Part shown: positions 1 to 64,000 of the stretch, piece by piece
Layout of the letters: the number at the start of each line of letters is the position of its first letter
Position numbering within the stretch: position 1 is the stretch's first letter
Source of the DNA: a virus
Direction: 5' to 3' (one strand)
IMG/VR virus record: IMGVR_UViG_3300032288_001980
Location: 64,001 to 128,000 of that record
Length of the DNA: 64,000 nt
Made by a program: the position numbers and the translations under genes
The notes under the pieces: model-generated
Seen by the model: only the letters and a program-made list of their open reading frames with translations
The model's database searches: none
Told to the model about the DNA's origin: nothing

Positions 1-1
1 C

Positions 2-667
2 TTTAGTTACGAACTAACACGAACTAAGGCATGTCGTCACATTGGCATTTATGTTAGTGTTGACAGTGTAGGAGCACAAGCAGAGTACATACGAAATGGT
101 ATGAACTACAATACTCTTATTGCCAATACCAAACGTGTGCTGTATGATACACACATGACTACCATTAACTTTATTAACACCTTTAACATTCTAAGCGTTC
201 CTGGATTACAAAAATATCTTGAAATGATTTTAGAAATGCGTAAGTATGTTAATAGTCTCAAGGACATTCCTGAAAAGAATCCCGAGTTTAATAACTACTG
301 GGATAGACAACGTGTATGGTTTGATATTCCTACACTACGCACACCCGTTTGGTTGACTATTCAAAATTTGCCCAGCAATATGTATAGCTTACTTGACCAA
401 GCAGTTAAGTATATGGAAGCAAATAGCACATCGCATCTTGGCGAACTTATTGGATTTGCCGACTTTGAAATAGACAAATTAAAACGCAATATTGATTGGA
501 TGAAAAGTTGTCAGTATACTGAAAACGAAAAACAGTTGTTGCGTAGAGATTTTTTTGCTTTTTTTAAAGAATACGATTACCGCAAAGGAACTAACTTTGC
601 TAAAACATTTCCAGAATTAAGTCTATACTGGAAACAATGTGAGAACAGTTACAATGCAAGAGCCTAA
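2..667 (+). CDS. Radical SAM protein, C-terminal part (truncated by window start)
   Basis: Frame is open from base 2 (FSYELTRTKACRHIGIYVSVDSVGAQAEYIRNGMNY). SVD...AEYIR.G and C-terminal YDYRKGTNFAKTFPEL match the neighbouring radical SAM paralogues. Confidence 0.75.
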   Translation, partial: FSYELTRTKACRHIGIYVSVDSVGAQAEYIRNGMNYNTLIANTKRVLYDTHMTTINFINTFNILSVPGLQKYLEMILEMRKYVNSLKDIPEKNPEFNNYWDRQRVWFDIPTLRTPVWLTIQNLPSNMYSLLDQAVKYMEANSTSHLGELIGFADFEIDKLKRNIDWMKSCQYTENEKQLLRRDFFAFFKEYDYRKGTNFAKTFPELSLYWKQCENSYNARA

Positions 668-2060
668 AAGCTATTACGACAAGCTACTAGAAACAAAAGA
701 AAAACTCAATGCCGTGGGCAAGGGCTTTTGCTTGATGAAGTGGCAAACAGAAACTTTATACCTGCACATGGGAGATAACCATAGTTGTTATCATCCGCGG
801 CCGCACAAAATTAGAATTGAAGATATCAAACGTAGTCCCAGCGGCTTACATAATACCGAATACAAAAAGCAACAACGTAAGCTAATGCTAGAGGGCGAGC
901 GTCCCAGCGAATGTTATTATTGCTGGAACATCGAAGACTTGGGCGGTGATCATATCAGTGACAGGTTTGTACACAGTACCAGCGACTATGCAATCGAAGA
1001 CTACGATACTATACGTAAACTAGATGCTGACGCTGATTGGAACCCTAGGCATATCGAAGTTAGTTTTGGTAATGCTTGCCAACTTAAATGCGGCTATTGC
1101 TGTCCACAGGCTAGTAGTGCTTGGATGGAAGAAATAAAACGCAAAGGCGACTATGACATTACTACCAAACAGTATAGCATTGATTTCTTAAAAGACGGAG
1201 TGTTCTATGAACCTGACATGGACAATCCTTACGTAGATGCTTGGTGGCAGTGGTGGCCAGAGCTAAAGAAAGACCTGCGTGTGTTTCGTATTACTGGTGG
1301 GGAGCCTTTACTTAACAGCAACACATTCAAACTGTTGGACATGTTAGATCAAGATCCTGCTCCTGAGCTACAGTTACATATAAACAGTAACCTAGGTATG
1401 AAGTCTAGCCTAGTAGAAAAACTCAGCGAAAGAGTTAGTAAGTTGTTAGCAGAAAAAAAGATAAAAGATTTTAGACTGTTCACTAGCATAGACGGCTGGG
1501 GCGAGCGTGCAGAGTATATGCGTAACGGTCTAGACTGTGAGTTATGGGAAAAGAACTTACGCATCTTTTTAGATACTGTCCCTAACAGTAAAATTAATTT
1601 GATGATTACATTCAATGTGCTTAGTGTAGTTAAATTTAGATATTTGTTAGATAAGATACTAAAACTTAGAGAAGAATACGGTACACTGGAAAATATGTAC
1701 ACACAGCGTATTGGCTTTGACACTCCTTATCTCAAAGAGCCGCCACACTGGATGATTAATATATTGCCTAAGAACTTTTTAGATTATATGTGGGATCATT
1801 TGCGACACATGAAATATAAAGAGAGAACAAAAGATTTTACTCACGGCTTTGACAAAGTAGAAATAGAAAAGTTCAAACGTGTAGTTGACTACATGGCAGA
1901 AAATCCAGTAAGTCCCAGCATACTGCGCCAGGGCCGCAGAGACTTTTATACGTTCTTTACCGAACACGATAAACGCAGAGGTACTAACTTATTAGCTACC
2001 TTCCCAGAATACACAGAATTTTTTAATATGTGTGAACAAGTATATAGGAATTGGAAATGA
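654..2060 (+). CDS. Radical SAM protein with N-terminal Cys-rich (SPASM/twitch-like) domain
   Basis: CxxxCxxC (CQLKCGYC), ITGGEPLL, N-terminal FCLMKW..HSCYHP..ECYYCW. Track start 639; ATG 654 chosen. Confidence 0.9.
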   Translation: MQEPKSYYDKLLETKEKLNAVGKGFCLMKWQTETLYLHMGDNHSCYHPRPHKIRIEDIKRSPSGLHNTEYKKQQRKLMLEGERPSECYYCWNIEDLGGDHISDRFVHSTSDYAIEDYDTIRKLDADADWNPRHIEVSFGNACQLKCGYCCPQASSAWMEEIKRKGDYDITTKQYSIDFLKDGVFYEPDMDNPYVDAWWQWWPELKKDLRVFRITGGEPLLNSNTFKLLDMLDQDPAPELQLHINSNLGMKSSLVEKLSERVSKLLAEKKIKDFRLFTSIDGWGERAEYMRNGLDCELWEKNLRIFLDTVPNSKINLMITFNVLSVVKFRYLLDKILKLREEYGTLENMYTQRIGFDTPYLKEPPHWMINILPKNFLDYMWDHLRHMKYKERTKDFTHGFDKVEIEKFKRVVDYMAENPVSPSILRQGRRDFYTFFTEHDKRRGTNLLATFPEYTEFFNMCEQVYRNWK

Positions 2061-3355
2061 GATTAATGAACTATGATGTGCCAGCCTTATATGGTCCTGG
2101 CGAAATAACAGGCATGCACTTAGAGCTCACTGACAAATGTAATGCTGGGTGTCCTATGTGCCCGCGTTACATTAACAACGGTGGTGAACTCAATCCCAAA
2201 GTCTTAGAAACAGAAATCACATTAGAACAGTTTAAAACTTGGTTCCCTCCAGAGTTTGTAAAACAATTAAAGCGTGTTTATGCTTGCGGCAATTACGGTG
2301 ATCCTATTGTTGCTAAAGATAGTTTAGAAATATTCAAGTACATGAGGGAACACAATCCCAACATGGCCTTAACACTACACACTAATGCCAGCGCACGTAC
2401 ACCTGCGTGGTGGACTGAATTAGGCAAGGTTGTTAACAATTTTGAACGCGGAGACTTTTGCGTGTTTAGCGTAGACGGTTTAGAAGATACTAATCACTTA
2501 TATCGTCGCAATACCAAGTTCAGCAAGATACTGGCTAACATGAAGGCCTTTAAGGCAGCAGGTGGAGTAGCTAAGTGGGACTTTATTGTTTTTAAACACA
2601 ATGAGCATCAAGTTGAAGAAGCCAGAGCATTGGCCAATGAACTGGGCTTTGAATTTTTTAACGTTAAGCGTACTACACGTTGGCACAAGTGGACAGACCA
2701 AGGTCGTGGTTATTACGAAGTACTAGATAAAGAAAAGCAAGTTTTGTATAAACTTGAACAGCCAGACAATGAAAACTTTAGAGATAGTAATTTCAAAGAA
2801 CTTAAGACAATTGGTATTGTTCCTATGTACATTACTAATCAAGAATTTGATCGAATGACACAGATTAGTTTGGAACATAGAGAATGGGACAATGAAAAGA
2901 ACCAATGGGTTAGCTTTAGACACAATGACATTGAAGTTAGTTGTAGAGCACAGCATCACGAAAAGGGCGGTAACAATCAAGTAAATGAAATATTTGTTAG
3001 TGCTAGTGGACATGTATTTCCCTGTTGTTTTATTGGTGGTGAACCATGGCGTCATATCAGTGATGATAGGCCATGGGAAGTTGCCAAGCAAGGCGCGGCA
3101 TTTAAAAATATAAGTGATGATGCTAGTATTCAAATGATAGAATTAGCAGGCGGCATGGACACATTAAGTCTGCACAAAAACACACTAAGCCAGGTACTTA
3201 AAGGTCAGTTCTTTGATAGATTCTTACCTAGAAGCCTTTACAAAGGACACAATATGCGTAGCAGACAATGCAGTACCTGTTGTGGAAAAGAATGGAACAA
3301 GCTAGACAACGGCGAGTTGGGCAATCAGCATCACAAAACACAGACCAATGGATGA
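2051..3355 (+). CDS. Radical SAM protein with C-terminal SPASM/twitch-like domain
   Basis: CNAGCPMC motif, GNYGDP, SVDG, C-terminal CRAQ..VFPCCF..QCSTCC. Confidence 0.9.
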   Translation: MEMRLMNYDVPALYGPGEITGMHLELTDKCNAGCPMCPRYINNGGELNPKVLETEITLEQFKTWFPPEFVKQLKRVYACGNYGDPIVAKDSLEIFKYMREHNPNMALTLHTNASARTPAWWTELGKVVNNFERGDFCVFSVDGLEDTNHLYRRNTKFSKILANMKAFKAAGGVAKWDFIVFKHNEHQVEEARALANELGFEFFNVKRTTRWHKWTDQGRGYYEVLDKEKQVLYKLEQPDNENFRDSNFKELKTIGIVPMYITNQEFDRMTQISLEHREWDNEKNQWVSFRHNDIEVSCRAQHHEKGGNNQVNEIFVSASGHVFPCCFIGGEPWRHISDDRPWEVAKQGAAFKNISDDASIQMIELAGGMDTLSLHKNTLSQVLKGQFFDRFLPRSLYKGHNMRSRQCSTCCGKEWNKLDNGELGNQHHKTQTNG

Positions 3356-4694
3356 CTTAGATAAACTACGTGCTGTTAAACAAAAGCTAGATTCTGTAGG
3401 GACTGGCTTTTGTTTATTAAAATGGACACAGCAAACATTGTATTTGCAAACAGGTGACAATCACAGTTGTTATCATCCATACCCACATAAAATTGATATT
3501 AAAGATATACAAAGAACACCCAGTGGACTACACAATACAGCCTATAAGAGTAAACAACGAGAAATGATGCTGAACAAGCAACGTCCACCAGAATGTAGTT
3601 TTTGTTGGAATGTAGAAGATTCGGGCCATGTCAGTGATAGGATTATTAACAGCGCCAATGATATGGTACAGTTTGAAACTATACGCAATCTTAAACCAAC
3701 CGATGATTACAATCCTAGCTTTATCGAAGTTAACTTTGGTAACGTTTGTAATTTTATGTGCGGATACTGTACTCCTACTGTTAGTAACAGTTGGATCAAT
3801 GATATCAAAGCCAATGGAAGATTTCCTGTTGTTAGCAAACAATATGACATAGACTTTATTAAAGATAGGGAATACTATGAAAGCGATGACGACAGTAACC
3901 CTTACGTACAGGCTTTTTGGCAATGGTGGCCCACTTTAATCAAAGACCTACAGACTCTACGTATTACGGGCGGCGAACCTATGCTGAATCAAAATACGTG
4001 GCAACTACTAGACAAGTTAGAATTAGAGCCAGCACCGCATCTTACATTGTTAATTAACAGTAACTTGGGAGTCAAGCCTGCACTAATAGAAAAACTCAGC
4101 GAACGTGTGCGAACACTATTAACCAAACGTGCTATTAAAGATTATCGTATGCATGTTAGTTTAGACACGTGGGGCAAGCCGGCCGAATACATCCGTTGGG
4201 GATTAAATTGTGCAGAGTGGGAACAAAATTTTAAAACTATAATGAACAACTTCAAGGACATAAATGCCAGTGTTGAAATTATGGTAACTTACAATAACTT
4301 AGTACTGCCTAGCTTTAATCAACTGTTGAAAAAAATATTAGAATGGCGACAAGTATACGGCCGCAGGGTTGAATTTATAACACCCCATCTTAAAGAGCCC
4401 GATCATTGGAGCATTAATATATTGCCTACTGAATTTGTCAAGTACATCGATGCTGATATTGCATTTATGAAACAGCATTTAAATACTGGATTCAGCGAAG
4501 TTGAGATTGAAAGGCTAGAACGAGTACGTACACATTTTGTAAAGAATAGTTTGAGTTTGGCTAGAGAGTTAACTGCCAAAGCAGACTTTTATAAGTTTTT
4601 TACTGAGCACGATCGTCGTAGAGGATCAAACTTTTTAGAAACATTTCCCGAATATCAAGACTTTTTATTAGAGTGCAAACAACATGTCAAGTAA
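3348..4694 (+). CDS. Radical SAM protein, paralogue of 654..2060
   Basis: CNFMCGYC, ITGGEPML, N-terminal GFCLLKWTQQTLYL..HSCYHP, C-terminal HDRRRGSNFLETFPEY. Confidence 0.9.
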   Translation: MDDLDKLRAVKQKLDSVGTGFCLLKWTQQTLYLQTGDNHSCYHPYPHKIDIKDIQRTPSGLHNTAYKSKQREMMLNKQRPPECSFCWNVEDSGHVSDRIINSANDMVQFETIRNLKPTDDYNPSFIEVNFGNVCNFMCGYCTPTVSNSWINDIKANGRFPVVSKQYDIDFIKDREYYESDDDSNPYVQAFWQWWPTLIKDLQTLRITGGEPMLNQNTWQLLDKLELEPAPHLTLLINSNLGVKPALIEKLSERVRTLLTKRAIKDYRMHVSLDTWGKPAEYIRWGLNCAEWEQNFKTIMNNFKDINASVEIMVTYNNLVLPSFNQLLKKILEWRQVYGRRVEFITPHLKEPDHWSINILPTEFVKYIDADIAFMKQHLNTGFSEVEIERLERVRTHFVKNSLSLARELTAKADFYKFFTEHDRRRGSNFLETFPEYQDFLLECKQHVK

Positions 4695-5898
4695 AACATT
4701 GTGCGTATTACCATGGAACACTTTGAGCATTGGACAAAGTGGGCATCAACGCCTATGTTGTAATGCTATTAATGGTGGCCTCAGCGGCGAAGGATGGCCC
4801 GGGCCTGTTACACAACGACTTGATTTAAATTGGCAACAAGGTGGCGCTATACAAAAAGTACGCGACATAATGACTGCTGGCCATAAGCCTGCACAATGCG
4901 AACGTTGTTGGAAGCTAGAAGACATTGGTGCTGAAAGTTATAGGCAAATTAACAATACCTACCGCTTTCCCAACAGTTATGCTCAACTGCAAGAAAACAA
5001 ATTGGAAGTAAAGTTAGAAAGACTAGAATTAGACTTTGGTAATAAGTGCAATCTTGCTTGCAGAATGTGTCATCCTTATAGCAGTAGTTTGTTAGCGCAG
5101 GAAATTGCCAAGGATCCTACAAATGCTTACACATCAGTTGACTTAGACTTTTTAGAAAAAACCAGCTGGGTCAAACACAGCAGACTTTTTGACGTTGTTA
5201 GACAACAAGGGCACGACCTTAAAAGCGTATACATCATTGGTGGCGAACCACTAATCATGGACGAACAAGAAGAGTTTCTTGATTTGTTAATAGAATTAGA
5301 CTTTGCCAAAAATATATCATTAGAGTATAACAGTAACATTACTACAATTGGTAGTAAGTGGTACGAAAAGTGGAGTCATTTTAAAGAAGTTAATCTAAAC
5401 GCTAGTATCGACGGAGTAGAAGGATATTACGAGTATGTTCGTTGGCCTGCCAAGTGGGATAAAATTTACAGTAACCTTAAAGAATTAAAATATTGGTCCA
5501 TGGATAGACCCAACAACAAAACTTGCATACACACCACACTAAGCAATTTAACAATACCCAGCATAAAACGAACTACAGATATCCTAGTAGGAGAATTGGA
5601 CTTCAACTTATTTGTTATTAATGTTGATCATCCTAGTTGTATGCGACCAGAGATATTACCAGGTTCTGACAAACTAAGACTAGCATTACAGGGTGTAGAA
5701 CATATTAATCAAAAGTATAGCAATCATTATGCATTGTCTAATACTGTAAAGACTTTGGAAAGAGTAGCTTATAGTCCTGATCCCAGTGAACAAGATAAAA
5801 AAGATTTTGTTAAACGTATGAAATTTATGGATCAACATAGACGACAAGATCTATTAGATTTGCATCCATGGTTTAAGGAATGGTACAATGTATATTAA
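4684..5898 (+). CDS. Radical SAM protein with N-terminal SPASM-like domain
   Basis: CNLACRMC, IIGGEPL, N-terminal LCVLPW..RLCCN..QCERCW. Confidence 0.9.
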   Translation: MSSKTLCVLPWNTLSIGQSGHQRLCCNAINGGLSGEGWPGPVTQRLDLNWQQGGAIQKVRDIMTAGHKPAQCERCWKLEDIGAESYRQINNTYRFPNSYAQLQENKLEVKLERLELDFGNKCNLACRMCHPYSSSLLAQEIAKDPTNAYTSVDLDFLEKTSWVKHSRLFDVVRQQGHDLKSVYIIGGEPLIMDEQEEFLDLLIELDFAKNISLEYNSNITTIGSKWYEKWSHFKEVNLNASIDGVEGYYEYVRWPAKWDKIYSNLKELKYWSMDRPNNKTCIHTTLSNLTIPSIKRTTDILVGELDFNLFVINVDHPSCMRPEILPGSDKLRLALQGVEHINQKYSNHYALSNTVKTLERVAYSPDPSEQDKKDFVKRMKFMDQHRRQDLLDLHPWFKEWYNVY

Positions 5899-7078
5899 TA
5901 AACAAACATTTTGTATTCATCCCCATGCGGCTATGAGCACCACACCGGATGGTTTTTACAAAACTTGTTGTATGAGCGAGTTGCCTATACGCAAAGACGA
6001 TGGAACCCCATACAGGCCTAGTCAAGATAGTCTACAAGAAGCGTTCAATAGTCCATGGATGGACAACCTGCGTCGAGATTTAAATATAGGATTTAAAAAT
6101 CCCAACTGCAAAAGATGTTGGGATGAAGAACGTGCTGGCCAAAACAGCAAACGTATGAGAGACAGCAAAGAATATCTAAACGGTTCTAAAAATATACGTG
6201 CAGGTGAACATGTTATTAAAATTGTTGACTTGAAGATGGGCAATCTATGTAATTTAAAATGTCGTATCTGTAATCCATGGAACAGCAGTCAGTGGGTTGA
6301 CGAATGGCACAGTTTACGTAAGCCCAACGAAAGCAAAATAGAATTTCATAAGCCTTTTAAGGCCATGCGTGATGCTTGGAATCCAGATCAAAACATTTGG
6401 AAAAATCTAGAACAAGCATTACCAAATATTGAACACATGGATATGTACGGCGGCGAGCCACTATTAATCGAAAACATGTGGACTATTTTAAAACACAGCG
6501 TTGAAAAAGGTTACAGTAAAAAGCAAACTATTCATTATAATACCAACGGTAGTATTATGCCCAGTGATGAACAATTTGCACTTTGGAAAGAATTTAAATT
6601 ATTAGACATACAAGTTAGTGTAGACGACATTGGTGATAGGCATCACTATCAACGCTACCCCAGTGATTGGTCTAAAGTAAGAAACCATGTGTTAAAATTT
6701 AAAGAGCACGACTGGATTAGACTTAGCACTAACGCTACTATAAGTAATTACAATATTTTCTACTTAGACGAGATCACAGAAGAAATAGTAAAAAATATTG
6801 GCACTAGTGTGTGGTACAATATATTACATGCACCATACGACCAAAGTATAGCGGCATTAGATCCCGAGATTAAGAAAATTTTAGTAAAGAAACTGTCGCC
6901 TATTCAAGAGTATCAACCTGAAATTATTCCTATACTTAATTTTATAGCCAGCAGTCCAGACCCAGAGAAGATGCGTTTGTTTATGAAACGCAATGAAGAA
7001 CAAGATGAATATCGTAAACAGAGCTTTAGGGACACATTCCCCGAGTGGTGGGAAATCCTTAGATCCCACTATCAATAA
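5888..7078 (+). CDS. Radical SAM protein with N-terminal SPASM-like domain
   Basis: CNLKCRIC, MYGGEPLL, N-terminal FCIHP..KTCCM..NCKRCW. Confidence 0.9.
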   Translation: MYINKQTFCIHPHAAMSTTPDGFYKTCCMSELPIRKDDGTPYRPSQDSLQEAFNSPWMDNLRRDLNIGFKNPNCKRCWDEERAGQNSKRMRDSKEYLNGSKNIRAGEHVIKIVDLKMGNLCNLKCRICNPWNSSQWVDEWHSLRKPNESKIEFHKPFKAMRDAWNPDQNIWKNLEQALPNIEHMDMYGGEPLLIENMWTILKHSVEKGYSKKQTIHYNTNGSIMPSDEQFALWKEFKLLDIQVSVDDIGDRHHYQRYPSDWSKVRNHVLKFKEHDWIRLSTNATISNYNIFYLDEITEEIVKNIGTSVWYNILHAPYDQSIAALDPEIKKILVKKLSPIQEYQPEIIPILNFIASSPDPEKMRLFMKRNEEQDEYRKQSFRDTFPEWWEILRSHYQ

Positions 7079-8183
7079 AAGTATCTGTACCTTACCATGG
7101 GTGCATCTACACGCATGGCCAGATGGCAAGGCATTTCCCTGCTGTCTTAGTGATCCAACTAAACCGGTAGGTAATTTAAATCAAACTAAGATTATTGATA
7201 TTGTAAATGGCGATGCTTACCGACAAATAAAAAGAAAGATGCTGGCCGGCGAGCCTGTTGACACTTGCTATAAATGTTACGAACAAGAAGCGGTGGGCAT
7301 GACCAGTATGCGTGTTAATAGTTTTAAATATCACCCCACAGACTTTAGTGATTTTAAACTTAAATACCTTGACATTAGATTTAGTAATGTTTGCAATTTA
7401 GCTTGCGTTAGTTGCGGACCTACTTTTAGCAGTAAATGGCATAATGATTGGATTAAATTAGGCCGCAGTAGCGGACATGCACGTATAGTAAGTTTAGATA
7501 TTATGGAACAACTCAAGACAGATTATTTAGATGATGTAGAAAATGTTACTTTTGCAGGCGGAGAACCTTTGGTAACTAACCAACACTATGAGATACTAGA
7601 ATATTTCATAGAAAAGAAAAAACAAGTTAACATTTCATATATTACAAACTTAACTAACTTAGACTATCAAAAAAGAAATGTCTTGGATTTATGGAAAAAG
7701 TTCGATAGAATTAGTATGCTGGTTAGTATAGACAATGTATGGGATAGGTTTGATTATATTCGCTGGGGCGCCAGCTGGAAACAAATACTAGAAAACCTAA
7801 GCAGAGTTAGAACAGAATGTCCTCATATTGATATTAAGATTACCCCAAGTATTAGTATTTTAAATATTTTAGACTTAGATAAGTTAGAAAGAGCTATTCA
7901 TACATTTACAGGCATTCACAGCTATCAGTACAATGTAATCAGCTATCCTGAAAATTTAAAAGCAGAATTGTTGCCACAAGCACATAAGGCTGAAGTTGCT
8001 CGCATGACTGATCATCACAGGGACTGGTTAGCTGAACATAATTTAACTTCGGAAATGCCGGACTTAGTAGACAATTTAATGAAAAATCATTCTAGTGGTA
8101 TAGAATCTACCAGGGCATATTTACAGGATTTAGACCGCATTAGAGGCACCAATAGTCAGCAGTTGTTCCCATATATTTGGTAA
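6993..8183 (+). CDS. Radical SAM protein with N-terminal SPASM-like domain (start uncertain)
   Basis: CNLACVSC, FAGGEPL, N-terminal ICTLPW..FPCCL..TCYKCY. Overlaps the upstream gene, so the true start may be a later codon. Confidence 0.88.
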   Translation: MKNKMNIVNRALGTHSPSGGKSLDPTINKSICTLPWVHLHAWPDGKAFPCCLSDPTKPVGNLNQTKIIDIVNGDAYRQIKRKMLAGEPVDTCYKCYEQEAVGMTSMRVNSFKYHPTDFSDFKLKYLDIRFSNVCNLACVSCGPTFSSKWHNDWIKLGRSSGHARIVSLDIMEQLKTDYLDDVENVTFAGGEPLVTNQHYEILEYFIEKKKQVNISYITNLTNLDYQKRNVLDLWKKFDRISMLVSIDNVWDRFDYIRWGASWKQILENLSRVRTECPHIDIKITPSISILNILDLDKLERAIHTFTGIHSYQYNVISYPENLKAELLPQAHKAEVARMTDHHRDWLAEHNLTSEMPDLVDNLMKNHSSGIESTRAYLQDLDRIRGTNSQQLFPYIW

Positions 8184-8186
8184 ATA
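8181..8186 (+). promoter_or_regulatory. Candidate T4-like late promoter core (TAAATA) upstream of lysozyme
   Basis: GGTAAATA about 23 nt before the ATG, followed by a CAGGAG RBS. The same core recurs before structural genes on the - strand. Confidence 0.45.
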
Positions 8187-8208
8187 TACGAGTTACAGGA
8201 GCACACAT

Positions 8209-8745
8209 ATGGCTAGAACAATAGGACAAAATGGTATGGACTTGATCAAGCATTTCGAAGGATGCTATGCGTCAAACCCAGGATCTGCCGCACTAGGTAG
8301 AATTAAACCAAAACCAGTTACCAACTTAATGAACACGGATCAAATGGTTTACAGTTATCGCTGTAGCGCCAACGTTCCTACAATTGGTTGGGGCAATACA
8401 CGTTGGGCAGACGATACTCCAGTTCAAGACGGCGATGAATGTACATTGGCCGAAGCTAACGAACTATTTGAAACTGAAGTAGACGAGTTTGCACATAATG
8501 TCGATAAATTAGTCACTAATCCGCATGTTACCCAAAACATGTTTGATGCATTGGTAAGTTTTGCTTACAATGCAGGTGTGGGTAACTTACGTGCCAGTAC
8601 ATTACTTAAAACAGTAAATGCTGGAAACTTTGCAGGTTGCAGAGAACAATTCATGCGTTGGAACAAAGCAGGCGGCAAAGAGCTTCCAGGTTTAACTCGT
8701 CGCAGAGTCGCAGAAGCCGATTTATTTGAAACACCGGATGCTTAA
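8209..8745 (+). CDS. Phage lysozyme/endolysin (GH24-like)
   Basis: IKHFEGC catalytic Glu, PTIGWG, QNMFDALVSFAYNAG, RWNKAGGKELPGLTRRRVAE; RBS CAGGAG. Confidence 0.92.
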   Translation: MARTIGQNGMDLIKHFEGCYASNPGSAALGRIKPKPVTNLMNTDQMVYSYRCSANVPTIGWGNTRWADDTPVQDGDECTLAEANELFETEVDEFAHNVDKLVTNPHVTQNMFDALVSFAYNAGVGNLRASTLLKTVNAGNFAGCREQFMRWNKAGGKELPGLTRRRVAEADLFETPDA

Positions 8746-8746
8746 T

Positions 8747-8794
8747 ATGCAAGAAGAATGTCCAATCTGCGGTGGCAAACACCCAAAGAAATAA
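8747..8794 (+). CDS. Candidate 15-aa micro-ORF MQEECPICGGKHPKK
   Basis: ATG 1 nt after the lysozyme stop (TAA-T-ATG); CxxC-GG-x-H pattern; below the ORF-track length cutoff. Confidence 0.35.
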   Translation: MQEECPICGGKHPKK

Positions 8795-8814
8795 ACCAAT
8801 ATCTAAGATGTGAC

Positions 8815-8844
8815 TTGACTGGCATAGGGCAACTAAATTATAAT
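8815..8844 (+). promoter_or_regulatory. Sigma70-type promoter for the DNA polymerase operon
   Basis: TTGACT (8815-8820), 18 nt, TATAAT (8839-8844); TAGGAGG RBS before 8873. Confidence 0.6.
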
Positions 8845-8872
8845 GTGAAACATTAATTTTTTAGGAGGCGCT

Positions 8873-9133
8873 ATGCCAGGACGTTCATTCAATTCAGAAG
8901 ATATTGCAAAACTCAAAAAACTATTCAACGAGGGTATGCGTGTAATGCGCGAAATGGAAGACCTTCGCGAAGGACTTAAAGACACGGTTAAATCTATCGC
9001 CGAAGAGCTAGATATGAAACCCGCTGTGTTGACCAAAGCACTTAAAATTGCACACAAAAACGCTCTCAAAGACGAACAAGAAGCTTTTAGCGAAGTTGAA
9101 GAAGTTCTTGAAGCATCCGGATATACCCTTTGA
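8873..9133 (+). CDS. Small helical dsDNA-binding protein (T4 DsbA/GapR-like)
   Basis: 86 aa, charged helical pattern EDLREGLKDTVKSIAEELDMKPAVLTKALKIAHK; strong RBS; position upstream of the polymerase. Confidence 0.55.
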   Translation: MPGRSFNSEDIAKLKKLFNEGMRVMREMEDLREGLKDTVKSIAEELDMKPAVLTKALKIAHKNALKDEQEAFSEVEEVLEASGYTL

Positions 9134-9432
9134 TTACCAAAATAAAATCTTTGTTCACTCCCACATGGGAGTGGATAAAGCAAGACTATCACGAGTGGCC
9201 TTTTCGATTTTTCATCGAAGTGTTAGCTTGGGCAATTAGCATCGGCAATAGTATTGCAATGATGTTGACAGTACCTAATCCTCCGCTTATAATATTATAT
9301 CCCATATGGATATTTGGTTGTTCACTATATGCGTGGGCCGCTTTTACTCGAGGTAGTTTTGGTATGCTGGCCAATTATGTGCTTCTTACAACTATTGATA
9401 CTATCGGTTTAATTAGGATGATTATTCAATGA
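9130..9432 (+). CDS. Small membrane protein (about 3 TM segments)
   Basis: Three hydrophobic stretches; overlaps both neighbours by 4 nt. Confidence 0.6.
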   Translation: MITKIKSLFTPTWEWIKQDYHEWPFRFFIEVLAWAISIGNSIAMMLTVPNPPLIILYPIWIFGCSLYAWAAFTRGSFGMLANYVLLTTIDTIGLIRMIIQ

Positions 9433-12071
9433 GCTACGTAGATGCTTTCTACAATAAACAAAAAGACTTAGTACAAATTGTCGAACGTATTAACGGGCAA
9501 AGAAAATTCAGAGACGTTCCAGTCAAGTATGTGTTTTATTACAAAGATGCCAAGGGCAAATATAAAAGCATATATGGCGAGTCTTTAAGTAAAGTTGCTG
9601 TTAACAATCACAAGTCGTTTGAAAAAGAAAAACGAATTTACAATAATAAAAGATTGTATGAAAGTGATATCAAGCCAGTGTTTCGTTGTTTAGAGGAAGA
9701 ATATCCTAACGGCGACACACCAGAACTAAACGTTTGTTTCTTTGACATTGAAGTTAACTTTGACAAAGAGCGCGGCTTTGCTGACCCCAGTGATCCGTTT
9801 AATAACATCACTAGTATAACTTTGTACCTTGGTTGGCTAGATAAGTTAATTACATTGTGTTTAAAACCTAATACCTTAACTAGAGACCAAGCCGCAGATA
9901 TTTGCAACAAGTTTGAAAATACTGTTCTTTGTAATACCGAAGAAGAAATGTTAGATATGTTTATTCATCTCGTAGATGATGCAGACATTCTCAGCGGATG
10001 GAACAGCGAAGGTTTTGATATTCCTTATACTCTTAATCGTATTGCTAGAGTAATGGGCCAAGATCATTGCAAACGTTTTTGTTTGTGGGATCAAAAGCCT
10101 AAAGCACGTGAGTTTGAAAAGTATGGTAAAACTGCTGTTACCTATGACTTAATTGGTCGTGTACACCTTGACTATCTTGAACTGTATCGCAAATATACCT
10201 ATCACGAACTTCATACATACCGACTTGACTATGTAGGAGAATATGAACTAGGTGAAACTAAGGTTCACTATGAAGGTACTTTGGATCAGTTATACAACAA
10301 TGACTTTGAAAAGTTTATTGCGTATAACAGACAAGACGTTATGTTGTTAGTCAAGTTGGATAAGAAACTACAGTACATTGACTTAGTAAACGTTTTAGCA
10401 CACGCCAATGGAGTATTATTCCAAACTACAATGGGTGCTGTAGCTGTTACAGATCAGGCTGTTATTAAAGAAGCGCATAACAGAGGACTAATTGTTCCTG
10501 ACCGCACAAGAGAACACGCCGAAACACAGGCTGCTGGTGCTTACGTTGCATATCCTAAAAAAGGTATACACGAATGGATTGGAAGCATGGACTTAAACAG
10601 TCTGTATCCTTCCGTGATCCGGGCCCTTAATATGAGTCCAGAAACTATCGTGGGACAACTGCGTATGGATATGACCAAAGCAATGATTCGCGATGGTATG
10701 GCGGCCGGTAAGAGCTTTGCTGACTGCTGGGACGGAAGATTTGCTACTATGGAATACGAAGTAGTAATGAATCAAGACATTGGCACTGATGTTATTATTG
10801 ATTGGGAAAACGGGCGTAGTGAACAAGTAAGCGGGAAACAGGCTTATGAAATGATTTTCTTAAGCGGACAAAATCTTATTCTTAGCGCCAATGGCACAAT
10901 ATTTAATTACACAGAAAAGGGTGTTATTCCAGGTTTGCTAGAACGCTGGTATGCTGAACGTAAAGAACTGCAAAAGAAAGCTAAGTCGGCAACAGATCCC
11001 AAAGAGTTTGAGTTTTGGGACAAGCGACAGCTAGTTAAGAAGATTAACTTGAACTCTGCTTATGGTGCGTTGTTGAACGCAGGCAGCAGGTTCTTTGATC
11101 AACGCCTGGGTCAAAGTACAACCTTAACTGGTCGCTGTATTGCTAGGCATATGGCGGCGCAGGTTAATGCTATGTTTACTGGCGAGTACAATCACGTAGG
11201 TGATACCATTATCTATGGTGACACGGACTCCGTATACTTTAGTGCGTGGCCTGTTTTCAAAGGCGAAGCCAATCGAGGAGAATTGGATTGGAGTAAAGAA
11301 AAAATTGTAGAACTCTACGATACTGTTAGCGCCGAAGTCAACGATACCTTTCCTGCATTTATGAACAAAGCCTTTAATGTACCTAGTTTGTACGCGGCAC
11401 CAATTAAAGCAGGTCGTGAAGTTGTTGCTAGTAAAGGAATTTATATTACTAAAAAACGTTATGCTGTTCTTATCTATGACAAGGAAGGCAAACGTAAAGA
11501 CATCGATGGAGAAGAAGGCGAAATCAAAGCCATGGGATTGGATCTTAAGCGAGCCGATACTCCAGAGTACATGCAAAAGTTCTTAGAAGAAATTTTACTA
11601 ATGTTGTTAGTTGGCGATGAAAAACAAAAAATTCTAGATAAGATTATTGAATTTAGAAAAGAATTCAAAGCCAAACCAGCATGGGAAAAAGGTACGCCCA
11701 AACGTGTAAACAATTTGACTCAACATACAGCAGTATTCAATAAGACAGGCAAATGCGGTATTGGACATGCATTGGCTGCTATTAATTGGAATAGAATTAA
11801 AAAGATGCACAATGACCAATTCAGTATGGATGCTGTTGACGGCATGAAAGTTATTGTGTGTAAATTGAAAAGTAATCCATTAGGAATGACTAGCATTGCT
11901 TATCCTACAGATGAGCAACGTTTGCCATTATGGTTTAAAGAATTGCCTTTTGATGAAGAAGCAATGGAAGAAGCCATTATTGATAATAAGATTGACAACC
12001 TCCTAGGCGTGTTAGGATGGGACTTACAGTCAACTAAAATGAAGAATACGTTCAACTTATTGTTTGAATAA
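9429..12071 (+). CDS. Family B DNA polymerase (T4 gp43-like)
   Basis: Exonuclease motifs FFDIE, GWNSEGFDIPY, YNRQD; polymerase motifs SMDLNSLYPS, KKINLNSAYG, YGDTDS, KKRY; 880 aa with no insertion. Confidence 0.97.
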   Translation: MSYVDAFYNKQKDLVQIVERINGQRKFRDVPVKYVFYYKDAKGKYKSIYGESLSKVAVNNHKSFEKEKRIYNNKRLYESDIKPVFRCLEEEYPNGDTPELNVCFFDIEVNFDKERGFADPSDPFNNITSITLYLGWLDKLITLCLKPNTLTRDQAADICNKFENTVLCNTEEEMLDMFIHLVDDADILSGWNSEGFDIPYTLNRIARVMGQDHCKRFCLWDQKPKAREFEKYGKTAVTYDLIGRVHLDYLELYRKYTYHELHTYRLDYVGEYELGETKVHYEGTLDQLYNNDFEKFIAYNRQDVMLLVKLDKKLQYIDLVNVLAHANGVLFQTTMGAVAVTDQAVIKEAHNRGLIVPDRTREHAETQAAGAYVAYPKKGIHEWIGSMDLNSLYPSVIRALNMSPETIVGQLRMDMTKAMIRDGMAAGKSFADCWDGRFATMEYEVVMNQDIGTDVIIDWENGRSEQVSGKQAYEMIFLSGQNLILSANGTIFNYTEKGVIPGLLERWYAERKELQKKAKSATDPKEFEFWDKRQLVKKINLNSAYGALLNAGSRFFDQRLGQSTTLTGRCIARHMAAQVNAMFTGEYNHVGDTIIYGDTDSVYFSAWPVFKGEANRGELDWSKEKIVELYDTVSAEVNDTFPAFMNKAFNVPSLYAAPIKAGREVVASKGIYITKKRYAVLIYDKEGKRKDIDGEEGEIKAMGLDLKRADTPEYMQKFLEEILLMLLVGDEKQKILDKIIEFRKEFKAKPAWEKGTPKRVNNLTQHTAVFNKTGKCGIGHALAAINWNRIKKMHNDQFSMDAVDGMKVIVCKLKSNPLGMTSIAYPTDEQRLPLWFKELPFDEEAMEEAIIDNKIDNLLGVLGWDLQSTKMKNTFNLLFE

Positions 12072-12074
12072 TTC

Positions 12075-12103
12075 TTGACACGACCTAAATAAACCTATAT
12101 ACT
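12075..12103 (+). promoter_or_regulatory. Sigma70-type promoter
   Basis: TTGACA, 17 nt, TATACT; AAGGAG RBS before 12124. Confidence 0.75.
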
Positions 12104-12123
12104 CACTGAAAGGAGATACAGAG

Positions 12124-12864
12124 ATGAAAGACATCGTATTAGACATTGTTAGGCATACCAGCGGACTAGGTATTATTGACAGTCTCAAGGTAACCGGCAC
12201 AGCCGAAGAAACGCAAATTGCGGCAATCGACCAAGACAAAACAGTCATTTTAAATGCTAAACTACACAAACCCGAAGGCGACTTTATTGGCGAATTTGGT
12301 ATGGGTAATTTAGGATTTTTAAATGGCGTTTGTAACTTGTATGCTAAAGACGGTACAACTGTAGAAGTTGTTAAGACTAATCGCAATGGCGCTGAGTTAC
12401 CAGAGACACTAGTGTTCAAAGACCCTGACGGCAATTCAGACAAATATCGTTTGATGAGCAAAGAAGTTATTGACACACAAATTCAAACTGTTAAGTTTAA
12501 AGGGGCTAACTGGGACGTTACATTTGAACCTACTAAGGCCAAAGTTCAAGACCTGGCACAGGCCGCAAGCATTTATTCTAGCATCGAGCCTACATTTACT
12601 ATTCGCACAGAAAATGGCAACTTAGTGTTAGAGCTAGGTAGCGCCAACGGAGGCAGTCACTTTGGTAAGCGCACATTTGCTAACAATGTGGGCGGAACTA
12701 TCAAAGGAGATTTGAGCTTTCCGTTAACTCAGTTCTTAACTATTCTAAAGTTAGGCATGGGCGGTATTTGTGCTGTTAACTTTAGTAACCAAGGTGCTTG
12801 TATGATTAGTGTCGACAGTGGCATTGGTTTATACAACTACATCCTTCCAGCAATGACTCGCTAA
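12124..12864 (+). CDS. DNA polymerase sliding clamp (gp45-like)
   Basis: 246 aa, beta-strand-rich two-domain pattern, directly after the polymerase; no unique catalytic motif. Confidence 0.65.
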   Translation: MKDIVLDIVRHTSGLGIIDSLKVTGTAEETQIAAIDQDKTVILNAKLHKPEGDFIGEFGMGNLGFLNGVCNLYAKDGTTVEVVKTNRNGAELPETLVFKDPDGNSDKYRLMSKEVIDTQIQTVKFKGANWDVTFEPTKAKVQDLAQAASIYSSIEPTFTIRTENGNLVLELGSANGGSHFGKRTFANNVGGTIKGDLSFPLTQFLTILKLGMGGICAVNFSNQGACMISVDSGIGLYNYILPAMTR

Positions 12865-12876
12865 TAGGAGATTTCC

Positions 12877-13098
12877 ATGTACGAAAACCGCATCCGACAT
12901 CTAACTGAAGCACATCACGTTTTAGATAAGCAAATTGCAGACATGGAGAGAAATCACCCTCATGTACAAGAACAAAAACTACATGACTTGAAGAAAAAGA
13001 AATTAGCACTCAAAGACGAAATTGCTAGACTACAAAGACTACAGTACGAACATGATCGGGAAAGTCTCGATCATTGGGATGACGATGAAAGACGATAA
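12877..13098 (+). CDS. YdcH/DUF465-like coiled-coil protein
   Basis: HHVLDKQIADME..LHDLKKKKLALKDEIARL pattern; TAGGAG RBS. Confidence 0.75.
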   Translation: MYENRIRHLTEAHHVLDKQIADMERNHPHVQEQKLHDLKKKKLALKDEIARLQRLQYEHDRESLDHWDDDERR

Positions 13099-14631
13099 AT
13101 GAGTAAAACAACAGTGGACTTAGATCCGCGCAATAAAGACTATGCAATATTCTTGCCTAGTATCAGTGGATTCTATAATACCTTTATTTCAAAACAACAA
13201 GAAGGCGAATACATTGAAGCTAGTCGTATTCCTGTTGAGTTTGAAAATGGTATCGAAGGTATGAACTTTCTTAATAAAGAAAAGGCATACTTTCATTATA
13301 GTCACGCATTGTATTCGGCAGGCCATGCACAGTTAGACTTGAAAAAGTCTTGGGTGCAGGAAAGCATGGTACAGCAACGTGACAAGCCAAACACATTTAT
13401 TCTTGGCGACTCTGGCGGGTTCCAAATTGGTAAGGGTGTTATTAACTTTGACTGGAAGCACTTCTGGGAAAAGCAAGGCGATGCTGGTTATATCGGAGAA
13501 GCAGATAAAACACGTATGGCTATCCTTAACTGGTTAGAGTTTACTGCTGACTATAGCATGGTACTAGACTTACCTACGTGGGCTAGTAATCCTATTAATC
13601 AACCTCGCACTGGCCTTAAAGACTTTAACGACTGTTTAAAAGGAACTTTGTTTAACAACGATTTCTTCTTAAAGCATCGTCAAGGCAAGACTAAATTCTT
13701 AAACGTTTTACAAGGCGGTAATAACGTTGACGCAGAGATTTGGTATGACGCTGTCAAGCACTATCCTTTCGAGGGTTGGGCTATGGGTGGTAATAACATG
13801 AAGGATGTAGACCTCATGTTACGCCGTTTAATCAAGCTACGTGATGAGAAACTACTAGAGCCGGGCCGCAATGTTATTCACTTTCTGGGTACTAGCAAAC
13901 TTGAACTTGCCTGCTTATTAACGGCCGTTCAACGTAATATTCGTGAGCATGTTAACCCTAATATGAAGGTTACATTTGACTGTGCCAGTCCTTTCTTGGC
14001 CACTGCTTACGGACAAGTTTATACACAACACGTTCATCAAAACGATCGCTTCAGTTACTTGATGACTAAGGCAGTTGATAACAAAAAGCTAAGTGGCAGT
14101 AAAATTCCATGGCCCTGGACCAGCCCAGTTGGTGAACGTATGACTATGGGCGACTTGTGTTACTATGCTCCGGGTATGCTTAACAAGTTAGGCAAGGAAG
14201 GTAAGACCAGCTGGGATAGTTTCAGTTACTTCTTAATGATGGGTCATAATGTTTATCAACACATTGAATCAGTTCAACGTGCTAATGCATTAAATGATGC
14301 GGCCTGTGCAATGCATCAACCAGATCCTAGTGCTTGGCATAAAGTTAAGAAGGGTGCAGATGAGTTTAGCGAGTGGGTTCCACGTAATGTAATTTACATG
14401 AACGAACTTGTTAATCGTGTGTTTACAAGTCAAACTCCTTTTACAGAGTTGGACCGGGCACAAGACTTGTTGGCAAACTTTAATGGCACTAAGACTCTCA
14501 AGAGCACAGTGGCTGGATTTAATAATCTGTTCGAAGTTGAAGATGCTGGTAAGGACAATGACAGTAATATGTTTGATGATCCTGAAACAGTTGAACAAGG
14601 AGAACAACTACTAGAAAGTATTCTCGAGTGA
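13099..14631 (+). CDS. TGT-fold guanine transglycosylase (DpdA/TGT-like)
   Basis: TGT-family motifs in the expected order: GDSGGFQ, VLDLP, VLQGG, GWAMGG, HFLGT, TFDCASP (nucleophile Asp), GHN. Confidence 0.85.
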   Translation: MSKTTVDLDPRNKDYAIFLPSISGFYNTFISKQQEGEYIEASRIPVEFENGIEGMNFLNKEKAYFHYSHALYSAGHAQLDLKKSWVQESMVQQRDKPNTFILGDSGGFQIGKGVINFDWKHFWEKQGDAGYIGEADKTRMAILNWLEFTADYSMVLDLPTWASNPINQPRTGLKDFNDCLKGTLFNNDFFLKHRQGKTKFLNVLQGGNNVDAEIWYDAVKHYPFEGWAMGGNNMKDVDLMLRRLIKLRDEKLLEPGRNVIHFLGTSKLELACLLTAVQRNIREHVNPNMKVTFDCASPFLATAYGQVYTQHVHQNDRFSYLMTKAVDNKKLSGSKIPWPWTSPVGERMTMGDLCYYAPGMLNKLGKEGKTSWDSFSYFLMMGHNVYQHIESVQRANALNDAACAMHQPDPSAWHKVKKGADEFSEWVPRNVIYMNELVNRVFTSQTPFTELDRAQDLLANFNGTKTLKSTVAGFNNLFEVEDAGKDNDSNMFDDPETVEQGEQLLESILE

Positions 14632-15509
14632 AAAGTCTAATTGTAGGGATGGGATTCGGTAATGCTGTTTACCGACCAATATTAGAAAGTATGGGTCATG
14701 AAATTTTTACAGTTGACCCGTTTTTACCTTCGGATTACAAAACAGTTGATGCGGCAGTTATTGTTAATAAAAGATTTGATACTGTTCATATTTGTACACC
14801 AAATTGGACGCATGAAGATATAGCAAGAACTGTTGCTCACTATACCGGCATTGTGTTTATTGAAAAGCCCGGTGTAATTAATAGTCAAGCATGGTCAAAA
14901 CTTATAGCCGCATATCCTAATACTAGATTTATAATGGTTAAAAATAATCAGTATAGACAAGAAATTAAAGAATTTCAAAGACTAGCTGAATCTAGTGATA
15001 CTGTGTATGTTCGTTGGAATAGTGCAAATCGTATTCCTAATCCAGGCAGTTGGTTCACTACTAAAAAATTGTCCTTTGGCGGAGTTAGCAGAGACTTAAT
15101 GCCTCACATGCTAAGTTATTACTGTGCCTTGACAAATTATCAACAAGGCACTAAACTAAAAGAAACTGCAACTCAAAATTACAGTTTAAAAGATATTACC
15201 AGCACTGACTATGGCATTGTTAATCCTAGTGGAACATATGATGTTGATGACTTTTGTCATTTAGAATTTCAAAATGGTAATACTAAATGGGTGTTAAGTG
15301 CTAATTGGAAAACTAATTTAGATCACGATGACAGTAGCATTTCTTTTAGTATGAAAAATTCCGCAGTAAGACATGAACTAGGACTTTGTCCTGAATCTGC
15401 TTATCGTACAATGATAGAAACTGCTATTAAAAATAAAACAAACGATAAATTTTGGCAGGATCAACTTGCTCAAGATATATGGATTCATCAACAGATAGAA
15501 AATCTATGA
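14628..15509 (+). CDS. Gfo/Idh/MocA-family oxidoreductase
   Basis: Rossmann LIVGMGFG, ICTP..TH, IEKP, GG..RDLMPH. Confidence 0.8.
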   Translation: MKSLIVGMGFGNAVYRPILESMGHEIFTVDPFLPSDYKTVDAAVIVNKRFDTVHICTPNWTHEDIARTVAHYTGIVFIEKPGVINSQAWSKLIAAYPNTRFIMVKNNQYRQEIKEFQRLAESSDTVYVRWNSANRIPNPGSWFTTKKLSFGGVSRDLMPHMLSYYCALTNYQQGTKLKETATQNYSLKDITSTDYGIVNPSGTYDVDDFCHLEFQNGNTKWVLSANWKTNLDHDDSSISFSMKNSAVRHELGLCPESAYRTMIETAIKNKTNDKFWQDQLAQDIWIHQQIENL

Positions 15510-16411
15510 ATAGAGTATTAGCCACAGAAGGCAACGGTATTTTTTATGAAACTGAATATGCTTTGCCCGATTGCGACGAAGATGGTATTCAAGTACGTGC
15601 TGTTATGACTGGTGTTTGTCGCAGTGATATTGATATGATGCAGGGCAACTTTGGTCCGTTGCCATTAGGTATGCAAGGTCACGAGGGACTAGCACAAGTA
15701 GAGAAAGTAGGAAAGTATGTCCAAGACGTCAAACCAGGAGACTACGTCGCAACCAGAGGCGAACCAGCATACGCAGATCGATATACCGTTCGCGCTAGAG
15801 AGTATGTTAAGGTTGCAGAGCCTTTACCAAGAAATATTTTGGAACCAGTGGCTTGCGGCATTAACGTGGTACAGCAACCCATACGCGAAATCGCAGAAAG
15901 ATCAGGACCAGGACGTAGACTATTAATTCTCGGTAGCGGCTTTCTTGCGTGGGTAGCATACAATACAATTAAACTTAACCATTTAGATTTTGAAATAACT
16001 GTAATTGGTTCCAGTAATCAAGAACTTTGGGGTCAAAGACTAACGTCATATTACGGTGGCAAGTTTGATGTTGTCATCGACCTAAGTAATAGAGATGATG
16101 TGTTTACACAAGACATTCTTCACAACGAAGCACTAATTGTATTTGGAGTTGAAAAAACTATTACCACTTCATTTAGCAATTTACTTTGGAAAGCCTGTAC
16201 TATTATGTTTCCTAGTCCCAGGACAGATGGCTTTTATAAATGTATGCAAGATGCCGCATACTGGGTAGAGATGGGTGATATTGTTGTTGACAGCTTCTGG
16301 TCTAAGGAGTATAATAGAGATACAGAGTGGCAACAAGCATTTACAGACGGTGTTACTAGGCCTGCTGGATACTCCAGAGGCTATATTAAATGGAATAATA
16401 ATGGCTCTTGA
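15506..16411 (+). CDS. Zn-dependent medium-chain (GroES-like) dehydrogenase
   Basis: GVCRSD and GHEG zinc-ligand motifs, EPVACG, ILGSG; ATGA overlap with the upstream gene. Confidence 0.8.
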   Translation: MNRVLATEGNGIFYETEYALPDCDEDGIQVRAVMTGVCRSDIDMMQGNFGPLPLGMQGHEGLAQVEKVGKYVQDVKPGDYVATRGEPAYADRYTVRAREYVKVAEPLPRNILEPVACGINVVQQPIREIAERSGPGRRLLILGSGFLAWVAYNTIKLNHLDFEITVIGSSNQELWGQRLTSYYGGKFDVVIDLSNRDDVFTQDILHNEALIVFGVEKTITTSFSNLLWKACTIMFPSPRTDGFYKCMQDAAYWVEMGDIVVDSFWSKEYNRDTEWQQAFTDGVTRPAGYSRGYIKWNNNGS

Positions 16412-16934
16412 TACTGTAGAACGACAAGCGGTAACTTATTTTTTCGGTACTGAAGTAGAAAATACTGCTATGAAAGGTGAACCAACTTTGTTTGTAGTTG
16501 GAATTCAACCTGTTGATGTTATTGCTAAACATATCAACAAATACAATTTAAATGCCGGTAGGCCTTGCAGGCATGTTTATCTTGGAACTAGTCAGAGTTT
16601 TCATCCAGGGTCTGTTGACGAATGGCATGACTGGAATAAAATGATTTCCGAATTGTTGGATGCTGGCTACTGGGTTACATTGGACTTTGGTGTAGAGTAC
16701 GCAGAGGAACTACACGAAGATGGCTGGTGCGAAAACAATCGCTTTATTCCAATGATCAGTGTTAAACTTCCATACATTAAGTTATACAATTACAATGCTA
16801 CTCTAAAAATTGATGATGTTACTTGGGGACACAGTAATCCTGGAGTATGGTGTCACAGTTTACACGATTTAATGAACCGTTCAGTCTATACAGACTGGAA
16901 AGACTATGTAGGCGATACGCCTGTTGGAGAATAA
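16401..16934 (+). CDS. Hypothetical protein within the deazaguanine module
   Basis: Contiguous ORF overlapping both neighbours; ATG 16401 preferred to track start 16275. Confidence 0.7.
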   Translation: MALDTVERQAVTYFFGTEVENTAMKGEPTLFVVGIQPVDVIAKHINKYNLNAGRPCRHVYLGTSQSFHPGSVDEWHDWNKMISELLDAGYWVTLDFGVEYAEELHEDGWCENNRFIPMISVKLPYIKLYNYNATLKIDDVTWGHSNPGVWCHSLHDLMNRSVYTDWKDYVGDTPVGE

Positions 16935-17304
16935 TATGCAACAAAGATGGATTTATGTAAAATTCCAAAAAGAAGGTATTCACAAATACCCAGCGGCTTT
17001 AACCGACCCTAACCTAGCTACAGGAGATCAATATGATGTTTCGTTTCTTGGTTATCCTCATCGCCACATTTTCCATTTCAGGGTGTGGATTACTGTTGTA
17101 CACGATGATAGGGACATCGAGTTCATCCAATTCAAGCGATGGCTCGAAAACCTCTACAACACAGGAACAATCCAACTCGACTACAAGAGTTGCGAAATGA
17201 TGGCCGATGACCTTTACCAACAAATTTCAACAAAGTATCCAGGACGCAGTGTCCGGATCGATATCTCAGAGGATGATGAAAATGGCGCATACATTGAATA
17301 CTAA
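16924..17304 (+). CDS. QueD-like (6-carboxytetrahydropterin synthase-like, T-fold) protein
   Basis: PHRHIFHFRV His cluster, RDIEF, SCEMMA..L; size and context with folE and queE. Confidence 0.55.
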   Translation: MENNMQQRWIYVKFQKEGIHKYPAALTDPNLATGDQYDVSFLGYPHRHIFHFRVWITVVHDDRDIEFIQFKRWLENLYNTGTIQLDYKSCEMMADDLYQQISTKYPGRSVRIDISEDDENGAYIEY

Positions 17305-17308
17305 GCCT

Positions 17309-17599
17309 ATGATTAAACCCATGATGAGCATGGATAATATTAAGTATGATTTACTTAAAATTGCAGAGCCATATGATGGCGTAATGTACGAAGGTAGTGG
17401 TTACCTTGTAGCAGATTTGTTTCATGCTTATTTGCGTGACCTGCAACGTGATCGTTTGATCTATGGCTATGACTTGCCAGAAGAACAATACAAAGAAAAC
17501 TCTGTTACGTTTGATGCTATTATCCAGCTGACAGAAGACCGTAGTCCCAAGAAGCTGAAAATTCACGTAGGCGTGTATAAGAGTGCTTGGAAAAACTAA
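17309..17599 (+). CDS. Hypothetical protein (start uncertain)
   Basis: Fills the gap between the QueD-like and glycosyltransferase genes; several in-frame ATGs from 17309 to 17330. Confidence 0.6.
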   Translation: MIKPMMSMDNIKYDLLKIAEPYDGVMYEGSGYLVADLFHAYLRDLQRDRLIYGYDLPEEQYKENSVTFDAIIQLTEDRSPKKLKIHVGVYKSAWKN

Positions 17600-18678
17600 T
17601 GGCTAATGTATTTTTAGTTGATCTTGAACCTGTAGAAACAAGGTACACGGGTCAGTGGAAATCTCATGTACCTGAACTACTAAGAAAGGCTGGCCACAAT
17701 GTTCAAATTTTATCTGGTCCTACGGATATTCCTAGTGCAACCACTCCTGGTGCTTTTCTTAACTTTGGCGGCACTAACATCTATAAGTCTTTACAAGTTG
17801 AAGGAATGGGTCGTTTATTCTGCTCCGGAGCAATTAAGCCTGGCGATCATTTTTTGTTTACTGATGCTTGGCATCCTGGCATCATAAACTTAAAATACAT
17901 GAGTGAACTGTTACAGATACCTGTAACTATTCACGCATTGTGGCATGCTGGTAGTTATGATCCACAGGACTTTTTAGGTCGCCTTATTGGCGATGCTAAA
18001 TGGGTAAGGCATGCAGAGATTAGCTTCTTTAGTGCCATTGATCACAACTACTTTGCTACACAATTTCACATTCAAATGTTTGCCGATGTTTTTGCTGATG
18101 GCGCCGACTGGTGGATCAAAGAACAGCTAATGACTGGTAAAATTGTACGCAGTGGCTGGCCTATGGAGTACTTAGACGAAACCCTGTCTACGTTTAAAGA
18201 TATTATCAAAGAAGATATTATTTTATTCCCTCATCGTATTGCTCCAGAAAAACAATTAAACATTTTTAAAGACTTGGCCGACGCTATGCCTGAGTACCAA
18301 TGGATAGTTGCACAAGAACATCAATTAACTAAACAACAGTATCACGAACTGTTAGGTCGTAGTAGAATTGTGTTTAGTGCTAACTTACAAGAAACTCTGG
18401 GCATTAGTTGTTACGAAGCATTGTGTGTTAATGCTTTCCCAATGGTACCAAATAGACTTAGCTATACAGAAATGTATCCCAATGTGTTTAAGTATGATTC
18501 CCGTTGGACTGAAAGTTTTGACAGTTACTTAAACTACAAAGACAGGATGATTGAATATATTAGAAAGACCATGAACGAAATGAAAGGTCAAGGGCATTTA
18601 GAATCTATTGTGCAGTCTAAGAATATTATTAAAAATAATTTCTTTACAGCATCTGCTATCTTAGGAAATATAAAATGA
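17599..18678 (+). CDS. Glycosyltransferase (GT-B/GT4-like)
   Basis: FPHRIAPEK and QETLGISCYEA (ExxG...E sugar-nucleotide motif), two-domain size. Confidence 0.8.
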   Translation: MANVFLVDLEPVETRYTGQWKSHVPELLRKAGHNVQILSGPTDIPSATTPGAFLNFGGTNIYKSLQVEGMGRLFCSGAIKPGDHFLFTDAWHPGIINLKYMSELLQIPVTIHALWHAGSYDPQDFLGRLIGDAKWVRHAEISFFSAIDHNYFATQFHIQMFADVFADGADWWIKEQLMTGKIVRSGWPMEYLDETLSTFKDIIKEDIILFPHRIAPEKQLNIFKDLADAMPEYQWIVAQEHQLTKQQYHELLGRSRIVFSANLQETLGISCYEALCVNAFPMVPNRLSYTEMYPNVFKYDSRWTESFDSYLNYKDRMIEYIRKTMNEMKGQGHLESIVQSKNIIKNNFFTASAILGNIK

Positions 18679-18917
18679 TTGATAAGGAAATAACTTTGTT
18701 AACTTTAGAACTTAAATCTTATGTTGATCACATAAATTCCGTTATGGAAAAATTACATAAGAAAAATTGTGAAGTCAGAATCAGTTATAAAGATGCCAGT
18801 GGTGAAAAGGCGCCCAGTATAGAACTGTGGCGTGTTATTGAGCACAATGATTATCTTAAAAGTTCTGCTCCTGCAGATTCACCCAAAGACTTTATAACAG
18901 AACTATCAAAATTCTAA
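18675..18917 (+). CDS. Hypothetical protein
   Basis: ATGA overlap with the upstream gene; 80 aa. Confidence 0.55.
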   Translation: MIDKEITLLTLELKSYVDHINSVMEKLHKKNCEVRISYKDASGEKAPSIELWRVIEHNDYLKSSAPADSPKDFITELSKF

Positions 18918-18921
18918 CAAG

Positions 18922-19392
18922 ATGATATTCAGTAAAGCAAGAGAACTAAAAGAGCAGGGCTATAAGATTGGCATTACTTTTAGCCAATTTGATATGTTAC
19001 ATGCTGGCCATATTGCTATGTTGGCCGAAGCCAAAACTCACTGCGATTATCTAATTGCCGGACTGCAAAATAATGCACAATGGGATCGCCCTGAAAAGAA
19101 CGAACCAATTCAAAGTATTGTAGAACGGCAAATCCAATTGGCTGCTGTGCGCTATGTGGATGAAATTGTTGTGTATAATACCGAACAAGATTTAGTAGAC
19201 CTATTGCTTATTTTACCTTTAGATGTTAGAATACTTGGTGTAGAATATGCACACAGAGATTTTACTGGTAAAGACGAATGTCATGCCCGTGGAATTGAAT
19301 TGATCTTTAATGGTAGAGATCACAGCTTCAGTAGTAGCAGTTTGCGTAGGCGTGTAGCAGAAGCTGAAAATTTTAGAAATACTGTTAAATAA
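18922..19392 (+). CDS. Cytidylyltransferase (TagD-like, HxGH family)
   Basis: SQFDMLHAGH, LIAGL, VRYVDEI, C-terminal SFSSSSLR. Confidence 0.85.
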   Translation: MIFSKARELKEQGYKIGITFSQFDMLHAGHIAMLAEAKTHCDYLIAGLQNNAQWDRPEKNEPIQSIVERQIQLAAVRYVDEIVVYNTEQDLVDLLLILPLDVRILGVEYAHRDFTGKDECHARGIELIFNGRDHSFSSSSLRRRVAEAENFRNTVK

Positions 19393-19394
19393 GA

Positions 19395-19446
19395 TTGCTA
19401 CACAAAGGTAGCAAATTTCAAATTTAACATCCGCGTAAGGAAGGAT
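19395..19446 (+). promoter_or_regulatory. Structured folE leader (hairpin plus RBS-overlapping pairing)
   Basis: TTGCTAC-ACAAAG-GTAGCAA (19395-19414) just after TAAATA (19386-19391); ATCC (19429-19432) can pair with GGAT (19443-19446) at the RBS. Confidence 0.4.
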
Positions 19447-19451
19447 ACACT

Positions 19452-20132
19452 ATGTCATATAACAAGACGAAAACCGACCCAGATTTGGGTAAACAAGTAC
19501 ACGAACATTTAGTTAAAATGGGCGTTGAGACTCCTACATTTCATACATCACTAGACCGCAAAGATAAAATTGCAGAGATTGAAAAGCATTTCAGTCATAT
19601 TATGCAAGTTCTTGGTTTAGATTTAGAAGATGATAGCCTTATGGAAACACCCAAGCGTGTTGCCAAGATGTATGTCAACGAAATCTTCTGGGGTCTAGAC
19701 TATGATGCTTTCCCAAAATGCACTACAGTAGACAACAAGATGAAGTATGACGAGATGGTCATTGAACGCAATGTCAATGTTCAAAGCAACTGCGAACATC
19801 ACTTTGTTGTGATTGATGGTGTGGCCACTGTTGCTTATATTCCCAAGCAGAAGGTTCTAGGCCTAAGTAAGATTAATCGTATTGTAGAATACTTTAGCAA
19901 GCGTCCTCAAATTCAAGAACGTCTAACAGAGCAGATTTATCATGCACTAAGCTACATTCTAGAAACAGATAACGTAGCAGTGGTTATTGATGCACAGCAT
20001 TATTGTGTGAAGTCGCGTGGCGTTGAAGATACTGGCAGTTCAACTGTTACCAGCAAGCTAGGCGGCTGTTTTAAAAATGAACCTGCTGTTCGAGCAGAGT
20101 TTATGAACATTGTTAATAACTGTGTGAGATAA
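19452..20132 (+). CDS. folE: GTP cyclohydrolase I
   Basis: ETPKRVAKMY, SNCEHH, GLSKINRIV, RPQIQERLT, HYCVKSRGV. Confidence 0.96.
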   Translation: MSYNKTKTDPDLGKQVHEHLVKMGVETPTFHTSLDRKDKIAEIEKHFSHIMQVLGLDLEDDSLMETPKRVAKMYVNEIFWGLDYDAFPKCTTVDNKMKYDEMVIERNVNVQSNCEHHFVVIDGVATVAYIPKQKVLGLSKINRIVEYFSKRPQIQERLTEQIYHALSYILETDNVAVVIDAQHYCVKSRGVEDTGSSTVTSKLGGCFKNEPAVRAEFMNIVNNCVR

Positions 20133-20134
20133 AA

Positions 20135-20644
20135 ATGGCTGACCCGATAGATGACTTAGCAGACATCTCATTTGAGTGGTCTAGCGATGATGCTACGATG
20201 ACAACTATTGACTTGTCAGGACTTACAGCCAGTGGCACTTGTCCTACTACTATGGCATCCACATATCCTTCTGGCAATGTAACCATTGCGTCTAGTAGTA
20301 CTACCAGTACCACCCTTGGTCCAATATACAGTATCGGTAGTGTCGGTAATTTAGGTATTGGTGCCCAGGGATCTACAATTAACAGTGGCTATACAATTAG
20401 TACTAGCCAAGGATGGAATGGCACGTTTGCTGGGGATCAACCTAAATTATCCATAGATGCCAAAGAAGAGGGAGTGTTTTTTAAAACAGAAAAACATAAC
20501 GTTAATTGGGATGAACTAATTGACGATATTAACTCTATTAAACGTGCGTTTTTGGCTATGAACGCTAATGACGAACTAATGGAAAAGTATCCAGAAATTC
20601 GTGACATGTTGTCCGAGTGGCTAATAAGAGGACTAAGCAAATGA
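20135..20644 (+). CDS. Hypothetical protein with Ser/Thr/Gly-rich N-terminal half
   Basis: Low-complexity stretch ASSSTTSTTLG etc. followed by a helical C-terminus. Confidence 0.65.
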   Translation: MADPIDDLADISFEWSSDDATMTTIDLSGLTASGTCPTTMASTYPSGNVTIASSSTTSTTLGPIYSIGSVGNLGIGAQGSTINSGYTISTSQGWNGTFAGDQPKLSIDAKEEGVFFKTEKHNVNWDELIDDINSIKRAFLAMNANDELMEKYPEIRDMLSEWLIRGLSK

Positions 20645-21228
20645 AAAAGATTTATATAGACGACAAACAATTAAAAAGTTACGTAGCTAATCTGGCTAGG
20701 CAAATTACTATCTCTAGATGGAGGCCTGATTATATAGTGGGTCTAACCAGGGGTGGACTAGTGCCTGCAACAATGCTAAGTCATTGGTTACAAGTACCTA
20801 TGCATACTCTTAATGTTAGTTTAAGAGACGATTCGGGTATGGGCCCTGAAAGTAATCTTTGGATGGCCGAAGATGCCTTTGGCTATCCTAAGCCCGAGCG
20901 TTTTGTAGAAGATGAAAACGATATAGGTGCTGTGCTAGATGCGGCGGGCTCTCTGCTAGAAGAAGGCGACACATCAAAAAAGATACTTATTGTCGATGAT
21001 ATCAACGACAGCGGTGCAACATTTAATTGGATTAAAGAAGATTGGCAAAGCGGTTGCTTGCCAAATGATCCTGATTGGAATTATGTTTGGCATCACAATG
21101 TACGTTTTGCTGTTGTAGTCAACAATGACTCTAGCGAATTTAAAAATGTCGACTACTCTGCACTTAACATAAACAAAGCAGAAGAAGATTCGTGGGTGGT
21201 ATTTCCATGGGAGAACTGGTGGGAATGA
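20641..21228 (+). CDS. Type I phosphoribosyltransferase (xanthine/guanine PRT-like)
   Basis: IVGLTRGGLVPA, PRPP-binding LIVDDINDSGAT, C-terminal WVVFPWE. Confidence 0.88.
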   Translation: MKKIYIDDKQLKSYVANLARQITISRWRPDYIVGLTRGGLVPATMLSHWLQVPMHTLNVSLRDDSGMGPESNLWMAEDAFGYPKPERFVEDENDIGAVLDAAGSLLEEGDTSKKILIVDDINDSGATFNWIKEDWQSGCLPNDPDWNYVWHHNVRFAVVVNNDSSEFKNVDYSALNINKAEEDSWVVFPWENWWE

Positions 21229-21413
21229 ACAATAATGTGTTACCAGGATCTAAGTGGTTTAGTTCCGATTGTCAAATATTTAAGGTAGAAATGGTCTACG
21301 AAAACAGTGCCGGAACATGGGTTACATATATTAATACAAAAACAGATCAAGTATACGACTGTTTAATTGAAGCATTTTTAAATAGATTTACAGAAAAGGC
21401 CAATGAAGGATGA
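21225..21413 (+). CDS. Hypothetical protein
   Basis: ATGA overlap with both neighbours; 62 aa. Confidence 0.55.
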   Translation: MNNNVLPGSKWFSSDCQIFKVEMVYENSAGTWVTYINTKTDQVYDCLIEAFLNRFTEKANEG

Positions 21414-21808
21414 TAATGAAAGATGATAAAATTTTTTCAGGTATTCCTGATAGTAAAGAAGATAGTACTGCCCCGTGGGACGATATGGTTTGGGAAGATT
21501 TTCACGTGGCAGTATACAAGGACAAATATCCTGTAAATCATGGGCACTTGCTGTTTGTGCCTAAATACAATACTGTTAGTATCCTAATGGATGCTTTTGA
21601 AGATGCTGTTAATCACGGTAAGAAAATGGTCAAAGACGGACAATGGGACGGTTTCAATATTGGTATGAATTATGGTTCTGCGTCTGGACAAACAGTTAAT
21701 TGGCCACATGTACATTTAATCCCTCGCTTTCATGGAGATTGTGAGGATCCAACCGGCGGCGTTAGGGGTGTTATTCCTGGCAAAGCCAATTATAAAAAGG
21801 CACCATAA
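21410..21808 (+). CDS. HIT-family hydrolase
   Basis: YPVNHGHLLFVPK, GFNIGMN, GQTVNWPHVHLIPR. Confidence 0.9.
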   Translation: MIMKDDKIFSGIPDSKEDSTAPWDDMVWEDFHVAVYKDKYPVNHGHLLFVPKYNTVSILMDAFEDAVNHGKKMVKDGQWDGFNIGMNYGSASGQTVNWPHVHLIPRFHGDCEDPTGGVRGVIPGKANYKKAP

Positions 21809-22038
21809 TGAGCGAAACATTCAATCTCAATACAAGGACTACAGTTGTTACTGACACACCTTCGTTTAAAATGACTATCAAAGTCAATGACATCAAAAGT
21901 CCTCCTAACCTAAAAGCCATTTATTTTATTAGAGAAGAATTTGACCTTAAAGGCGAACAAATTAATTCTAGTACATATGAATTCTTTCTTACACCAGATG
22001 AATTAAAATCTGTTGCTACAGCATTGGCTACAGTTTGA
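21808..22038 (+). CDS. Hypothetical protein
   Basis: TAATG overlap; 76 aa. Confidence 0.6.
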   Translation: MSETFNLNTRTTVVTDTPSFKMTIKVNDIKSPPNLKAIYFIREEFDLKGEQINSSTYEFFLTPDELKSVATALATV

Positions 22039-22063
22039 CTATTGCTAATTTATATTGTATAAT
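22035..22063 (+). promoter_or_regulatory. Sigma70-type promoter, probably giving a leaderless mRNA
   Basis: TTGACT, 17 nt, TATAAT; ATG at 22069 lies 5 nt after the -10 box with no room for an RBS. Confidence 0.7.
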
Positions 22064-22068
22064 GCAGT

Positions 22069-22452
22069 ATGGAAATCAATGATACTGTCGATCTCGCCGC
22101 CGATATTAAAAATTGTGCATGGATAGTGGAAAAAGTTCGCACTAACAAAACCTATGCACAAAATCTTTATGCGGCCTTGTGTAATATAATTTGGTTTAAG
22201 ACCAATGACTTTTGGCCGGCACTAACTGGTAACAATGAATGGAGTTGCAGTTGGCGATGGGCAGGAGGTTTTGTTGCTGAATTGGAGGATCAAGGCGGTG
22301 ATTACATGGATTGGTATTGCAGTGGTATCCGTGGTGACAAAGATGAAAATAAAGAGTTATACGTTGGTGAAGGTTATGTAACCAACGAAGTAGCAGATGA
22401 TTTAGCTAAAATTGGATGGAAATGGAAAGAATATGAAGATCAAGGTATCTGA
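22069..22452 (+). CDS. Hypothetical protein
   Basis: 127 aa, Trp-rich (WSCSWRWAGG, DYMDWYCSG). Confidence 0.7.
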   Translation: MEINDTVDLAADIKNCAWIVEKVRTNKTYAQNLYAALCNIIWFKTNDFWPALTGNNEWSCSWRWAGGFVAELEDQGGDYMDWYCSGIRGDKDENKELYVGEGYVTNEVADDLAKIGWKWKEYEDQGI

Positions 22453-23305
22453 GAAATTTTACAGTTTACAAGGCGAAGGAAGGTTTGTAGGAGTACCCAG
22501 TGTATTTTTACGAACCTTTGGTTGTAATTTTACCTGTGCAGGCTTTGGCTGTAAGCCTGGAGAAAAAAGTACAGGTGCAGACGAAATAGCACAAGTTGTT
22601 CATATGTACAACAAGTTCGAAGATTTGCCATTGGTAGAAACAGGCTGTGACAGTTATGCTAGTTGGCATCCGGACTTTAAGCACTTGAGCCCTAATTATG
22701 AAACTAGTGAGCTAGTTGATGCAATGCTGGCACTGACACCAAACGGTAAATGGGTGCAGGACAATGGCAATGATGTGCATCTTGTTATTACAGGCGGAGA
22801 GCCTTTGCTGGGTTGGCAACGTGCTTACGAAGAACTAATCAGTAATCCTCGTATGCGTGACTTACGCAATATTACATTTGAAACTAATGGTACTCAAAAA
22901 TTACAAAAAGGATTTAAAGACTTTTTGCAAGCATGGCAACAACCAGCACTAGGACAATCACAGACACAGTTTGTGACTTTTAGTGTTAGTGCCAAACTAA
23001 GTGCCAGCGGCGAGACATGGGAAGATGCTATTAGGCCTGAAGTAGTATGCGAATACGCCAGCATTGGTCATACTTATCTTAAGTTTGTTGTTGAAACAGA
23101 TGAGCATATCGAAGAAGCTAAACGTGCTACAAAAGAATTTAGGGATGCAGGATTTACAGGAGTAGTATATCTAATGCCGCAGGGAGGCATTGTTGCTCCG
23201 TATGACGCAAATAAAATTAGAATTGCTAATATCTGTGCGGAACAAGGATGGAACTACAGTCCCCGTTTACACGTTGACTTATGGGGTAACGGATGGGGCA
23301 AATGA
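22433..23305 (+). CDS. queE: 7-carboxy-7-deazaguanine synthase (radical SAM)
   Basis: EKFYSLQGEG, VFLRTFGCNFTC, GCDS, VITGGEP, FETNG, SPRLHVDLW. Confidence 0.88.
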   Translation: MKIKVSEKFYSLQGEGRFVGVPSVFLRTFGCNFTCAGFGCKPGEKSTGADEIAQVVHMYNKFEDLPLVETGCDSYASWHPDFKHLSPNYETSELVDAMLALTPNGKWVQDNGNDVHLVITGGEPLLGWQRAYEELISNPRMRDLRNITFETNGTQKLQKGFKDFLQAWQQPALGQSQTQFVTFSVSAKLSASGETWEDAIRPEVVCEYASIGHTYLKFVVETDEHIEEAKRATKEFRDAGFTGVVYLMPQGGIVAPYDANKIRIANICAEQGWNYSPRLHVDLWGNGWGK

Positions 23306-23529
23306 TTCAAGAAACTCATAAACGTACATTAGCTAGAATGATCAGTTATAGATTAACTGCATGGTCATTTACTATTTTTTATACTTGGTTGTTCACTGGT
23401 AACATTGGAACCGCTACCGGTTTTGCTACACTATTACATATACTGTTAAGTATCGACTATTACTTTCATGAACGTATTTGGTTAAAAATTAAATGGGGTC
23501 TCAAATCCGATGATGTACCAAGACAGTGA
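23302..23529 (+). CDS. Small membrane protein (DUF2061-like)
   Basis: ETHKRTLARMISYR..YYFHERIWLKIKWG pattern. Confidence 0.65.
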   Translation: MIQETHKRTLARMISYRLTAWSFTIFYTWLFTGNIGTATGFATLLHILLSIDYYFHERIWLKIKWGLKSDDVPRQ

Positions 23530-23758
23530 AGTCCAATCATACGATTACTTTTGGGAACGAGCAGATTGGACTTACAAATTTGCACTAATTCCAAAACGTT
23601 GCGCCAAAACCAATAAATGGATGTGGATGCAAACAGTAGCACAGGCCCATAGAATGTATACTGGACCAGGCGATCCAATTCATGAATATAGATATATTGA
23701 CAAAAATGAGTTCTTTATGTTACAATTACAGGGAGGACTGAAAAATGGCATTCGTTGA
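23510..23758 (+). CDS. Hypothetical protein
   Basis: Overlapping chain of ORFs; 82 aa. Confidence 0.55.
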   Translation: MMYQDSEVQSYDYFWERADWTYKFALIPKRCAKTNKWMWMQTVAQAHRMYTGPGDPIHEYRYIDKNEFFMLQLQGGLKNGIR

Positions 23759-24071
23759 TAAAATTAAACGTTTCTTTAAAAAGAAAGAAGAAACCCGTAG
23801 TGAAAAAGACCAAGCTACACTTAAAGGTGAGCCTTGGGTTAAAGTAGTTAAAGTTGATGTTGATCCGGAAAATCCAAATCAAGGCTTTTTTGAACTTGAC
23901 TGGAACGATCATTTTGTTACAATGCTAAGTAGGGCAGGGTATCAGGGTTCTACTCCTGACATTATTGTTGACGCTTGGTTCAATGATTTGTGCAACAGTA
24001 TTGCTCGCAGTACTATTGAAGAAGAAAAGTTTATAGCTGACGCAGATGTTCTGCAAAAACGTAAAGGTTAA
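23745..24071 (+). CDS. Hypothetical protein
   Basis: GGAGG RBS; GFFELDWND..F motif; 108 aa. Confidence 0.7.
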   Translation: MAFVDKIKRFFKKKEETRSEKDQATLKGEPWVKVVKVDVDPENPNQGFFELDWNDHFVTMLSRAGYQGSTPDIIVDAWFNDLCNSIARSTIEEEKFIADADVLQKRKG

Positions 24072-24073
24072 AA

Positions 24074-25054
24074 ATGACTTATATCCTAGTCGATGCTAGT
24101 AATATGTTTTTTCGTGCTCGCCACGTTGTTAGGGGAGACGACCCTGAAACTAAAGTAGGCATGGCTTACCATATTATGTTTGCCAGTATTAATAAGGTAT
24201 GGCGAGACTTCCAGGGTAAACACGTTATCTTCTGTTTCGAAGGTCGCTCGTGGCGCAAAGATGTTTATCCTGCTTATAAGGCCAATCGTGCGGCTGCTCG
24301 TGCCGCACTAACTGAAAGAGAAGCCGAAGAAGATAAAATGTTTTGGGAAGCCTTTGATCAGTTCAAACAGTTTCTAACAGAAAAGACTAACTGCACTACA
24401 CTTCGACACGAAAATTGTGAAGCAGATGATTTTATTGCTCGCTGGATTCAAAATCATCCCGAAGCCGAACATGTGATAGTCAGTAGCGACAGCGACTTTT
24501 ATCAGTTACTGGCTACCAATGTAAAACAGTACAACGGTATTACCAAAGAAACAATTACTGTTGATGGTATTTTCGACGACAAAGGTCGCCCCGTACTAGA
24601 TAAAAAAACTAAAACTCCCAAAGTAGTCGAAGATCCGCAATGGCTTCTTTTCGAGAAGTGTATGCGTGGCGATACTAGCGATAATGTCTTTAGTGCTTAT
24701 CCAGGTGTGCGTGAAAAAGGTACCAAAAATAAAGTTGGCCTGCGTGAAGCCTTTGCCGACAGAACTGACAAAGGCTATAATTGGAACAATCTCATGCTTC
24801 AGCGTTGGACCGACCACGACGGTAAAGAACACAGGGTTCGTGATCGATATGAAGAAAATAAACGCATTATCGACTTGACACAACAGCCCGATAACATTAA
24901 ACTAGCACTGGATACAACTATTGCAGAATGCTTGCAAAAAGAGCCTAAACGACAAGTAGGTGTAGAGTTTTTGAGATTCTGTGGTAAATGGGACTTACAA
25001 GAAATTGCCAAGCGACCAGATGATCATGTAAATTATTTGAATGCAAAATATTAA
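24074..25054 (+). CDS. RNase H / 5'-3' exonuclease (T4 Rnh, FEN-like)
   Basis: ILVDASN, WRKDVYPAYKANR, EADDFIA, VSSDSDFYQL, RGDTSDN. Confidence 0.92.
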   Translation: MTYILVDASNMFFRARHVVRGDDPETKVGMAYHIMFASINKVWRDFQGKHVIFCFEGRSWRKDVYPAYKANRAAARAALTEREAEEDKMFWEAFDQFKQFLTEKTNCTTLRHENCEADDFIARWIQNHPEAEHVIVSSDSDFYQLLATNVKQYNGITKETITVDGIFDDKGRPVLDKKTKTPKVVEDPQWLLFEKCMRGDTSDNVFSAYPGVREKGTKNKVGLREAFADRTDKGYNWNNLMLQRWTDHDGKEHRVRDRYEENKRIIDLTQQPDNIKLALDTTIAECLQKEPKRQVGVEFLRFCGKWDLQEIAKRPDDHVNYLNAKY

Positions 25055-25055
25055 T

Positions 25056-25523
25056 ATGTTAGCAAAAACTATCATGCCCGGCAAGTTTTGGATACTTGAA
25101 GAAAGCGGGCAGAAAATTGGCACTATTCATAATGGTGACAATGTGTTTACCTTGAGCTTTAAAGGTGGCCTTAAAAGATATACTGATGTTAAAGTGCTAG
25201 AGGACGAACTAAAAGTTAATTTAGGTGCTAGTGCTCAAGAAGTAAACATTAAAAATAGTAACGATTTTGTACAGGACTATCCGACCAGCTGGAATAAGAT
25301 TTTTAATAAAAGTGAACAAGATGGTTTACCTGTTTTTACTAAAACAGAAAAATCAAAAAGTTTTCATGCGGCTGGATACTATGGTATTAAGTTTCCAAAT
25401 GGCTGGACTACTAGTTTTTGTCCTAGATTAAATACTTTGAAAGGCTATAGTTATATCGGTCCCTTTAAGACACAAGCGGACATGATGGTAGCTATTCAAC
25501 GTAAGAAAAATGAAAGAACTTAA
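25056..25523 (+). CDS. Hypothetical protein
   Basis: Contiguous ORF; ATG 25056. Confidence 0.7.
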   Translation: MLAKTIMPGKFWILEESGQKIGTIHNGDNVFTLSFKGGLKRYTDVKVLEDELKVNLGASAQEVNIKNSNDFVQDYPTSWNKIFNKSEQDGLPVFTKTEKSKSFHAAGYYGIKFPNGWTTSFCPRLNTLKGYSYIGPFKTQADMMVAIQRKKNERT

Positions 25524-25713
25524 TTTCGCTGTAGTTAAAAAGCTCAGTGATACTGTAGAGACTGCTACTAGGACTCATAGCAAAGATATACGTCTAAGTA
25601 CCGCAGATGCTGTATCTTTACTGGCTGTAATTGCAAATTTAAGCATAAAAGCCGTTGAAAAACCGCCAGTTATAACTGCCCTACAAGCTACTGACGGCGG
25701 CACTTTTAAGTGA
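25510..25713 (+). CDS. Hypothetical protein
   Basis: 67 aa, overlaps the upstream gene. Confidence 0.55.
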   Translation: MKELNFAVVKKLSDTVETATRTHSKDIRLSTADAVSLLAVIANLSIKAVEKPPVITALQATDGGTFK

Positions 25714-25769
25714 CTTAACGCCAATAAAACTTGCTTTAATGGATAAATATCCATGAAGAGGAAGTTAAG

Positions 25770-26066
25770 ATGGCGAGACCGAAACCACAGATACTGTTAG
25801 ACTACACTAATCCCAAAACCTATAAAAGCGAGCAAATATTAGAAGCCGACGCCATTTATGCAGTCTTTTATGACGGGCACCCTATTAATCTTCGCAGTTT
25901 AAATAGCCTAGTAAATTACCCGGGGCCGAAATACAAAAAGGTTAGCTTTAGTAACAGCGGCCATGCTTTTAATCTAGCCGAAAGACTTAACAAACTTTTC
26001 AAAACTGATAAATTCCAAGTGTTTGAATTAACACAAGGGAAACCCATATCAGATGAACCTAAGTGA
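25770..26066 (+). CDS. Hypothetical protein
   Basis: GAGG RBS; preceded by GATAAATA (25742-25749) inside a 7-bp inverted repeat. Confidence 0.7.
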   Translation: MARPKPQILLDYTNPKTYKSEQILEADAIYAVFYDGHPINLRSLNSLVNYPGPKYKKVSFSNSGHAFNLAERLNKLFKTDKFQVFELTQGKPISDEPK

Positions 26067-26412
26067 AGTTATTGTTGAAGAAATTAAAAAGTACCACAAG
26101 TTAGACAAAGTAAATCCTTGGACTATTTTTTACAATTACAACAAGGGTAAAGGCACAAGATTAACCAAGCAAGGTTTTTTACTGCTACAACCAATATTCA
26201 CTAGTTACAAAATTCCCTTAGATAAAGAACATAGAATTCGAAGCAAGCACTTGATAATTTTGGAAAGATCCATGACCTTTCCCTATTACATAACTGGTAG
26301 TGCTATTTGGCTTTTTAGCGAACAAGATGCTTTCATGCTTAAACTAAATGGCGGTGACATTGAGCACTTGGGCCAAACGGTTGGCGTCAGCCTTGACTCT
26401 AAAAACGATTAA
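26053..26412 (+). CDS. Hypothetical protein
   Basis: 119 aa, overlaps the upstream gene. Confidence 0.65.
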   Translation: MNLSEVIVEEIKKYHKLDKVNPWTIFYNYNKGKGTRLTKQGFLLLQPIFTSYKIPLDKEHRIRSKHLIILERSMTFPYYITGSAIWLFSEQDAFMLKLNGGDIEHLGQTVGVSLDSKND

Positions 26413-26421
26413 TGCTACACT
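26393..26421 (+). promoter_or_regulatory. Sigma70-type promoter with extended -10, probably leaderless
   Basis: TTGACT, 17 nt, TACACT preceded by TGC; ATG at 26428. Confidence 0.55.
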
Positions 26422-26427
26422 TGTTCT

Positions 26428-27096
26428 ATGCATACTATCTATATTGAAGACAAATCCAAACATTTACCACCAAAACTTTTGGACGCACTACATGTGGGCA
26501 AGGGCGCTTGGATCGCAGGCGGTGCGGCTCGTTGTTTATTTTTAGGAAGTCCTTTAAACGACATTGACGTATGGTATCCTAGCGAAAAACTATGGCAACA
26601 TTCTGTACAAAATATAAACCGGTACAGAGTATCTAGCCCTTATGAAACTGACAATGCAACCACGGTAACTGTATCCAGTGATTGGTCTAAGGAAGCTACT
26701 GAAACTACACCTTTAGTTGACGGAGCTAACACTGACTGGGTTGGGTTACTTAAAGGTATCACTAGTGTATTCTCCGACAATACTATCAATGAATACAAAG
26801 TACAAATGATTAAAAAGAAATACTATACCTGTATAGAAGAAATTTTTAATGATTTCGACTTTAGTGTTTGCAAAGTAGCCACAGACGGTCAAGGGCAGTT
26901 TACTTTTGATGAACAAGCATTAGAAGATATTGCACATCAGCGTTTACGTTGTACACGATATTCGCCTGAAGGCTTTCTCACAAGATTTATCAAATATAAT
27001 ATCTACGGATACAAAATGCCCAAAGAAGAACTCAAGCACTATTTGAGTTTGCCAGATTTAGATTGGAAAGTTAAGGATGACAGCACTCTCTATTGA
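26428..27096 (+). CDS. Nucleotidyltransferase (CCA-adding/poly(A) polymerase head-domain-like)
   Basis: WIAGGAAR...NDIDVW (GG + DxD), FDFSVCK, R..KY..YGY. Confidence 0.7.
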   Translation: MHTIYIEDKSKHLPPKLLDALHVGKGAWIAGGAARCLFLGSPLNDIDVWYPSEKLWQHSVQNINRYRVSSPYETDNATTVTVSSDWSKEATETTPLVDGANTDWVGLLKGITSVFSDNTINEYKVQMIKKKYYTCIEEIFNDFDFSVCKVATDGQGQFTFDEQALEDIAHQRLRCTRYSPEGFLTRFIKYNIYGYKMPKEELKHYLSLPDLDWKVKDDSTLY

Positions 27097-27481
27097 AGAA
27101 TTTAATCAAGCCAAGTTGGTCAGTACGCTGTCCAGACGACCAGTTAGAGTCAATAAAGACTGGGTTGTATGGTTTGATATTGCACTGACCCCGGTGTTGT
27201 GCCTCGCACTAATCGGCAAGTTCTGTGGTGCAGGGGTTGGCAATCTCAGTAAAGATATCTTGCTCAATGACTACAACAGTATCAAAGATCAATTGCCTCG
27301 AGTAATGCAACCAGGACAAGAATGGGTAACTGATTTCTTTTATAACAGAAAGTTAGATGCACTAGGCGACTCTGGTCCCGGATGGTTCAACTTAATTAGA
27401 CGTAGGCTGGAATGGAAAAGTGAAAATCAGTTTCCCGAAGATTTGCTTAAAATTTATTTGGAACAGGTATATATAGAGTAA
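27077..27481 (+). CDS. Hypothetical protein
   Basis: 134 aa, overlaps the upstream gene. Confidence 0.6.
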   Translation: MTALSIEEFNQAKLVSTLSRRPVRVNKDWVVWFDIALTPVLCLALIGKFCGAGVGNLSKDILLNDYNSIKDQLPRVMQPGQEWVTDFFYNRKLDALGDSGPGWFNLIRRRLEWKSENQFPEDLLKIYLEQVYIE

Positions 27482-27489
27482 ATAAAATC

Positions 27490-28080
27490 ATGCACTTGCC
27501 TTACTTTGAATTAAAGTTTAGAACTGGCTCCGAAGAAGACGTTAATGAATTTATCGATATTTGGGAACAGCACACTATCGAATCAAGGGAACCTGTTAAT
27601 AGACTAACTGTGATTAACGGTAGACTTTGGCGAAAGGCAATGCTATGGCCTAATAAAACAGTTTTTTCTGCTTCAGTTGACCTAATAGGGCAACAAAAAA
27701 ATCATACTTGGTCAACTAGTTTAAAATTAAAAGACGAGTTAGTCAGCAAGGGCGATCGAAGCATAGGAAAAGTTTCTGCACCGTGGGCTACTATTTTTCC
27801 TTTAAGCGGAAAAATAACAGTTCATTTTAAAGGCGACGATAATAACACATTACTTACTTTGCCTATCACCGTACCATATATGGTACCTTCTTTCTATCCG
27901 GTTGATATTGTCACTGAAGGCTGGGCTAGCGTATATTTAATACATCGATATGTGGCCAGAACACCCAACAGTAACGAAAAAAATCCTACTGCTGAAAATA
28001 TATGGGCAGGGCATCATCGTCATATTATAGAAGTTCCTATGTATATGTTAAAAAATATAATGCTCAAAGACAAAGGTTGA
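27490..28080 (+). CDS. Hypothetical protein
   Basis: 196 aa; TAAATA at 27479-27484 just upstream. Confidence 0.65.
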   Translation: MHLPYFELKFRTGSEEDVNEFIDIWEQHTIESREPVNRLTVINGRLWRKAMLWPNKTVFSASVDLIGQQKNHTWSTSLKLKDELVSKGDRSIGKVSAPWATIFPLSGKITVHFKGDDNNTLLTLPITVPYMVPSFYPVDIVTEGWASVYLIHRYVARTPNSNEKNPTAENIWAGHHRHIIEVPMYMLKNIMLKDKG

Positions 28081-28105
28081 CACAAAATCCAATTTATTGT
28101 ATAAT
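28077..28105 (+). promoter_or_regulatory. Consensus early promoter cassette copy 1
   Basis: TTGACA-caaaatccaatttattg-TATAAT (17-nt spacer). Confidence 0.9.
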
Positions 28106-28111
28106 TGGACT

Positions 28112-28351
28112 ATGAAAAGAAATTTCGATGAAATAGTTCAATGGATAGGTGCAATAGCCATTGTTAGTGGCCACACACTTAATACTCTAATAGAGTACAA
28201 CTTTAATGTTAGACCCTGGAATATCCTGGCTTTTAGCCTGGGTACTATAGCATTTTTGATATGGGCGTTGCGTGTTCGCAACGGTCCCCAGATCCTTGTT
28301 AATATTGTAAGTATGACTATCTGCGCCTTGGGCTTGTATAGGGCACTTTAA
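28112..28351 (+). CDS. Small 3-TM membrane protein, leaderless
   Basis: ATG 6 nt after TATAAT; three hydrophobic segments. Track start 28097 lies inside the promoter. Confidence 0.65.
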   Translation: MKRNFDEIVQWIGAIAIVSGHTLNTLIEYNFNVRPWNILAFSLGTIAFLIWALRVRNGPQILVNIVSMTICALGLYRAL

Positions 28352-28355
28352 TTGG

Positions 28356-28384
28356 TTGACAAATAATCCAATTTATTGTATAAT
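28356..28384 (+). promoter_or_regulatory. Consensus early promoter cassette copy 2
   Basis: TTGACA-aataatccaatttattg-TATAAT. Confidence 0.9.
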
Positions 28385-28412
28385 TATGGCATACTGAAAA
28401 AGGAGCTTCGAT

Positions 28413-28553
28413 ATGCGAGTAGTGTTCAATAAAATGCTTAATGGTTGGTACATTGTACGTGGGCGCCACGATACCCCAATCAGCGGTCGTTTTGACACTA
28501 AGGAAGCCGCACTGGCACACCTGCGTCGTCGTAACCCCTTTCACGTGGCCTAA
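28413..28553 (+). CDS. 46-aa early protein missed by the ORF track (MRVVFNKMLNGWYIVRGRHDTPISGRFDTKEAALAHLRRRNPFHVA)
   Basis: AAGGAG RBS, first ORF after promoter copy 2, stop abuts the next ATG. Confidence 0.75.
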   Translation: MRVVFNKMLNGWYIVRGRHDTPISGRFDTKEAALAHLRRRNPFHVA

Positions 28554-28554
28554 C

Positions 28555-28863
28555 ATGGACAAAGTCGTTGCCAATAACCCTGCACTCTTTAGGGCTTATA
28601 TGAAATCAATTCCTACCGTGGATCTCAAGTTCTGCGAATACGACAAGAGCCGCAAGGTTCTTAAGTTGGCGTCAGAGTTCTTTGGCATGCCCAAGGAATT
28701 TTACGTCAAGAGCCATCACACTGGCAAGACTGTTCGCTTTACTCCAGTGGGTCCTGAGGACAAACTTTTCGACCCGGACCAGTGGGACGGCGAACAACAG
28801 GTCTATCGCCCCGTAGGTGTTGTGCCTGGCGTGGATCACATGGTTATCTATCACGCATGGTAA
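28555..28863 (+). CDS. Hypothetical early protein
   Basis: ATG 1 nt after the upstream stop; track start 28441 overlaps the 46-aa gene. Confidence 0.7.
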   Translation: MDKVVANNPALFRAYMKSIPTVDLKFCEYDKSRKVLKLASEFFGMPKEFYVKSHHTGKTVRFTPVGPEDKLFDPDQWDGEQQVYRPVGVVPGVDHMVIYHAW

Positions 28864-28864
28864 T

Positions 28865-29125
28865 ATGAACAGCCAACAAATTTCTGATGCTGTCTATGCC
28901 TGGGCTTGCCAGCAGGACTTTTCAGCACCATACGGTGTGCTACAGGGTCAGCATGTTAATGCAAAAGGTCATAAATTTCTAGCCGTTACTTTTGGTCGTG
29001 CCAGAACCCTGGATGCCACTGTGGAAATTTATAACAGAAATTTTATGTTAGTGCGTACTAACAGACACGGAACCCAAGTATTTAAAGATGTTGTAGTTTT
29101 ACAACAATTTCTAAATACCCTGTGA
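28865..29125 (+). CDS. Hypothetical early protein
   Basis: TAA-T-ATG junction; ends at the next promoter cassette. Confidence 0.65.
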   Translation: MNSQQISDAVYAWACQQDFSAPYGVLQGQHVNAKGHKFLAVTFGRARTLDATVEIYNRNFMLVRTNRHGTQVFKDVVVLQQFLNTL

Positions 29126-29126
29126 G

Positions 29127-29155
29127 TTGACAATAAATCCAATTAATTGTATAAT
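29127..29155 (+). promoter_or_regulatory. Consensus early promoter cassette copy 3
   Basis: TTGACA-ataaatccaattaattg-TATAAT, then AAGGAG RBS. Confidence 0.9.
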
Positions 29156-29185
29156 ATTGACATTGCTTAACAAAAGGAGTTCACA

Positions 29186-29680
29186 ATGAATTGTAGCCCC
29201 ACCCTTACTGCTGAAGAATTCAAGACCCTGCATAACGGTCTTTGGGAATTAGATTGCATGGTTAATAAATTGCTCAACGGCAATGTCTATGAAGGTCAGA
29301 AGTTGGAGCAGATTGCCAAGACTCTGCGTGACAGCCTTAAAGGTGCTTACGAGCAAGACCACAAGGCATTTGAAACAAAAAGCAACCACTACGACGATGT
29401 CAAGGCTCAGTTGGGTCTAGACCATAGCACCTGGAGCATCTACGAAGTAGACAATCTTGCTGACCGCCACCCCTTTGAAGGTGCTACTCATGTGGTTTAC
29501 AAAGATCACTGGGGTGACAAGCCTGTTACAAAAGAAATTATGGGTTCCACTTGGGCCGCTTTGTATGTTGCCGCTAATGCCGCTATTCGCGACAGTGGTG
29601 ATGCTCATCATATCTTTATTGAGCAGTTCAAGCCTACTAAGGCCGACTCTAAAGTTCTTAACCTTTCTACCGGGAGTTAA
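29186..29680 (+). CDS. Hypothetical early protein
   Basis: AAGGAG RBS; 164 aa. Confidence 0.75.
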   Translation: MNCSPTLTAEEFKTLHNGLWELDCMVNKLLNGNVYEGQKLEQIAKTLRDSLKGAYEQDHKAFETKSNHYDDVKAQLGLDHSTWSIYEVDNLADRHPFEGATHVVYKDHWGDKPVTKEIMGSTWAALYVAANAAIRDSGDAHHIFIEQFKPTKADSKVLNLSTGS

Positions 29681-29681
29681 T

Positions 29682-29909
29682 ATGGGTGCAATGAAAGATC
29701 TCAGTTACGACATCGAGCAGTTGTTTATTGAAGGCCTTAATGCCGGACAAATTGCTCGAGAGCTTGGCTGTCCTAAGGAAATCGTGTTCCAGTGGATTGC
29801 GGATCAAAGTATTAGACCGTTTGATCAGTGGAAGCCTGACGCACAGGAGCGTTTGATTAAAGACTTAGTTTCTGAAGAACTTAGTCCGTTTCAAACGGTA
29901 AACTCGTGA
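29682..29909 (+). CDS. Small protein with possible HTH
   Basis: GGGAG RBS; GLNAGQIARELGCPKEIVFQW resembles an HTH. Confidence 0.55.
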   Translation: MGAMKDLSYDIEQLFIEGLNAGQIARELGCPKEIVFQWIADQSIRPFDQWKPDAQERLIKDLVSEELSPFQTVNS

Positions 29910-30208
29910 ACATTAGAAAACCGCATCCTAACTTAGTTGTTAGGTCGGCGGCCGCCGTAAATTTTTCAGCCGACCAGTGGGGACTTAAAACTGACCAGTT
30001 CCCCAGGATTGTAATTGAAAAAGTAGCATCCTATCTTAACAATCGTCTTAGGATGGCTTATAATCGAGGCGAAGATCAGGAGTCCGCTCGAGCGGCTGTT
30101 ACTATGCTGTTCAAAGATTTTGAAATCTATGGCGCAGGAAGTACTAAGTCAAAAGAACTTCTAGATAAGGTTATTAAAAACCTTTACGTTACTAATATTA
30201 AACTGTAA
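29906..30208 (+). CDS. Hypothetical early protein
   Basis: GTGA overlap; 100 aa. Confidence 0.55.
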   Translation: MNIRKPHPNLVVRSAAAVNFSADQWGLKTDQFPRIVIEKVASYLNNRLRMAYNRGEDQESARAAVTMLFKDFEIYGAGSTKSKELLDKVIKNLYVTNIKL

Positions 30209-30217
30209 GGAGCTATC

Positions 30218-30532
30218 ATGGGATTCTTTAGTTGGCAATGTGCAAAAACACAAAAGCCTGTGATGAGTGAATATGCCGTGGGCGCAGGCCCGTTTGGTTT
30301 TGCCAGTCAGGTTGTAGTGCTGTTTAAAAACGGCGACCGCATTACAGGCACTTATGATGGCTATGGACGAGTTGATGGCTTTGAGCTAGTAGACCATCCT
30401 GAAGAACGATGGCGAATGGTTATCCAAAGATACTACAACGGAGAAACATTCGATGAACTGAGCCAAAACAAATATGAGCCCGGACAGGGCTACTTTTGGG
30501 ATGACGAAGACCTTGCAGAAATTTTTAACTAA
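30218..30532 (+). CDS. Hypothetical early protein
   Basis: AAGGAG RBS; GTYDGYGRV motif. Confidence 0.75.
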   Translation: MGFFSWQCAKTQKPVMSEYAVGAGPFGFASQVVVLFKNGDRITGTYDGYGRVDGFELVDHPEERWRMVIQRYYNGETFDELSQNKYEPGQGYFWDDEDLAEIFN

Positions 30533-30544
30533 TATATTATGTTG

Positions 30545-31651
30545 ATGAAAACCAAAGTAACCAAGCTCAGCAAGACTAAACAGAAAGAGCAACGCATTCG
30601 AGCGTTTCTTTCTAACTATGCTGTTCCATTCGAAATGGAAGATGCGGCTATTGATTTGCGTACAATGGCTCGTAATTATACTAATGGCATTATTCCTAAC
30701 AAGGATATTGGGGAAGCCATTAGTGCTGTACTAGGCCCTAGTGCTATTCCTCGTTTGAGTATCGACCCTCGCAATTTAGGTGTGCCGCAATTTGCGTGGG
30801 CACCGATGGATGATGTTGGCATTGACCCTCGATTTCAACGAGATGTAGCACCTAATCACGTAGAAAAGATTGAAGTCGATTTTCAGCCTGACATGATTAT
30901 TGTGCCTTGTGCTATCAAGGATCCTAAAACTGGCAAATACCTACTTTGGGACGGACACCATACTACTCGTGTCTGTGAGCGTATGGGTTGGACCCATATT
31001 CCAGTATGGTACACCGAAGCAGAAATCGACAACGAGCATAGTCTTGCTGAAGCTGAAAAAATTCTTATCTTGAAAGCAGGTCGTAGCTTCTTGACTATTA
31101 ATAAGAAAAACAAGCGACCTGTTGGTAATTACGATGCACACATGATCAGTGTAGAGTGCGGCGAGCCTGAAGCAGTGATGGTACAAAACATTGTCGACGC
31201 TAATAACTGTCAGGTTAAGCGAGCCAGTAGCAAAGCCGGCGACATTAGTCACATCGAACACTTGTACGGCGCTTACGATCTTGTACAGGCCAGTTCAGGC
31301 ATCAAAGGCATTTACCTTGCACGTAGTTTGAAGTTTCATCGTGACACTTGGCCTAAAGAAGAAGTTCGCGGTATTATGATGCTGGCAATGGCTCGACTGT
31401 TCCAACAGACCGAAGTGCAAACAGGCAAACTTTTGCCTTCAAGTTTTGACACAGAGTTTGGCGCTATCTTGAAAAAGGTCTATGGACAAAGTGAAAAAGT
31501 CCACACTCGTCTTAAGGAGCAGTTTGAAGACCATTTTGGTAGCTTGGGTGCTCACCCCGTTGTAGTTACTAGTGGTCTTGTGCTGACTTATATGAAGCAT
31601 GGCACTAAGCACAAGTTGAGTCAACCTGAAGCGACTTATCCTGTAAAATGA
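30545..31651 (+). CDS. ParB/sulfiredoxin-like (DGQHR-related) N-terminal domain protein
   Basis: IDPRFQRDV...P..I....G.Y.LWDGHHT matches the (F/Y)QR + DGQHR-type signature. Confidence 0.6.
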   Translation: MKTKVTKLSKTKQKEQRIRAFLSNYAVPFEMEDAAIDLRTMARNYTNGIIPNKDIGEAISAVLGPSAIPRLSIDPRNLGVPQFAWAPMDDVGIDPRFQRDVAPNHVEKIEVDFQPDMIIVPCAIKDPKTGKYLLWDGHHTTRVCERMGWTHIPVWYTEAEIDNEHSLAEAEKILILKAGRSFLTINKKNKRPVGNYDAHMISVECGEPEAVMVQNIVDANNCQVKRASSKAGDISHIEHLYGAYDLVQASSGIKGIYLARSLKFHRDTWPKEEVRGIMMLAMARLFQQTEVQTGKLLPSSFDTEFGAILKKVYGQSEKVHTRLKEQFEDHFGSLGAHPVVVTSGLVLTYMKHGTKHKLSQPEATYPVK

Positions 31652-32067
31652 GACCTTACGGACTTTATCTTCGCAAGTGCCCGGGGGTTAAAAAGCCTCG
31701 GGACTTCAAGATTGGTATTGCCGCACTAGACAAGATTCGTACTCGTCTTGCGGCATACCAACAGGCCGTGGGTCCTGTTTATACCGAAGAGTTTATTTGT
31801 CTTTGGATCGGCGAAGACATTGATGTTAAAGAAGCCGAAAAGAAAATCAAGCAACAATTTAAACACAAGATTGCCAGCGCAGAAGCAGGGCTCAGCGAAT
31901 GGATCGGCGACATTGACATTAAAGACATCTTAGCCTTTGTCGAAGAACTTAAAACTGAACACTTTATTAAACTAGTAGAAGCACCCAAGGAGTTTGTGCC
32001 CTTAACTATGAATAACTGCGAAGACTTTTTGGAGTGGTTTGAGCCCGAAAAATTGGTTGACAATTAA
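31648..32067 (+). CDS. T5orf172/GIY-YIG-like protein
   Basis: YGLY...DFKIGIA..IRTRL..YQ...EAEK...F......EW; ATGA-coupled to the upstream gene. Confidence 0.55.
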   Translation: MRPYGLYLRKCPGVKKPRDFKIGIAALDKIRTRLAAYQQAVGPVYTEEFICLWIGEDIDVKEAEKKIKQQFKHKIASAEAGLSEWIGDIDIKDILAFVEELKTEHFIKLVEAPKEFVPLTMNNCEDFLEWFEPEKLVDN

Positions 32068-32085
32068 TTCAATTTATTGTATAAT
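32057..32085 (+). promoter_or_regulatory. Consensus early promoter cassette copy 4
   Basis: TTGACA-attaattcaatttattg-TATAAT. Confidence 0.9.
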
Positions 32086-32114
32086 ATTGGCATAGTAACA
32101 AAAAAGGATCGTAA

Positions 32115-32345
32115 ATGATTACTACAGAAACTCGTAAGAATTATGACGAACGCCACGGTGGACCTTTTGACCGCGGTTCGGCAGACAGTTACTACGGGCG
32201 TGGCCGAGACCCTCATTTTTACGTGGGCGGCACGGGCACGTCTGAACGTGTCAGCCAAGAGCAAATGACCCCTGAGGAAATTCAAGCCTATCTTGCAGGC
32301 TATCAGTACAACGAACAATTTGGCAATAAAAAGAATTGGGACTAA
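32115..32345 (+). CDS. Hypothetical early protein
   Basis: AAGGA RBS; RHGGPFDRGSADSYYGR. Confidence 0.75.
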   Translation: MITTETRKNYDERHGGPFDRGSADSYYGRGRDPHFYVGGTGTSERVSQEQMTPEEIQAYLAGYQYNEQFGNKKNWD

Positions 32346-32346
32346 A

Positions 32347-32535
32347 ATGACCGAGCGTAGTGCTATGTTTTTGGTTATGGTGGGTCTCCTGACTACCGGC
32401 TTTGGTGTCGGTGGTGTGGAAAACTCTATGGATAATTTGGAACTATTGTCCGGCCTGCTAGTCAGCGTGTCCGGGCTGGCAATTATGGCCGCGGGCGTAC
32501 TGGGTCTAAAAACGGTTGACAATAAATCCAATTAA
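32347..32535 (+). CDS. Small 2-TM membrane protein
   Basis: ATG after the upstream stop; two hydrophobic helices. Confidence 0.6.
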   Translation: MTERSAMFLVMVGLLTTGFGVGGVENSMDNLELLSGLLVSVSGLAIMAAGVLGLKTVDNKSN

Positions 32536-32544
32536 TTGTATAAT
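32516..32544 (+). promoter_or_regulatory. Consensus early promoter cassette copy 5
   Basis: TTGACA-ataaatccaattaattg-TATAAT, identical to copy 3 across the 29 bp. Confidence 0.9.
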
Positions 32545-32574
32545 ATTGATATGCTAACAAAACAGGAGTCCATA

Positions 32575-32919
32575 ATGGATTACACCCAAGAGCAAGTTAA
32601 TACTATCGTTGCAGAAGCCAAACAGGCTGCTCGCGACGCCGCTACTAAGTTTTTCAACGAAAAGCTCAGTGGCCAAGACCAATTTGCCTGTGGCTTTGCC
32701 TGGGTCGACATTTACGGTGTGCGTGGCAATACCCGACTGGGTAAGATGCTCAAAGCCGCAGGTGTCGAGCGTAGTGATTACAAGAAGTGTTTCAGTCTTT
32801 GGAACCCTTCCGAACTTCCCGTCCAAAATGTCGACACTAAAGAAGCAGGTGCCTTTGCGGCCGCTCGAGTGTTCGAAAAATATGGATTCCGGGCCTATTC
32901 CGGAAGCCGTTTGGATTAA
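32575..32919 (+). CDS. Hypothetical early protein
   Basis: CAGGAG RBS; track start 32536 lies inside the promoter. Confidence 0.75.
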   Translation: MDYTQEQVNTIVAEAKQAARDAATKFFNEKLSGQDQFACGFAWVDIYGVRGNTRLGKMLKAAGVERSDYKKCFSLWNPSELPVQNVDTKEAGAFAAARVFEKYGFRAYSGSRLD

Positions 32920-32960
32920 AAGAATTTATGTTGCTGTCTAATCAATTTCTCCAAAATCAA

Positions 32961-32989
32961 TTGACAGGAATTCGATTTGATAGTAACAT
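32961..32989 (+). promoter_or_regulatory. Sigma70-type promoter followed by a 5' stem-loop
   Basis: TTGACA, 17 nt, TAACAT; TGTAGCA-AGG-TGCTACA at 32996-33012. Confidence 0.65.
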
Positions 32990-33039
32990 AATGGCTGTAG
33001 CAAGGTGCTACAATTTTTCAACAATGACAGGAGTCATAT

Positions 33040-33273
33040 ATGTCTAATAAAACGTTTACTTACGTTGGTGTTTCTACTCTTAAGGGCAAGGTTAAGGCCC
33101 GCTTCACTAATGATGCAACCCGCATCAAAGTGCTGATGAAGAATGGCCACACTGATGTCAACTTTGTGGAGTTGCCCCGCGCAATGACCAAGGCTGAGAT
33201 CCGTGCTGAGGGTCACTTGGATAAAGTGATGCCCAATGCCACTGAGGCAGAAAAAGACGCGGCCAGCGCCTAA
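33040..33273 (+). CDS. Hypothetical early protein
   Basis: CAGGAG RBS; 77 aa. Confidence 0.75.
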   Translation: MSNKTFTYVGVSTLKGKVKARFTNDATRIKVLMKNGHTDVNFVELPRAMTKAEIRAEGHLDKVMPNATEAEKDAASA

Positions 33274-33275
33274 AT

Positions 33276-33303
33276 ATACAGGGGCTAGGCCCCTGTATTT
33301 TCT
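33276..33303 (+). terminator. Intrinsic terminator
   Basis: ATACAGGGGC-TAG-GCCCCTGTAT 10-bp stem running into a short T tract. Confidence 0.65.
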
Positions 33304-33322
33304 GTCAGTTTAAGAAATTGAA

Positions 33323-33351
33323 TTGACAGAAAATACATTTAAATGTATAAT
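33323..33351 (+). promoter_or_regulatory. Sigma70-type promoter with overlapping palindromes
   Basis: TTGACA, 17 nt, TATAAT; contains the perfect palindrome ATACATTTAAATGTAT (33333-33348). Confidence 0.85.
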
Positions 33352-33393
33352 ACATACTTCAACAACACTTTTTGTTTTATTTAGGAGCAACAA

Positions 33394-34473
33394 ATGGCTG
33401 AGAGTCGTACTGTTAAGATTAGCGAAGCGAAAGTTATTATTCGCAAAGCATTGGCCAAAGGCCGCCCTGTTATGATCTGGGGTCCTCCCGGCATCGGTAA
33501 GTCCGACCTCATTGCAGAGCTTGCACAAGAAGATAATCGTCCCGTAACGGACGTTCGTTTGAACTTGTGGGAACCTACTGACATTAAAGGTATCCCTTAT
33601 TACAACTCTACCGAAAACACTATGTCGTGGGCACCTCCCGCAGAACTGCCTACTGACGAAGAAGCCAGCGACATCCTGTTTCTAGATGAACTTGTTAGTG
33701 CGGCTCCTGCTGTTCAGGCCGCGGCCTATCAGTTGGTTCTTAACCGCCGTGTTGGTACTTATAAACTGCCTAAAGGTGTTGGCATCGTTGCCGCTGGTAA
33801 CCGCATGTCAGACAAGGGTGTTACTTATCGTATGCCTAGCCCGCTGGCTAACCGTTTCGTTCACATTGAACTTCGCGTGGACTTTGAAGATTGGCAAAAG
33901 TGGGCTTTGGCTAATCGCATCGACTCCGATGTGGTTGGTTACCTGAGCTTTGCCAAGGGCGACCTGTATAACTTCGATCCTGCTCAACACGATCGTTCGT
34001 TTGCTACTCCTCGCTCATGGAGCTTCGTCAGCGACCTGCTTGACAGCACACTTACCGAGTCTACGCAAACTGACATTGTTGCAGGTTGCGTTGGTGAAGG
34101 CCTTGCTATTAAGTTTATGGCACACCGCAAGGTTGCTAGCAAACTGCCTAACCCTACTGACATTCTTGCAGGTAAGGTCAAGGACTTGAAGGTCAAAGAA
34201 GTGTCTGCTATGTACTCGCTGACTGCTAGCCTGTGCTATGAACTTGTTGACGCTTACCAAAATGCCAAGAAGGCAGGTAACCTTACTGACTGGCATCCCA
34301 TGTGCGAACACTTTATCCAATACATGATGGATAATTTCGAACCTGAGATGGTTATTATGGGTGCCCATACTGCATTGAAGACTCATGCACTACCCTTTGA
34401 GCACAAGAAGCTCAAGAACTTCCCTGAGTTCTTTAAGAAGTATGCACACCTTGTTATCGATATCGGTAACTAA
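33394..34473 (+). CDS. MoxR-like AAA+ ATPase
   Basis: Walker A WGPPGIGKS, Walker B LFLDEL, VAAGNR, PLANRF, TPRSW. Confidence 0.9.
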   Translation: MAESRTVKISEAKVIIRKALAKGRPVMIWGPPGIGKSDLIAELAQEDNRPVTDVRLNLWEPTDIKGIPYYNSTENTMSWAPPAELPTDEEASDILFLDELVSAAPAVQAAAYQLVLNRRVGTYKLPKGVGIVAAGNRMSDKGVTYRMPSPLANRFVHIELRVDFEDWQKWALANRIDSDVVGYLSFAKGDLYNFDPAQHDRSFATPRSWSFVSDLLDSTLTESTQTDIVAGCVGEGLAIKFMAHRKVASKLPNPTDILAGKVKDLKVKEVSAMYSLTASLCYELVDAYQNAKKAGNLTDWHPMCEHFIQYMMDNFEPEMVIMGAHTALKTHALPFEHKKLKNFPEFFKKYAHLVIDIGN

Positions 34474-34484
34474 TGATTGCTCCT

Positions 34485-34516
34485 GGACGTGGCACTTCGG
34501 TGCCCGTCCTTTTTTT
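34485..34516 (+). terminator. Intrinsic terminator
   Basis: GGACG-T-GGCAC-TTCG-GTGCC-CGTCC followed by T7. Confidence 0.9.
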
Positions 34517-34520
34517 GGTA

Positions 34521-34549
34521 TTGACAGTAAACTCAAAATAATGTATACT
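34521..34549 (+). promoter_or_regulatory. Sigma70-type promoter
   Basis: TTGACA, 17 nt, TATACT; TAGGAG RBS before 34579. Confidence 0.8.
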
Positions 34550-34578
34550 AGCATTAAATAGTTAGGAGCACTATACAA

Positions 34579-35820
34579 ATGACTACACAATCAGAACACA
34601 AAACTTCGCAGACTTTTCCCAAATGTAATCTTCCTTGGGAAAAGATCAAAGACCGTGTTACCAAGGCACGTGTCAAACTCTTGCTCCAACATCCCTTCTT
34701 TGGTAACCTTGCTACTCGTCTTAAAATTGTAGACGCTACCGATCGTATTCCTACTGCGGCTGTTGACGGTCGCAATCTGTTCATTAACAAAGACTTTGTT
34801 CATGCACTAAGTGATGGCGAACTAATGTTCCTTATTGGTCACGAAGTCATGCATTGCGTTTTTGAGCACATGATCCGACGCGGCGACAGAAATCCTCAAG
34901 TGTGGAACATGGCAGGTGATTACGTTATTAACCTCATTCTTGAGCGCGACAAGATCGGCGACGTTATTCGTAAAGTAGATATCTTGCTGGATCGTAAATA
35001 TGCAGATATGACTACTGAACAGATCTATGACAAGCTCATGGAAGATGCTGTTACTATTAAAATGCCGCTGGACATGCACATTGACCTTACTGCTGACGGT
35101 AGCGGCAAGGAAGGTGAAGGCCAAGGTATTGAAGTTGTAATGCCAGGCGCTGGCAAAATGTCAGAAGAAGAACGCAAGGCTCTGCAAGACGAAATTAAAA
35201 ATGCTGTACTGCAAGCCGCGCAGGCCGCAGGCGCAGGCAAAGTCCCAGCGGCTGTTGCTCGCATGATCCAAGAACTTACTGCTCCAAAACTTAACTGGAA
35301 AGACCTGTTGCGTATTCAATTGGAAAGTATGATCCGTAACGACTATTCGTTTACTCGTCCTAGCCGTAAAGCATGGCATACCGGTGCTGTACTGCCTGGC
35401 ATGTTGCCTGGCGAAGAAGTTAACGTACACGTTGCCATTGACACTTCGGGTAGTATTTCGGAAGAAATGATTCGAGATTTCCTCAGCGAAGTTAAAGGCA
35501 TTATGGATAACTACGATGCTTGGAACATTCGAGTGTGGTGTTTTGATACTGCTATTCACGCAGACCAAAACTTTAGTTCTGACCAAGGCGATGACATTCG
35601 TAGCTACCAACCCGGTGGTGGTGGCGGTACTGACTTTATGGTTAATTGGGAATACATGAAAGAACATGACATGGAACCCAAACAACTGGTAGTCTTTACC
35701 GACGGTTATCCCTACGGTGAATGGGGCGACAAGGACTTTTGTGATACCCTTTGGGTTATCAATTCTGGCAGAGACATTACTGCACCTTTCGGAGTAACGG
35801 TACAGTATGAACATAGTTAA
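34579..35820 (+). CDS. Metallopeptidase-like + VWA domain protein (DUF2201-like)
   Basis: TAAVDG, HEVMH (HExxH), WNMAGDYVIN, MIDAS IDTSGS, GGGGTDF, VFTDGY. Confidence 0.88.
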   Translation: MTTQSEHKTSQTFPKCNLPWEKIKDRVTKARVKLLLQHPFFGNLATRLKIVDATDRIPTAAVDGRNLFINKDFVHALSDGELMFLIGHEVMHCVFEHMIRRGDRNPQVWNMAGDYVINLILERDKIGDVIRKVDILLDRKYADMTTEQIYDKLMEDAVTIKMPLDMHIDLTADGSGKEGEGQGIEVVMPGAGKMSEEERKALQDEIKNAVLQAAQAAGAGKVPAAVARMIQELTAPKLNWKDLLRIQLESMIRNDYSFTRPSRKAWHTGAVLPGMLPGEEVNVHVAIDTSGSISEEMIRDFLSEVKGIMDNYDAWNIRVWCFDTAIHADQNFSSDQGDDIRSYQPGGGGGTDFMVNWEYMKEHDMEPKQLVVFTDGYPYGEWGDKDFCDTLWVINSGRDITAPFGVTVQYEHS

Positions 35821-36035
35821 TGAGCTATCGACATACCGTTGTCGCACGTGATCCAAATCATTTAAGCAACATTATTTGGATAGCCAAAGACTATCTGGCC
35901 CTGCATGCCACAGGGCCTTTTTCCGTTTATGCAGAAAACGGAAAAGCAGTAATAGAGCTCAACGAAGCTGAAGACAGTTTTTTGCTCAAACTCAGCACTT
36001 GGAGCGAAGTGTTGGATCATGACCCAGCATCTTAA
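35820..36035 (+). CDS. Hypothetical protein
   Basis: TAATG overlap; 71 aa. Confidence 0.55.
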   Translation: MSYRHTVVARDPNHLSNIIWIAKDYLALHATGPFSVYAENGKAVIELNEAEDSFLLKLSTWSEVLDHDPAS

Positions 36036-36100
36036 GAAGCTAAATATTATAGCTAGCTTTAACAGTAGCAATCATACACAGTAACAAGGAGAACTTTAAA

Positions 36101-36334
36101 ATGGAATTACAAATTTCCGATATTCAATTGGCCGCTCAGATCATTGACATCGCCGTACAACGCGGTGCCTTTAGGGCCGCAGAAGCTAAATCAGTTGGCG
36201 AATGCTATGAGCGTATTCAGGCTTTCTTATCTGAAGTTGCCAAGCAACAAGAAGCACAAAAGGCAGAAGCAGAAGCTAACGCACCAGCGGCAGCTCCGGC
36301 TGAAACTGTACCTGCCGATGCAAAAGTACAGTAA
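36101..36334 (+). CDS. Small hypothetical protein with Ala/Pro-rich tail
   Basis: AAGGAG RBS; IIDIAVQRGAF..E...VG..Y. Confidence 0.75.
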   Translation: MELQISDIQLAAQIIDIAVQRGAFRAAEAKSVGECYERIQAFLSEVAKQQEAQKAEAEANAPAAAPAETVPADAKVQ

Positions 36335-36346
36335 TTGGAGACTAAG

Positions 36347-36874
36347 ATGAAATTTCTCAGACACGTGGGAGTTTTAAATGCAACAGGTCATAGAGCACTT
36401 GTTGTTTTTAGACAAATCCCAAACGAACCAACTAATTGTTTGGTCGTTGACACAGACGCCTTACCTGATAAGTACCACGACGACTTAATGGATGCTGTTG
36501 AAACTATCACAGCCCAGGAAGCCTTAGATTTTTATGAATATGCAAATCGTCAGTTCTTTAGTGATGGCACCAATATGTTAACCACCATGCATCAAAAAGG
36601 ATGGTTAATGAAGGTTAAAACAGATGCAGTCACAATGCGTCCTAGACCTGATATTGAAATTAGTTTGTTGGAACTCAACAATCAGATTTCAGCCATGAAT
36701 GGTGATGAGCCTAATACTACTGAAGGTGTGTTAGATAATAGTAAACTAGCATCCGATCTTCGTCGTCAAGCATCTCTGTTTGAAAAGCAAGCAGAAGACT
36801 TACGCAAGCAAGCTGACGATTTAGATCCACCTAAAGTTAAAAAATCATCTAAGAAATCTAATGTCGTTGCTTGA
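36347..36874 (+). CDS. Hypothetical protein
   Basis: GGAG RBS; C-terminal coiled coil and Lys-rich tail. Confidence 0.75.
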   Translation: MKFLRHVGVLNATGHRALVVFRQIPNEPTNCLVVDTDALPDKYHDDLMDAVETITAQEALDFYEYANRQFFSDGTNMLTTMHQKGWLMKVKTDAVTMRPRPDIEISLLELNNQISAMNGDEPNTTEGVLDNSKLASDLRRQASLFEKQAEDLRKQADDLDPPKVKKSSKKSNVVA

Positions 36875-37127
36875 CAAAATTTTAGAAGAAGTTAAAATAG
36901 AGCGACAACGGCAAATAGATTTGCCAGGAAGCGAATATGACCTTGTTAATAATGTAAATGACTGGCTAGCAATAGCTGGTCATTACTTAACACAAGACTG
37001 TACTCGCAAAGGTATAAAACCTACTAGACTGGATTTTCATAGTAGTTTGGTAAAAGCGGCGGCTGTAATAGTTGCGGCATTAGAATACGAAGAAAACTTA
37101 GTTCGAAAAGGTCACATAAAAGAATGA
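36861..37127 (+). CDS. Small all-alpha protein, possibly MazG-like NTP pyrophosphohydrolase fold
   Basis: ERQRQ...W...LVKAAAVIVAALE pattern; acidic metal ligands look degenerate. Confidence 0.35.
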   Translation: MSLLDKILEEVKIERQRQIDLPGSEYDLVNNVNDWLAIAGHYLTQDCTRKGIKPTRLDFHSSLVKAAAVIVAALEYEENLVRKGHIKE

Positions 37128-37128
37128 C

Positions 37129-37461
37129 ATGGCTATTAGAAAAAAAGATCGTGGCTTTGACGACATCCTCGACGATGTTGTAATGAACCAAGTTCCTGCT
37201 GAATATATTGAAGAAGTATTGGTTCATTTAACTAACGGGCAAACTATTAGATTTACAGGAAACGAGATAGCAAAGCTAGACAGTTTACCAGAAAAATTAC
37301 AAGAAGAAGGCTTAATTGAAACCAAAGAAATGGTATCCGATGTTGAGATAACCATGGACCTTGCAAGAATCAAAAAACACATGAAGAAGTATGTTAGTAC
37401 ATTAATGGCTAAACATTTTGAGAGCGGCGGAGACACAGATGACAACAAGAAGCGAAATTAA
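37129..37461 (+). CDS. Hypothetical protein
   Basis: 110 aa, contiguous. Confidence 0.65.
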   Translation: MAIRKKDRGFDDILDDVVMNQVPAEYIEEVLVHLTNGQTIRFTGNEIAKLDSLPEKLQEEGLIETKEMVSDVEITMDLARIKKHMKKYVSTLMAKHFESGGDTDDNKKRN

Positions 37462-38323
37462 TTTTGAACAAGATAAAAATTATGTTCCTGTACTAGATCA
37501 CGGCTTTGTAGGACTAGTGGATCACATGGGCAGTGACGGAGCAGTAGTGCAGGCTGCTCGTGTTAGCTACGGAGCAGGAACAAAACAAGTTCAAGATGAT
37601 AGAAATTTAATTCGCTATTTAATGAGACACAAACACACAACACCATTTGAGATGTGTGAAGTAAAGTTTCATATTAAATTGCCTATTTTTGTTATGCGAC
37701 AATTAGTACGACATCGTACTGCCAGCATGAACGAATATAGTGCTCGTTATAGCGTGATGACAGACGAGTTTTATATTCCTGAACTAGAACAAATACAACA
37801 ACAAAGTTCTACTAACAAGCAAGGGAGAGAAGACAATGACTGGGGATTCGAAGAAAAACGAGGAGTGCAACATGCCTTCCAACGAAGTTTTTTCAATGCT
37901 TATAAAGAATACACCGAGCTTTTGGGAAAGGATGGGACTGGCCTTACTCGCGAACTGTCCAGAAGCGTACTCCCAGTGGGCGGCTATACAGAACTCTACT
38001 GGAAAGCAAACCTCAAAAACTTCCTCCACATGGCCCGACTAAGAATGGACAGTCATGCACAATGGGAGATTCAAGAGTTTGCAAGAGCGATGTATGACCT
38101 GGTAAAGCCCTTGTTTCCTCAAGTGTGCGAGGCCTTCGAAGATTACGAACAATACAGCATATCGTGCAGTAGAATGGAAGTAGACTTAATTAAACGTTTA
38201 ATCGGTCAAGATAAATGGTTAGACCTATTAGAAGACTTCAGGGATATTAACGGCATTGCTAAACAGTATGGCATGGGACAACGTGAAATTAAAGAATTCA
38301 CAGAGAAATGGTTAACCAAGTAA
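37439..38323 (+). CDS. thyX: FAD-dependent thymidylate synthase
   Basis: AARVSY, HTTPFE, RQLVRHRTASMNEYSARY, NFLHMARLR..HAQWEI. Confidence 0.95.
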   Translation: MTTRSEINFEQDKNYVPVLDHGFVGLVDHMGSDGAVVQAARVSYGAGTKQVQDDRNLIRYLMRHKHTTPFEMCEVKFHIKLPIFVMRQLVRHRTASMNEYSARYSVMTDEFYIPELEQIQQQSSTNKQGREDNDWGFEEKRGVQHAFQRSFFNAYKEYTELLGKDGTGLTRELSRSVLPVGGYTELYWKANLKNFLHMARLRMDSHAQWEIQEFARAMYDLVKPLFPQVCEAFEDYEQYSISCSRMEVDLIKRLIGQDKWLDLLEDFRDINGIAKQYGMGQREIKEFTEKWLTK

Positions 38324-38925
38324 TTGTAACTGACTTATGCAGAAATTCAACGTATTTGGAATTGTTCAACAAAGTAGTAGAAGAAATTCAACTAGGCGAT
38401 GATGAGCTAAAAGCCAATTACGTTGATATTCAGCCAAAAGATTTTGCTAGCCTCACTGTTGCTATACGCGGTAGTGAGGTTTTAGCTTTTAGTGGTATGC
38501 AAATTCAACCTGACAGGTGGGGCACAGGTAAGGCTAGAGTTAGTGCTAGATTTTACATACCTCCTAAATTTAGACACGCACATTTACAAAAATTTGAACC
38601 CAGTGATAGGTACGTTAATAGCGCATATCTAATACCTAGACAAATAGCTGTTGCCAAAAGTTTGAATTTAGATTGCGTGTTTATTAGTCGTGAAGATAAA
38701 CAAAGAAGTTTCAGTAAATTTATAGATTTAGTTAACGCCAATGGCGGCTATAATTTTAAAATGCATGAAACAAAATTAGGCGTATGTGGACCATTACCTA
38801 AAGGATATATGCCCAGCGAGTGTTGTCAATGGGTAGCAACTATGCCACTTAAAGACGGAGCCGATTATGATTTCATTGGCTACTTAAAACAAATAACCTG
38901 CGAGAACTGCAATGAGACCAAATAA
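38308..38925 (+). CDS. Hypothetical protein, possible GNAT-like fold
   Basis: LAFSGMQ...RVSARFY..P.FR...QIAVAKSLNLDCVFISR pattern. Confidence 0.4.
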   Translation: MVNQVIVTDLCRNSTYLELFNKVVEEIQLGDDELKANYVDIQPKDFASLTVAIRGSEVLAFSGMQIQPDRWGTGKARVSARFYIPPKFRHAHLQKFEPSDRYVNSAYLIPRQIAVAKSLNLDCVFISREDKQRSFSKFIDLVNANGGYNFKMHETKLGVCGPLPKGYMPSECCQWVATMPLKDGADYDFIGYLKQITCENCNETK

Positions 38926-39508
38926 GATAGCTATTACTGGACACACTAAAGGTATAGGATCGGCCTTGGCCAATTACTACACAGCCCTTGGTATAGAAGT
39001 TATAGGCTTTAGTCGCACTAACGGATATGATATCAGTAAAGGTGTTGACCAAGAACGCATTATAAACGAAAGTCAGGACTGTGATTTGTTTATCAACAAT
39101 GCTTACTTTAGATATTCCCAAGTAGACTTACTACAACGTTGGTATAATTTTCACCAAAAGAAATCTAATTATATGATTGTTAATATGAGCAGTTTGGCTG
39201 GCGATGCTTGTATGCATTTAGGTAAAGTTTATCCATATGGTCTTCACAAAAAAGCTCTAGACGATGCTAGTTATCAAATGAACTTGGCCGGTGGCTGTAA
39301 ATGTAAAATTATCAACATCAAGCCCGGGCATATTAAAACTGACTTCTTAACGGAAACTAGCACATATACCTATGCACAACTGCGCCAGCCTAGCAGTATT
39401 ATGTCTGTAGATCAGTTGGTAAAGGTTGTTGCATTTGCTGTAGATATTGCCGATGAGAAAAGTTACATAAGTAATGTAACATACAAAGGCGACACTAGTA
39501 CAATATAA
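38912..39508 (+). CDS. Short-chain dehydrogenase/reductase
   Basis: IAITGHTKGIG, FINNA, NMSS, catalytic YxxxK (YGLHK), IKPG. Confidence 0.88.
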   Translation: MRPNKIAITGHTKGIGSALANYYTALGIEVIGFSRTNGYDISKGVDQERIINESQDCDLFINNAYFRYSQVDLLQRWYNFHQKKSNYMIVNMSSLAGDACMHLGKVYPYGLHKKALDDASYQMNLAGGCKCKIINIKPGHIKTDFLTETSTYTYAQLRQPSSIMSVDQLVKVVAFAVDIADEKSYISNVTYKGDTSTI

Positions 39509-40062
39509 TGTCAGACACTTTAGACGTACAAAAATTAGATATTAAATTTGATCCGGCAAAGTTAAAAAGAGAGCTGGGCTTATTATACCACCAATATCCT
39601 TTTCATAAGGATGCCAATCAACTGGCTCTTAGTCACAGCGGCAAATTTACAACTGTTAAAGAACAATTATACGACGGAGTAGGTAGCTTATATGATCGTA
39701 AAAACAATGTAGAGATAGATCAAGAAGACAATTATACTCATATTTGTGATTACGTTAAAGGAAGATACTGGGAAGAAGTAATTAATCAAATAAAAGAAAT
39801 AAGTCCTTTACCGTTAGGTCGGATTCGATTAATGTTACTCAAACCTAAAACTTGTTATAGTTGGCACAAAGACAGCGATGAAATTAGATACCATGTACCT
39901 ATAAGTACTAATGCCAATAACTTTATTGCTACAGAAAAAGGCCTTTACAGAATGGAAGAAGAGGGTAGATTATATACATTAGTAAGTACAGTTTGGCATA
40001 CAGCACTGAACGCTAGTTTCCAACCTAGGGTACACTTAGTATGTTCTACATATAAAACATGA
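39508..40062 (+). CDS. 2OG-Fe(II) oxygenase (AspH-like)
   Basis: RIRLMLL, WHKD (HxD), RYHVP, WHTALN, RVHLV. Confidence 0.75.
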   Translation: MSDTLDVQKLDIKFDPAKLKRELGLLYHQYPFHKDANQLALSHSGKFTTVKEQLYDGVGSLYDRKNNVEIDQEDNYTHICDYVKGRYWEEVINQIKEISPLPLGRIRLMLLKPKTCYSWHKDSDEIRYHVPISTNANNFIATEKGLYRMEEEGRLYTLVSTVWHTALNASFQPRVHLVCSTYKT

Positions 40063-40652
40063 TATTTTTTGACCACATTGCATCCAATTTAAATGTTATA
40101 CCTGCCTTAGAAGAAGTAATGGCAAATAACAACTTATTTGCTCCTCATACAAAAGTTAAGGCAATTAGTCCTGCACTAGAAGAAGTAGAAAGCATACATC
40201 TACGCATACATCCGCCGGTAGAAGTACAAAGCCGAAAAGAAGGCGAACACTGGGACGCCAAAGACCTTGCTGATCAACAGGCTAGATCTATTATTGATAC
40301 AGAAGCTTTTAAACAGTTAAATCAGGTGCGTAAACTAATAGAACATGCAATGACTCTACTACCCGCAGGACATTTAGGCAGGGCATATATATCTAAACTT
40401 GTCCCAGGAGGAAAGATTTATCCGCACGTAGATCCTGGATTATACTTTGCTATACATAATAGATATCATATTGTATTAACTACAAATCCTGACGTAGAAT
40501 TTTTTACAGAAACAGAAAATATTAAGTGCCAGCCAGGCGAACTGTGGCGGTTTAATAACAGAGCTAAACACTGGGGAGAAAATAAAGGCAGTACAGATAG
40601 ACTGCATATTATTTTTGACATTGCACATAATCCTAGATTTTATGACTATTAA
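40059..40652 (+). CDS. Aspartyl/asparaginyl beta-hydroxylase-like 2OG-Fe(II) oxygenase
   Basis: LVPGGKIYPHVD, RYHIVL, FNNRAKHWGEN, DRLHIIFD. Confidence 0.85.
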   Translation: MIFFDHIASNLNVIPALEEVMANNNLFAPHTKVKAISPALEEVESIHLRIHPPVEVQSRKEGEHWDAKDLADQQARSIIDTEAFKQLNQVRKLIEHAMTLLPAGHLGRAYISKLVPGGKIYPHVDPGLYFAIHNRYHIVLTTNPDVEFFTETENIKCQPGELWRFNNRAKHWGENKGSTDRLHIIFDIAHNPRFYDY

Positions 40653-41511
40653 ACATACACCTATTAACAAAGACATTGGTAGTCTAGTAGAAGCATCCTT
40701 TGATGAAATGATGCAGTTTGACGACTTTGAATTAAGAGAATTAATTTATCGACGCAAGGCTCTTGTGTTTAAAAACGTTAACGTTAGCGCCGATGAAATG
40801 GCTGCATTTAGTAAGAAGTTTGGCAAGCCATGGACTGCTGACATGTATCAAAATCATACTAAAGAACATTTCAAAGTAGCTGCCAACGAAGTAGCATATA
40901 CAGAGTACGACGACAAAAGCTATCCTAGATTATACAAAAGTCTAACATGGCACTGTGATATTGCCAATGAACGAGGATTAGAACCTTTTCCCTTTAGACT
41001 GTTATACTGTACAGACTTGCCTACTAAGATGAAAGGCGGGTCCACTGATGTTGCAGACTTAGGGATTATTCGCAGGGATTGGGATAACAAGCCGCCACAT
41101 AACATTAATTTAAAGAATTTAAATTTCTTATATAATAGTTGGCAGAAAAATTTTACAAATCAAAAATGGTATCCTGCAATTGATCGTCATCCATGGACAG
41201 GTGAAGAATTTGTTAGATATAATGCATTTGGTACTGACGGTGCTTGGATACTTAGAACTGTTATTAAAAAAGAAGACGGTGATGTATGGTTACCTAACGA
41301 GTTTATGCGTGATCTTAGTGTTGGACAAATTGAAGCTACAGACTTTCTAGAGCATAAATGGGAAGTGGGTGATGTATTAATATTTGATAACTGGGCAACA
41401 ATACACAGACGAGGAGATATGGAAATCTTGGAGGGCAGTGAAGGTCGTAGAAGTTTTATACGTATCAGCATTGACCACGAATTTGACAAGATGCCACCGT
41501 ATATACCATGA
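40642..41511 (+). CDS. TauD/TfdA-family dioxygenase
   Basis: LVFKN, WHCD, GGST..AD, HKWEVGDVLIFDNWATIHRR. Confidence 0.88.
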   Translation: MTIKHTPINKDIGSLVEASFDEMMQFDDFELRELIYRRKALVFKNVNVSADEMAAFSKKFGKPWTADMYQNHTKEHFKVAANEVAYTEYDDKSYPRLYKSLTWHCDIANERGLEPFPFRLLYCTDLPTKMKGGSTDVADLGIIRRDWDNKPPHNINLKNLNFLYNSWQKNFTNQKWYPAIDRHPWTGEEFVRYNAFGTDGAWILRTVIKKEDGDVWLPNEFMRDLSVGQIEATDFLEHKWEVGDVLIFDNWATIHRRGDMEILEGSEGRRSFIRISIDHEFDKMPPYIP

Positions 41512-42443
41512 TAGAGTACACAGAAAATAATCACTTTCACTGGACCTATGACAACGTTCCGTTTGCATTGCGTAAGAATCCTTATAGCACATTTAAAATG
41601 CACTGGGGTAAACCTAGCCGGCCGGTAGGCAACTTCAAGGACGAAAGCCTTAATGTTTGCCGTATGTTAGCAGACCGATACCCTAATCAAAAGTTTAACG
41701 TGTTCTTTAGTGGTGGTATTGACAGTGAACTTGTTCTACAAGCATTTATGTGGGCTGGACTAAAGCATCGTACAAAAGCAACTATTATTCGTTTCAAAGA
41801 CGGATACAATGATCATGATATACAATATGCCACAGATTTTTGTGTGTATCACAATGTTCCGCATACTGTTTTAGAACTAGATATAGTAGAATTTTATCGC
41901 AGTAAGGAATATATTCCACTGGGTATGAAGTATCAAAGTATCCAACTAGCACAAATACAATGCTTGTGGGCACTAGACAAGATACAAGATGATATCCCTG
42001 TATTGGGCACCGGAGAAGTATTCTTTGAAAAAATATTCAATTGGAAGTCTTGGATGGCCGACGAACCCAAACAAGAATACAATTGGGTGTATTATGTCAG
42101 GGAAAACAATGATCTTAGTGTGCCAAAATATAGTGTATTGAATCAGCGACCTGTTATCAGTGAGTTCTTTAGTTATACTCCCGAAATCATGAAAGCCTAT
42201 GTAAATGATTCTATTGTACAGGATTTATTAGCCGATAGACTTCCGGGAAAATTAAGTATTGCAAGTAGCAAGTATTCAATATATAATAAGTACTTCTTTC
42301 TCAAGCCTAGAAAAAAATATCACGGCTATGAAACACTCAAATTGTTAAACGTGCAGGCTCAACATGAAATGCTACAGTATATACCTTATAACGACCATAG
42401 GTTTGAAATGTTAGCCACAGACTTTATTAAGACGCTAGAATGA
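41508..42443 (+). CDS. PP-loop adenylating enzyme (asparagine synthetase C-domain-like)
   Basis: FFSGGIDSE PP-loop, LGTGE, KKYHGYE. Confidence 0.55.
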   Translation: MIEYTENNHFHWTYDNVPFALRKNPYSTFKMHWGKPSRPVGNFKDESLNVCRMLADRYPNQKFNVFFSGGIDSELVLQAFMWAGLKHRTKATIIRFKDGYNDHDIQYATDFCVYHNVPHTVLELDIVEFYRSKEYIPLGMKYQSIQLAQIQCLWALDKIQDDIPVLGTGEVFFEKIFNWKSWMADEPKQEYNWVYYVRENNDLSVPKYSVLNQRPVISEFFSYTPEIMKAYVNDSIVQDLLADRLPGKLSIASSKYSIYNKYFFLKPRKKYHGYETLKLLNVQAQHEMLQYIPYNDHRFEMLATDFIKTLE

Positions 42444-43057
42444 AAATCGTAAAACTAGACCTAAGCTACTTTGACCAAATCAACGATATTCAGCAAGATT
42501 ACAATACTTTTGCAGGAGTTGATGTTAGTAGTGTGCCTTATTACAGGGCAGATATGGCTATGAGTCGCCATAACAATCTTGCTAATTTATATTTAGGAGA
42601 AGACAATCCACAATTTATGATGTGGGGCTATGTCGACGAAACAAATAACAATCGATTGTATGCCGCAATGACTCAGTATTTTAATCCTGATGTTAACATG
42701 TGGTATATTCAAAAAGCTATTACACGTAGAGCAGAACGTATTCCTAGTTTGGGCAACAGAAACGGCTTAGTTGAAGTAATGCAACATGCCATCGATTTTG
42801 CAGAAAAACGAGATTGTTTTCAATACATTATGGCTTATCCTAAACGCTACTATTTGGCGCACAAACGTATTTGGCCTAAATATGTCAAACAACGTCAAGA
42901 ACGGTACGACAGCGTAGTAATAAATGTAATTCCTGCTAATACACGACCACCATTTTTAGACCAATGGATGTGGTTAATGAATAGTGCATTATGGCCCACT
43001 GATTTAGTTGTTACTATGCAGTACCTACGTCCAGAATTTAGACAAGAAATTGTCTGA
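42440..43057 (+). CDS. Hypothetical GNAT-like protein, paralogue of 47081..47719
   Basis: Shared MWGY/AWGY, GL, IP..R..F and L.P motifs. Confidence 0.5.
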   Translation: MKIVKLDLSYFDQINDIQQDYNTFAGVDVSSVPYYRADMAMSRHNNLANLYLGEDNPQFMMWGYVDETNNNRLYAAMTQYFNPDVNMWYIQKAITRRAERIPSLGNRNGLVEVMQHAIDFAEKRDCFQYIMAYPKRYYLAHKRIWPKYVKQRQERYDSVVINVIPANTRPPFLDQWMWLMNSALWPTDLVVTMQYLRPEFRQEIV

Positions 43058-43065
43058 TATAAATA
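43058..43065 (+). promoter_or_regulatory. T4-type late promoter TATAAATA
   Basis: Exact T4 late consensus directly after the upstream stop, 5 nt before ATG 43071. Confidence 0.6.
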
Positions 43066-43070
43066 TCAAT

Positions 43071-43838
43071 ATGAAAACTACTGGACACAGCATAAAACTA
43101 TTTTGGCCTGTACATATTGCAGCCTTGCTGGGCGCTATTGCCATGGCATTATGGGGTAATTTAAATTACCTTTGGTTCTGGCCTGTCGGCTGGATATTAA
43201 TTAGCGGACTAGGCAGTGCTATTGGTCTGCACAGAGTACTAAGCCACAAATGTTTGCCGGAAACAAGTAAGTTTACCAAAAGAGTTCTAACATTGCTGGG
43301 CTGTATGGCCGGGCAAGGAAGTCCTATTTTCTGGGTAGCACTACACAGGGGCTATCATCACAGTCACGCCGACACACCTCGAGATATACACAGTCCTATA
43401 CACGGTTTATTTCATTCTTACCTAAGTTGGAGTTGGAAGATTACTCCCACTGATGTTAACTTGAAATATGCTGTGGATCTATTACGTGACAAATTTCAAG
43501 TATGGGTACATACCAACTATTATAAACTAGTATGGAGTGTAATCATTGTTACAGCATTAATCAATTGGCAGTTAGCCGTTTGTTTAATTTTGTTGCCTAT
43601 GATTACAGGTATTCATCAAGAAGCTTGCATCAACATGTTCTGTCATTTAAAGAACGTTGGTTATAGGAATCACGAAATCAACGACAACAGCCATAATGTA
43701 CCTGTATTGGGTTATTTTGCTTGGGGTCAGGGTTGGCACAACAACCATCACAAACATCCTGGTAATTATAATTTTGGAGAAAAGTGGTGGGAATTTGACC
43801 CTTGTATGATTTTTTATCCTATACTCAAAAGAATTTAA
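43071..43838 (+). CDS. Membrane fatty-acid desaturase (delta-9-like)
   Basis: Three His boxes HRVLSH, HRGYHH, HNNHH; TM segments; WEFDP. Confidence 0.92.
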   Translation: MKTTGHSIKLFWPVHIAALLGAIAMALWGNLNYLWFWPVGWILISGLGSAIGLHRVLSHKCLPETSKFTKRVLTLLGCMAGQGSPIFWVALHRGYHHSHADTPRDIHSPIHGLFHSYLSWSWKITPTDVNLKYAVDLLRDKFQVWVHTNYYKLVWSVIIVTALINWQLAVCLILLPMITGIHQEACINMFCHLKNVGYRNHEINDNSHNVPVLGYFAWGQGWHNNHHKHPGNYNFGEKWWEFDPCMIFYPILKRI

Positions 43839-45385
43839 TGACTGTCGATATTTTAATTTTTACTGAATTTACCAGCACGACCGTATTTCAACGCCTAATA
43901 GGTGCGTATCGTATTGCCACGGAGTTGCGTAAAAATGGCTATACGGTACAGGTAGTAGATTACTTAACTGAATGGACACCCGAAGAGCTTAATCAAATTG
44001 TAGATAAATTTGTAGGTTCCAATACATTATTTGTTGGCTTTAGTAGCACTCTTTATGCTATACGAGATCAAGCACTCAGCGATAACAGTAGACCTAACCA
44101 TTATCGTAGAGAATTAAGATATACAGAAGATTTTCCATTTAGACCCGAAGTCAGTTACGCATTTATTAAACACATTAAAGAAGTCAATCCTAATACTAAA
44201 ATTGTTTTAGGTGGCCAGCGCAGTCAATACAAAAACAGTAAATTAGTAGACTGTTTTATTCACGGCTATGCGGACCACACTACTGTAGAATATGCACATT
44301 ATTTGTCGGGCAAGCCTTATGATCAATCTGTGTTAAAGATGATTCCTATCAATGATCATCAAATAGAAATAGATTGGATCAAAGATCCTGAGTGGAACTT
44401 TCAAACTAGCCAAGTACTATGGCAAGACAATGACTTAATTTACGACAATGAAGTGTTGCCCATTGAAATTAGTAGGGGTTGTATCTTTAGATGTGATTTT
44501 TGTAGCTTTCCTATGAATGGCAAAGACAAGTTTGATTATATCAAAGACAGTACACCACTTAAAGAAGAATTTATACGCAACTATGAAAAGTGGGGAATAA
44601 CGAATTATATCTTTGCTGACGACACTTACAACGACAGTATCTACAAAGTAGAAAAACTTTACAACGAAGTATTTTCGCAACTACCATTTAAAATACAATT
44701 CAGTGCATATTTGCGACACGACTTAATTCACGCTAATCGAGATATGGCGCCGCTACTAAAAGAAAGCGGACTTAAGACTTGTGTGTTTGGTTTAGAAAGT
44801 CTAAATCATAAAAGTGCATTAGCTATTGGCAAAGGCCTGCACCCAGAGAAAAGCAAAGAATTATTGCACTGGTTACGTGACGAAGCATGGGGTAAAGATA
44901 TTACAATGAGCAGTGGCTTTATTGTAGGCTTGCCACACGAAACAGAAGAAACATTTCGTGAATGGATGGAATGGGTCGAAGATGAAAACTGTCCATTGGA
45001 TGGATATACTGTTGAGCCGCTGGGCTTTAACATTAACGAAAAGAAAATTTGGCCCAGCAAGTTTGAAGCTAATCCGGAAGCCTATGGTTACAACATTATC
45101 AACAAAGGTGTTGCTAACAATAGTTTTTTCCGTTGGAGTATGTGGAGCAATCCTCATATGACGCTACCTAAAGCGTGGGCAATTGCCGATGAATATATTA
45201 TGCGAGGGTACCGAAGTGGGCGGATCAAGCCAGCTGGCTTCTTCCAGTTCATGTGGATGAATGGCACTGGTTTAACCGCCGACGATTTAGCAGGAATGAG
45301 CGTTAAAAATGTCAGTGCAGATTTTTTAAAAGACAAAAAAACTGAATGGTTTAAACTTTACAAACAAAGACTTTTTAATTTATAA
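43838..45385 (+). CDS. B12-binding-type radical SAM protein
   Basis: N-terminal GAYRIATELR..G..VQVVD, VLGG, EISRGCIFRCDFC, FADDT, FGLES, GFIVGLPHE. Confidence 0.85.
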   Translation: MTVDILIFTEFTSTTVFQRLIGAYRIATELRKNGYTVQVVDYLTEWTPEELNQIVDKFVGSNTLFVGFSSTLYAIRDQALSDNSRPNHYRRELRYTEDFPFRPEVSYAFIKHIKEVNPNTKIVLGGQRSQYKNSKLVDCFIHGYADHTTVEYAHYLSGKPYDQSVLKMIPINDHQIEIDWIKDPEWNFQTSQVLWQDNDLIYDNEVLPIEISRGCIFRCDFCSFPMNGKDKFDYIKDSTPLKEEFIRNYEKWGITNYIFADDTYNDSIYKVEKLYNEVFSQLPFKIQFSAYLRHDLIHANRDMAPLLKESGLKTCVFGLESLNHKSALAIGKGLHPEKSKELLHWLRDEAWGKDITMSSGFIVGLPHETEETFREWMEWVEDENCPLDGYTVEPLGFNINEKKIWPSKFEANPEAYGYNIINKGVANNSFFRWSMWSNPHMTLPKAWAIADEYIMRGYRSGRIKPAGFFQFMWMNGTGLTADDLAGMSVKNVSADFLKDKKTEWFKLYKQRLFNL

Positions 45386-45396
45386 GAGAGACAGAC

Positions 45397-46017
45397 ATGT
45401 GGGTACACATATTAACTAACAGTATGAATAGAGTGTTAGTACATGCTCAGGACAAGAAACATTTATATTTTGTTAATGAATGTTTTTTTGATACTCATGT
45501 ATACACAGGAGATCTAGACAAGAATCTCGAATCACAATTTAAATCTAACCCTAGCGACTTTATGCTTCGTGGTTCTAAAATTGTTTATAGTCCAGGTGAA
45601 AATATCGATGACTATCGTAAGTTTGTAGAATACAAATTATGGAGTTACTATGATATATTAACTAAAATAAATCTAGCTAGAGTAAAAGAAATTGAAATTT
45701 GTGCCGGGCAATCAGAAGTATACAAGATGAAATACGATCAGGCCTGCTTACTAAAAGAACACAGCTACGATGCTAAATTAGTTGGCCATAACCGAGTACA
45801 ACTAGTACTAGATTATGCAGAGTTAGATAACTGTACTGTTGAGCAAGCCGCAGATCAAATCATATTGCAATATACAATGCATTTAGAAATGATGACTAAA
45901 ACAGAATGGTTTAGAATCAAATATATGCGATTACTAAAACAAGCCAAGACTGCTGGAGAAGTAAAACAAGTTATGGATAGCTTGCACAAAGAAACATTTT
46001 TGAATATACTATTATGA
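45397..46017 (+). CDS. Hypothetical protein; C-terminus resembles tail-fibre assembly-type domains
   Basis: Q..VYKMKYDQA...YAE...TVEQAADQI...E..R...LKQAKT..EV pattern. Confidence 0.4.
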   Translation: MWVHILTNSMNRVLVHAQDKKHLYFVNECFFDTHVYTGDLDKNLESQFKSNPSDFMLRGSKIVYSPGENIDDYRKFVEYKLWSYYDILTKINLARVKEIEICAGQSEVYKMKYDQACLLKEHSYDAKLVGHNRVQLVLDYAELDNCTVEQAADQIILQYTMHLEMMTKTEWFRIKYMRLLKQAKTAGEVKQVMDSLHKETFLNILL

Positions 46018-47087
46018 GTTCGTTAATATATTATAATCAGTTAGACTTATATAAACCGCAATGGTGCTCTAAGTATCCTGAGCTAGATAAATTCAGTGTA
46101 TTCAGTAAAGCATTTAACAGTGGCATAAGCCTTGTAGACCGAACTGGAACTATAAAGATGCCGGTTAATTTAGTTAACAGACATCCTATGCCTGCGCTAC
46201 AACCAAGTGTATATACGTTTGAAGAACTTTGTTATCTAACATGGCAAAAAATTGAACTGCATATAAGAACTACTAAATTAAGACCTGTAATTATGTACAG
46301 CGGTGGAATTGACAGTACTTTAATTGTTAATTTAATGCATACATACGCCAGTAAAGAATTTAAAGAAAGATTGTTAATTATATTAAACAGCAATAGCATA
46401 CAAGAAAATCCTGTACTATACGAAACTGTAATTAAACGAAATTACAAAACAGAAAGTTCTAACAGTTTTGAAAATTATTTCAATCACTTTAATTACGTTA
46501 TTACAGGAGAGTTCGCTGACAATGTATTCGGTAGTTTAACTTTAAAATCTAGCATTGATTTTTTTGCAACCGAGGCCGTTATTACTGGCAACTACAAAGT
46601 ATTTGCATTTGATTTCTTTAACGCTAAAATAAATGATGCAGATAAAACTAATTGGTTCTTGGACCAAATGGAGCAATTGATAAAAACTTGTCCATGGGAA
46701 ATTAAAACATGGGCTGATTACTTATGGTATCAAAACTTTGCAATGAAGTGGCAGGCCGTTGAGTTTAGAATTATGAGTCATAAAAATGATTCATTAATTG
46801 TCAATGACGAATTCTTGAATAAGCATGTATGCCATTTCTGGGCTAGCGAAGAATGGCAACAGTGGAGTATAAACAATCCTGATAAGAAAATTAAAAATAC
46901 GTGGGTAAGTTATAAGTTCCCTGCTAAAGAACTTATCTATAAATTAAGCAAGGACAGTGACTATCTTGAACGCAAAACTAAATTTCCTAGCTTGCCTGGT
47001 GTATTTAGATATCGAAGAGTTAATAACTTTATTACAGATAAGTTTGAATTTGTAGATGACATTAAAATAGAGGATTATCTATGTTAA
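46014..47087 (+). CDS. Asparagine synthetase-like PP-loop enzyme
   Basis: MYSGGIDST, ITGEFADNVFG (compare AsnB SGEGADELFG), HFW, YKFPAKELI, RKTK. Confidence 0.65.
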   Translation: MSSLIYYNQLDLYKPQWCSKYPELDKFSVFSKAFNSGISLVDRTGTIKMPVNLVNRHPMPALQPSVYTFEELCYLTWQKIELHIRTTKLRPVIMYSGGIDSTLIVNLMHTYASKEFKERLLIILNSNSIQENPVLYETVIKRNYKTESSNSFENYFNHFNYVITGEFADNVFGSLTLKSSIDFFATEAVITGNYKVFAFDFFNAKINDADKTNWFLDQMEQLIKTCPWEIKTWADYLWYQNFAMKWQAVEFRIMSHKNDSLIVNDEFLNKHVCHFWASEEWQQWSINNPDKKIKNTWVSYKFPAKELIYKLSKDSDYLERKTKFPSLPGVFRYRRVNNFITDKFEFVDDIKIEDYLC

Positions 47088-47719
47088 ACAATGTTGCATA
47101 TCAGTTAACTGTTGACGATTTGCCCCGCATTTTAGAAATTTATAAAACTAGAAATTCTAATTTGAAAGTTAAAATAACAACAACGTTAGATCAATATTTT
47201 CAAAAAGCATTCGAAGTTGCATGTAGTAATCGACTAGGTCATAGTGCATGGGGTTACAAAAATGACAAGGGCGAACTTATAATGTTTGCTACACGTAGTC
47301 ATTGGTCTAGTATGCCTTATGCCACTATAGGAAATGTCTTTATTGACTCTGAAAATTCTTTTTTTGGATTAAACAAAAAAGGCCTAATGACAATGAATCA
47401 GTTTTTAACTGATATTTTTTATGACAGTGCAATAAATCATCAACGGTATGTATCTTATATGGCGCGAACATATAAAGATGCTGTAGTTTCTATTAAAAGC
47501 ATTAAGCGAACAGAACAAGATAGAAACTTGATATTTAAAATGGGATTTGTTGAAATTATTCCTCCTTATAATAGAGCTAAATTTGAATTTGGTAGTAATA
47601 TATTAGGAATACTTGAAGGTAGGAATCCCGAACCTGTAATTATACGTAACTGGACTCTGGAGCCCAATCAAATACCTGCACTTGCCAGATTAAAGAATTA
47701 TGAATTTGTTATTAACTAA
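47081..47719 (+). CDS. Hypothetical GNAT-like protein, paralogue of 42440..43057
   Basis: LTVDDLPRILEIY, AWGY..D.GEL, KGL, IIPPYNRAKF. Confidence 0.5.
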   Translation: MLNNVAYQLTVDDLPRILEIYKTRNSNLKVKITTTLDQYFQKAFEVACSNRLGHSAWGYKNDKGELIMFATRSHWSSMPYATIGNVFIDSENSFFGLNKKGLMTMNQFLTDIFYDSAINHQRYVSYMARTYKDAVVSIKSIKRTEQDRNLIFKMGFVEIIPPYNRAKFEFGSNILGILEGRNPEPVIIRNWTLEPNQIPALARLKNYEFVIN

Positions 47720-47740
47720 ATATACAACTTGGAGAATATT

Positions 47741-48049
47741 ATGAGCATTAAAATTATCACTATTATGAAGCGTCCCAGCGAAGATATTGAGTTTTTCTTT
47801 CTGAAGTACAAGGACCATCCTGTTATGACACAAATGAGAATGAATGCCATGGAGCATCCAGGATTTGTGGGCACAAAGGTAGAAATAAGCGAAGACCGGT
47901 TAACTAGTACAGTTACCATGGAGTTTACCAACGACAACGATTTAAGGTCTTTTGTTAATGCCAACGAAGAACTACTAGTTCAACGCGGTATGCTAATGGA
48001 CGAATGGGTAACTGCAAATAACTGTCAGTTTGACGTTTATATTGGTTAA
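47741..48049 (+). CDS. Small hypothetical protein (possible dimeric alpha/beta barrel)
   Basis: TAAATA at 47717-47722 and GGAG RBS; alternating strand/helix pattern. Confidence 0.6.
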   Translation: MSIKIITIMKRPSEDIEFFFLKYKDHPVMTQMRMNAMEHPGFVGTKVEISEDRLTSTVTMEFTNDNDLRSFVNANEELLVQRGMLMDEWVTANNCQFDVYIG

Positions 48050-48870
48050 CGTTTAAAGCCAATAATCATAAACCTATGCCAGCCTGCATAGGATATAGAG
48101 CCAGAATAAACAATGTCAATGTCATGGCATTGTTTTTCAAATTCCTCAAGAGTTTCTACACAATTAACATGATCCTGCATCTCAAACATATTATTTGTTT
48201 GAAGTAGTAATAATTTTCCTGTAGGTATCATATCTAACCATGCTTGAAAGTTGGCTACATGCTCGCATATTGTATTGACAATTGTGTCATGGACTGAATA
48301 ATCAACTGTATAGATATCATGATCGACAGCCAAGTACTTTCCTTTACTAGCTAAATCTAAATTTAAAATCATACCAGCACGATTAGCAACATCATCTATA
48401 TCGTAGCTTATAACTTTTGAATTATCATTGGCTTCTATTAATATAATTCGGGCCAGCGTTCCTATCCAGCCTCCACATAAGCATATAGTACCCAAGTCGT
48501 AAGACTTTAGTTGCTCTGCGGCCCAGATTTTACTTTGTACTTGAAACCTACTTAGGCCGTCTCGCCAGTTGACTTCGGGAAATTCTTTTATAGCTGTTTG
48601 TAAATTACTTAATAGAGTAGCATCAACTGTATGAGTCGCTAAAAATAACTCTATTAGTTTATCTACGTTATCCAAGTCATTTGCCAGTCTGTCAATAATA
48701 GCAGATGTCTTTGTTCTTATCATGTAAGGAACACTGTCAATTACTGCTTGTTTATTTTCTTCGCTGGCATGATGCACATAGTCGTAAATCATCTTAAACA
48801 ACGGTTTGTTTATTTGAACTCTTTTGTATTCATCGAGCCCGTATAATAAGTCTTTACTTTGCAGATTCAT
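48046..48870 (-). CDS. Class I SAM-dependent methyltransferase-like protein
   Basis: LCGGWIGTL, VISYDID, HDIY, VNTICEH. Confidence 0.65.
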   Translation of the reverse strand: MNLQSKDLLYGLDEYKRVQINKPLFKMIYDYVHHASEENKQAVIDSVPYMIRTKTSAIIDRLANDLDNVDKLIELFLATHTVDATLLSNLQTAIKEFPEVNWRDGLSRFQVQSKIWAAEQLKSYDLGTICLCGGWIGTLARIILIEANDNSKVISYDIDDVANRAGMILNLDLASKGKYLAVDHDIYTVDYSVHDTIVNTICEHVANFQAWLDMIPTGKLLLLQTNNMFEMQDHVNCVETLEEFEKQCHDIDIVYSGSISYAGWHRFMIIGFKR

Positions 48871-50938
48871 AGTTTAACCATTGAGTATGCAACCAATCAT
48901 AATCGTTAATCATGTTTATAGAATCTTTGTTATTTTGTATCCAATCTCTGCCAGCACACGCACCTGCAACGGCATAGTCGCCGTTACTTACACCTAGATT
49001 AACGGTACACCATGTTTGTAATCGTTGATCGGACTCGCTGTCAATTTGGTTTTTAATTACTTTACTAGCCAGTTTTGCCGCTTCCCTGAATCCACTGCGC
49101 CATGCAGTTTCTGGATCACAATTAAATTCTGTAGTACCTATAACTCTTGGTATAACTTTAAATCCTGCACCTATACTAGTAGCCAAGTCAACACGCCAGT
49201 CAGTTGCATTTTTTAATAATTTGGTAGGGAATAGTTTTACACCACCGTAGCCATAAGTTAAACCGTTAACCGGATTCTTAACGTGCCACACATAGACTAC
49301 ATTTCTATCATGCGGCTTTGGATATAAGTCAAAAGCAAAGCTACCTTCGACTACACAATCTGCATCTACTAGATAAAACATATCTGTAGTAACTACATTG
49401 GCAGCGGCCTTATGTGCTTCTAATATTCCTTTGACCCCGTCAACTCTATGTAACTTGGATTTATTATGAATTAATTTTTCTAGCTTTGCATAGTTACTGT
49501 CTGCATAAGGCTCGTTATTGCTCAAAAATACAATGTCAAATTCTTCCTCGGTACACCCGTGCTCAAAACATTTTATAGCACCACGTTTAACTTTATCTGT
49601 GAGCTCTATGCCTTGTGGCACTAGATAACATCCTGCCCATTCAGTTACTCTGCCTGTTTTAGGATTAGTCATTGTAAACACATGAACTTTATCTTCGTTA
49701 CCGCGGCCAGGCATAAACTTTTTATTCCACTGGGGCACTGGTATGCAATTTTTATCAAAATGCCAATATAGTTTTGTATCACCGGGCCCGATGCTCCACT
49801 CAGTCATAAAGGGTCTAGCGTAACCTTGTTCTTTGTATCCTTGAGTATTTGTTACATAGGAAACTTTAACTCCGTACTTTTTATCTGTACCTTCACAGTA
49901 CCAAACGTGCAAGAATTGTAAACTATCATAACTGGGAACAAATTTGTTTGTTACATTAGACCAATCATATAATTGAAAATCCGGATTGACTTGTATTTTT
50001 GGTTGGAGATTTAACTCTATCTCACCCATGTCTAGCTCACCTGTTATAGAATCACTGGGTGTTAGCCTGACTGCCCAAATTCTTTCACCGGGGGGTGTAT
50101 GACTAGAATCCAAATACCAAGTATGGGTTAGATTCATCTTATCTGCTAGCGGTCTATAGTTATACTCAAAGTTTTTGAAGTTAATGTTTTCAAACAAAGG
50201 ATTGGTTTCCCATTTCATATTATCATAGAAATTTAAAACGTTTAACGTGCCTTCTACAACTGTGCCTACAAAGTGCTGTGGCTCTAAACTATATGCCCAT
50301 ACATCGTAATTTGGTAGTTCGACATCTCCTGCCAAATTCCATACATGTCTATATTTTCCCTGGCTATAGTGAAAGTTATTAGTATTGTCTATGCCTGAGT
50401 ATATGCTGTCAGGGAGACTTGTATTTTTTATTAATTTAAACTGATTTTTTGCAGTTTTATCTACAATTTTTAATCCTTGCGGGTCTGAAATATAAGAAAT
50501 TCGTACAGCTTCAATGTCTTCGCCGTCTGTAATAGCAGGGTCAAACAGCCATATATGTTCATATTTCAAATCGTAAGTTGGCGGTAAAAAGTCTACCATT
50601 TGTTTAATGTCAGCATTATAGTATGTGCTAACAGTTATTCGACGTTTTGGTTCTGTTATGTACTGAACATAGCCGCCGTCCCATCTAGCAGGAATTAATT
50701 TTGCTAACCAAAAACTTCTGTCGGGCCAAATCCATATATGTAGATTTTTAGACTCGTAGCCGATCGGAGAAAAGCCCCAATCAAAGTTTTCAAATACTTC
50801 TAAATCTTGTATTTCTTTATTGACAAACCAAGTAGTTTGTCCGTTAGTCATAGCCGATAACTCTTGATCAGTAAAAGGCCTGTCAACAAATACTACTGGA
50901 AATTTACTTATTTGTGTAATGCTGTCTAAATCTGTCAT
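48854..50938 (-). CDS. Multidomain protein: degenerate N-terminal repeats plus C-terminal GT-A glycosyltransferase-like domain
   Basis: FDIVFLSNNEP, GVKGILEAHKAAA, YLVDAD (DxD), YGYGGVKLF; recurring H-x-W units in the N-terminal part. Confidence 0.7.
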   Translation of the reverse strand: MTDLDSITQISKFPVVFVDRPFTDQELSAMTNGQTTWFVNKEIQDLEVFENFDWGFSPIGYESKNLHIWIWPDRSFWLAKLIPARWDGGYVQYITEPKRRITVSTYYNADIKQMVDFLPPTYDLKYEHIWLFDPAITDGEDIEAVRISYISDPQGLKIVDKTAKNQFKLIKNTSLPDSIYSGIDNTNNFHYSQGKYRHVWNLAGDVELPNYDVWAYSLEPQHFVGTVVEGTLNVLNFYDNMKWETNPLFENINFKNFEYNYRPLADKMNLTHTWYLDSSHTPPGERIWAVRLTPSDSITGELDMGEIELNLQPKIQVNPDFQLYDWSNVTNKFVPSYDSLQFLHVWYCEGTDKKYGVKVSYVTNTQGYKEQGYARPFMTEWSIGPGDTKLYWHFDKNCIPVPQWNKKFMPGRGNEDKVHVFTMTNPKTGRVTEWAGCYLVPQGIELTDKVKRGAIKCFEHGCTEEEFDIVFLSNNEPYADSNYAKLEKLIHNKSKLHRVDGVKGILEAHKAAANVVTTDMFYLVDADCVVEGSFAFDLYPKPHDRNVVYVWHVKNPVNGLTYGYGGVKLFPTKLLKNATDWRVDLATSIGAGFKVIPRVIGTTEFNCDPETAWRSGFREAAKLASKVIKNQIDSESDQRLQTWCTVNLGVSNGDYAVAGACAGRDWIQNNKDSINMINDYDWLHTQWLNYESAK

Positions 50939-51608
50939 ATAACCACTCGAAATCATTAACTCGTTTAAGTGCTTCTAGATTGTTTTTATTTTCGGTGCCG
51001 TACTGTTTTCCAGCAACAGCACCAGAGATCGCTTCTTTGGCATAATTGCCTTCGGCGATAGTACACCATGTATCTAAACGTTGTTTAGTAATGTCATCAT
51101 CACTAATTATACCACTGGCCAGTTTAGTACACTCTCTGAACGCACTACGCCATGTACTAAAAGGATCAGTGTTGAATTGCGTTATGTTGCTTATTTGTTC
51201 TTTGCTGACAAACTCTGCCCCCATACTAGTAGCAAGATCAACACGCCATTCTTTAATGTTTAATAATAAATCTTTTCGAAACAGTTTTACGCCGCCATAT
51301 CCATACACTAGATTGTTTACAGGATTTTTACTAGTCCAACAAAATACACAATCAGTTGACGGTATTCTTCCGTAGATTAATTCGGATACAGTTGGACTGT
51401 AGTCAAAGTAAAAATCATCAACTATATAAGCATCTGCATCTACAACATAAAAATGACTAGTCATGCTTTTTCTTGCGGCAGCTTGATGTGCTTCTAATAT
51501 TCCTTTGACCCCCGATACTCTTTTTGCATGAGGAGCATACTCTAATAATCTCGAGTAGTTTGCTTCTGCATTAGGTTCGTTATAACTTAAAAATATAACA
51601 TCAAGCAC
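50904..51608 (-). CDS. GT-A glycosyltransferase-like protein
   Basis: DVIFLSYNEP, YVVDAD, YGYGGVKLF, WRSAFRE; GTG start. Confidence 0.75.
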   Translation of the reverse strand: MLDVIFLSYNEPNAEANYSRLLEYAPHAKRVSGVKGILEAHQAAARKSMTSHFYVVDADAYIVDDFYFDYSPTVSELIYGRIPSTDCVFCWTSKNPVNNLVYGYGGVKLFRKDLLLNIKEWRVDLATSMGAEFVSKEQISNITQFNTDPFSTWRSAFRECTKLASGIISDDDITKQRLDTWCTIAEGNYAKEAISGAVAGKQYGTENKNNLEALKRVNDFEWLYDRFRQHYTNK

Positions 51609-53013
51609 GGCGAGACTCCATATAAAATGGAATTAATTCAGGAAATGTAACCTTGAAATTAGTTCCTCTTCTTTTGTCATGCTCTTCGATAAACAATGCA
51701 AAGTTTCGTCTATCTCTTTTTAATTTTTCTGGATCTAGTTTATGGTTATCTAATAGATGTTTAATTCGTTCGGCTGCATGTAATTCATGCTGATAAAATC
51801 CGTAATGATCCGGATGTTTATGGCCATGTCCTAAATTTTGTTTAATGTAATTGATGCATTCTGTATAACTGGCTTTCATTTCATCATTAGCTATTAAACT
51901 ACTTAAAAAGTCCGGGTGCCTTAAGTAAGGAAAGTCTACATACAAAGGATGTGGTCTTTTTTCGGACCTTAAAATATTTTTATCGTTTTTAATTGCGGCT
52001 ATGTCTTCTAAAAAATGTTTGAACATTGGCAAACTTAATACATTAAATGTCACCATAATAGTAACCGACACATCAGGACATTCTTTAATTATACGTTGCA
52101 CATTTGTGTACCACTGTTTGTAATCCATACCGTGACGAATATAATCGGCCTGGGGACCAAATGTATCTGCACTGGTATAGATATGTAATTTCTTAACCGC
52201 ATTTGCTGTTGTGATTCTTTTTAGTTGTTCTATCGTTTTATCTATAATAGAATCGGGTAAACATAAATTAGTGTTAATTGCAAAATTTAGATTAGGATTA
52301 GGATTGGCTTCTATATAGTCTAAAGTCCTAAACGTGTTCTTGTTCATTAACGGCTCGCCACCGGTAATTCTAAAAGTATGTAAATTGGGATATAACTCGG
52401 GCCACCATTGCCACCAAGCATCTACGTAAGGATTGTCTTCCCTGTCAGGTATTGGCATGCGATCTAATTCTTTAAGGCGCTCTATGTTATTAAATTTAAT
52501 TCCTTGCAGATTATAAGGGCCAAATTTAACTGCTTCTTCCATCCACTTACTACTAATGTCAGGACTGCAATATGAACACTTAAAATTACAGCCGTTACCA
52601 AAACTAACTTCAACGTAAGTAGGAACAGTATTATCCGTTGGATCTGCATTGACAATTTTATGCATGTACGGATAACTCCATTCTTCTGCTGTCTTTAATA
52701 TTCTATCACTAAAGTGAGTACCTTCTGTATCTTCTACACGCCAGCAATAATCACATTCAGTGGGTCTAGTACCTTCGAGCATTTGTGCTCTTAGAGATTT
52801 TTTATATTGTGTATTGTGTAATGCACTAGGGTTTGTTTTTATTTCTTCTAAAGGAATCTTATGTTGCATAGGATGGTGACAACTGTGTGTCATTCCTGTT
52901 TGCAAATGAATAGTTACTTGGGTCCATTTAGCCGCACAAAAGCTAGGACTAACATTATCAATAACTTGTTTAATGTGCCCTAGTCGTTGATTAAAGTAAC
53001 TATAATCACTCAT
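51601..53013 (-). CDS. Radical SAM protein, paralogue of 654..2060 and 3348..4694
   Basis: CNFKCSYC, ITGGEPLM, FCAAKWTQ..HSCHHP..ECDYCW, HDKRRGTNFKVTFPEL. Confidence 0.9.
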   Translation of the reverse strand: MSDYSYFNQRLGHIKQVIDNVSPSFCAAKWTQVTIHLQTGMTHSCHHPMQHKIPLEEIKTNPSALHNTQYKKSLRAQMLEGTRPTECDYCWRVEDTEGTHFSDRILKTAEEWSYPYMHKIVNADPTDNTVPTYVEVSFGNGCNFKCSYCSPDISSKWMEEAVKFGPYNLQGIKFNNIERLKELDRMPIPDREDNPYVDAWWQWWPELYPNLHTFRITGGEPLMNKNTFRTLDYIEANPNPNLNFAINTNLCLPDSIIDKTIEQLKRITTANAVKKLHIYTSADTFGPQADYIRHGMDYKQWYTNVQRIIKECPDVSVTIMVTFNVLSLPMFKHFLEDIAAIKNDKNILRSEKRPHPLYVDFPYLRHPDFLSSLIANDEMKASYTECINYIKQNLGHGHKHPDHYGFYQHELHAAERIKHLLDNHKLDPEKLKRDRRNFALFIEEHDKRRGTNFKVTFPELIPFYMESRRA

Positions 53014-54010
53014 TATCAGATCCTACACCTTTTAATACAGCATCTTCTCTAATCATTGGTCCCAACCTATTAGGATTAACATACGTTGCTTTAAAAAACT
53101 TGCTAGCATCTTCGTCTAAGTCTGCTAGTTCTAAACCTAGTTCTTGTTTTAGAATAACGCCCAATCGTTTTGTCTCTTCTAATAACTTAGTAGGATTCCA
53201 ACTGTAACCGCTACGAGGACAAGACATACCTTGTCCTACAAACTTAGGAGCTACTTCTTTGGCCCAAAACTCGTCGTGCCATTCAAAGTCTCTGACATTA
53301 ACAAAATCAAATTCATCTCGTTTCATGTTTGTTAAATAACAACCCAGTCTAGTCCCATATACTGCCCATTCCCCGTTGGCTACGTCTGCGCCCACGCTGG
53401 CCCATACTAAAAGTCTTTGATAATTTTTATAATGTACTGCTTGTTTAAATCGCCTAGGGTCCACTGTTACTCCGCGTTCCAGGCCTAACTTAACACCTTC
53501 TCTAAAGCCTGCTCTATATGCTTGATAAGGAGTAGCATTGTTCATCACGTCACTATAAACATTATTCATCTGAACATAATTAATGTTCCAGCAAAAGTCC
53601 ACTTGGCTTTCTGGAGTATCAGAAGCTTCATGGCTTTTCATTTGTTCGACTACGTGCTTGGGCCAGCACTTGATACCACCATTGCCGTAGACTAAGCCGT
53701 TAACAATATTCTTTCCTGCCCAACTAATCACATCACTGCGGTCAATTTTACGCATGTCAATTTGAATGTTCATAAAGTCTTCGCGAACAATGTTATCTGC
53801 ATCAATAGTAATGAATCTTTCAGTGTTACACAATGCGGCGGCGGCTTTATGGCAAGCATCACTGCCTTTAACTCCGTGACTACGTTGCGCCCATGGAATT
53901 TTTGTTAACAAGTCTGCATAATTTTCGTCTGCATTTGGCTCGTCATAACTCATGAACACTACATCAAATTCTGTAATAGGTACTAGCATTAATTTCTTTC
54001 TATTGTCCAA
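53006..54010 (-). CDS. GT-A glycosyltransferase-like protein
   Basis: FDVVFMSYDEP, ITIDAD, YGNGGIK, YRAGFREG. Confidence 0.75.
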   Translation of the reverse strand: MDNRKKLMLVPITEFDVVFMSYDEPNADENYADLLTKIPWAQRSHGVKGSDACHKAAAALCNTERFITIDADNIVREDFMNIQIDMRKIDRSDVISWAGKNIVNGLVYGNGGIKCWPKHVVEQMKSHEASDTPESQVDFCWNINYVQMNNVYSDVMNNATPYQAYRAGFREGVKLGLERGVTVDPRRFKQAVHYKNYQRLLVWASVGADVANGEWAVYGTRLGCYLTNMKRDEFDFVNVRDFEWHDEFWAKEVAPKFVGQGMSCPRSGYSWNPTKLLEETKRLGVILKQELGLELADLDEDASKFFKATYVNPNRLGPMIREDAVLKGVGSDNE

Positions 54011-54978
54011 TGTAATCTTAAATTAGTATTATCAAATATGAGCCCCATATTTTGATATCCTTTAACATAGTCAATGGTATATGTTTTACCATTGGCCACT
54101 TCGTTGGGTGGTATACCAAATGTGCCATAGTATTGACTGGGGTCATTATGTTTGATCATATGTACTGCCAAAGTATCATAAAATCTTAACTTATTTGGAT
54201 CCTTAAGATTACTTGTAATAATAACACCTTTATCTGTAAATTTCAACCTTAGGTGACAGTCTTCGTTGTTAGAGCACTCAGCGGTATTAATACTATAAAC
54301 ACACCCGCCAGAGAATGGCGTTATAAATTGTTTGGTTTGCCAACTCCAAGAATACGAATGAAAAAAACGTTTGGTCCATACTATTAATCGATTTAACTTG
54401 TCTTCGGTAAGCCAGTCTAAATTAAAATTTAAACGTTTATTAAGAATATCGTTAGGTTTGCATAATATAGTTTCGTATATGTTGTTTGGATCGTATTTGT
54501 CTACTATATAAAATACAATATCCTCGTCAGACTGTGCAAATATTCTTTCTGTACTCATTGCCTTAAGCAAGTTTTCCAAAGAAGACCTATTAACTGCTAC
54601 TTCTAATTGTTTGGTGTTTAAATGAAAGTTTAAGTTAACTTGATCTTCGTAGTCAGCTTCTGATTTGAAGGGAATGCCATACAAATTGTCGCTGTCAGAA
54701 TGCAACTTTCTTAAGAAAGTGTCTTTCTTAAAAAGCCCTTTTGTGTCTTGAGATTTATCAAATGCTACGATATAATCGTTTTCACTTGCATTTGAATCTA
54801 ATATATTTTTTATATGCTCGTTAAATTCGGGTACTAGTATATACTCACCTTGTGGCAAAGGTTGTAACTGTATCTTGTCTATGGCGCCGTTTTCAGGATT
54901 ATAATAAACAAAATACTCAATAGGAGCAACTTCTGTTTGTTCAAACAACGATGCAAATTCTGTTAGACTGTTATGCAT
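53989..54978 (-). CDS. Hypothetical protein
   Basis: 329-aa ORF in a chain of overlaps. Confidence 0.7.
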   Translation of the reverse strand: MHNSLTEFASLFEQTEVAPIEYFVYYNPENGAIDKIQLQPLPQGEYILVPEFNEHIKNILDSNASENDYIVAFDKSQDTKGLFKKDTFLRKLHSDSDNLYGIPFKSEADYEDQVNLNFHLNTKQLEVAVNRSSLENLLKAMSTERIFAQSDEDIVFYIVDKYDPNNIYETILCKPNDILNKRLNFNLDWLTEDKLNRLIVWTKRFFHSYSWSWQTKQFITPFSGGCVYSINTAECSNNEDCHLRLKFTDKGVIITSNLKDPNKLRFYDTLAVHMIKHNDPSQYYGTFGIPPNEVANGKTYTIDYVKGYQNMGLIFDNTNLRLHWTIERN

Positions 54979-55783
54979 ATACAGCTAATATCCTATTGTA
55001 AATATCTTCGTTGACCCAATTTTTTGTGTAATGCCAAATTCCAGATTGTATATAATTTTCAACTTTAATTGTGCTGTTATCTAATATCCAAGAATTTAAA
55101 AATTTAAACCATTCTAAATTAGCCCAAGACATGCTGGCGGTGTTTTCCTCTTGTTTGCTTAATGTAGTTAATTCTAAACCTGTTGTATAGAAAACATCTG
55201 ATAATTTTAATGCTAGGCTAAATGCTACATTGAATTTTAATGTTAGCTTGTCGTCGATTGAATATTCTTTTAAGAATTGTTCTTTGAATTGTCTCCAAAA
55301 AGTAACTATTCGATGTGTTAGTTTTGTCAGTTCCATAAAGTCATTGGTCTTTTTGTACAGTATGGCATTGGTCCAAACATCTGGTAAATTATTTCTAACG
55401 ATAATTTTTCTTTGCTCGTACAACGGCCTAGTAATTTTACTACCTTTAAAATCTAATAGTTTTTTGTTCAGTACAATATCATGAAAATCTAACCATTGGA
55501 ATATATTAGATATATCAGATAGTATTAACGTATCGCTATATAAGAATAATGTTCGATCGTATAGGCTAGCCGTAAGCCCATCGATTAGTCCACGTTCTAT
55601 AGAATCGACTTTTTCTATTACATGAACATTGTCAAAATATTGCTGATATTTGTCTACTAAGTCTTGACGAGGTACTACAATGCTTGTATTCAGTTGACTA
55701 TTTTTCTTTGCTGTTATGGACAACAATACAGCTTGTCGAACATGCTGTTCGCTGTCTGCATAGGTTATTATTCCATTAGACAT
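54971..55783 (-). CDS. Glycosyltransferase-like protein (GT8-like, degenerate)
   Basis: TLFLYSDTLIL, WTNAILY, GIWHY; similar to 55776..56660. Confidence 0.5.
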   Translation of the reverse strand: MSNGIITYADSEQHVRQAVLLSITAKKNSQLNTSIVVPRQDLVDKYQQYFDNVHVIEKVDSIERGLIDGLTASLYDRTLFLYSDTLILSDISNIFQWLDFHDIVLNKKLLDFKGSKITRPLYEQRKIIVRNNLPDVWTNAILYKKTNDFMELTKLTHRIVTFWRQFKEQFLKEYSIDDKLTLKFNVAFSLALKLSDVFYTTGLELTTLSKQEENTASMSWANLEWFKFLNSWILDNSTIKVENYIQSGIWHYTKNWVNEDIYNRILAVYA

Positions 55784-56660
55784 AATAATCCTTAATAAAT
55801 TTATCGTAGTGACGTAGTAATGCTAGCTTGTTCATAATATGAATATCTTGATTTACTAATCGTACTGGCAAATTCTTCCAAGGTTCATTTCTAAAATTGC
55901 TGAGAAAAGTAAAATCATTTTTTCCGTTCAGTTGTACCAGGTCATCTTTTTGATCCATAAATCGCATCGTGCCAGGAGGTATTTCTTTAACCCAATTACC
56001 TTCTCTTTGTCCGTTCATTAAATGAATAGCAATGCTGGAAGCATAATCTGTTCTAAACATTTTACCAGGAAACTTATATAAGAACTTATAGTAATCGTAA
56101 TTATCTTTGACATGATGCCACATATTAAAAAACTGTGTACTGGGTTCACTTCTTTGCCAATATATAACTGTGCTCCACCACATGTCAATGCCATCGGGAT
56201 GTAATCGTTGTTCTTCATGATGCGGCAGTTCCCAGCGCAGACCGCGAGCATTTCTAAACAATGCTAGTTCGTAATCGGATTCAAATAATAAATCTAATGC
56301 ATTACTGTTAACAATATAATCAACATCTATTAATAAACTTTTATCCCACGGACTTAGCTCGTAGACATTATGCTTGTTACCGTTACTAAATTGTGCTTGA
56401 AAACTGTGCCATGGACTATCATTATGAACACGGGTATTTTCTTCGTGTTTAATATCCTCTACAATAATTTTGTCAAAGCAATAGTCAATTAAATTGCGAG
56501 GATGCGTTTCTATTAAATGCTCATGGGTTTTTACATCTGTGAGCAATGCTACATTGTTATTTTTTAAATTTGCCTTAACAGACAATGCTGTCATTACAGC
56601 CAGTTTAGTATAATCCAGTTTGTCGTTGTTATAGGCAAATAGAACTACACCTTTACTCAT
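55776..56660 (-). CDS. Glycosyltransferase-like protein (GT-A)
   Basis: SLLIDVDYI DxD motif, WSTVIYW, IHIMNK. Confidence 0.6.
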   Translation of the reverse strand: MSKGVVLFAYNNDKLDYTKLAVMTALSVKANLKNNNVALLTDVKTHEHLIETHPRNLIDYCFDKIIVEDIKHEENTRVHNDSPWHSFQAQFSNGNKHNVYELSPWDKSLLIDVDYIVNSNALDLLFESDYELALFRNARGLRWELPHHEEQRLHPDGIDMWWSTVIYWQRSEPSTQFFNMWHHVKDNYDYYKFLYKFPGKMFRTDYASSIAIHLMNGQREGNWVKEIPPGTMRFMDQKDDLVQLNGKNDFTFLSNFRNEPWKNLPVRLVNQDIHIMNKLALLRHYDKFIKDYYV

Positions 56661-57006
56661 TGATGTTTACCAAACTTTTAAGATTACGTTGCCGCTTTAG
56701 TTTTTCGTTTTCAACAAAAAAATCATTCATAGCCATAGTGTATGCACTATTCAATTTTTCTAAAAATACCGGAAGGTCCTTTACCAAAACAGGCATTTCG
56801 TTATTATCTAAGAATACTTGCTGTTCGGCTTTAACAGAAATCAAATAGTTTATGTATCCCATAATTTCTACAGAAGCTGTGAAAATGCCACTGTTATGGT
56901 TTACTAACTTTTGAATTTCTGCTCTTTGTTTGAGATTATTTCTTTGATTTGATAGTGTTAGACGATAATTGCTAAAGTCTAAGGCTTCTTGAAGACGTTT
57001 ATCCAT
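56653..57006 (-). CDS. Hypothetical protein
   Basis: 117 aa; AGAGAAAG purine-rich RBS region upstream. Confidence 0.7.
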   Translation of the reverse strand: MDKRLQEALDFSNYRLTLSNQRNNLKQRAEIQKLVNHNSGIFTASVEIMGYINYLISVKAEQQVFLDNNEMPVLVKDLPVFLEKLNSAYTMAMNDFFVENEKLKRQRNLKSLVNINE

Positions 57007-57038
57007 TGCGATCTTTCTCTGTGTATTAAGTACGCAGA

Positions 57039-57044
57039 TATTTA
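57039..57044 (-). promoter_or_regulatory. Candidate late promoter core TAAATA for the glycosyltransferase block
   Basis: GATAAATA on the - strand in the 57007-57055 gap. Confidence 0.5.
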
Positions 57045-57055
57045 TCGCAATAGAT

Positions 57056-58105
57056 TTAGCTGTCTACACCGGAAGTTGTAAATCCTTCTGCCAAAATATA
57101 AGCAGGAGGAGTAATATTAAAATTGGATTGACCGAATGAATTGGGCGCCGCATACATTACATTAGATGTTAGTACGTGTGTACCGTTTACATTTATTCTA
57201 AATGCCATGTTGTCCAACTCAAATCTAATAGCAACGGTTCCGTTATTGTCTACTAATCGACCATAGACCTTAAGTCTAAATGTGGAATATCCGCCATAAC
57301 CACCGTAACCTCCATATCCCCCGTAGCCGCCATAACCACCGTAACCTCCATATCCCCCGTAGCCGCCATAACCACCGTAACCGCCATAACCGCCACCTGA
57401 GCCAGCACTACTGGCTGTCATTAATAATATTTCATTGGCCGAAAGGTCATAAAATCCTTTATTTTCGCTAACTGCATAAGTGCCTGTATTTGATGCAGTA
57501 TTGATATCTAATACAAATGTTCCTAGTTTGCTGTATACATCTTGCCATGACTGATAGCCGCGGCCGCTACCTCCGCTGGCAGTCATATGCAATCGTAACT
57601 GACCGCCGCTATTAAAAAACCACCTAGCTTGGTCAAAACTACCAAATTGATAATTAACCGTAGCTGATATTTTATATTTCCATGGAGTAGATCTTGATGT
57701 AGTACCTAATGTTGCAAATTGTTTTCTTGCAGATACTAAATTGTTTTTATTTGTATCAACCAGTGAATTTAATACTTTAAGAACCTGTGCTTGTTGCGCC
57801 GTAATAAGTTGTCCCACCGCTGTTCTAGACAAATTAGTTGTTAGTGGCAACGACCCTGTATTATGTGCAGAAATGTTAACTATGTCAATGGTACTATTCC
57901 ATAATGAACTGGTTATTTTATTTCCGACTACTGCTAATTGTGCAGTGGGAGTTTGTCCCCAACCATATTTTAACAACGCTTTTCTTGCAGGATCAGTTGT
58001 AGGGCCACCACCTTGTTCGGTAGGTCCCCAGATTTTATTCACGGCCTGAGCTAGCTCATTCCATTGAGCCGCTGTTACTATTTGACCTTGGATAAAATCA
58101 GTCAC
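57056..58105 (-). CDS. Virion structural protein (tail/baseplate-associated) with (GGY)12 tract
   Basis: Thr/Gly/Ser-rich; two related N-terminal ITA.QWN.L units; GGY tract; follows tail genes. Confidence 0.6.
   Translation of the reverse strand: MTDFIQGQIVTAAQWNELAQAVNKIWGPTEQGGGPTTDPARKALLKYGWGQTPTAQLAVVGNKITSSLWNSTIDIVNISAHNTGSLPLTTNLSRTAVGQLITAQQAQVLKVLNSLVDTNKNNLVSARKQFATLGTTSRSTPWKYKISATVNYQFGSFDQARWFFNSGGQLRLHMTASGGSGRGYQSWQDVYSKLGTFVLDINTASNTGTYAVSENKGFYDLSANEILLMTASSAGSGGGYGGYGGYGGYGGYGGYGGYGGYGGYGGYGGYGGYSTFRLKVYGRLVDNNGTVAIRFELDNMAFRINVNGTHVLTSNVMYAAPNSFGQSNFNITPPAYILAEGFTTSGVDS
57287..57394 (-). repeat. 12 x 9-nt coding repeat (GGY)12 containing about 2.5 exact copies of a 36-nt unit
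   Basis: Tyr codons every 9 nt from 57287 to 57388; ccgccataaccaccgtaacctccatatcccccgtag repeated at 57291 and 57327, partially at 57363. Confidence 0.97.
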
Positions 58106-58106
58106 T

Positions 58107-59159
58107 TTAACGTACTCCTACGACAGCCTCGATTAATCTGACGCCTTGTTCGTCAGAATTTACTAACGAACGACCGATGACTGTGTAGGGGTCTGGTCGT
58201 TCAACCGCTTTAGCAATTCCTGGCATATTGCTAGAAACTAGTCTAGCTCCTTTCCACACAGGACCTACTACTTGCACTGGCACACGACCTGTTAAAGCTA
58301 CTGGCAGTGCTTGGCCTTTACGTAGGCCTGCACCGTTTAGTATAAAGGCTGGCTCAGTGGAAACAACGCCAAACACTTGGTCGTCTGCTTCGCTTTGTGT
58401 TTGAGTAACTTCCTTTTCGCCGCCCAATTTAATTACTGTTCCTGGTGTGTAAGGAACATCTGATTCATAATATTCTGCAACGTCAGCAAATTCTGCTTGA
58501 ATCGCAACGCCTCGGAATTTAACACCTGTTCTATTAGCTAAATTAAAACCTTTGCCAATAGTTGGAAATTCTGGAAGAATAGCAGTTTCTGTAGCGTTAG
58601 GAGTAAACTCGTCTGCACTCATTATACCCATAATTCTCTTAGTTGCTGTTACTGTTTGATTGGGTTGTCCTTGATTAATAACAACTTTTTCAGTGTTATA
58701 ATGAATAATGACGTCATGGAAAAGTCCGTTTGTATCTCTTATAGTTGCATAAACAATTGTGTTGCTGTCGGGGAATCCTAACATTACCCACTTTGTACCA
58801 TCCCATACATATAATGTTTTTGTAGCAGGGTTGAACCAAAAATCTCCAGCTCTGTTTCCAGCTACTAACGGTTCCGTGTCACGGACGTATCTGTTAGCAA
58901 TTTCTTTCCATGCGCCGCTGGTGTCAAAAACACTAAGAGCTTTTGTAGATTTGTTAAACCATAGCTGTCCAACAATCGGATTTGCAGGTGCAGTAGGGTA
59001 AGAAAAGTTTTCTAGCATTGCTACTAGGTTTTCTGCCATTACTTCACCGTAGCCGGCATAGTTTTTACCCACTAGCCTAATGCTGGTGCTGACATCCAAG
59101 GTGCCATCGGCAATACTTGTTAGTAGCGTACCATCTGATTTATTGACATCATATGCCAT
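58107..59159 (-). CDS. Tail fibre/baseplate protein with C-terminal chaperone-like (peptidase G2 IMC-type) domain
   Basis: GKNYAGYGE..AENLV.MLENF, P..GQLWF, GDFWF, ADVAEYY...PGTV...GVVST.PA...VALTGRVP. Confidence 0.7.
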   Translation of the reverse strand: MAYDVNKSDGTLLTSIADGTLDVSTSIRLVGKNYAGYGEVMAENLVAMLENFSYPTAPANPIVGQLWFNKSTKALSVFDTSGAWKEIANRYVRDTEPLVAGNRAGDFWFNPATKTLYVWDGTKWVMLGFPDSNTIVYATIRDTNGLFHDVIIHYNTEKVVINQGQPNQTVTATKRIMGIMSADEFTPNATETAILPEFPTIGKGFNLANRTGVKFRGVAIQAEFADVAEYYESDVPYTPGTVIKLGGEKEVTQTQSEADDQVFGVVSTEPAFILNGAGLRKGQALPVALTGRVPVQVVGPVWKGARLVSSNMPGIAKAVERPDPYTVIGRSLVNSDEQGVRLIEAVVGVR

Positions 59160-59179
59160 TGTAATTCCTCGTTATCTTA

Positions 59180-59185
59180 TATTTA
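59180..59185 (-). promoter_or_regulatory. Candidate late promoter core TAAATA
   Basis: GTTAAATA on the - strand in the 33-nt gap, upstream of a GAGG RBS. Confidence 0.5.
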
Positions 59186-59192
59186 ACCAACT

Positions 59193-59840
59193 TTAGGCCA
59201 CTCTAATTCTTATAGTGTAACGTACTTGTAAAAGTCTATTTGCAGACTTTTGAACCGGGTGGAAAGTAACATGAGTTAACAATAATCCTCCGTTTAATGT
59301 AGTTCCTTTACTTTTTAAACCAATTTCATCAAATACAAATGAACCGTCAAAAGAACTAGCATTGTCTAAGTTATCTTGACTTTGTCCTGCTAAGTTAAAA
59401 ACTGTATCGCTGACCATAGGCTCATTATAATCGATAACACAGTTAACAACAATATCACTGTACGTTAAGCCATTAATGTGCTCGTAAGTGATAAAATTGC
59501 TAGTAGTATCTGTATTATTAACAGTATCGTTGCCGTCAACTACTTTAAAAAATGTAGGGCTGTATAAATCTTCGTTTTGGCCGCTGATATTTGACCCTTT
59601 GTATGTAATAACACCCATAGAGTCGATAATTGTGCCTCCGTTGCCAAAATGCATTTCATACACGGGGCCTACTCTAGTAGTAGGACCAACAAATGTATAC
59701 GCTAAACTTTGCACAAGTGCAATACTTAGGTTTTCAGGGTTAATAGCATTTCGCTGATTTACAAATACTTGGCCCGTAACTGGGTCAAATACTTTTAAAT
59801 GTCCTTCTATTTTTAGAGTAGCATTTTCATTTGATAACAT
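59193..59840 (-). CDS. Virion structural protein (baseplate/tail)
   Basis: IEGHLKVFD...NAI, FGNGGT, FDEIGL, HPVQKS.NR..Y.I pattern typical of phage baseplate-associated proteins; context. Confidence 0.6.
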   Translation of the reverse strand: MLSNENATLKIEGHLKVFDPVTGQVFVNQRNAINPENLSIALVQSLAYTFVGPTTRVGPVYEMHFGNGGTIIDSMGVITYKGSNISGQNEDLYSPTFFKVVDGNDTVNNTDTTSNFITYEHINGLTYSDIVVNCVIDYNEPMVSDTVFNLAGQSQDNLDNASSFDGSFVFDEIGLKSKGTTLNGGLLLTHVTFHPVQKSANRLLQVRYTIRIRVA

Positions 59841-59860
59841 GGTTTTGCCTTTAATTTACA

Positions 59861-59866
59861 TATTTA
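59861..59866 (-). promoter_or_regulatory. Candidate late promoter core TAAATA
   Basis: GGTAAATA on the - strand overlapping the upstream stop, about 20 nt before ATG 59840. Confidence 0.45.
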
Positions 59867-62800
59867 CCTATTTAAATCACCCTCTTTTTCGGTGACAAAA
59901 ATTGCAGCCAATGTGCGGCTTTCTTTCAGGGTTTTACCCGGCTCATTGAAAATTACAGTAGGTTTATTGAATATAATAGCCCCTGTTTTTTCACGTTCAA
60001 CTGGAATAGTTTGTACTGGGTCAGCATCCATAACAACTGCACCTGCACTATGACTTGCGGCGCCTGTACCTAACGTTCCTCGCACTAACTTGCCTAATAT
60101 ATTTCCGTTGGCTTCGTAATATTCGATACGTTCGCCATCGATAAAAATAACACCTGGGTGACGGAAAGTAATATCTACTCCGCTTAATTTGGTTACATCT
60201 TCAACTTCAATATACTCACTTTCTGGAGTAATTGCAGTAACCAGTGTAGTTTTAGCATCGTTAGCTATTCTAGAATAAGACCACTCATTATTTAATGATT
60301 TTAACATACGGAAACTGTATAGTTCATATTCTCCTAACTCATAAATCTGAGCTTCGCGGGGGTATCTTGTTTCTACTAGAATTTCTAATGCGTCGCCAGC
60401 TTTAAGTATAGCTAATTCTTCGTCGGGGTTTTGTTCTAAACGTAAAATATTAAATGGTGCTCCATCAATGATGATTTGCAATTGTTCTGGTAATATGCCG
60501 AAATCGCCACCATTGTAAATTGCATCTAATAGAGCTTCTAATTGTTCTCTAGTAGGGTCAACGCCTACCCCTGGGAAATCCCATGGGCGACGATTTAAAC
60601 CTGGTTCGTATGTGTTAAAATCCATTGTGGTTGGATTACTTGTGTCTGTATTAGGGTTAATAGAATTAACTAAACTTGGACCTTGGCCTGTTCTGTTAAA
60701 TTTAAGTTTTACACTTGGATACACATATTCTTCGACGGTTATTTCTCCGGAGTCAGTAACGTCTCTAGTATCTAATACTTCACGCAGTTTACTGTGATAT
60801 GGTTTAGTTTGATCAATATAATCAATGAACTGCTCTACAGTATCTTTTTCATAGAACGGTTTTTGATCTAGACCTTTAACTGCTAGGTTGTCAACATGCA
60901 GATACGTGCTTTTTGCAATCCAGTCTACTCGGTTGTGTTCGCTGTAAACGTATCTTACCATTGCAAAGAACAATTTGTTATAATACTTGGCAAATCGATT
61001 AATAAAAATATCTTCTCTTAGTGCTGTTAGTATTTCGTAAAACTCTTGACTTGGTTCTGGATCCCAGCGTTTAAAGTCCCATGGGCCGTTGTCCCATAGG
61101 TCCTGTTGCTTTTGACTATTAAACAGAATTTCTTTAAATGCAATAGTACCGTTCTTTCTATAACGTAAAATTTGCTGACCATCTACATATTCGTAGACAG
61201 CAAATTTGCCTATTGCATCATTTTTAACTAAAATATAATCGCCATTGTTTAAAGTTTCTGTTAGCTGGAATATAACTTGCTCTGATTCTACTTCATAGCT
61301 ATAAGGAATAGTTGCATCGTAGCTAGGATCCACGTAGTCGATGTAATTCCAGAATTTAGTTAACTCGTAAAAATGCTCGCCCTTGGTAAAATCCTGCAAA
61401 TGTCTGTCCCAGTTTGCTATAGTGTTAACTAAATCAATTTCCGCTAACAATTGATTTACAACTTCAACGAAGTTTCTACGAGCTTCACTACGATTTTTAA
61501 TCCAGCTTTGTTGAGTTGGACGAATTCTATTACCGTAGCGATTAAACTGATTCAGTCTTGGATCAGGTACATCATTTGGTAATGGCATCTTGATAGTATT
61601 GTTAGCTAACAATGTATACTCGTACAATTTGTAGAAAGGTTGTTGTCCAAACGCTCTTGTTAGATCTTCAGCAGTGAATGTTCTAAAAGCTCTATAATAA
61701 CTATTGTTTTGTTTAACTATCGAACCAAATGTATATGCTGTTTCGGGTTGATAATCAGTATAGGTAGTTGTATATGTTGTGCTGTCATAACCTACTAGAC
61801 TGTCGCGCAGTCTAATATGTAGCCATTCAGGTATACCTGTTGTGCCATCATTTTCGCGAAGTATCATCCACTGGCTGTGTACATTTGTATCATCCGCTTT
61901 AAATTTAATTTGTAAACTAGTTGTAGTGTCATTTAAGAACTGTGTTACGTTAGCAATAATAAAACTGTCCTTGCTAACTGGAGCAAACCAACTGATACCG
62001 CTGTTAGTTGGATCAGTAATTATGCTGGCTAATGTAGCAATAGGAATTCTTCTTTCTTTACGATTGTTTGGTAATGTAGTTTTATCTTTTACCCAGAAAT
62101 AATATTTTGTAGCTTGAGCACCTGTTTCTGTAGTATAAACAACCGTAGAGTAACTGTTGTTACTAATGTCGCCATTAGGTGTTATCTTTGCTGTACCTGT
62201 TGGAACTTGTCCATCAACTGGCGTGCCATTTTTAACAGCTTCGTTGTAAGCAATTGGGTCCACACTAGTTTCTATCCACTCGTAGATGTCGATGCTACTA
62301 CCAGTAAACAACTTACCCCAATTTTTAATTCTGTAGTCTAATGTACCTTGTTCGTATTCTACATACTTGACATTGCTAGTGTCCCACCACACTGTGCCAA
62401 CTTGGCGATGAGTCCAATAGCTGTCAGGGTTAACTGAAATATTATCGTCAGTGGTAATTTCATACTGAGCAGGATCTACGCTACCTTTGTGATCTATTTC
62501 AATATCAGCGACACTAGGTATGATTCCTTTGTAAGGGTCATATAACTCCAAATCTATTAAGATTCTATCTAGTTTGTAATCGTATAAATTTACTTCATGA
62601 ATTTTATAAGTATCAACCAATGGGGATTCTTGGTCATATAAATCAAAGTTTTGATATAGTACAGGTATCAAAGTAATATCGTCTTCTACTCTGTACTCAT
62701 ATTGCCATTGGTATACTTTGTATCCGGATTCTTCTTCGACATAGGCAAGTTCATTGTCTACCCAATTGTATCTCGGACTGGTTCTAGATGCCTCTAATAA

Positions 62801-64000
62801 AGTCTTAGTTTTGAATACTACAGGAGCATACAGATAAACTGTTCCTTCAGTACCAGGATCAGTAACAATAGTAGAAATTTGTATTGTGTCAGAATCTATT
62901 ACGCTGTCGACCGTAACTATACCATCAATAGTATCACTACTATTAGAACCTGTAATTAACAACACATCGCCTGCTGTCATATTATGGGCTTCACTAAATG
63001 TTACATTAGTTGGGCCAGTCGGGCTATCGTCTGCTTTGACAATTTCTGTTATTGTATAAGACTTTTGCTGTGATAAAACGCTCCACTTGCCTTCTTTATA
63101 ATTGCCTATCCAGATAGTTGGCTTTGTAGTTACATCAATGCTGTCGTATAGATCTTTTACAGATGTTGTGTCTGCTGTAACAAAATCAACGTCGTCAAAA
63201 TTAATAAATCCTGCGTTAGGCAAATCTGTATCAAATACTACTTCATTTTGATCGTCGGTTAATTCAGATTTTTTACGAACAGGGAAAGTTAAATTTTCGG
63301 CGCCAGGACGATCAATCCATCGATTGTCCGAAGCCATAATATCAACGATTCTGTCGGTACTACGATCAATGTTACTAATTTCAGTAGTAGGGTCGTAGTC
63401 GGGTCTAAACCTAAACAGTTGTTTATTGTCTTTAAATTCTTTTTGTTTTAACTGTAAGCTCCATGATTGATTTGTTTCATTTGCACCAAAGTCTCCCAGC
63501 TTAAACATCCATTCTTCATCTACTTCCAACTCTTGCAAAGTATTAATTGTTCCTTCTACGTTGGTGTTACGTAAAAGTTTGCTATAGACAGCAGGAGTAC
63601 CCTGCTGACGAATCATTCCCCTTTGGAATTCAAATGTTACGCTAGGGTTTAACAATAAATTGTCAAGATAACTAGTGGTATTAATTCCTAAATTATGACG
63701 AGCTGTTTCAACTAGTCTTGTGTTTAGAGTACTGCCTTCAATACTAAAGTATCTAGTTTCCATATCGGAAATAGTTCTATCATAGTTTGCTATAACTGTA
63801 CTACCATTGATTAAATAACCGGCAGCACTTGGACGGCCTTGCCAATCTGCTGTGCGCTGGCCAATGAATTTTAATCTGTATTGTTTTAATCGTAAAACTG
63901 GATCGTAGACAATATCATTAAATGCTGTAATGTTATCAAATATAACAGCATGTTCAATGTCTAGTATACGAATTCGAATACCAAATAATCCTGTTTGATC
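59864..64000 (-). CDS. Very large virion structural protein (baseplate wedge/tail-like), N-terminus outside the window
   Basis: Frame is open from 64000 through the track start 63763; more than 1370 codons, acidic, Thr/Asp-rich, context with tail genes. Confidence 0.65.
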   Translation of the reverse strand, partial: DQTGLFGIRIRILDIEHAVIFDNITAFNDIVYDPVLRLKQYRLKFIGQRTADWQGRPSAAGYLINGSTVIANYDRTISDMETRYFSIEGSTLNTRLVETARHNLGINTTSYLDNLLLNPSVTFEFQRGMIRQQGTPAVYSKLLRNTNVEGTINTLQELEVDEEWMFKLGDFGANETNQSWSLQLKQKEFKDNKQLFRFRPDYDPTTEISNIDRSTDRIVDIMASDNRWIDRPGAENLTFPVRKKSELTDDQNEVVFDTDLPNAGFINFDDVDFVTADTTSVKDLYDSIDVTTKPTIWIGNYKEGKWSVLSQQKSYTITEIVKADDSPTGPTNVTFSEAHNMTAGDVLLITGSNSSDTIDGIVTVDSVIDSDTIQISTIVTDPGTEGTVYLYAPVVFKTKTLLEASRTSPRYNWVDNELAYVEEESGYKVYQWQYEYRVEDDITLIPVLYQNFDLYDQESPLVDTYKIHEVNLYDYKLDRILIDLELYDPYKGIIPSVADIEIDHKGSVDPAQYEITTDDNISVNPDSYWTHRQVGTVWWDTSNVKYVEYEQGTLDYRIKNWGKLFTGSSIDIYEWIETSVDPIAYNEAVKNGTPVDGQVPTGTAKITPNGDISNNSYSTVVYTTETGAQATKYYFWVKDKTTLPNNRKERRIPIATLASIITDPTNSGISWFAPVSKDSFIIANVTQFLNDTTTSLQIKFKADDTNVHSQWMILRENDGTTGIPEWLHIRLRDSLVGYDSTTYTTTYTDYQPETAYTFGSIVKQNNSYYRAFRTFTAEDLTRAFGQQPFYKLYEYTLLANNTIKMPLPNDVPDPRLNQFNRYGNRIRPTQQSWIKNRSEARRNFVEVVNQLLAEIDLVNTIANWDRHLQDFTKGEHFYELTKFWNYIDYVDPSYDATIPYSYEVESEQVIFQLTETLNNGDYILVKNDAIGKFAVYEYVDGQQILRYRKNGTIAFKEILFNSQKQQDLWDNGPWDFKRWDPEPSQEFYEILTALREDIFINRFAKYYNKLFFAMVRYVYSEHNRVDWIAKSTYLHVDNLAVKGLDQKPFYEKDTVEQFIDYIDQTKPYHSKLREVLDTRDVTDSGEITVEEYVYPSVKLKFNRTGQGPSLVNSINPNTDTSNPTTMDFNTYEPGLNRRPWDFPGVGVDPTREQLEALLDAIYNGGDFGILPEQLQIIIDGAPFNILRLEQNPDEELAILKAGDALEILVETRYPREAQIYELGEYELYSFRMLKSLNNEWSYSRIANDAKTTLVTAITPESEYIEVEDVTKLSGVDITFRHPGVIFIDGERIEYYEANGNILGKLVRGTLGTGAASHSAGAVVMDADPVQTIPVEREKTGAIIFNKPTVIFNEPGKTLKESRTLAAIFVTEKEGDLNR

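Follow-up and report, generated by a model that had tools for sequence, protein, structure and literature searches.

A tandem array of N-terminal twitch radical SAM genes in an uncultured jumbo phage and its probable link to glycan tailoring

Introduction

Several large phages carry many radical SAM genes. In pelagimyophages such genes form cassettes in a host recognition cluster rich in GT8 and UDP-glucose dehydrogenase genes; tail-fibre genes surround them too, and the radical SAM genes are variable as cassettes (PMC7029224). The Campylobacter phages CP220 and CPt10 have 11–12 radical SAM genes (PMC2853527). Both papers mention the genes only, and neither gives a family, a motif or a function. 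The phage studied here is likewise large and rich in radical SAM genes (the published ones are lytic), and a tblastn search with one of its array proteins returned no Campylobacter phage at E ≤ 1e-5. Unlike the pelagimyophage cassettes, its array lies apart from the glycosyltransferase cassette, beside replication genes.

Among characterized enzymes, BtrN (2-deoxy-scyllo-inosamine dehydrogenase) and BlsE (cytosylglucuronate decarboxylase) share with the array proteins the combination of a radical SAM core with one auxiliary-cluster twitch domain, and their substrates are of the carbohydrate type. The SPASM/twitch peptide maturases (anSME, CteB, SkfB, SuiB and PqqE) fall, by fold, into the same branch of the superfamily (Z of 12–13); the phage array differs from these systems in having no precursor peptide and in having glycosyltransferases as partners.

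The radical SAM array

The window analysed here is a stretch of 64,000 nucleotides (positions 64,001 to 128,000 of IMG/VR record IMGVR_UViG_3300032288_001980). At its start seven radical SAM genes form one operon of an uncultured jumbo phage (window −975 to 8183, + strand). A first-pass annotation had described seven overlapping genes here, six of them complete and with an intact CxxxCxxC, and the open reading frames are as it described them: all lie on the + strand, successive frames overlap by 8 to 86 nt, and within the array promoter-like or terminator-like sites do not exceed the frequency seen in shuffled sequence. The first gene, A0, also has a CxxxCxxC (CNFKCAYC), located in the part upstream of the window; it starts at window −975 (G000:C1:63025), encodes an N-twitch radical SAM protein of 547 amino acids and has its 3′ part at about 2–667, with the C-terminal motif at 572–616. 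Its orthologues in the related phage contigs L173 and L175 are also 547 amino acids long and 91–92% identical.

A1 (639–2060, CxxxCxxC at 1077–1100, motif at 1965–2009) and A3 (3348–4694, CxxxCxxC at 3747–3770, motif at 4608–4652) are N-twitch radical SAM genes of a long subtype, which in A1 carries HSCxHP. A4 (4684–5898, CxxxCxxC at 5047–5070), A5 (5888–7078, CxxxCxxC at 6248–6271, motif at 7001–7045) and A6 (6993–8183, CxxxCxxC at 7392–7415, motif at 8130–8174) are of a short subtype; the motif of A4, at 5827–5871, is degenerate. The start of A6 (ATG 6993 or 7005) falls inside the motif-coding stretch of A5, in a different frame.

The remaining gene, at 2051–3355 (+ strand), is an ordinary radical SAM/SPASM-type gene that has no family motif. 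Pfam Radical_SAM matches it with 32.5 bits at residues 25–191, so the core is N-terminal, and a cysteine-rich SPASM-like region forms the C-terminus. It is 95–96% identical in the relatives, and 13 of 80 viral loci (L146, for example) have a homologue in their glycan cassette.

A distant paralogue of the array genes (51601–53013, − strand, long subtype) lies in a glycosyltransferase cassette that adjoins tail-fibre genes; its C-terminal motif is at 51637–51681, and more than 6,900 homologues were found for it at E ≤ 1e-10. The array is flanked by a ferritin/desaturase-like block on one side and by lysozyme and DNA polymerase on the other, and is separated by 43 kb from the glycosyltransferase genes of its own phage. 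A putative 7-deazaguanine module is present beyond the lysozyme/DNA polymerase flank. Ten radical SAM genes were counted in the window from the letters alone, and this is approximately right. Nine open reading frames have CxxxCxxC in a radical SAM context, namely the seven of the array, a B12-type gene at 43802–45385 and the distant paralogue; the tenth, the QueE-like gene at 22412–23305, scores below the Pfam radical SAM threshold (19.3 bits, E of 0.0014). Elsewhere in the genome, upstream, there is an additional B12-type radical SAM gene.

Family membership and domain architecture

NCBIfam NF033640 (N_Twi_rSAM) describes twitch domain-containing radical SAM proteins of unknown function and has a curated cut-off of 170 bits. 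The model scores A1 at 312.6, A3 at 299.5, A4 at 290.4, A5 at 315.4, A6 at 338.4 and the distant paralogue at 330.4 bits, with matches that run from model positions 1–3 to 393–398 of 398 (2–398 for A1, 1–398 for A4). A0 reaches 210 + 91 bits in one frame, or 297 bits when summed with its in-frame neighbours. By their sequences, six array genes and the distant paralogue are thus full-length members of NF033640, and as six genes reach 290–338 bits on one family model, the similarity among the motif-bearing genes reflects homology rather than chance. The gene at 2051–3355 is not a member (51.7 bits against the cut-off of 170). The family is catalogued already and has never been studied; we know of no member with a characterized substrate. 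No copy above the cut-off was found in 14 model genomes, and neither a profile search of solved chains nor structural matching found a solved structure close to the family.

NF033640 proteins consist of an N-terminal twitch domain, a radical SAM barrel with CxxxCxxC and GGE, and a helical C-terminus bearing the signature motif. In A6, Pfam places SPASM (40 bits) at residues 32–96, followed by Radical_SAM at 129–275. In an alignment of 74 sequences the four twitch cysteines (C5, C24, C65 and C68 of the frame 7074–8183) are invariant or nearly so, and this N-terminal four-cysteine twitch (half-SPASM) domain, as predicted from its sequence, should bind an auxiliary [4Fe–4S] cluster. C107/C111/C114, G162-G163-E164, N192 and R230 are invariant in the same alignment, and every array gene, like the distant paralogue, has CxxxCxxC together with the GGE SAM-binding motif.

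The C-terminal motif, reported beforehand for six of the seven array genes and for the gene at 51601, matches letter for letter in a single alignment register, as D-x-x-R-x3-F-x3-F-P-E. Defined from the alignment as D-x-x-[RK]-x3-hydrophobic-x3-aromatic-P, it is present in 108 of 135 and 97 of 125 NF033640 members and in 77 of 102 top database representatives, that is, in about 75–80% of members, bacterial and phage. Neighbouring proteins have it in 3 of 660 and 4 of 1014 cases (0.4%), and two other radical SAM families of the same loci in 0 of 23 and 0 of 14. Three of its residues (D354, R357 and P366) are within the 27 most conserved columns of the 74 sequences. The AlphaFold2 model of A6 (pLDDT of 94, pTM of 0.90) places the motif in helices with pLDDT of 95–98. 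The motif is therefore a family-wide signature of NF033640 and a well folded part of the enzyme, not something peculiar to the phage, and no feature sets the phage genes apart from the family. The suggestion that the shared tail is a device of the array fails because bacterial members carry it just as phage members do, and that of a free docking element does not agree with the confidently folded helices. The counter-proposal that it is the generic end of ordinary SPASM proteins is correct for NF033640 and wrong for ordinary SPASM proteins, the gene at 2051–3355 included, from which it is absent. The conserved Asp and Arg-Arg of the motif may, speculatively, help to shut the active site or bind a negatively charged portion of the substrate.

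Comparison with characterized enzymes

The best structural matches of the A6 model are twitch/SPASM enzymes, which match over the core only (residues 83–342); the top match is BlsE, with a Z of 13.4 and an r.m.s.d. of 3.2 over 215 residues. BtrN and BlsE have their twitch domain after the barrel, whereas in NF033640 proteins it comes before. They share 15–19% identity with the phage protein, and the core superposes while the N-terminal domain and the C-terminal motif do not. With this domain order, the core-only superposition and E values of 0.03–0.07 in the profile search of solved chains, we rejected membership of the BtrN/BlsE type; a like mode of action is possible.

The modification of a protein or peptide, by RiPP-like maturation or by cross-links introduced into a virion protein (the tail fibre, for instance, or the protein with Gly-Gly-Tyr repeats at 57056–58105), would be in keeping with what many SPASM/twitch radical SAM enzymes do, and CteB, SkfB, anSME and SuiB are among the closest structural matches. 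The distant paralogue also lies near fibre-like genes (there is a Peptidase_G2-like domain in 58107–59159) and near this putative (GGY)12 protein. Against it, every RiPP maturase equivalog falls far below its cut-off (PqqE, anSME, sactisynthases, PapB and YhhB score 15–30 bits against cut-offs of 300–855). The arrays inspected and their flanks showed no precursor-like or recurrent short open reading frame, and no RRE-like domain was detected in a search that had no dedicated RRE model. Glycosyltransferases, rather than peptidases or precursors, recur as neighbours and as fusion partners, and bacterial members accompany polysaccharide exporters. We regard a peptide or structural-protein substrate, one of those originally proposed, as unlikely.

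MoaA (GTP 3′,8-cyclase) was likewise rejected, with 19–33 bits against the TIGR02666 cut-off of 284, and no MoaC or other molybdopterin partner was found among the annotated neighbours. Scores for MoaA, PqqE-type, NirJ and AhbD models lie far below their cut-offs, and no cofactor equivalog matches. This weakens the proposal that a small molecule or lipid, such as a metabolite of natural-product type, a cofactor or a membrane lipid, is made or altered by the array in concert with the desaturase-like, AurF-like, B12 radical SAM and 2OG-oxygenase genes dispersed over the genome. The upstream region does encode an FA_desaturase-like protein, a ferritin and an AurF-like di-iron oxygenase, B12-type radical SAM genes are found there and at 43802–45385, a GNAT fusion is known (P0234) and there is a putative BGC-like cluster at 38–48 kb; however, a scaffold-forming enzyme was not found, and the constant partners over 161 loci are glycosyltransferases and nucleotide-sugar enzymes. 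A small-molecule or lipid product thus appears improbable.

Glycosyltransferase context

In the cassette of the distant paralogue, the gene at 53006–54010 (− strand) encodes a protein whose N-terminal domain has a predicted GT-A/nucleotide-diphospho-sugar transferase fold, with a helical domain after it. It has no Pfam match; its AlphaFold2 model has a pLDDT of 88. With VIA-align, residues 7–163 match GT-A enzymes with Z of 8–9.9 and, at Z of 7–8.8, nucleotidyltransferases that share this fold, so that the protein may be of either class; the top Foldseek matches are all GT-A enzymes, and weak. D70 and D72, in D-x-D spacing, are nearly invariant in this family (c3), to which the short GT-A-like copy at 50904–51608 (− strand), flanking the distant paralogue, also belongs. 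Two GT8 (glycogenin-like) paralogues follow at 54971–55783 and 55776–56660 (− strand; family profile against the PDB, glycogenin with E of 2.4e-9).

Neighbourhoods were compared in 161 loci, 80 of them viral and 81 other (77 from genome_contigs, mostly Bdellovibrionota MAGs, and four metagenome contigs). A glycosyltransferase family is present in 59 of the 80 viral loci, and any sugar gene, counted as GT7-LamG, GT8, c3, epimerase/dehydratase or UDP-glucose dehydrogenase, in 65; the c3 family occurs in 33 of the 80 and GT8 in 25. A TarS/TarP-like GT-A is the commonest neighbour in the 81 other loci (32/81), where GT4 and Wzm/Wzt-type ABC-2 exporters recur. RmlC-like, epimerase and methyltransferase genes adjoin the radical SAM gene in related phage contigs, and in the loci L146 and L150 twitch genes, a gene like that at 2051–3355 and the glycosyltransferase families of window 48–57 kb form one cassette. 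Natural fusions join a glycosyltransferase to a twitch protein (P0218), a twitch protein to GT2 (P0249) and c3 to a twitch protein (P0146; hhalign E of 9e-50).

The place of the array, directly upstream of lysozyme and DNA polymerase B, could suggest hypermodification of phage DNA or of nucleotide precursors within the replication/7-deazaguanine region. Downstream lies a putative TGT/QueD/QueE/FolE block with sugar-activating enzymes, and the QueE-like protein has its weak radical SAM match. This we consider very unlikely: the same subfamilies are found in tail-fibre/glycosyltransferase cassettes of other phages and beside polysaccharide exporters in bacteria, a recurrent DNA-modification partner is present in 0 of 161 loci, and the structural matches include no DNA-binding element.

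Evolution of the array

Every array gene is intact and in the same place in four relatives (PolB 91% identical), with dN of 0.03–0.14 and dS saturated; as dS is saturated in intact copies, dN/dS is far below 1, and the paralogues are under purifying selection. They are old, distinct subfamilies. The earlier description of the genes as a diversified battery is supported; recent copying does not fit identities of 19–39% (one pair at 52%) or paralogues that are not monophyletic. In the tree the distant paralogue falls within the main viral clade and the array copies fall in separate old clades shared with bacteria; A1 and A3 are sisters, A5 pairs with L085:6245-7459, a member of a Bacteriovoracaceae array, and A4 is the most divergent copy, on a long branch. 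Redundancy or decay of the copies, with no separate role for each, might be argued from their number and from protein change in A3–A6 (dN of 0.10–0.14) that is faster than in neighbouring genes, but this idea is largely refuted, and hardly credible, given the intact cluster and SAM motifs in all copies, the selection just described and the age of the clades.

Tandem arrays are typical of NF033640. The family occurs in 31 of 151 sampled Bdellovibrionota genomes; copies over the cut-off number 16 in a Bdellovibrionales genome of 1.9 Mb and 19 in another genome. Bdellovibrionota tandem arrays comprise seven (L083), eight (L085) and eight (L088) copies. These chromosomal arrays hold the same subfamilies in tandem as the phage array, but are cellular and, unlike it, often stand beside Wzm/Wzt-type exporters and GT4/GT-A genes; L083 has housekeeping genes on its upstream flank.

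Proposed function

The functional evidence for the array is association throughout. Because of the neighbourhoods in the 80 viral and 81 other loci and the fusions to glycosyltransferase domains, we favour, as the probable explanation of the whole, that the array enzymes edit sugars or glycans together with phage glycosyltransferases; a glycan, one of the substrates first proposed, is the best-supported class on these neighbours and fusions. Each enzyme would cleave SAM reductively, and the 5′-deoxyadenosyl radical would take hydrogen from a sugar carbon; by analogy with BtrN and BlsE, the twitch cluster would then handle an electron or the substrate. The outcome could be oxidation, epimerization, dehydration, decarboxylation or C–C bond formation. 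Judging from context, each old subfamily would have its own target, a particular sugar or position in a glycan or in the NDP-linked or lipid-linked precursor of that glycan. The glycan would be built by the phage's own c3 GT-A-like and GT8 enzymes beside the tail-fibre genes, and the product would probably be a decoration of the virion or a remodelled host surface polysaccharide.

Array genes and family assignment

The IMG/VR record that holds the window is 183,898 bp long, with a CheckV completeness of 52%. Its family-B DNA polymerase shares 44-50% identity with the enzymes of three jumbo phages, Phosso, Atu_ph07 and RaK2. The left end of the window consists of seven co-oriented ORFs with mutual overlaps of 8-86 nt; the first of these (window 1-667) has its start 975 bases ahead of the window and a product of 547 aa. 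The first-pass annotation described seven overlapping radical SAM genes, the six complete ones with an intact CxxxCxxC motif; the genes are borne out, and all seven carry the motif; the C-terminal strings that it quoted are likewise present in six of the array genes and in a distant paralogue on the opposite strand (51601-53013), and align in a single register. Promoter-like and terminator-like sites within the array are not in excess over shuffled sequence, and megablast of window positions 1-12100 against cultured phages gave no match.

Pfam recognizes only the generic Radical_SAM domain in the array genes, beginning near residue 120, with an additional SPASM match in 6993-8183 (residues 32-96) that precedes the radical SAM core. 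The NCBIfam N-terminal-twitch radical SAM family NF033640 is matched end to end, with scores of 290-338 bits (cut-off 170), by six of the array genes and by the distant paralogue. These are ordinary members of this catalogued, functionally uncharacterized family. The gene at 2051-3355 scores 52 bits against NF033640 and is without the C-terminal motif; its domain order is the usual one, with the radical SAM core first and a Cys-rich SPASM-like end after it. The NF033640 members fall into a long subtype of 450-550 residues with an HSCxHP motif (the first array gene, 639-2060, 3348-4694 and 51601-53013) and a short subtype of about 400 residues (4684-5898, 5888-7078 and 6993-8183).

Two of the array genes have peculiarities of their own. 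The 5' end of 6993-8183 (ATG at 6993 or 7005) overlaps the final 74-86 nt of 5888-7078 in a different frame (window 6993-7078), so that the same DNA encodes the C-terminal motif of one protein and a 27-residue N-terminal extension of the next; 6993-8183 has no later in-frame start codon ahead of the twitch domain. The first array gene (L007:1501-3054) has an insertion of ~50 residues after the 'NTN' region, which is absent from the other six copies of the phage and is retained in the 547-residue orthologues of two relatives.

The C-terminal motif and predicted structures

The main result here is deflationary. The tail shared by the array proteins, put forward in the first-pass annotation as a substrate-recognition or assembly element, is the signature of the NF033640 family and did not evolve in this phage. 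The NF033640 matches reach the last model positions, and the motif (D-x-x-R-x3-F-x3-F-P-E) thus belongs to the family model. Its columns are occupied as follows in 135 members from Bdellovibrionota, other MAG contigs and the phage loci: D in 124, R/K in 133, F in 109, F/Y in 117, P in 126 and E in 100. Written as a spaced pattern (D-x2-[RK]-x3-hydrophobic-x3-aromatic-P within the last 60 residues), it matches 108 of 135 and 97 of 125 NF033640 members and 77 of the 102 top database representatives; in neighbouring proteins it occurs in only 3/660 and 4/1014. Nor is it a generic end of SPASM proteins, as two other radical SAM families of the same loci have no match (0/23 and 0/14).

In a 74-sequence alignment of 369 positions, Asp354, Arg357 and Pro366 of the motif belong to the 27 with the highest conservation, in the company of the cluster cysteines, GGE, Asn192 and Arg230. 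The AlphaFold2 model of 7074-8183 (pLDDT 94, pTM 0.90) shows the motif as two short helices with a pLDDT of 95-98. Given the family-wide conservation and confident folding, the motif is an integral structural or active-site element of the whole family.

The closest structural match to the predicted radical SAM model is BlsE (Z score of 13.4), with coverage of the core only. This twitch enzyme decarboxylates a glucuronyl nucleoside. Peptide maturases and MoaA lie within about one Z unit of BlsE, also as core-only matches, and Foldseek and VIA-align searches with the model returned nothing beyond core-level matches. Against PDB sequences, the family profile gave remote radical SAM matches only, the best being PDB entry 8vpo (TigE; E = 3.4e-7). 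Modification of a peptide or protein by the array enzymes is not supported: scores against RiPP maturase equivalogs are far under the cut-offs and there is no precursor-like ORF; no precursor peptide came from the small ORFs or the intergenic sequence within and flanking the arrays at three compared loci (L083, L085 and L030) or upstream of the window.

Abundance, copy number and age of the copies

When 1.84 billion cluster representatives (clusters at 50% identity) were searched with the family profile, 8,362 proteins matched at E <= 1e-30, and a word-indexed search with the 51601-53013 protein found more than 6,900 homologues on large phage-like contigs, many with about 50% identity. No NF033640 member scores over the cut-off in any of 14 model genomes. 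In a set with one genome per species, Bdellovibrionota supply most of the nearest relatives of the long subtype, some of them on megabase contigs and on a complete 1.89-Mb chromosome; 31 of the 151 Bdellovibrionota genomes sampled carry NF033640, and arrays of 7-8 genes are found in this phylum. Two genomes are especially rich in copies: the 1.9-Mb genome G001, from which locus L083 is taken, has 16 over the cut-off (C1:792-803 kb and 1068-1092 kb), and the 4.5-Mb genome G002, the source of L088, has 19, about 14 of them within 30 kb (C1:745-775 kb).

Among 80 viral loci, the number of copies within 10 kb on either side is one in 49, two in 24, three in five, four in one and five in one. With six array copies and a further one outside, the window ranks high in this viral sample, in which one or two copies are the rule, but is modest compared with the bacterial arrays. 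Two or three complete N-twitch radical SAM units can also be joined in a single polypeptide (P0121-P0145; P0121, of 1203 residues, has three matched stretches), and in P0144 an N-twitch unit is fused to a partial subtilase-like region. The cultured KVP40-like Vibrio phage K566 has four distant NF033640 members in one cluster (OZ196521.1:161548-168284), interleaved with unannotated genes and scoring 117-160 bits against our own family profile; one retains a recognizable C-terminal F-x-x-L-P-E. K566 is a possible laboratory model, in whose proteins the profiles of the GT-A, GT8 and c3 families (c3 being a putative GT-A-like family) found no match. Vibrio phage K567 likewise carries four distant members in one cluster.

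In a FastTree phylogeny of 94 members, the seven copies in the window require six label changes, and the only sister pair among them is 639-2060 and 3348-4694 (52% identity). The first array gene groups with Bdellovibrionota array members, 5888-7078 with L085:6245-7459, and the distant paralogue lies in the main viral clade; the placement of 4684-5898 is unsure, with long branches. The whole array is intact and at the same position in four relatives (PolB about 91% identical), flanked by the same ferritin/desaturase-like block and by lysozyme and polymerase genes. By tblastn, 639-2060 is intact in the close relatives L173 and L175 and 5888-7078 in L173, with no gene loss. The dN values against close relatives are 0.03-0.06 for 639-2060, the SPASM gene, lysozyme and PolB and 0.10-0.14 for the four genes from 3348 to 8183, which diverge two to three times faster. 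The NG86 dS of these four is incalculable owing to saturation, so purifying selection is argued from an upper bound; with dN at 0.03-0.14 and dS saturated, all copies are under purifying selection. Decay of the array copies is contradicted by this selection and by the intact arrays of the four relatives. For the right half of the array (3348-8183, compared with 639-3355), the higher dN may reflect either exchange with a more distant relative or faster evolution. A role in DNA hypermodification, to which only the position of the array in this one genome points, seems unlikely.

Gene neighbours and fusions

The recurrent families in the viral loci are a GT7 domain fused to a ConA-like lectin domain, a GT8 glycogenin-like family (E = 2.4e-9 to glycogenin), NAD-dependent sugar epimerases/dehydratases, UDP-glucose dehydrogenase and c3. 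At least one glycosyltransferase family is present in 59 of the 80 viral loci and any sugar gene in 65; related phage contigs also hold RmlC-like, methyltransferase and split transketolase-like genes. The other 81 loci comprise 77 genome-contig loci, mostly from Bdellovibrionota MAGs, and four metagenome contigs. Their commonest neighbour is a TarS/TarP-like GT-A protein (32/81; E = 6.5e-6), and GT4 enzymes and Wzm/Wzt-type ABC-2 exporters recur.

In the window, a c3 pair (50904-51608 and 53006-54010) and a GT8 pair (54971-56660) flank the distant paralogue, beside fibre-like genes. In the phages of L146 and L150 a single contiguous cassette holds the same glycosyltransferase families together with the twitch genes and a homologue of 2051-3355, so the array at 1-8 kb appears to be a relocated piece of such a cassette. 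One of the fibre-like proteins (58107-59159, minus strand) has a weak match to the Peptidase_G2 intramolecular-chaperone domain (E = 1.9e-5); of the 80 viral loci with twitch genes, 21 have its family and the 57056-58105 family.

Fusions to glycosyltransferases occur in both orders, GT-twitch (P0218) and twitch-GT2 (P0249); c3 is fused to a twitch enzyme in P0146 (hhalign E = 9e-50) and a GNAT domain to an N-twitch radical SAM protein in P0234. The c3 model (pLDDT 88) has a predicted N-terminal GT-A-type fold, with Z scores of 8-9.9 to B4GALNT1, a Leptospira glycosyltransferase, STIV A197, SunS and SpsA, and with same-fold nucleotidyltransferases nearly equal. The c3 family profile has no significant match among PDB sequences.

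About 3.2 kb upstream of the window is a ferritin-like gene (G000:C1:60320-60760, L010:16320-16760; Pfam Ferritin E = 1e-25) that is conserved in relatives (87% identity in L175), with an AurF-like di-iron oxygenase (L010:7495-8595) and an FA_desaturase-like gene (L010:17846-18604) nearby; it may supply iron for the many Fe-S and di-iron enzymes. Two radical SAM genes with B12-binding domains lie outside the array (window 43802-45385 and G000:C1:48488-50512; Pfam Radical_SAM 55-60 bits). Together with these and a QueE-like gene, the genome fragment has at least 11 radical SAM genes.

Proposed function

The analysis shows, for these enzymes, the family signature, the modelled fold and the sequence motifs of SAM binding and of two Fe-S clusters, along with their operon structure, conservation and association with glycosyltransferases. 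From established radical SAM chemistry, reductive cleavage of SAM would be followed by hydrogen abstraction, with the twitch cluster as an electron acceptor or substrate anchor as in BtrN. Judging from genomic context, the substrate would be a sugar of a phage-directed glycan, which may end up either on the virion or on the host surface, and different subfamilies may serve different sugars or positions. The function is probably sugar or glycan tailoring, as read from the gene neighbours, which are the sole functional evidence and are consistent. A small-molecule product of the array seems to us improbable.

Taking the evidence for sugar tailoring together, we tentatively propose a broader scheme, which we consider possible rather than likely. 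NF033640 would be a large unrecognized class of glycan-tailoring radical enzymes, coupled to glycosyltransferases physically or by pathway, as the fusions of radical SAM proteins to glycosyltransferases and to c3 indicate. The arrays of old subfamilies would place several different radical modifications on one phage-directed glycan, with the invariant Asp and Arg-Arg of the C-terminal helix binding a sugar diphosphate or uronate. The sugars might be epimerized, oxidized, decarboxylated or C-C-linked, and virions or the infected cell would thereby be coated with hypermodified sugars, a coat that might govern host recognition or superinfection exclusion.

CP220 and CPt10 have 11-12 radical SAM genes (PMC2853527), and pelagimyophages have radical SAM cassettes in a glycosyltransferase-rich host recognition cluster, for which the authors favour modification of the host O-chain (PMC7029224); neither paper names the family or function of these genes. 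A literature search yielded no relevant work on NF033640/N_Twi_rSAM or on twitch enzymes with polysaccharide substrates. The present analysis identifies the C-terminal motif as the family signature, establishes that the array stably resides apart from the glycosyltransferase cassette in this phage lineage, and adds the c3-twitch and GT-twitch fusions. The arrays in phage and Bdellovibrionota and the glycosyltransferase fusions provide a concrete, testable substrate-class hypothesis for NF033640. If sugar editing is true, it would represent new radical carbohydrate chemistry and would account for the costly set of genes that recurs where large aquatic phages encode host recognition.

Follow-up and report, generated by a model that had tools for sequence, protein, structure and literature searches.

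The locus comprises thirteen plus-strand open reading frames (g1–g13, positions 38308–48049 of the window, the 64-kb stretch of DNA analysed) on a 184-kb contig of a T4-superfamily phage, an uncultured virus in IMG/VR. Neighbouring genes overlap by 1–38 nt or are separated by gaps of 9–13 nt, with overlaps in the majority; the layout bears out the contiguous run of mostly overlapping genes given in a preliminary description. The 3′ end of thyX overlaps the start of g1 by 16 nt, and g1–g7 are coupled to this upstream gene, which is found with core genes in 21 of 79 loci. Downstream of the block, tail-fibre genes adjoin a convergent region of GT2-like and methyltransferase-like genes. The features are:

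37418–38323, plus strand: thyX, flavin-dependent thymidylate synthase (Pfam Thy1, E 1.4e-56)
38308–38925, plus strand: g1, 205 aa, Cys-rich C-terminus
38912–39508, plus strand: g2, short classical SDR oxidoreductase, accessory
39508–40062, plus strand: g3, AspH-family Fe(II)/2OG oxygenase, core
40059–40652, plus strand: g4, second AspH-family oxygenase, accessory
40615–41511, plus strand: g5, TauD-family Fe(II)/2OG oxygenase, accessory
41508–42443, plus strand: g6, PP-loop ATP pyrophosphatase, core
42440–43057, plus strand: g7, GNAT-fold partner of g6, core
43058–43065, plus strand: TATAAATA, T4-late-promoter-like motif, 5 nt upstream of the g8 ATG
43071–43838, plus strand: g8, membrane acyl desaturase of the SCD1/DesC type, core
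43838–45385, plus strand: g9, radical SAM enzyme with a probable N-terminal cobalamin-binding domain, accessory
45397–46017, plus strand: g10, 206 aa, upstream partner of g11
46014–47087, plus strand: g11, PP-loop enzyme of a large uncharacterised family, core
47081–47719, plus strand: g12, GNAT-fold paralogue of g7
47729–48049, plus strand: g13, 106 aa, this lineage only, no family match above threshold
48046–48870, minus strand: m1, methyltransferase-like, convergent with g13
48854–57006, minus strand: m2–m9, comprising GT2-like genes (m2 C-terminus, m3, m5), a twitch radical SAM gene (m4), and unknowns (m6–m9)
57039–57045, minus strand: second ATAAATA late-type motif, 33 nt upstream of m9 and downstream of tail-fibre-like genes

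The family labels first proposed hold for ten of the thirteen genes; the GNAT label of g1 is unproven, the "AsnB-like" label of g11 is tentative, and the fold of g10 has no solved match. In particular, g2 matches Pfam adh_short (31.5 bits, cut-off 26.6) and contains TGxxxGxG and YxxxK. The two AspH-like genes, g3 and g4, match PF05118 (31 and 58 bits) and are paralogous (hhalign 98.4%); g3 residues H120, D122, H164, and R174 are invariant in 18 homologues, and the match of g4 to LpxO is weak (24 bits, cut-off 500). g5 matches PF02668 (81 bits), has an alternative ATG start at about 40642, and has its nearest solved and curated relatives among enzymes of the ScoE type (NCBIfam, 46 bits; PDB, E 1e-5 to 1e-8). 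The description of g9 as a B12-type radical SAM enzyme is secure for the radical SAM part (CxxxCxxC; PF04055, 59.6 bits; class B in NCBIfam) and probable for the B12-binding part, which scores below threshold (21.8 versus 32.1 bits). An upstream in-frame stop in the L001 orthologue makes the ATG at 43838 the probable start of g9. g1 has no Pfam, PHROG, or NCBIfam match, and its best alignment to a GNAT family (hhalign, E 0.002, 40 columns) does not demonstrate a GNAT fold; it is weakly linked (hhalign, E 6e-4) to family F8, whose members sit before g6 in relatives, and a g1-like gene adjoins B12 radical SAM and AspH genes in a distant contig (L006). A domain search of the 13 proteins and their flanks found no NRPS or PKS, in line with the first reading. 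No carrier protein, nucleotidyltransferase, or acyl-activating enzyme was identified, nor was a substrate.

Each PP-loop ATP pyrophosphatase is paired with a dedicated partner, g6 with g7 and g11 with g10. g6 contains SGGIDS, confirming its PP-loop label, with S68, G69, G70, D72, and S73 invariant across 32 homologues; its Pfam Asn_synthase match (18 bits) is under the cut-off, and a glutaminase domain is absent. The g7 model (AF2, pLDDT 70) has 251 Foldseek matches in the PDB at E ≤ 1e-3, all of those listed being acetyltransferases, and a VIA Z of 14.3 (154 of 162 residues aligned), confirming a GNAT-like fold; the nearest structures acetylate small molecules or protein N-termini, and long-chain acyltransferases are not among them. 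g12, likewise correctly labelled GNAT-like, is a paralogue of g7 (hhalign 95.9%, E 6e-9) and the fastest-evolving gene of the block (45–59% identity to orthologues, versus 65–95% for the others).

g11 also contains SGGIDS, and SGGxDS is invariant among 34 members of its family, which extends to 1721 representative clusters at E ≤ 0.001 and at least 447 IMG/VR loci. It has no Pfam family match, and its PDB matches are limited to the PP-loop and include TilS/MesJ, QueC, and nitrile synthetase. The "AsnB-like" label is tentative, since only the PP-loop motif matches known families; nothing beyond that motif supports the suggested analogy with lasso cyclases. A natural fusion (P0066) joins a g11-family domain to a Pfam-significant GNAT domain. 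The g10 model (AF2, pLDDT 93.9) comprises a small alpha/beta N-domain followed by a helical bundle; it matches no solved structure in the PDB, with nothing RRE-like or protease-like, and only uncharacterised viral proteins in BFVD. g10 and F3 are one family (hhalign 97.7%), and most of the 79 loci have one or the other immediately before g11. Judged by gene order, g10 appears to be an obligate partner of g11.

The assignment of g8 as a desaturase was substantiated by PF00487 (52 bits) and by a match of residues 29–269 to the SCD1 structure 4ZYO (E 1.5e-13). At least 27 of 29 homologues retain each of the nine His ligands and the Asn, and the g8 start is probably the ATG at 43071. g8 is the sole protein of the 13 with predicted membrane segments; a hydropathy scan predicts none in g3 or g4. 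g8 resembles SCD1/DesC-type Delta9 desaturases, including the cyanophage vFADs (PMC5776448), in its three His boxes, ninth His, and Asn, and resembles SCD1 in its membrane segments and in matching SCD1 structures over its full length, although it is shorter (~255 aa). Delta9 desaturases of phages are known to function as membrane genes on their own (PMC5776448); g8, unlike the cyanophage vFADs, is tightly linked to PP-loop and GNAT genes. Relatives carry a gene for a second membrane di-iron enzyme, FA_hydroxylase, adjoining g10–g11.

The whole 13-gene block is syntenic in five close IMG/VR relatives, and amino-acid identities in L001–L004, which have all 13 genes in synteny, are 45–95%. Values of dN are 0.03–0.16 across the block genes (~0.4 for g12) against a saturated dS, and dN/dS, where it could be calculated, does not exceed 0.13 (0.13 for g13); codon differences in g9 are 203 synonymous versus 31 non-synonymous. 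On these codon comparisons, the 13 genes are under strongly purifying selection, and their catalytic motifs are intact. Synteny in L001–L004 and a recurrent core elsewhere contradict independent shuffling across relatives, and catalytic residues that are invariant or near-invariant in homologue families contradict a loss of most active sites; the genes thus behave as a selected, co-inherited enzyme set, in agreement with the first reading, and not as shuffled singletons.

Co-occurrence within 10 kb of g11 was analysed in 78 IMG/VR loci plus the window, giving 79 loci. A smaller core (g6–g7–g8, g10–g11, and g3) is present, in several arrangements, in about 20–30 of the 78 loci, which are more distant. 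The g10 and F3 families occur in 41 and 30 of the 79 loci, g8 in 32, g6 in 29, g7 in 28, m1 in 24, and g3 and GT-like genes in 19 each. At least five distinct gene orders retain core genes together, g8 adjoins PP-loop genes in at least five different architectures, and the g6–g7 and g10–g11 pairs persist into bacteria and through rearrangements. In one locus (L030), a GT block, m1, an SDR gene, g3, g6, g7, g8, g10, and g11 are colinear on one strand. By contrast with this core, g2, g4, g5, g9, g12, and g13 are almost confined to the present lineage among the 79 loci, and g1 is found outside it only through the weakly linked F8 family. The view of all 13 genes as the functional unit thus gives way to a core of g3, g6, g7, g8, g10, and g11 that co-travels with m1 and m2/m3/m5, to which this lineage adds an SDR, a second AspH, a ScoE-like TauD, a probable B12 radical SAM enzyme, a second GNAT, and two unknowns. 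Some of the linkage is synteny by descent, since many of the co-occurring loci belong to a single broad phage lineage whose backbone they share. Because part of the set keeps company with sugar-transferase genes across numerous environmental phages, it is probably a real pathway.

Among the convergent genes, m4 matches N_Twi_rSAM (330 bits), and m1 is homologous to a "putative methyltransferase" of Pelagibacter phage Mosig (E 2e-10), with only weak MTase-fold matches in fold searches. The GT2-like m2 C-terminus, m3, and m5 are paralogues with no Pfam or PDB match, and their GT label comes from the automatic names of the nearest Atlas clusters ("Glycosyltransferase 2-like", score 0.99) and a conserved DxD.

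TATAAATA is present as a single copy in the window, versus 8.65 expected, and ATAAATA as 3 copies, versus 30 expected; the ATAAATA before g8 is conserved in three orthologous loci (L001–L003). The late-type motif noted earlier inside the block is thus real, strongly non-random, and conserved; as it sits between g7 and g8, it could serve g8–g13 only. The motif divides the block into two possible transcription units.

Islands termed "host recognition clusters" have been described in pelagi- and cyanomyophages (PMC7029224). A concrete cultured analogue is that of Pelagibacter phage Mosig EXVC030M (MT647606, 50.7–69.3 kb), likewise a T4-like aquatic myophage, in which AspH, desaturase, TauD, methylase, GNAT, AspH, radical SAM, and sugar-modifying genes likewise lie beside tail fibres. 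Mosig has detectable homologues of g3, g5, g8, and m1 but, by tblastn, none of g6, g10, or g11; unlike the present phage, it has neither PP-loop/partner pairs nor a B12 radical SAM enzyme.

g6 and g11 share SGGxDS and the absence of a glutaminase domain with glutaminase-less AsnB relatives (beta-lactam synthetase, carbapenam synthetase, and lasso cyclases), and the expected chemistry is the same: adenylation followed by attack of a nitrogen nucleophile. The resemblance of a TGE..D..FG-type motif after the PP-loop to the AsnB C-domain is a lead only. However, at 311–357 aa, g6 and g11 are much shorter and lack the N-terminal domain of these relatives, Pfam Asn_synthase does not reach its cut-off in g6 and has no match in g11, and g11, unlike these relatives, has its putatively obligate partner without a structural match. 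Carbapenem, clavam, and tabtoxin clusters combine a glutaminase-less AsnB-type ligase with Fe/2OG oxygenases, class B radical SAM methylases, GNAT, and SDR enzymes, a mix that the present block resembles; unlike them, the block has no crotonase-type or ThDP-dependent scaffold enzyme, its PP-loop proteins have no beta-lactam synthetase N-domain, and the phage has a membrane desaturase and GT genes. In lipid A and aminolipid tailoring, LpxO and OlsC belong to the AspH family, OlsE belongs to the FA_hydroxylase family, and OlsB is a GNAT-like acyltransferase. The present system likewise has AspH-family, GNAT-fold, methyltransferase-like, and, in relatives, FA_hydroxylase proteins alongside a membrane desaturase; unlike the lipid enzymes, g4 falls far short of the LpxO cut-off, g3 and g4 have no predicted membrane segment, and g7 shows no specific similarity to long-chain N-acyltransferases.

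In our preferred but tentative reading, the 13 genes would be one arm, on the plus strand, of a larger tailoring and glycosyltransferase system that is expressed late and lies beside the tail-fibre genes. Speaking for it are the synteny and purifying selection, the co-occurrence of the core across several gene orders, the invariant active sites, the P0066 fusion, the late-type motifs before g8 and m9, and the Mosig analogue; speaking against it are the failure to identify a substrate, carrier protein, nucleotidyltransferase, or acyl-activating enzyme, the kinship of g7 to acetyltransferases, the basis of the GT label in cluster names and a DxD, the share of linkage due to descent, the stand-alone phage desaturases, and the motif that splits the block. 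In such a system, g8 would desaturate an acyl thioester or a lipid-bound acyl chain at the membrane; the GNAT proteins would move an acyl group from CoA to an amine; the PP-loop enzymes would adenylate a carboxyl or carbonyl group, with a nitrogen nucleophile displacing AMP to give amide links without a glutaminase domain; and g10 would be a substrate-presenting or regulatory subunit. The oxygenases, SDR, and radical SAM enzyme would hydroxylate, reduce, and C-methylate the product, and the convergent GT2-like and methyltransferase-like enzymes would join it to, or decorate it with, sugars. What the system makes, late in infection, would be a glyco- or lipo-conjugate that is acylated, amidated, and oxidised and is destined for the cell envelope (receptor masking or release) or the virion (tail fibres). 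We favour an acyl or lipid-type moiety, in view of the sole membrane enzyme and several weak family leads, including the kinship of g5 to ScoE, which acts on amino-fatty acids; the lipid leads apart from g8 and FA_hydroxylase are weak, sub-threshold matches.

A somewhat unlikely alternative is tailoring of sugars or nucleotide sugars only, for virion or LPS glycosylation, with PP-loop enzymes amidating sugar carboxylates, GNATs N-acylating amino sugars, oxygenases, SDR, and radical SAM enzymes editing sugars, and the desaturase an independent membrane-fluidity gene in the island. The convergent GT2-like block and twitch radical SAM gene, the DegT-type aminotransferase and carbamoyltransferase of Mosig, and a Bernardetia g11 homologue adjoining a cupin and a GDP-mannose-dehydratase-type epimerase are consistent with it, as are the stand-alone phage desaturases (PMC5776448) and the interpretation of such islands as O-chain modification (PMC7029224). 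However, the block has no nucleotidyltransferase, sugar aminotransferase, or extended SDR, and both the recurrent adjacency of g8 to PP-loop genes and the second membrane di-iron enzyme of relatives argue against an independent desaturase.

Modification of a peptide or protein, either a virion protein or a small precursor, is unlikely. The PP-loop enzymes and partners would form side-chain amides or lasso-like macrolactams or amidate Asp/Glu, and AspH, TauD, radical SAM, and GNAT enzymes would tailor residues. AspH, B12 radical SAM, and GNAT enzymes are known peptide-tailoring families, tail-fibre genes and late motifs are close by, the nearest g7 folds include protein N-terminal acetyltransferases, and g11-type paralogues elsewhere in the genome lie near structural genes. 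Against this, family searches of the 13 genes turned up neither a precursor nor a leader-binding domain or protease, g10 matches nothing RRE-like or protease-like, g11 resembles AsnB/lasso-type enzymes at the PP-loop motif only, and a membrane acyl desaturase has no role.

It is improbable that the genes are unrelated auxiliary functions in a hyperplastic island, joined by descent only. Roughly half of the 13 genes do not extend beyond this lineage or its vicinity, T4-like aquatic phages typically carry hypervariable islands of this kind (PMC7029224), and the promoter-like motif splits the block; but the junctions overlap tightly, the two pairs survive rearrangement and reach bacteria, a natural PP-loop/GNAT fusion exists, and five relatives keep all 13 genes despite saturated synonymous divergence. 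Hypermodification of DNA or tRNA, with PP-loop enzymes acting on bases as TilS, QueC, and MnmA do, GTs glycosylating hydroxymethyl bases, and thyX supplying the pathway, is highly improbable: thyX is adjacent here and in 21 loci, the g11 PDB matches include TilS/MesJ, QueC, and nitrile synthetase, a weak phage match is annotated mnmA, and a QueC-like PP-loop enzyme occurs in the analogous cluster of L006, but late-type motifs and a tail-gene position are a poor fit for DNA modification, a step required during replication, AspH, TauD, and membrane desaturases are not known as base modifiers, and DNA-binding, kinase, and transglycosylase components were not detected.

The DNA polymerase of the phage is nearest to those of Rhizobiales jumbo phages (50%), not Kyanoviridae. 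The open reading frame at 58107–59159, near the second ATAAATA motif, encodes a Peptidase_G2/IMC domain.

The interval 38308–48049 is filled by thirteen plus-strand ORFs (g1–g13) that overlap or stand only a few bases apart, as the preliminary description of a "BGC-like tailoring cluster" of thirteen contiguous genes had it. The source is a single viral contig of 183,898 bp, of which the window is bases 64001–128000; the phage DNA polymerase shares 50% identity with its counterpart in Sinorhizobium phage Phosso and 44–46% with the polymerases of Atu_ph07 and RaK2-type jumbo phages, and also matches thousands of T4-superfamily records at <60% identity. The interval is directly preceded by thyX (Pfam Thy1, E 1.4e-56) and is met head-on by a minus-strand block (m1–m9) beginning immediately downstream of tail-fibre-like genes; the tail-fibre-like ORFs lie at 57–64 kb of the window, and one tail-fibre-like gene carries a Peptidase_G2/IMC domain. 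The whole 13-gene block has no megablast match in the phage genome collection. The same description noted no NRPS, PKS or precursor gene, and this holds: neither the thirteen genes nor the flanks examined contain a scaffold enzyme or precursor gene, placing the island outside scaffold-type clusters (NRPS, PKS, RiPP). The starts of the desaturase gene g8 and the radical SAM gene g9 were corrected to their probable positions, the latter because the orthologue in the IMG/VR relative L001 has an in-frame stop codon upstream:

43071, plus strand: ATG, corrected start of g8, kept in orthologues
43838, plus strand: ATG, corrected start of g9

The late-type promoter motif reported inside the block, TATAAATA, is present at 43058–43065, directly after the g7 stop codon and 5 nt before the g8 ATG; it is conserved, and is the single copy in the 64-kb window, versus 8.65 expected. 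The heptamer ATAAATA is likewise rare, with 3 copies in the window versus ~30 expected (an approximately ten-fold under-representation). The copy before g8 is kept in three orthologous loci, and at least two of the three copies lie just upstream of gene starts:

25743–25749, plus strand: ATAAATA
43059–43065, plus strand: ATAAATA, before g8
57039–57045, minus strand: ATAAATA, 33 nt upstream of m9, the first minus-strand gene

This rarity and placement are consistent with a late-promoter core that is avoided genome-wide. If TATAAATA near position −10 of the late transcript is taken as the mark of a T4-type late unit, g8–g13 and m9–m1 look like two convergent putative late units, because late-type motifs precede both g8 and m9; g1–g7 are coupled to thyX. 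Late transcription may also begin at a further site, a TAAATA core at 47717–47722 that precedes the g13 start by 7 nt. Sigma-70 promoter and terminator scans gave counts equal to the shuffled expectation.

Among the family labels proposed for the thirteen proteins, those of the SDR (g2), the two AspH enzymes (g3, g4), the TauD enzyme (g5) and the desaturase (g8) are borne out by Pfam scores above cut-off. Specifically, g3 and g4 score 31.4 and 58.4 bits against AspH family PF05118 (cut-off 22.6), and residues H120, D122, H164 and R174 are invariant in the g3 family, giving g3 both the HxD...H triad and the Pfam score that define AspH members. The g5 protein scores 81.2 bits against TauD/TfdA family PF02668 (cut-off 27), and its translation contains WHCD and, later, IHRR, matching the HxD...H pattern of the family. 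ScoE-type enzymes are its nearest curated and solved relatives; g5 is not itself a ScoE-type isonitrile synthase, scoring 46.4 bits versus the NF049937 equivalog cut-off of 400. The g8 protein scores 52 bits against PF00487, aligns over its full length with SCD1 structures (4ZYO, E 1.5e-13), and has the HxxxxH, HxxHH and HxxHH boxes, NxxxH motif and membrane helices of SCD1/DesC-type enzymes. In particular, ligands H75, H80, H113, H117, H118, N209, H213, H244, H247 and H248 are kept in at least 27 of 29 homologues, and g8, with two hydrophobic regions, is the sole protein among the thirteen with predicted membrane segments. Cyanophage DesC-type desaturases are active Delta9 enzymes (PMC5776448). 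A tblastn match of g8 to "Acinetobacter phage MD-2021a" (CAKLQH020000002.1, 254 kb, filed as phage) was set aside because its annotated neighbours look bacterial: trpB/trpC, btuB, baeSR and acyl-CoA dehydrogenases surround the desaturase, and the stretch looks like a bacterial chromosome.

Other labels stand in part. The radical SAM core of g9 is well matched (PF04055, 59.6 bits; CIFRCDFC), but the N-terminal B12-binding domain that, with a CxxxCxxC core, defines class B enzymes is sub-threshold (21.8 bits versus 32.1); class B families supply all of the best NCBIfam matches of g9, each scoring far short of the family cut-off. Of three GNAT-like labels, that of g7 is confirmed at the level of the predicted fold: its AlphaFold model (pLDDT 70) has the GNAT strand/helix order, beta1-alpha1-alpha2-beta2-4-alpha3-beta5-alpha4-beta6-7, and gives 251 PDB matches by Foldseek at E <= 1e-3 (probability 1.00; acetyltransferases in every row listed) and Z 14.3 by VIA, with 154 of 162 residues aligned. 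The label of g12 is retained by paralogy to g7 (hhalign 95.9%, E 6e-9, nearly full length), and that of g1 is unproven, because its best hhalign match has E 0.002 over just 40 columns. The Pfam GNAT models match none of g1, g7 and g12. Close g7 relatives conserve a loop after beta4 (S103, G105, N106, N108, G109); the canonical Q/R-x-x-G-x-G/A CoA loop is not evident. Sequence-profile searches of the PDB with g7, g12, g1, g10, the GT-like family and m1 returned nothing significant.

The PP-loop label of g6 is upheld by its SGGIDS motif, which g11 also carries. The SGGxDS loop is invariant in 32 g6-family and 34 g11-family sequences, placing both in the PP-loop ATP pyrophosphatase superfamily, and PDB matches at the motif include LarE, NAD synthase and TilS. 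The AsnB-like label of g11 is tentative, its match to known families being confined to the PP-loop motif: PF00733 (Asn_synthase) has no match in g11 or 33 relatives and reaches 18.0 bits in g6, below its cut-off of 21, and neither protein has a GATase match to the ~200-aa N-terminal glutaminase-type domain of AsnB, beta-lactam synthetase and lasso cyclases. The PP-loop lies at residue 68 of the 311 aa of g6 and at residue 96 of the 357 aa of g11. Of a lasso-type maturation set (precursor peptide, leader-recognition element and Cys protease beside the cyclase), no domain is present in the thirteen proteins, in a survey of ORFs of at least 50 aa. The partner of g11, g10, has a confident model (pLDDT 93.9) in which a helical bundle follows a small alpha/beta domain; its residues Q105, Y109, K112, E170 and R173 are invariant. 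Foldseek finds nothing in the PDB at E <= 0.001 for this model; the wide VIA search returns generic helical bundles only (Z at most 10.1), a result that is uninformative because g10 is itself helical; and BFVD yields only uncharacterised viral proteins, with DUF4376/chaperone rows at a non-significant E of 0.18–0.37. The neighbour-gene family F3 and g10 form one family (hhalign 97.7%).

The g11 family is large and unnamed. Its profile matches 1721 representative clusters (50% identity) at E <= 0.001 among 1.84 billion representatives; it has no Pfam model, every cluster member looked up is a "hypothetical protein" or unnamed, and relatives are encoded at no fewer than 447 IMG/VR loci. With g11 and g6, tblastn finds no match in the phage genome collection, a g11 paralogue finds a single marginal one, annotated mnmA, and isolate or deposited phage genomes appear essentially to be without the g11 family at BLAST sensitivity. 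Cellular genomes contain g10/F3–g11 pairs in CPR bacteria and Bdellovibrionales, and g11–cupin pairs in Bacteroidota and others. In a 561-aa JGI/ENA metagenome protein (P0066), a g11-type PP-loop domain (17–355) is fused to a Pfam-significant GNAT domain (460–541), which points to a functional link between the two folds, like the adjacent placement of g6 with g7 and of g11 with g12; this support is at the fold level only, because that GNAT domain has no sequence similarity to g7 or g12. Two EukProt proteins of 593–654 aa from dasycladalean green-algal transcriptomes (P0105 and P0145; Acetabularia, Neomeris) also match the family strongly (E about 1e-51 to 1e-57); they may derive from the alga, a virus or an associated bacterium.

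All thirteen genes are syntenic in four IMG/VR contigs (L001–L004), and the downstream part also occurs in L005 and L008. Synonymous sites are saturated and dN is 0.03–0.16, with the exception of g12, the fastest-evolving gene (dN ~0.4); dN/dS is at most 0.13 wherever computable, and codon differences in g9 are 203 synonymous versus 31 non-synonymous. On either side of the point where the two strands' genes converge lie the two fastest-evolving genes, g12 (47081–47719; 45–59% identical to orthologues) and the methyltransferase-like m1 (48046–48870; 54–75%), between neighbours at 75–95%, and such divergence is the pattern expected for specificity-determining genes.

Co-occurrence was scored in 10-kb flanks of 78 of the at least 447 g11 loci, with the window as the 79th. 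A g10-type partner lies directly upstream of g11 in most of the 78 loci. Among the 79, the desaturase is found in 32, g6 in 29, the g7 family in 28, m1 in 24, thyX in 21, and g3 and the GT-like family in 19 each, counts that overstate independent events because many of these loci share a phage backbone. The core genes stay together in no fewer than five different arrangements, and at locus L030 a single strand carries, in one colinear run, the GT block, m1, an SDR, g3, g6, g7, g8, g10 and g11. By contrast, g2, g5, g9, g12 and g13 are almost restricted to the closest relatives, g4 occurs in a handful of loci, and g1 recurs solely by way of family F8, to which it is weakly linked. A cupin (F7) often follows g11 in other loci; it has no detectable relationship to g3 or g4. 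In relatives without g9 and g5, an FA_hydroxylase-superfamily membrane enzyme (Pfam E 1.4e-13; L043, 8242–8703, and equivalents) adjoins g10–g11.

The island fits a "host recognition cluster", an island beside tail-fibre genes with GTs, radical SAM cassettes and AspH, in having IMC-domain tail-fibre-like ORFs, a GT2-like block (so labelled from automatically assigned cluster names and from a DxD motif that is conserved), a twitch radical SAM gene and a gene content that differs among relatives. Such islands were described in pelagi- and cyanomyophages (PMC7029224), with O-chain modification proposed. Pelagibacter phage Mosig has homologues of g3, g5, g8 and m1; AspH, desaturase, TauD, methylase, GNAT and AspH genes adjoin its tail-fibre genes, alongside a sugar-type block (DegT-like aminotransferase, carbamoyltransferase and radical SAM genes). 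Unlike the present phage, Mosig has no PP-loop/partner pairs. A study of moraphages (PMC12619734) mentions GTs but none of the other enzymes sought in it. Islands of this general kind are therefore known; the PP-loop/partner/desaturase core and the size of the g10–g11 family are described in no paper that we found.

Folds, motifs, linkage and selection are observed; the chemistry we infer. The tight g6–g7–g8 trio and the lipid-leaning affinities of g5, g4 and the FA_hydroxylase enzyme suggest an acyl-bearing, amide-linked moiety; on our leading reading, which we put forward tentatively, it would be oxidatively tailored, combined with sugars and targeted to the envelope or virion. The PP-loop enzymes would adenylate a carboxyl or carbonyl oxygen for displacement by a nitrogen or sulfur nucleophile, which, because there is no glutaminase domain, would have to be a free amine or ammonia. 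The GNATs would transfer an acyl group from CoA to amines, and g8, at the membrane, would introduce a double bond into acyl thioesters or lipids. Tailoring of the moiety would fall to the oxygenases, SDR and radical SAM enzyme, and its combination with sugars to the GT2-like and methyltransferase-like enzymes.

Pure sugar tailoring, to which the desaturase would be unrelated, is unlikely, and modification of a peptide or protein seems less probable still. That the island is a set of unlinked genes is improbable, and modification of nucleic acids we consider very improbable.

Abundant aquatic phages commonly carry islands of tailoring enzymes next to their tail-fibre genes. Within one such island, a vague "BGC-like" impression is replaced by a small gene set open to expression and assay: a conserved core in which a desaturase and an AspH oxygenase join two PP-loop/partner pairs, accompanied by genes of the methyltransferase-like and GT2-like types. 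The g11 family of this core has a partner that is nearly always present and has a confidently predicted fold unlike any solved structure. If the product decorates virions or the envelope, the consequences would extend to host range and superinfection among major groups of aquatic phages. A bolder version, which we regard as unlikely, is that g10 with g11 (and g6 with g7) would form amides from ATP as a two-component system not recognised before, widespread in phages, CPR and predatory bacteria, that here, alongside oxygenases, glycosyltransferases, a radical methylase and a desaturase dedicated to the task, would put a lipid- or glycan-bearing decoration on tail fibres or other virion proteins; if true, this would be an enzymatic, phage-encoded post-translational modification tuning host recognition.

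An analogous cluster of different make-up occurs in a very distant jumbo-phage contig (IMGVR_UViG_3300027710_000010, 299.6 kb; 3508–12553), comprising a 2OG oxygenase, cupins, an SDR, two B12-type radical SAM enzymes, a SAM methyltransferase, a QueC-like PP-loop enzyme, a radical SAM enzyme with an HMPTM-type zinc ribbon, an AspH enzyme and a g1-like protein. The present phage genome itself encodes four more PP-loop paralogues, a second B12-type radical SAM enzyme, a second desaturase and six twitch radical SAM paralogues. Extra tailoring paralogues lie at these genome positions:

23755–24549: extra tailoring paralogue
37285–38352: extra tailoring paralogue
155407–157211: extra tailoring paralogues
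48968–49759: extra tailoring paralogue
61999–62601: extra tailoring paralogue

Two of the extra PP-loop genes are g11-type, and one or both of them directly follow a partner gene; a g6-type and a divergent g11-type gene lie side by side. The second desaturase is just upstream of a seven-gene radical SAM array, and tailoring enzymes make up an unusually large share of the phage genome.
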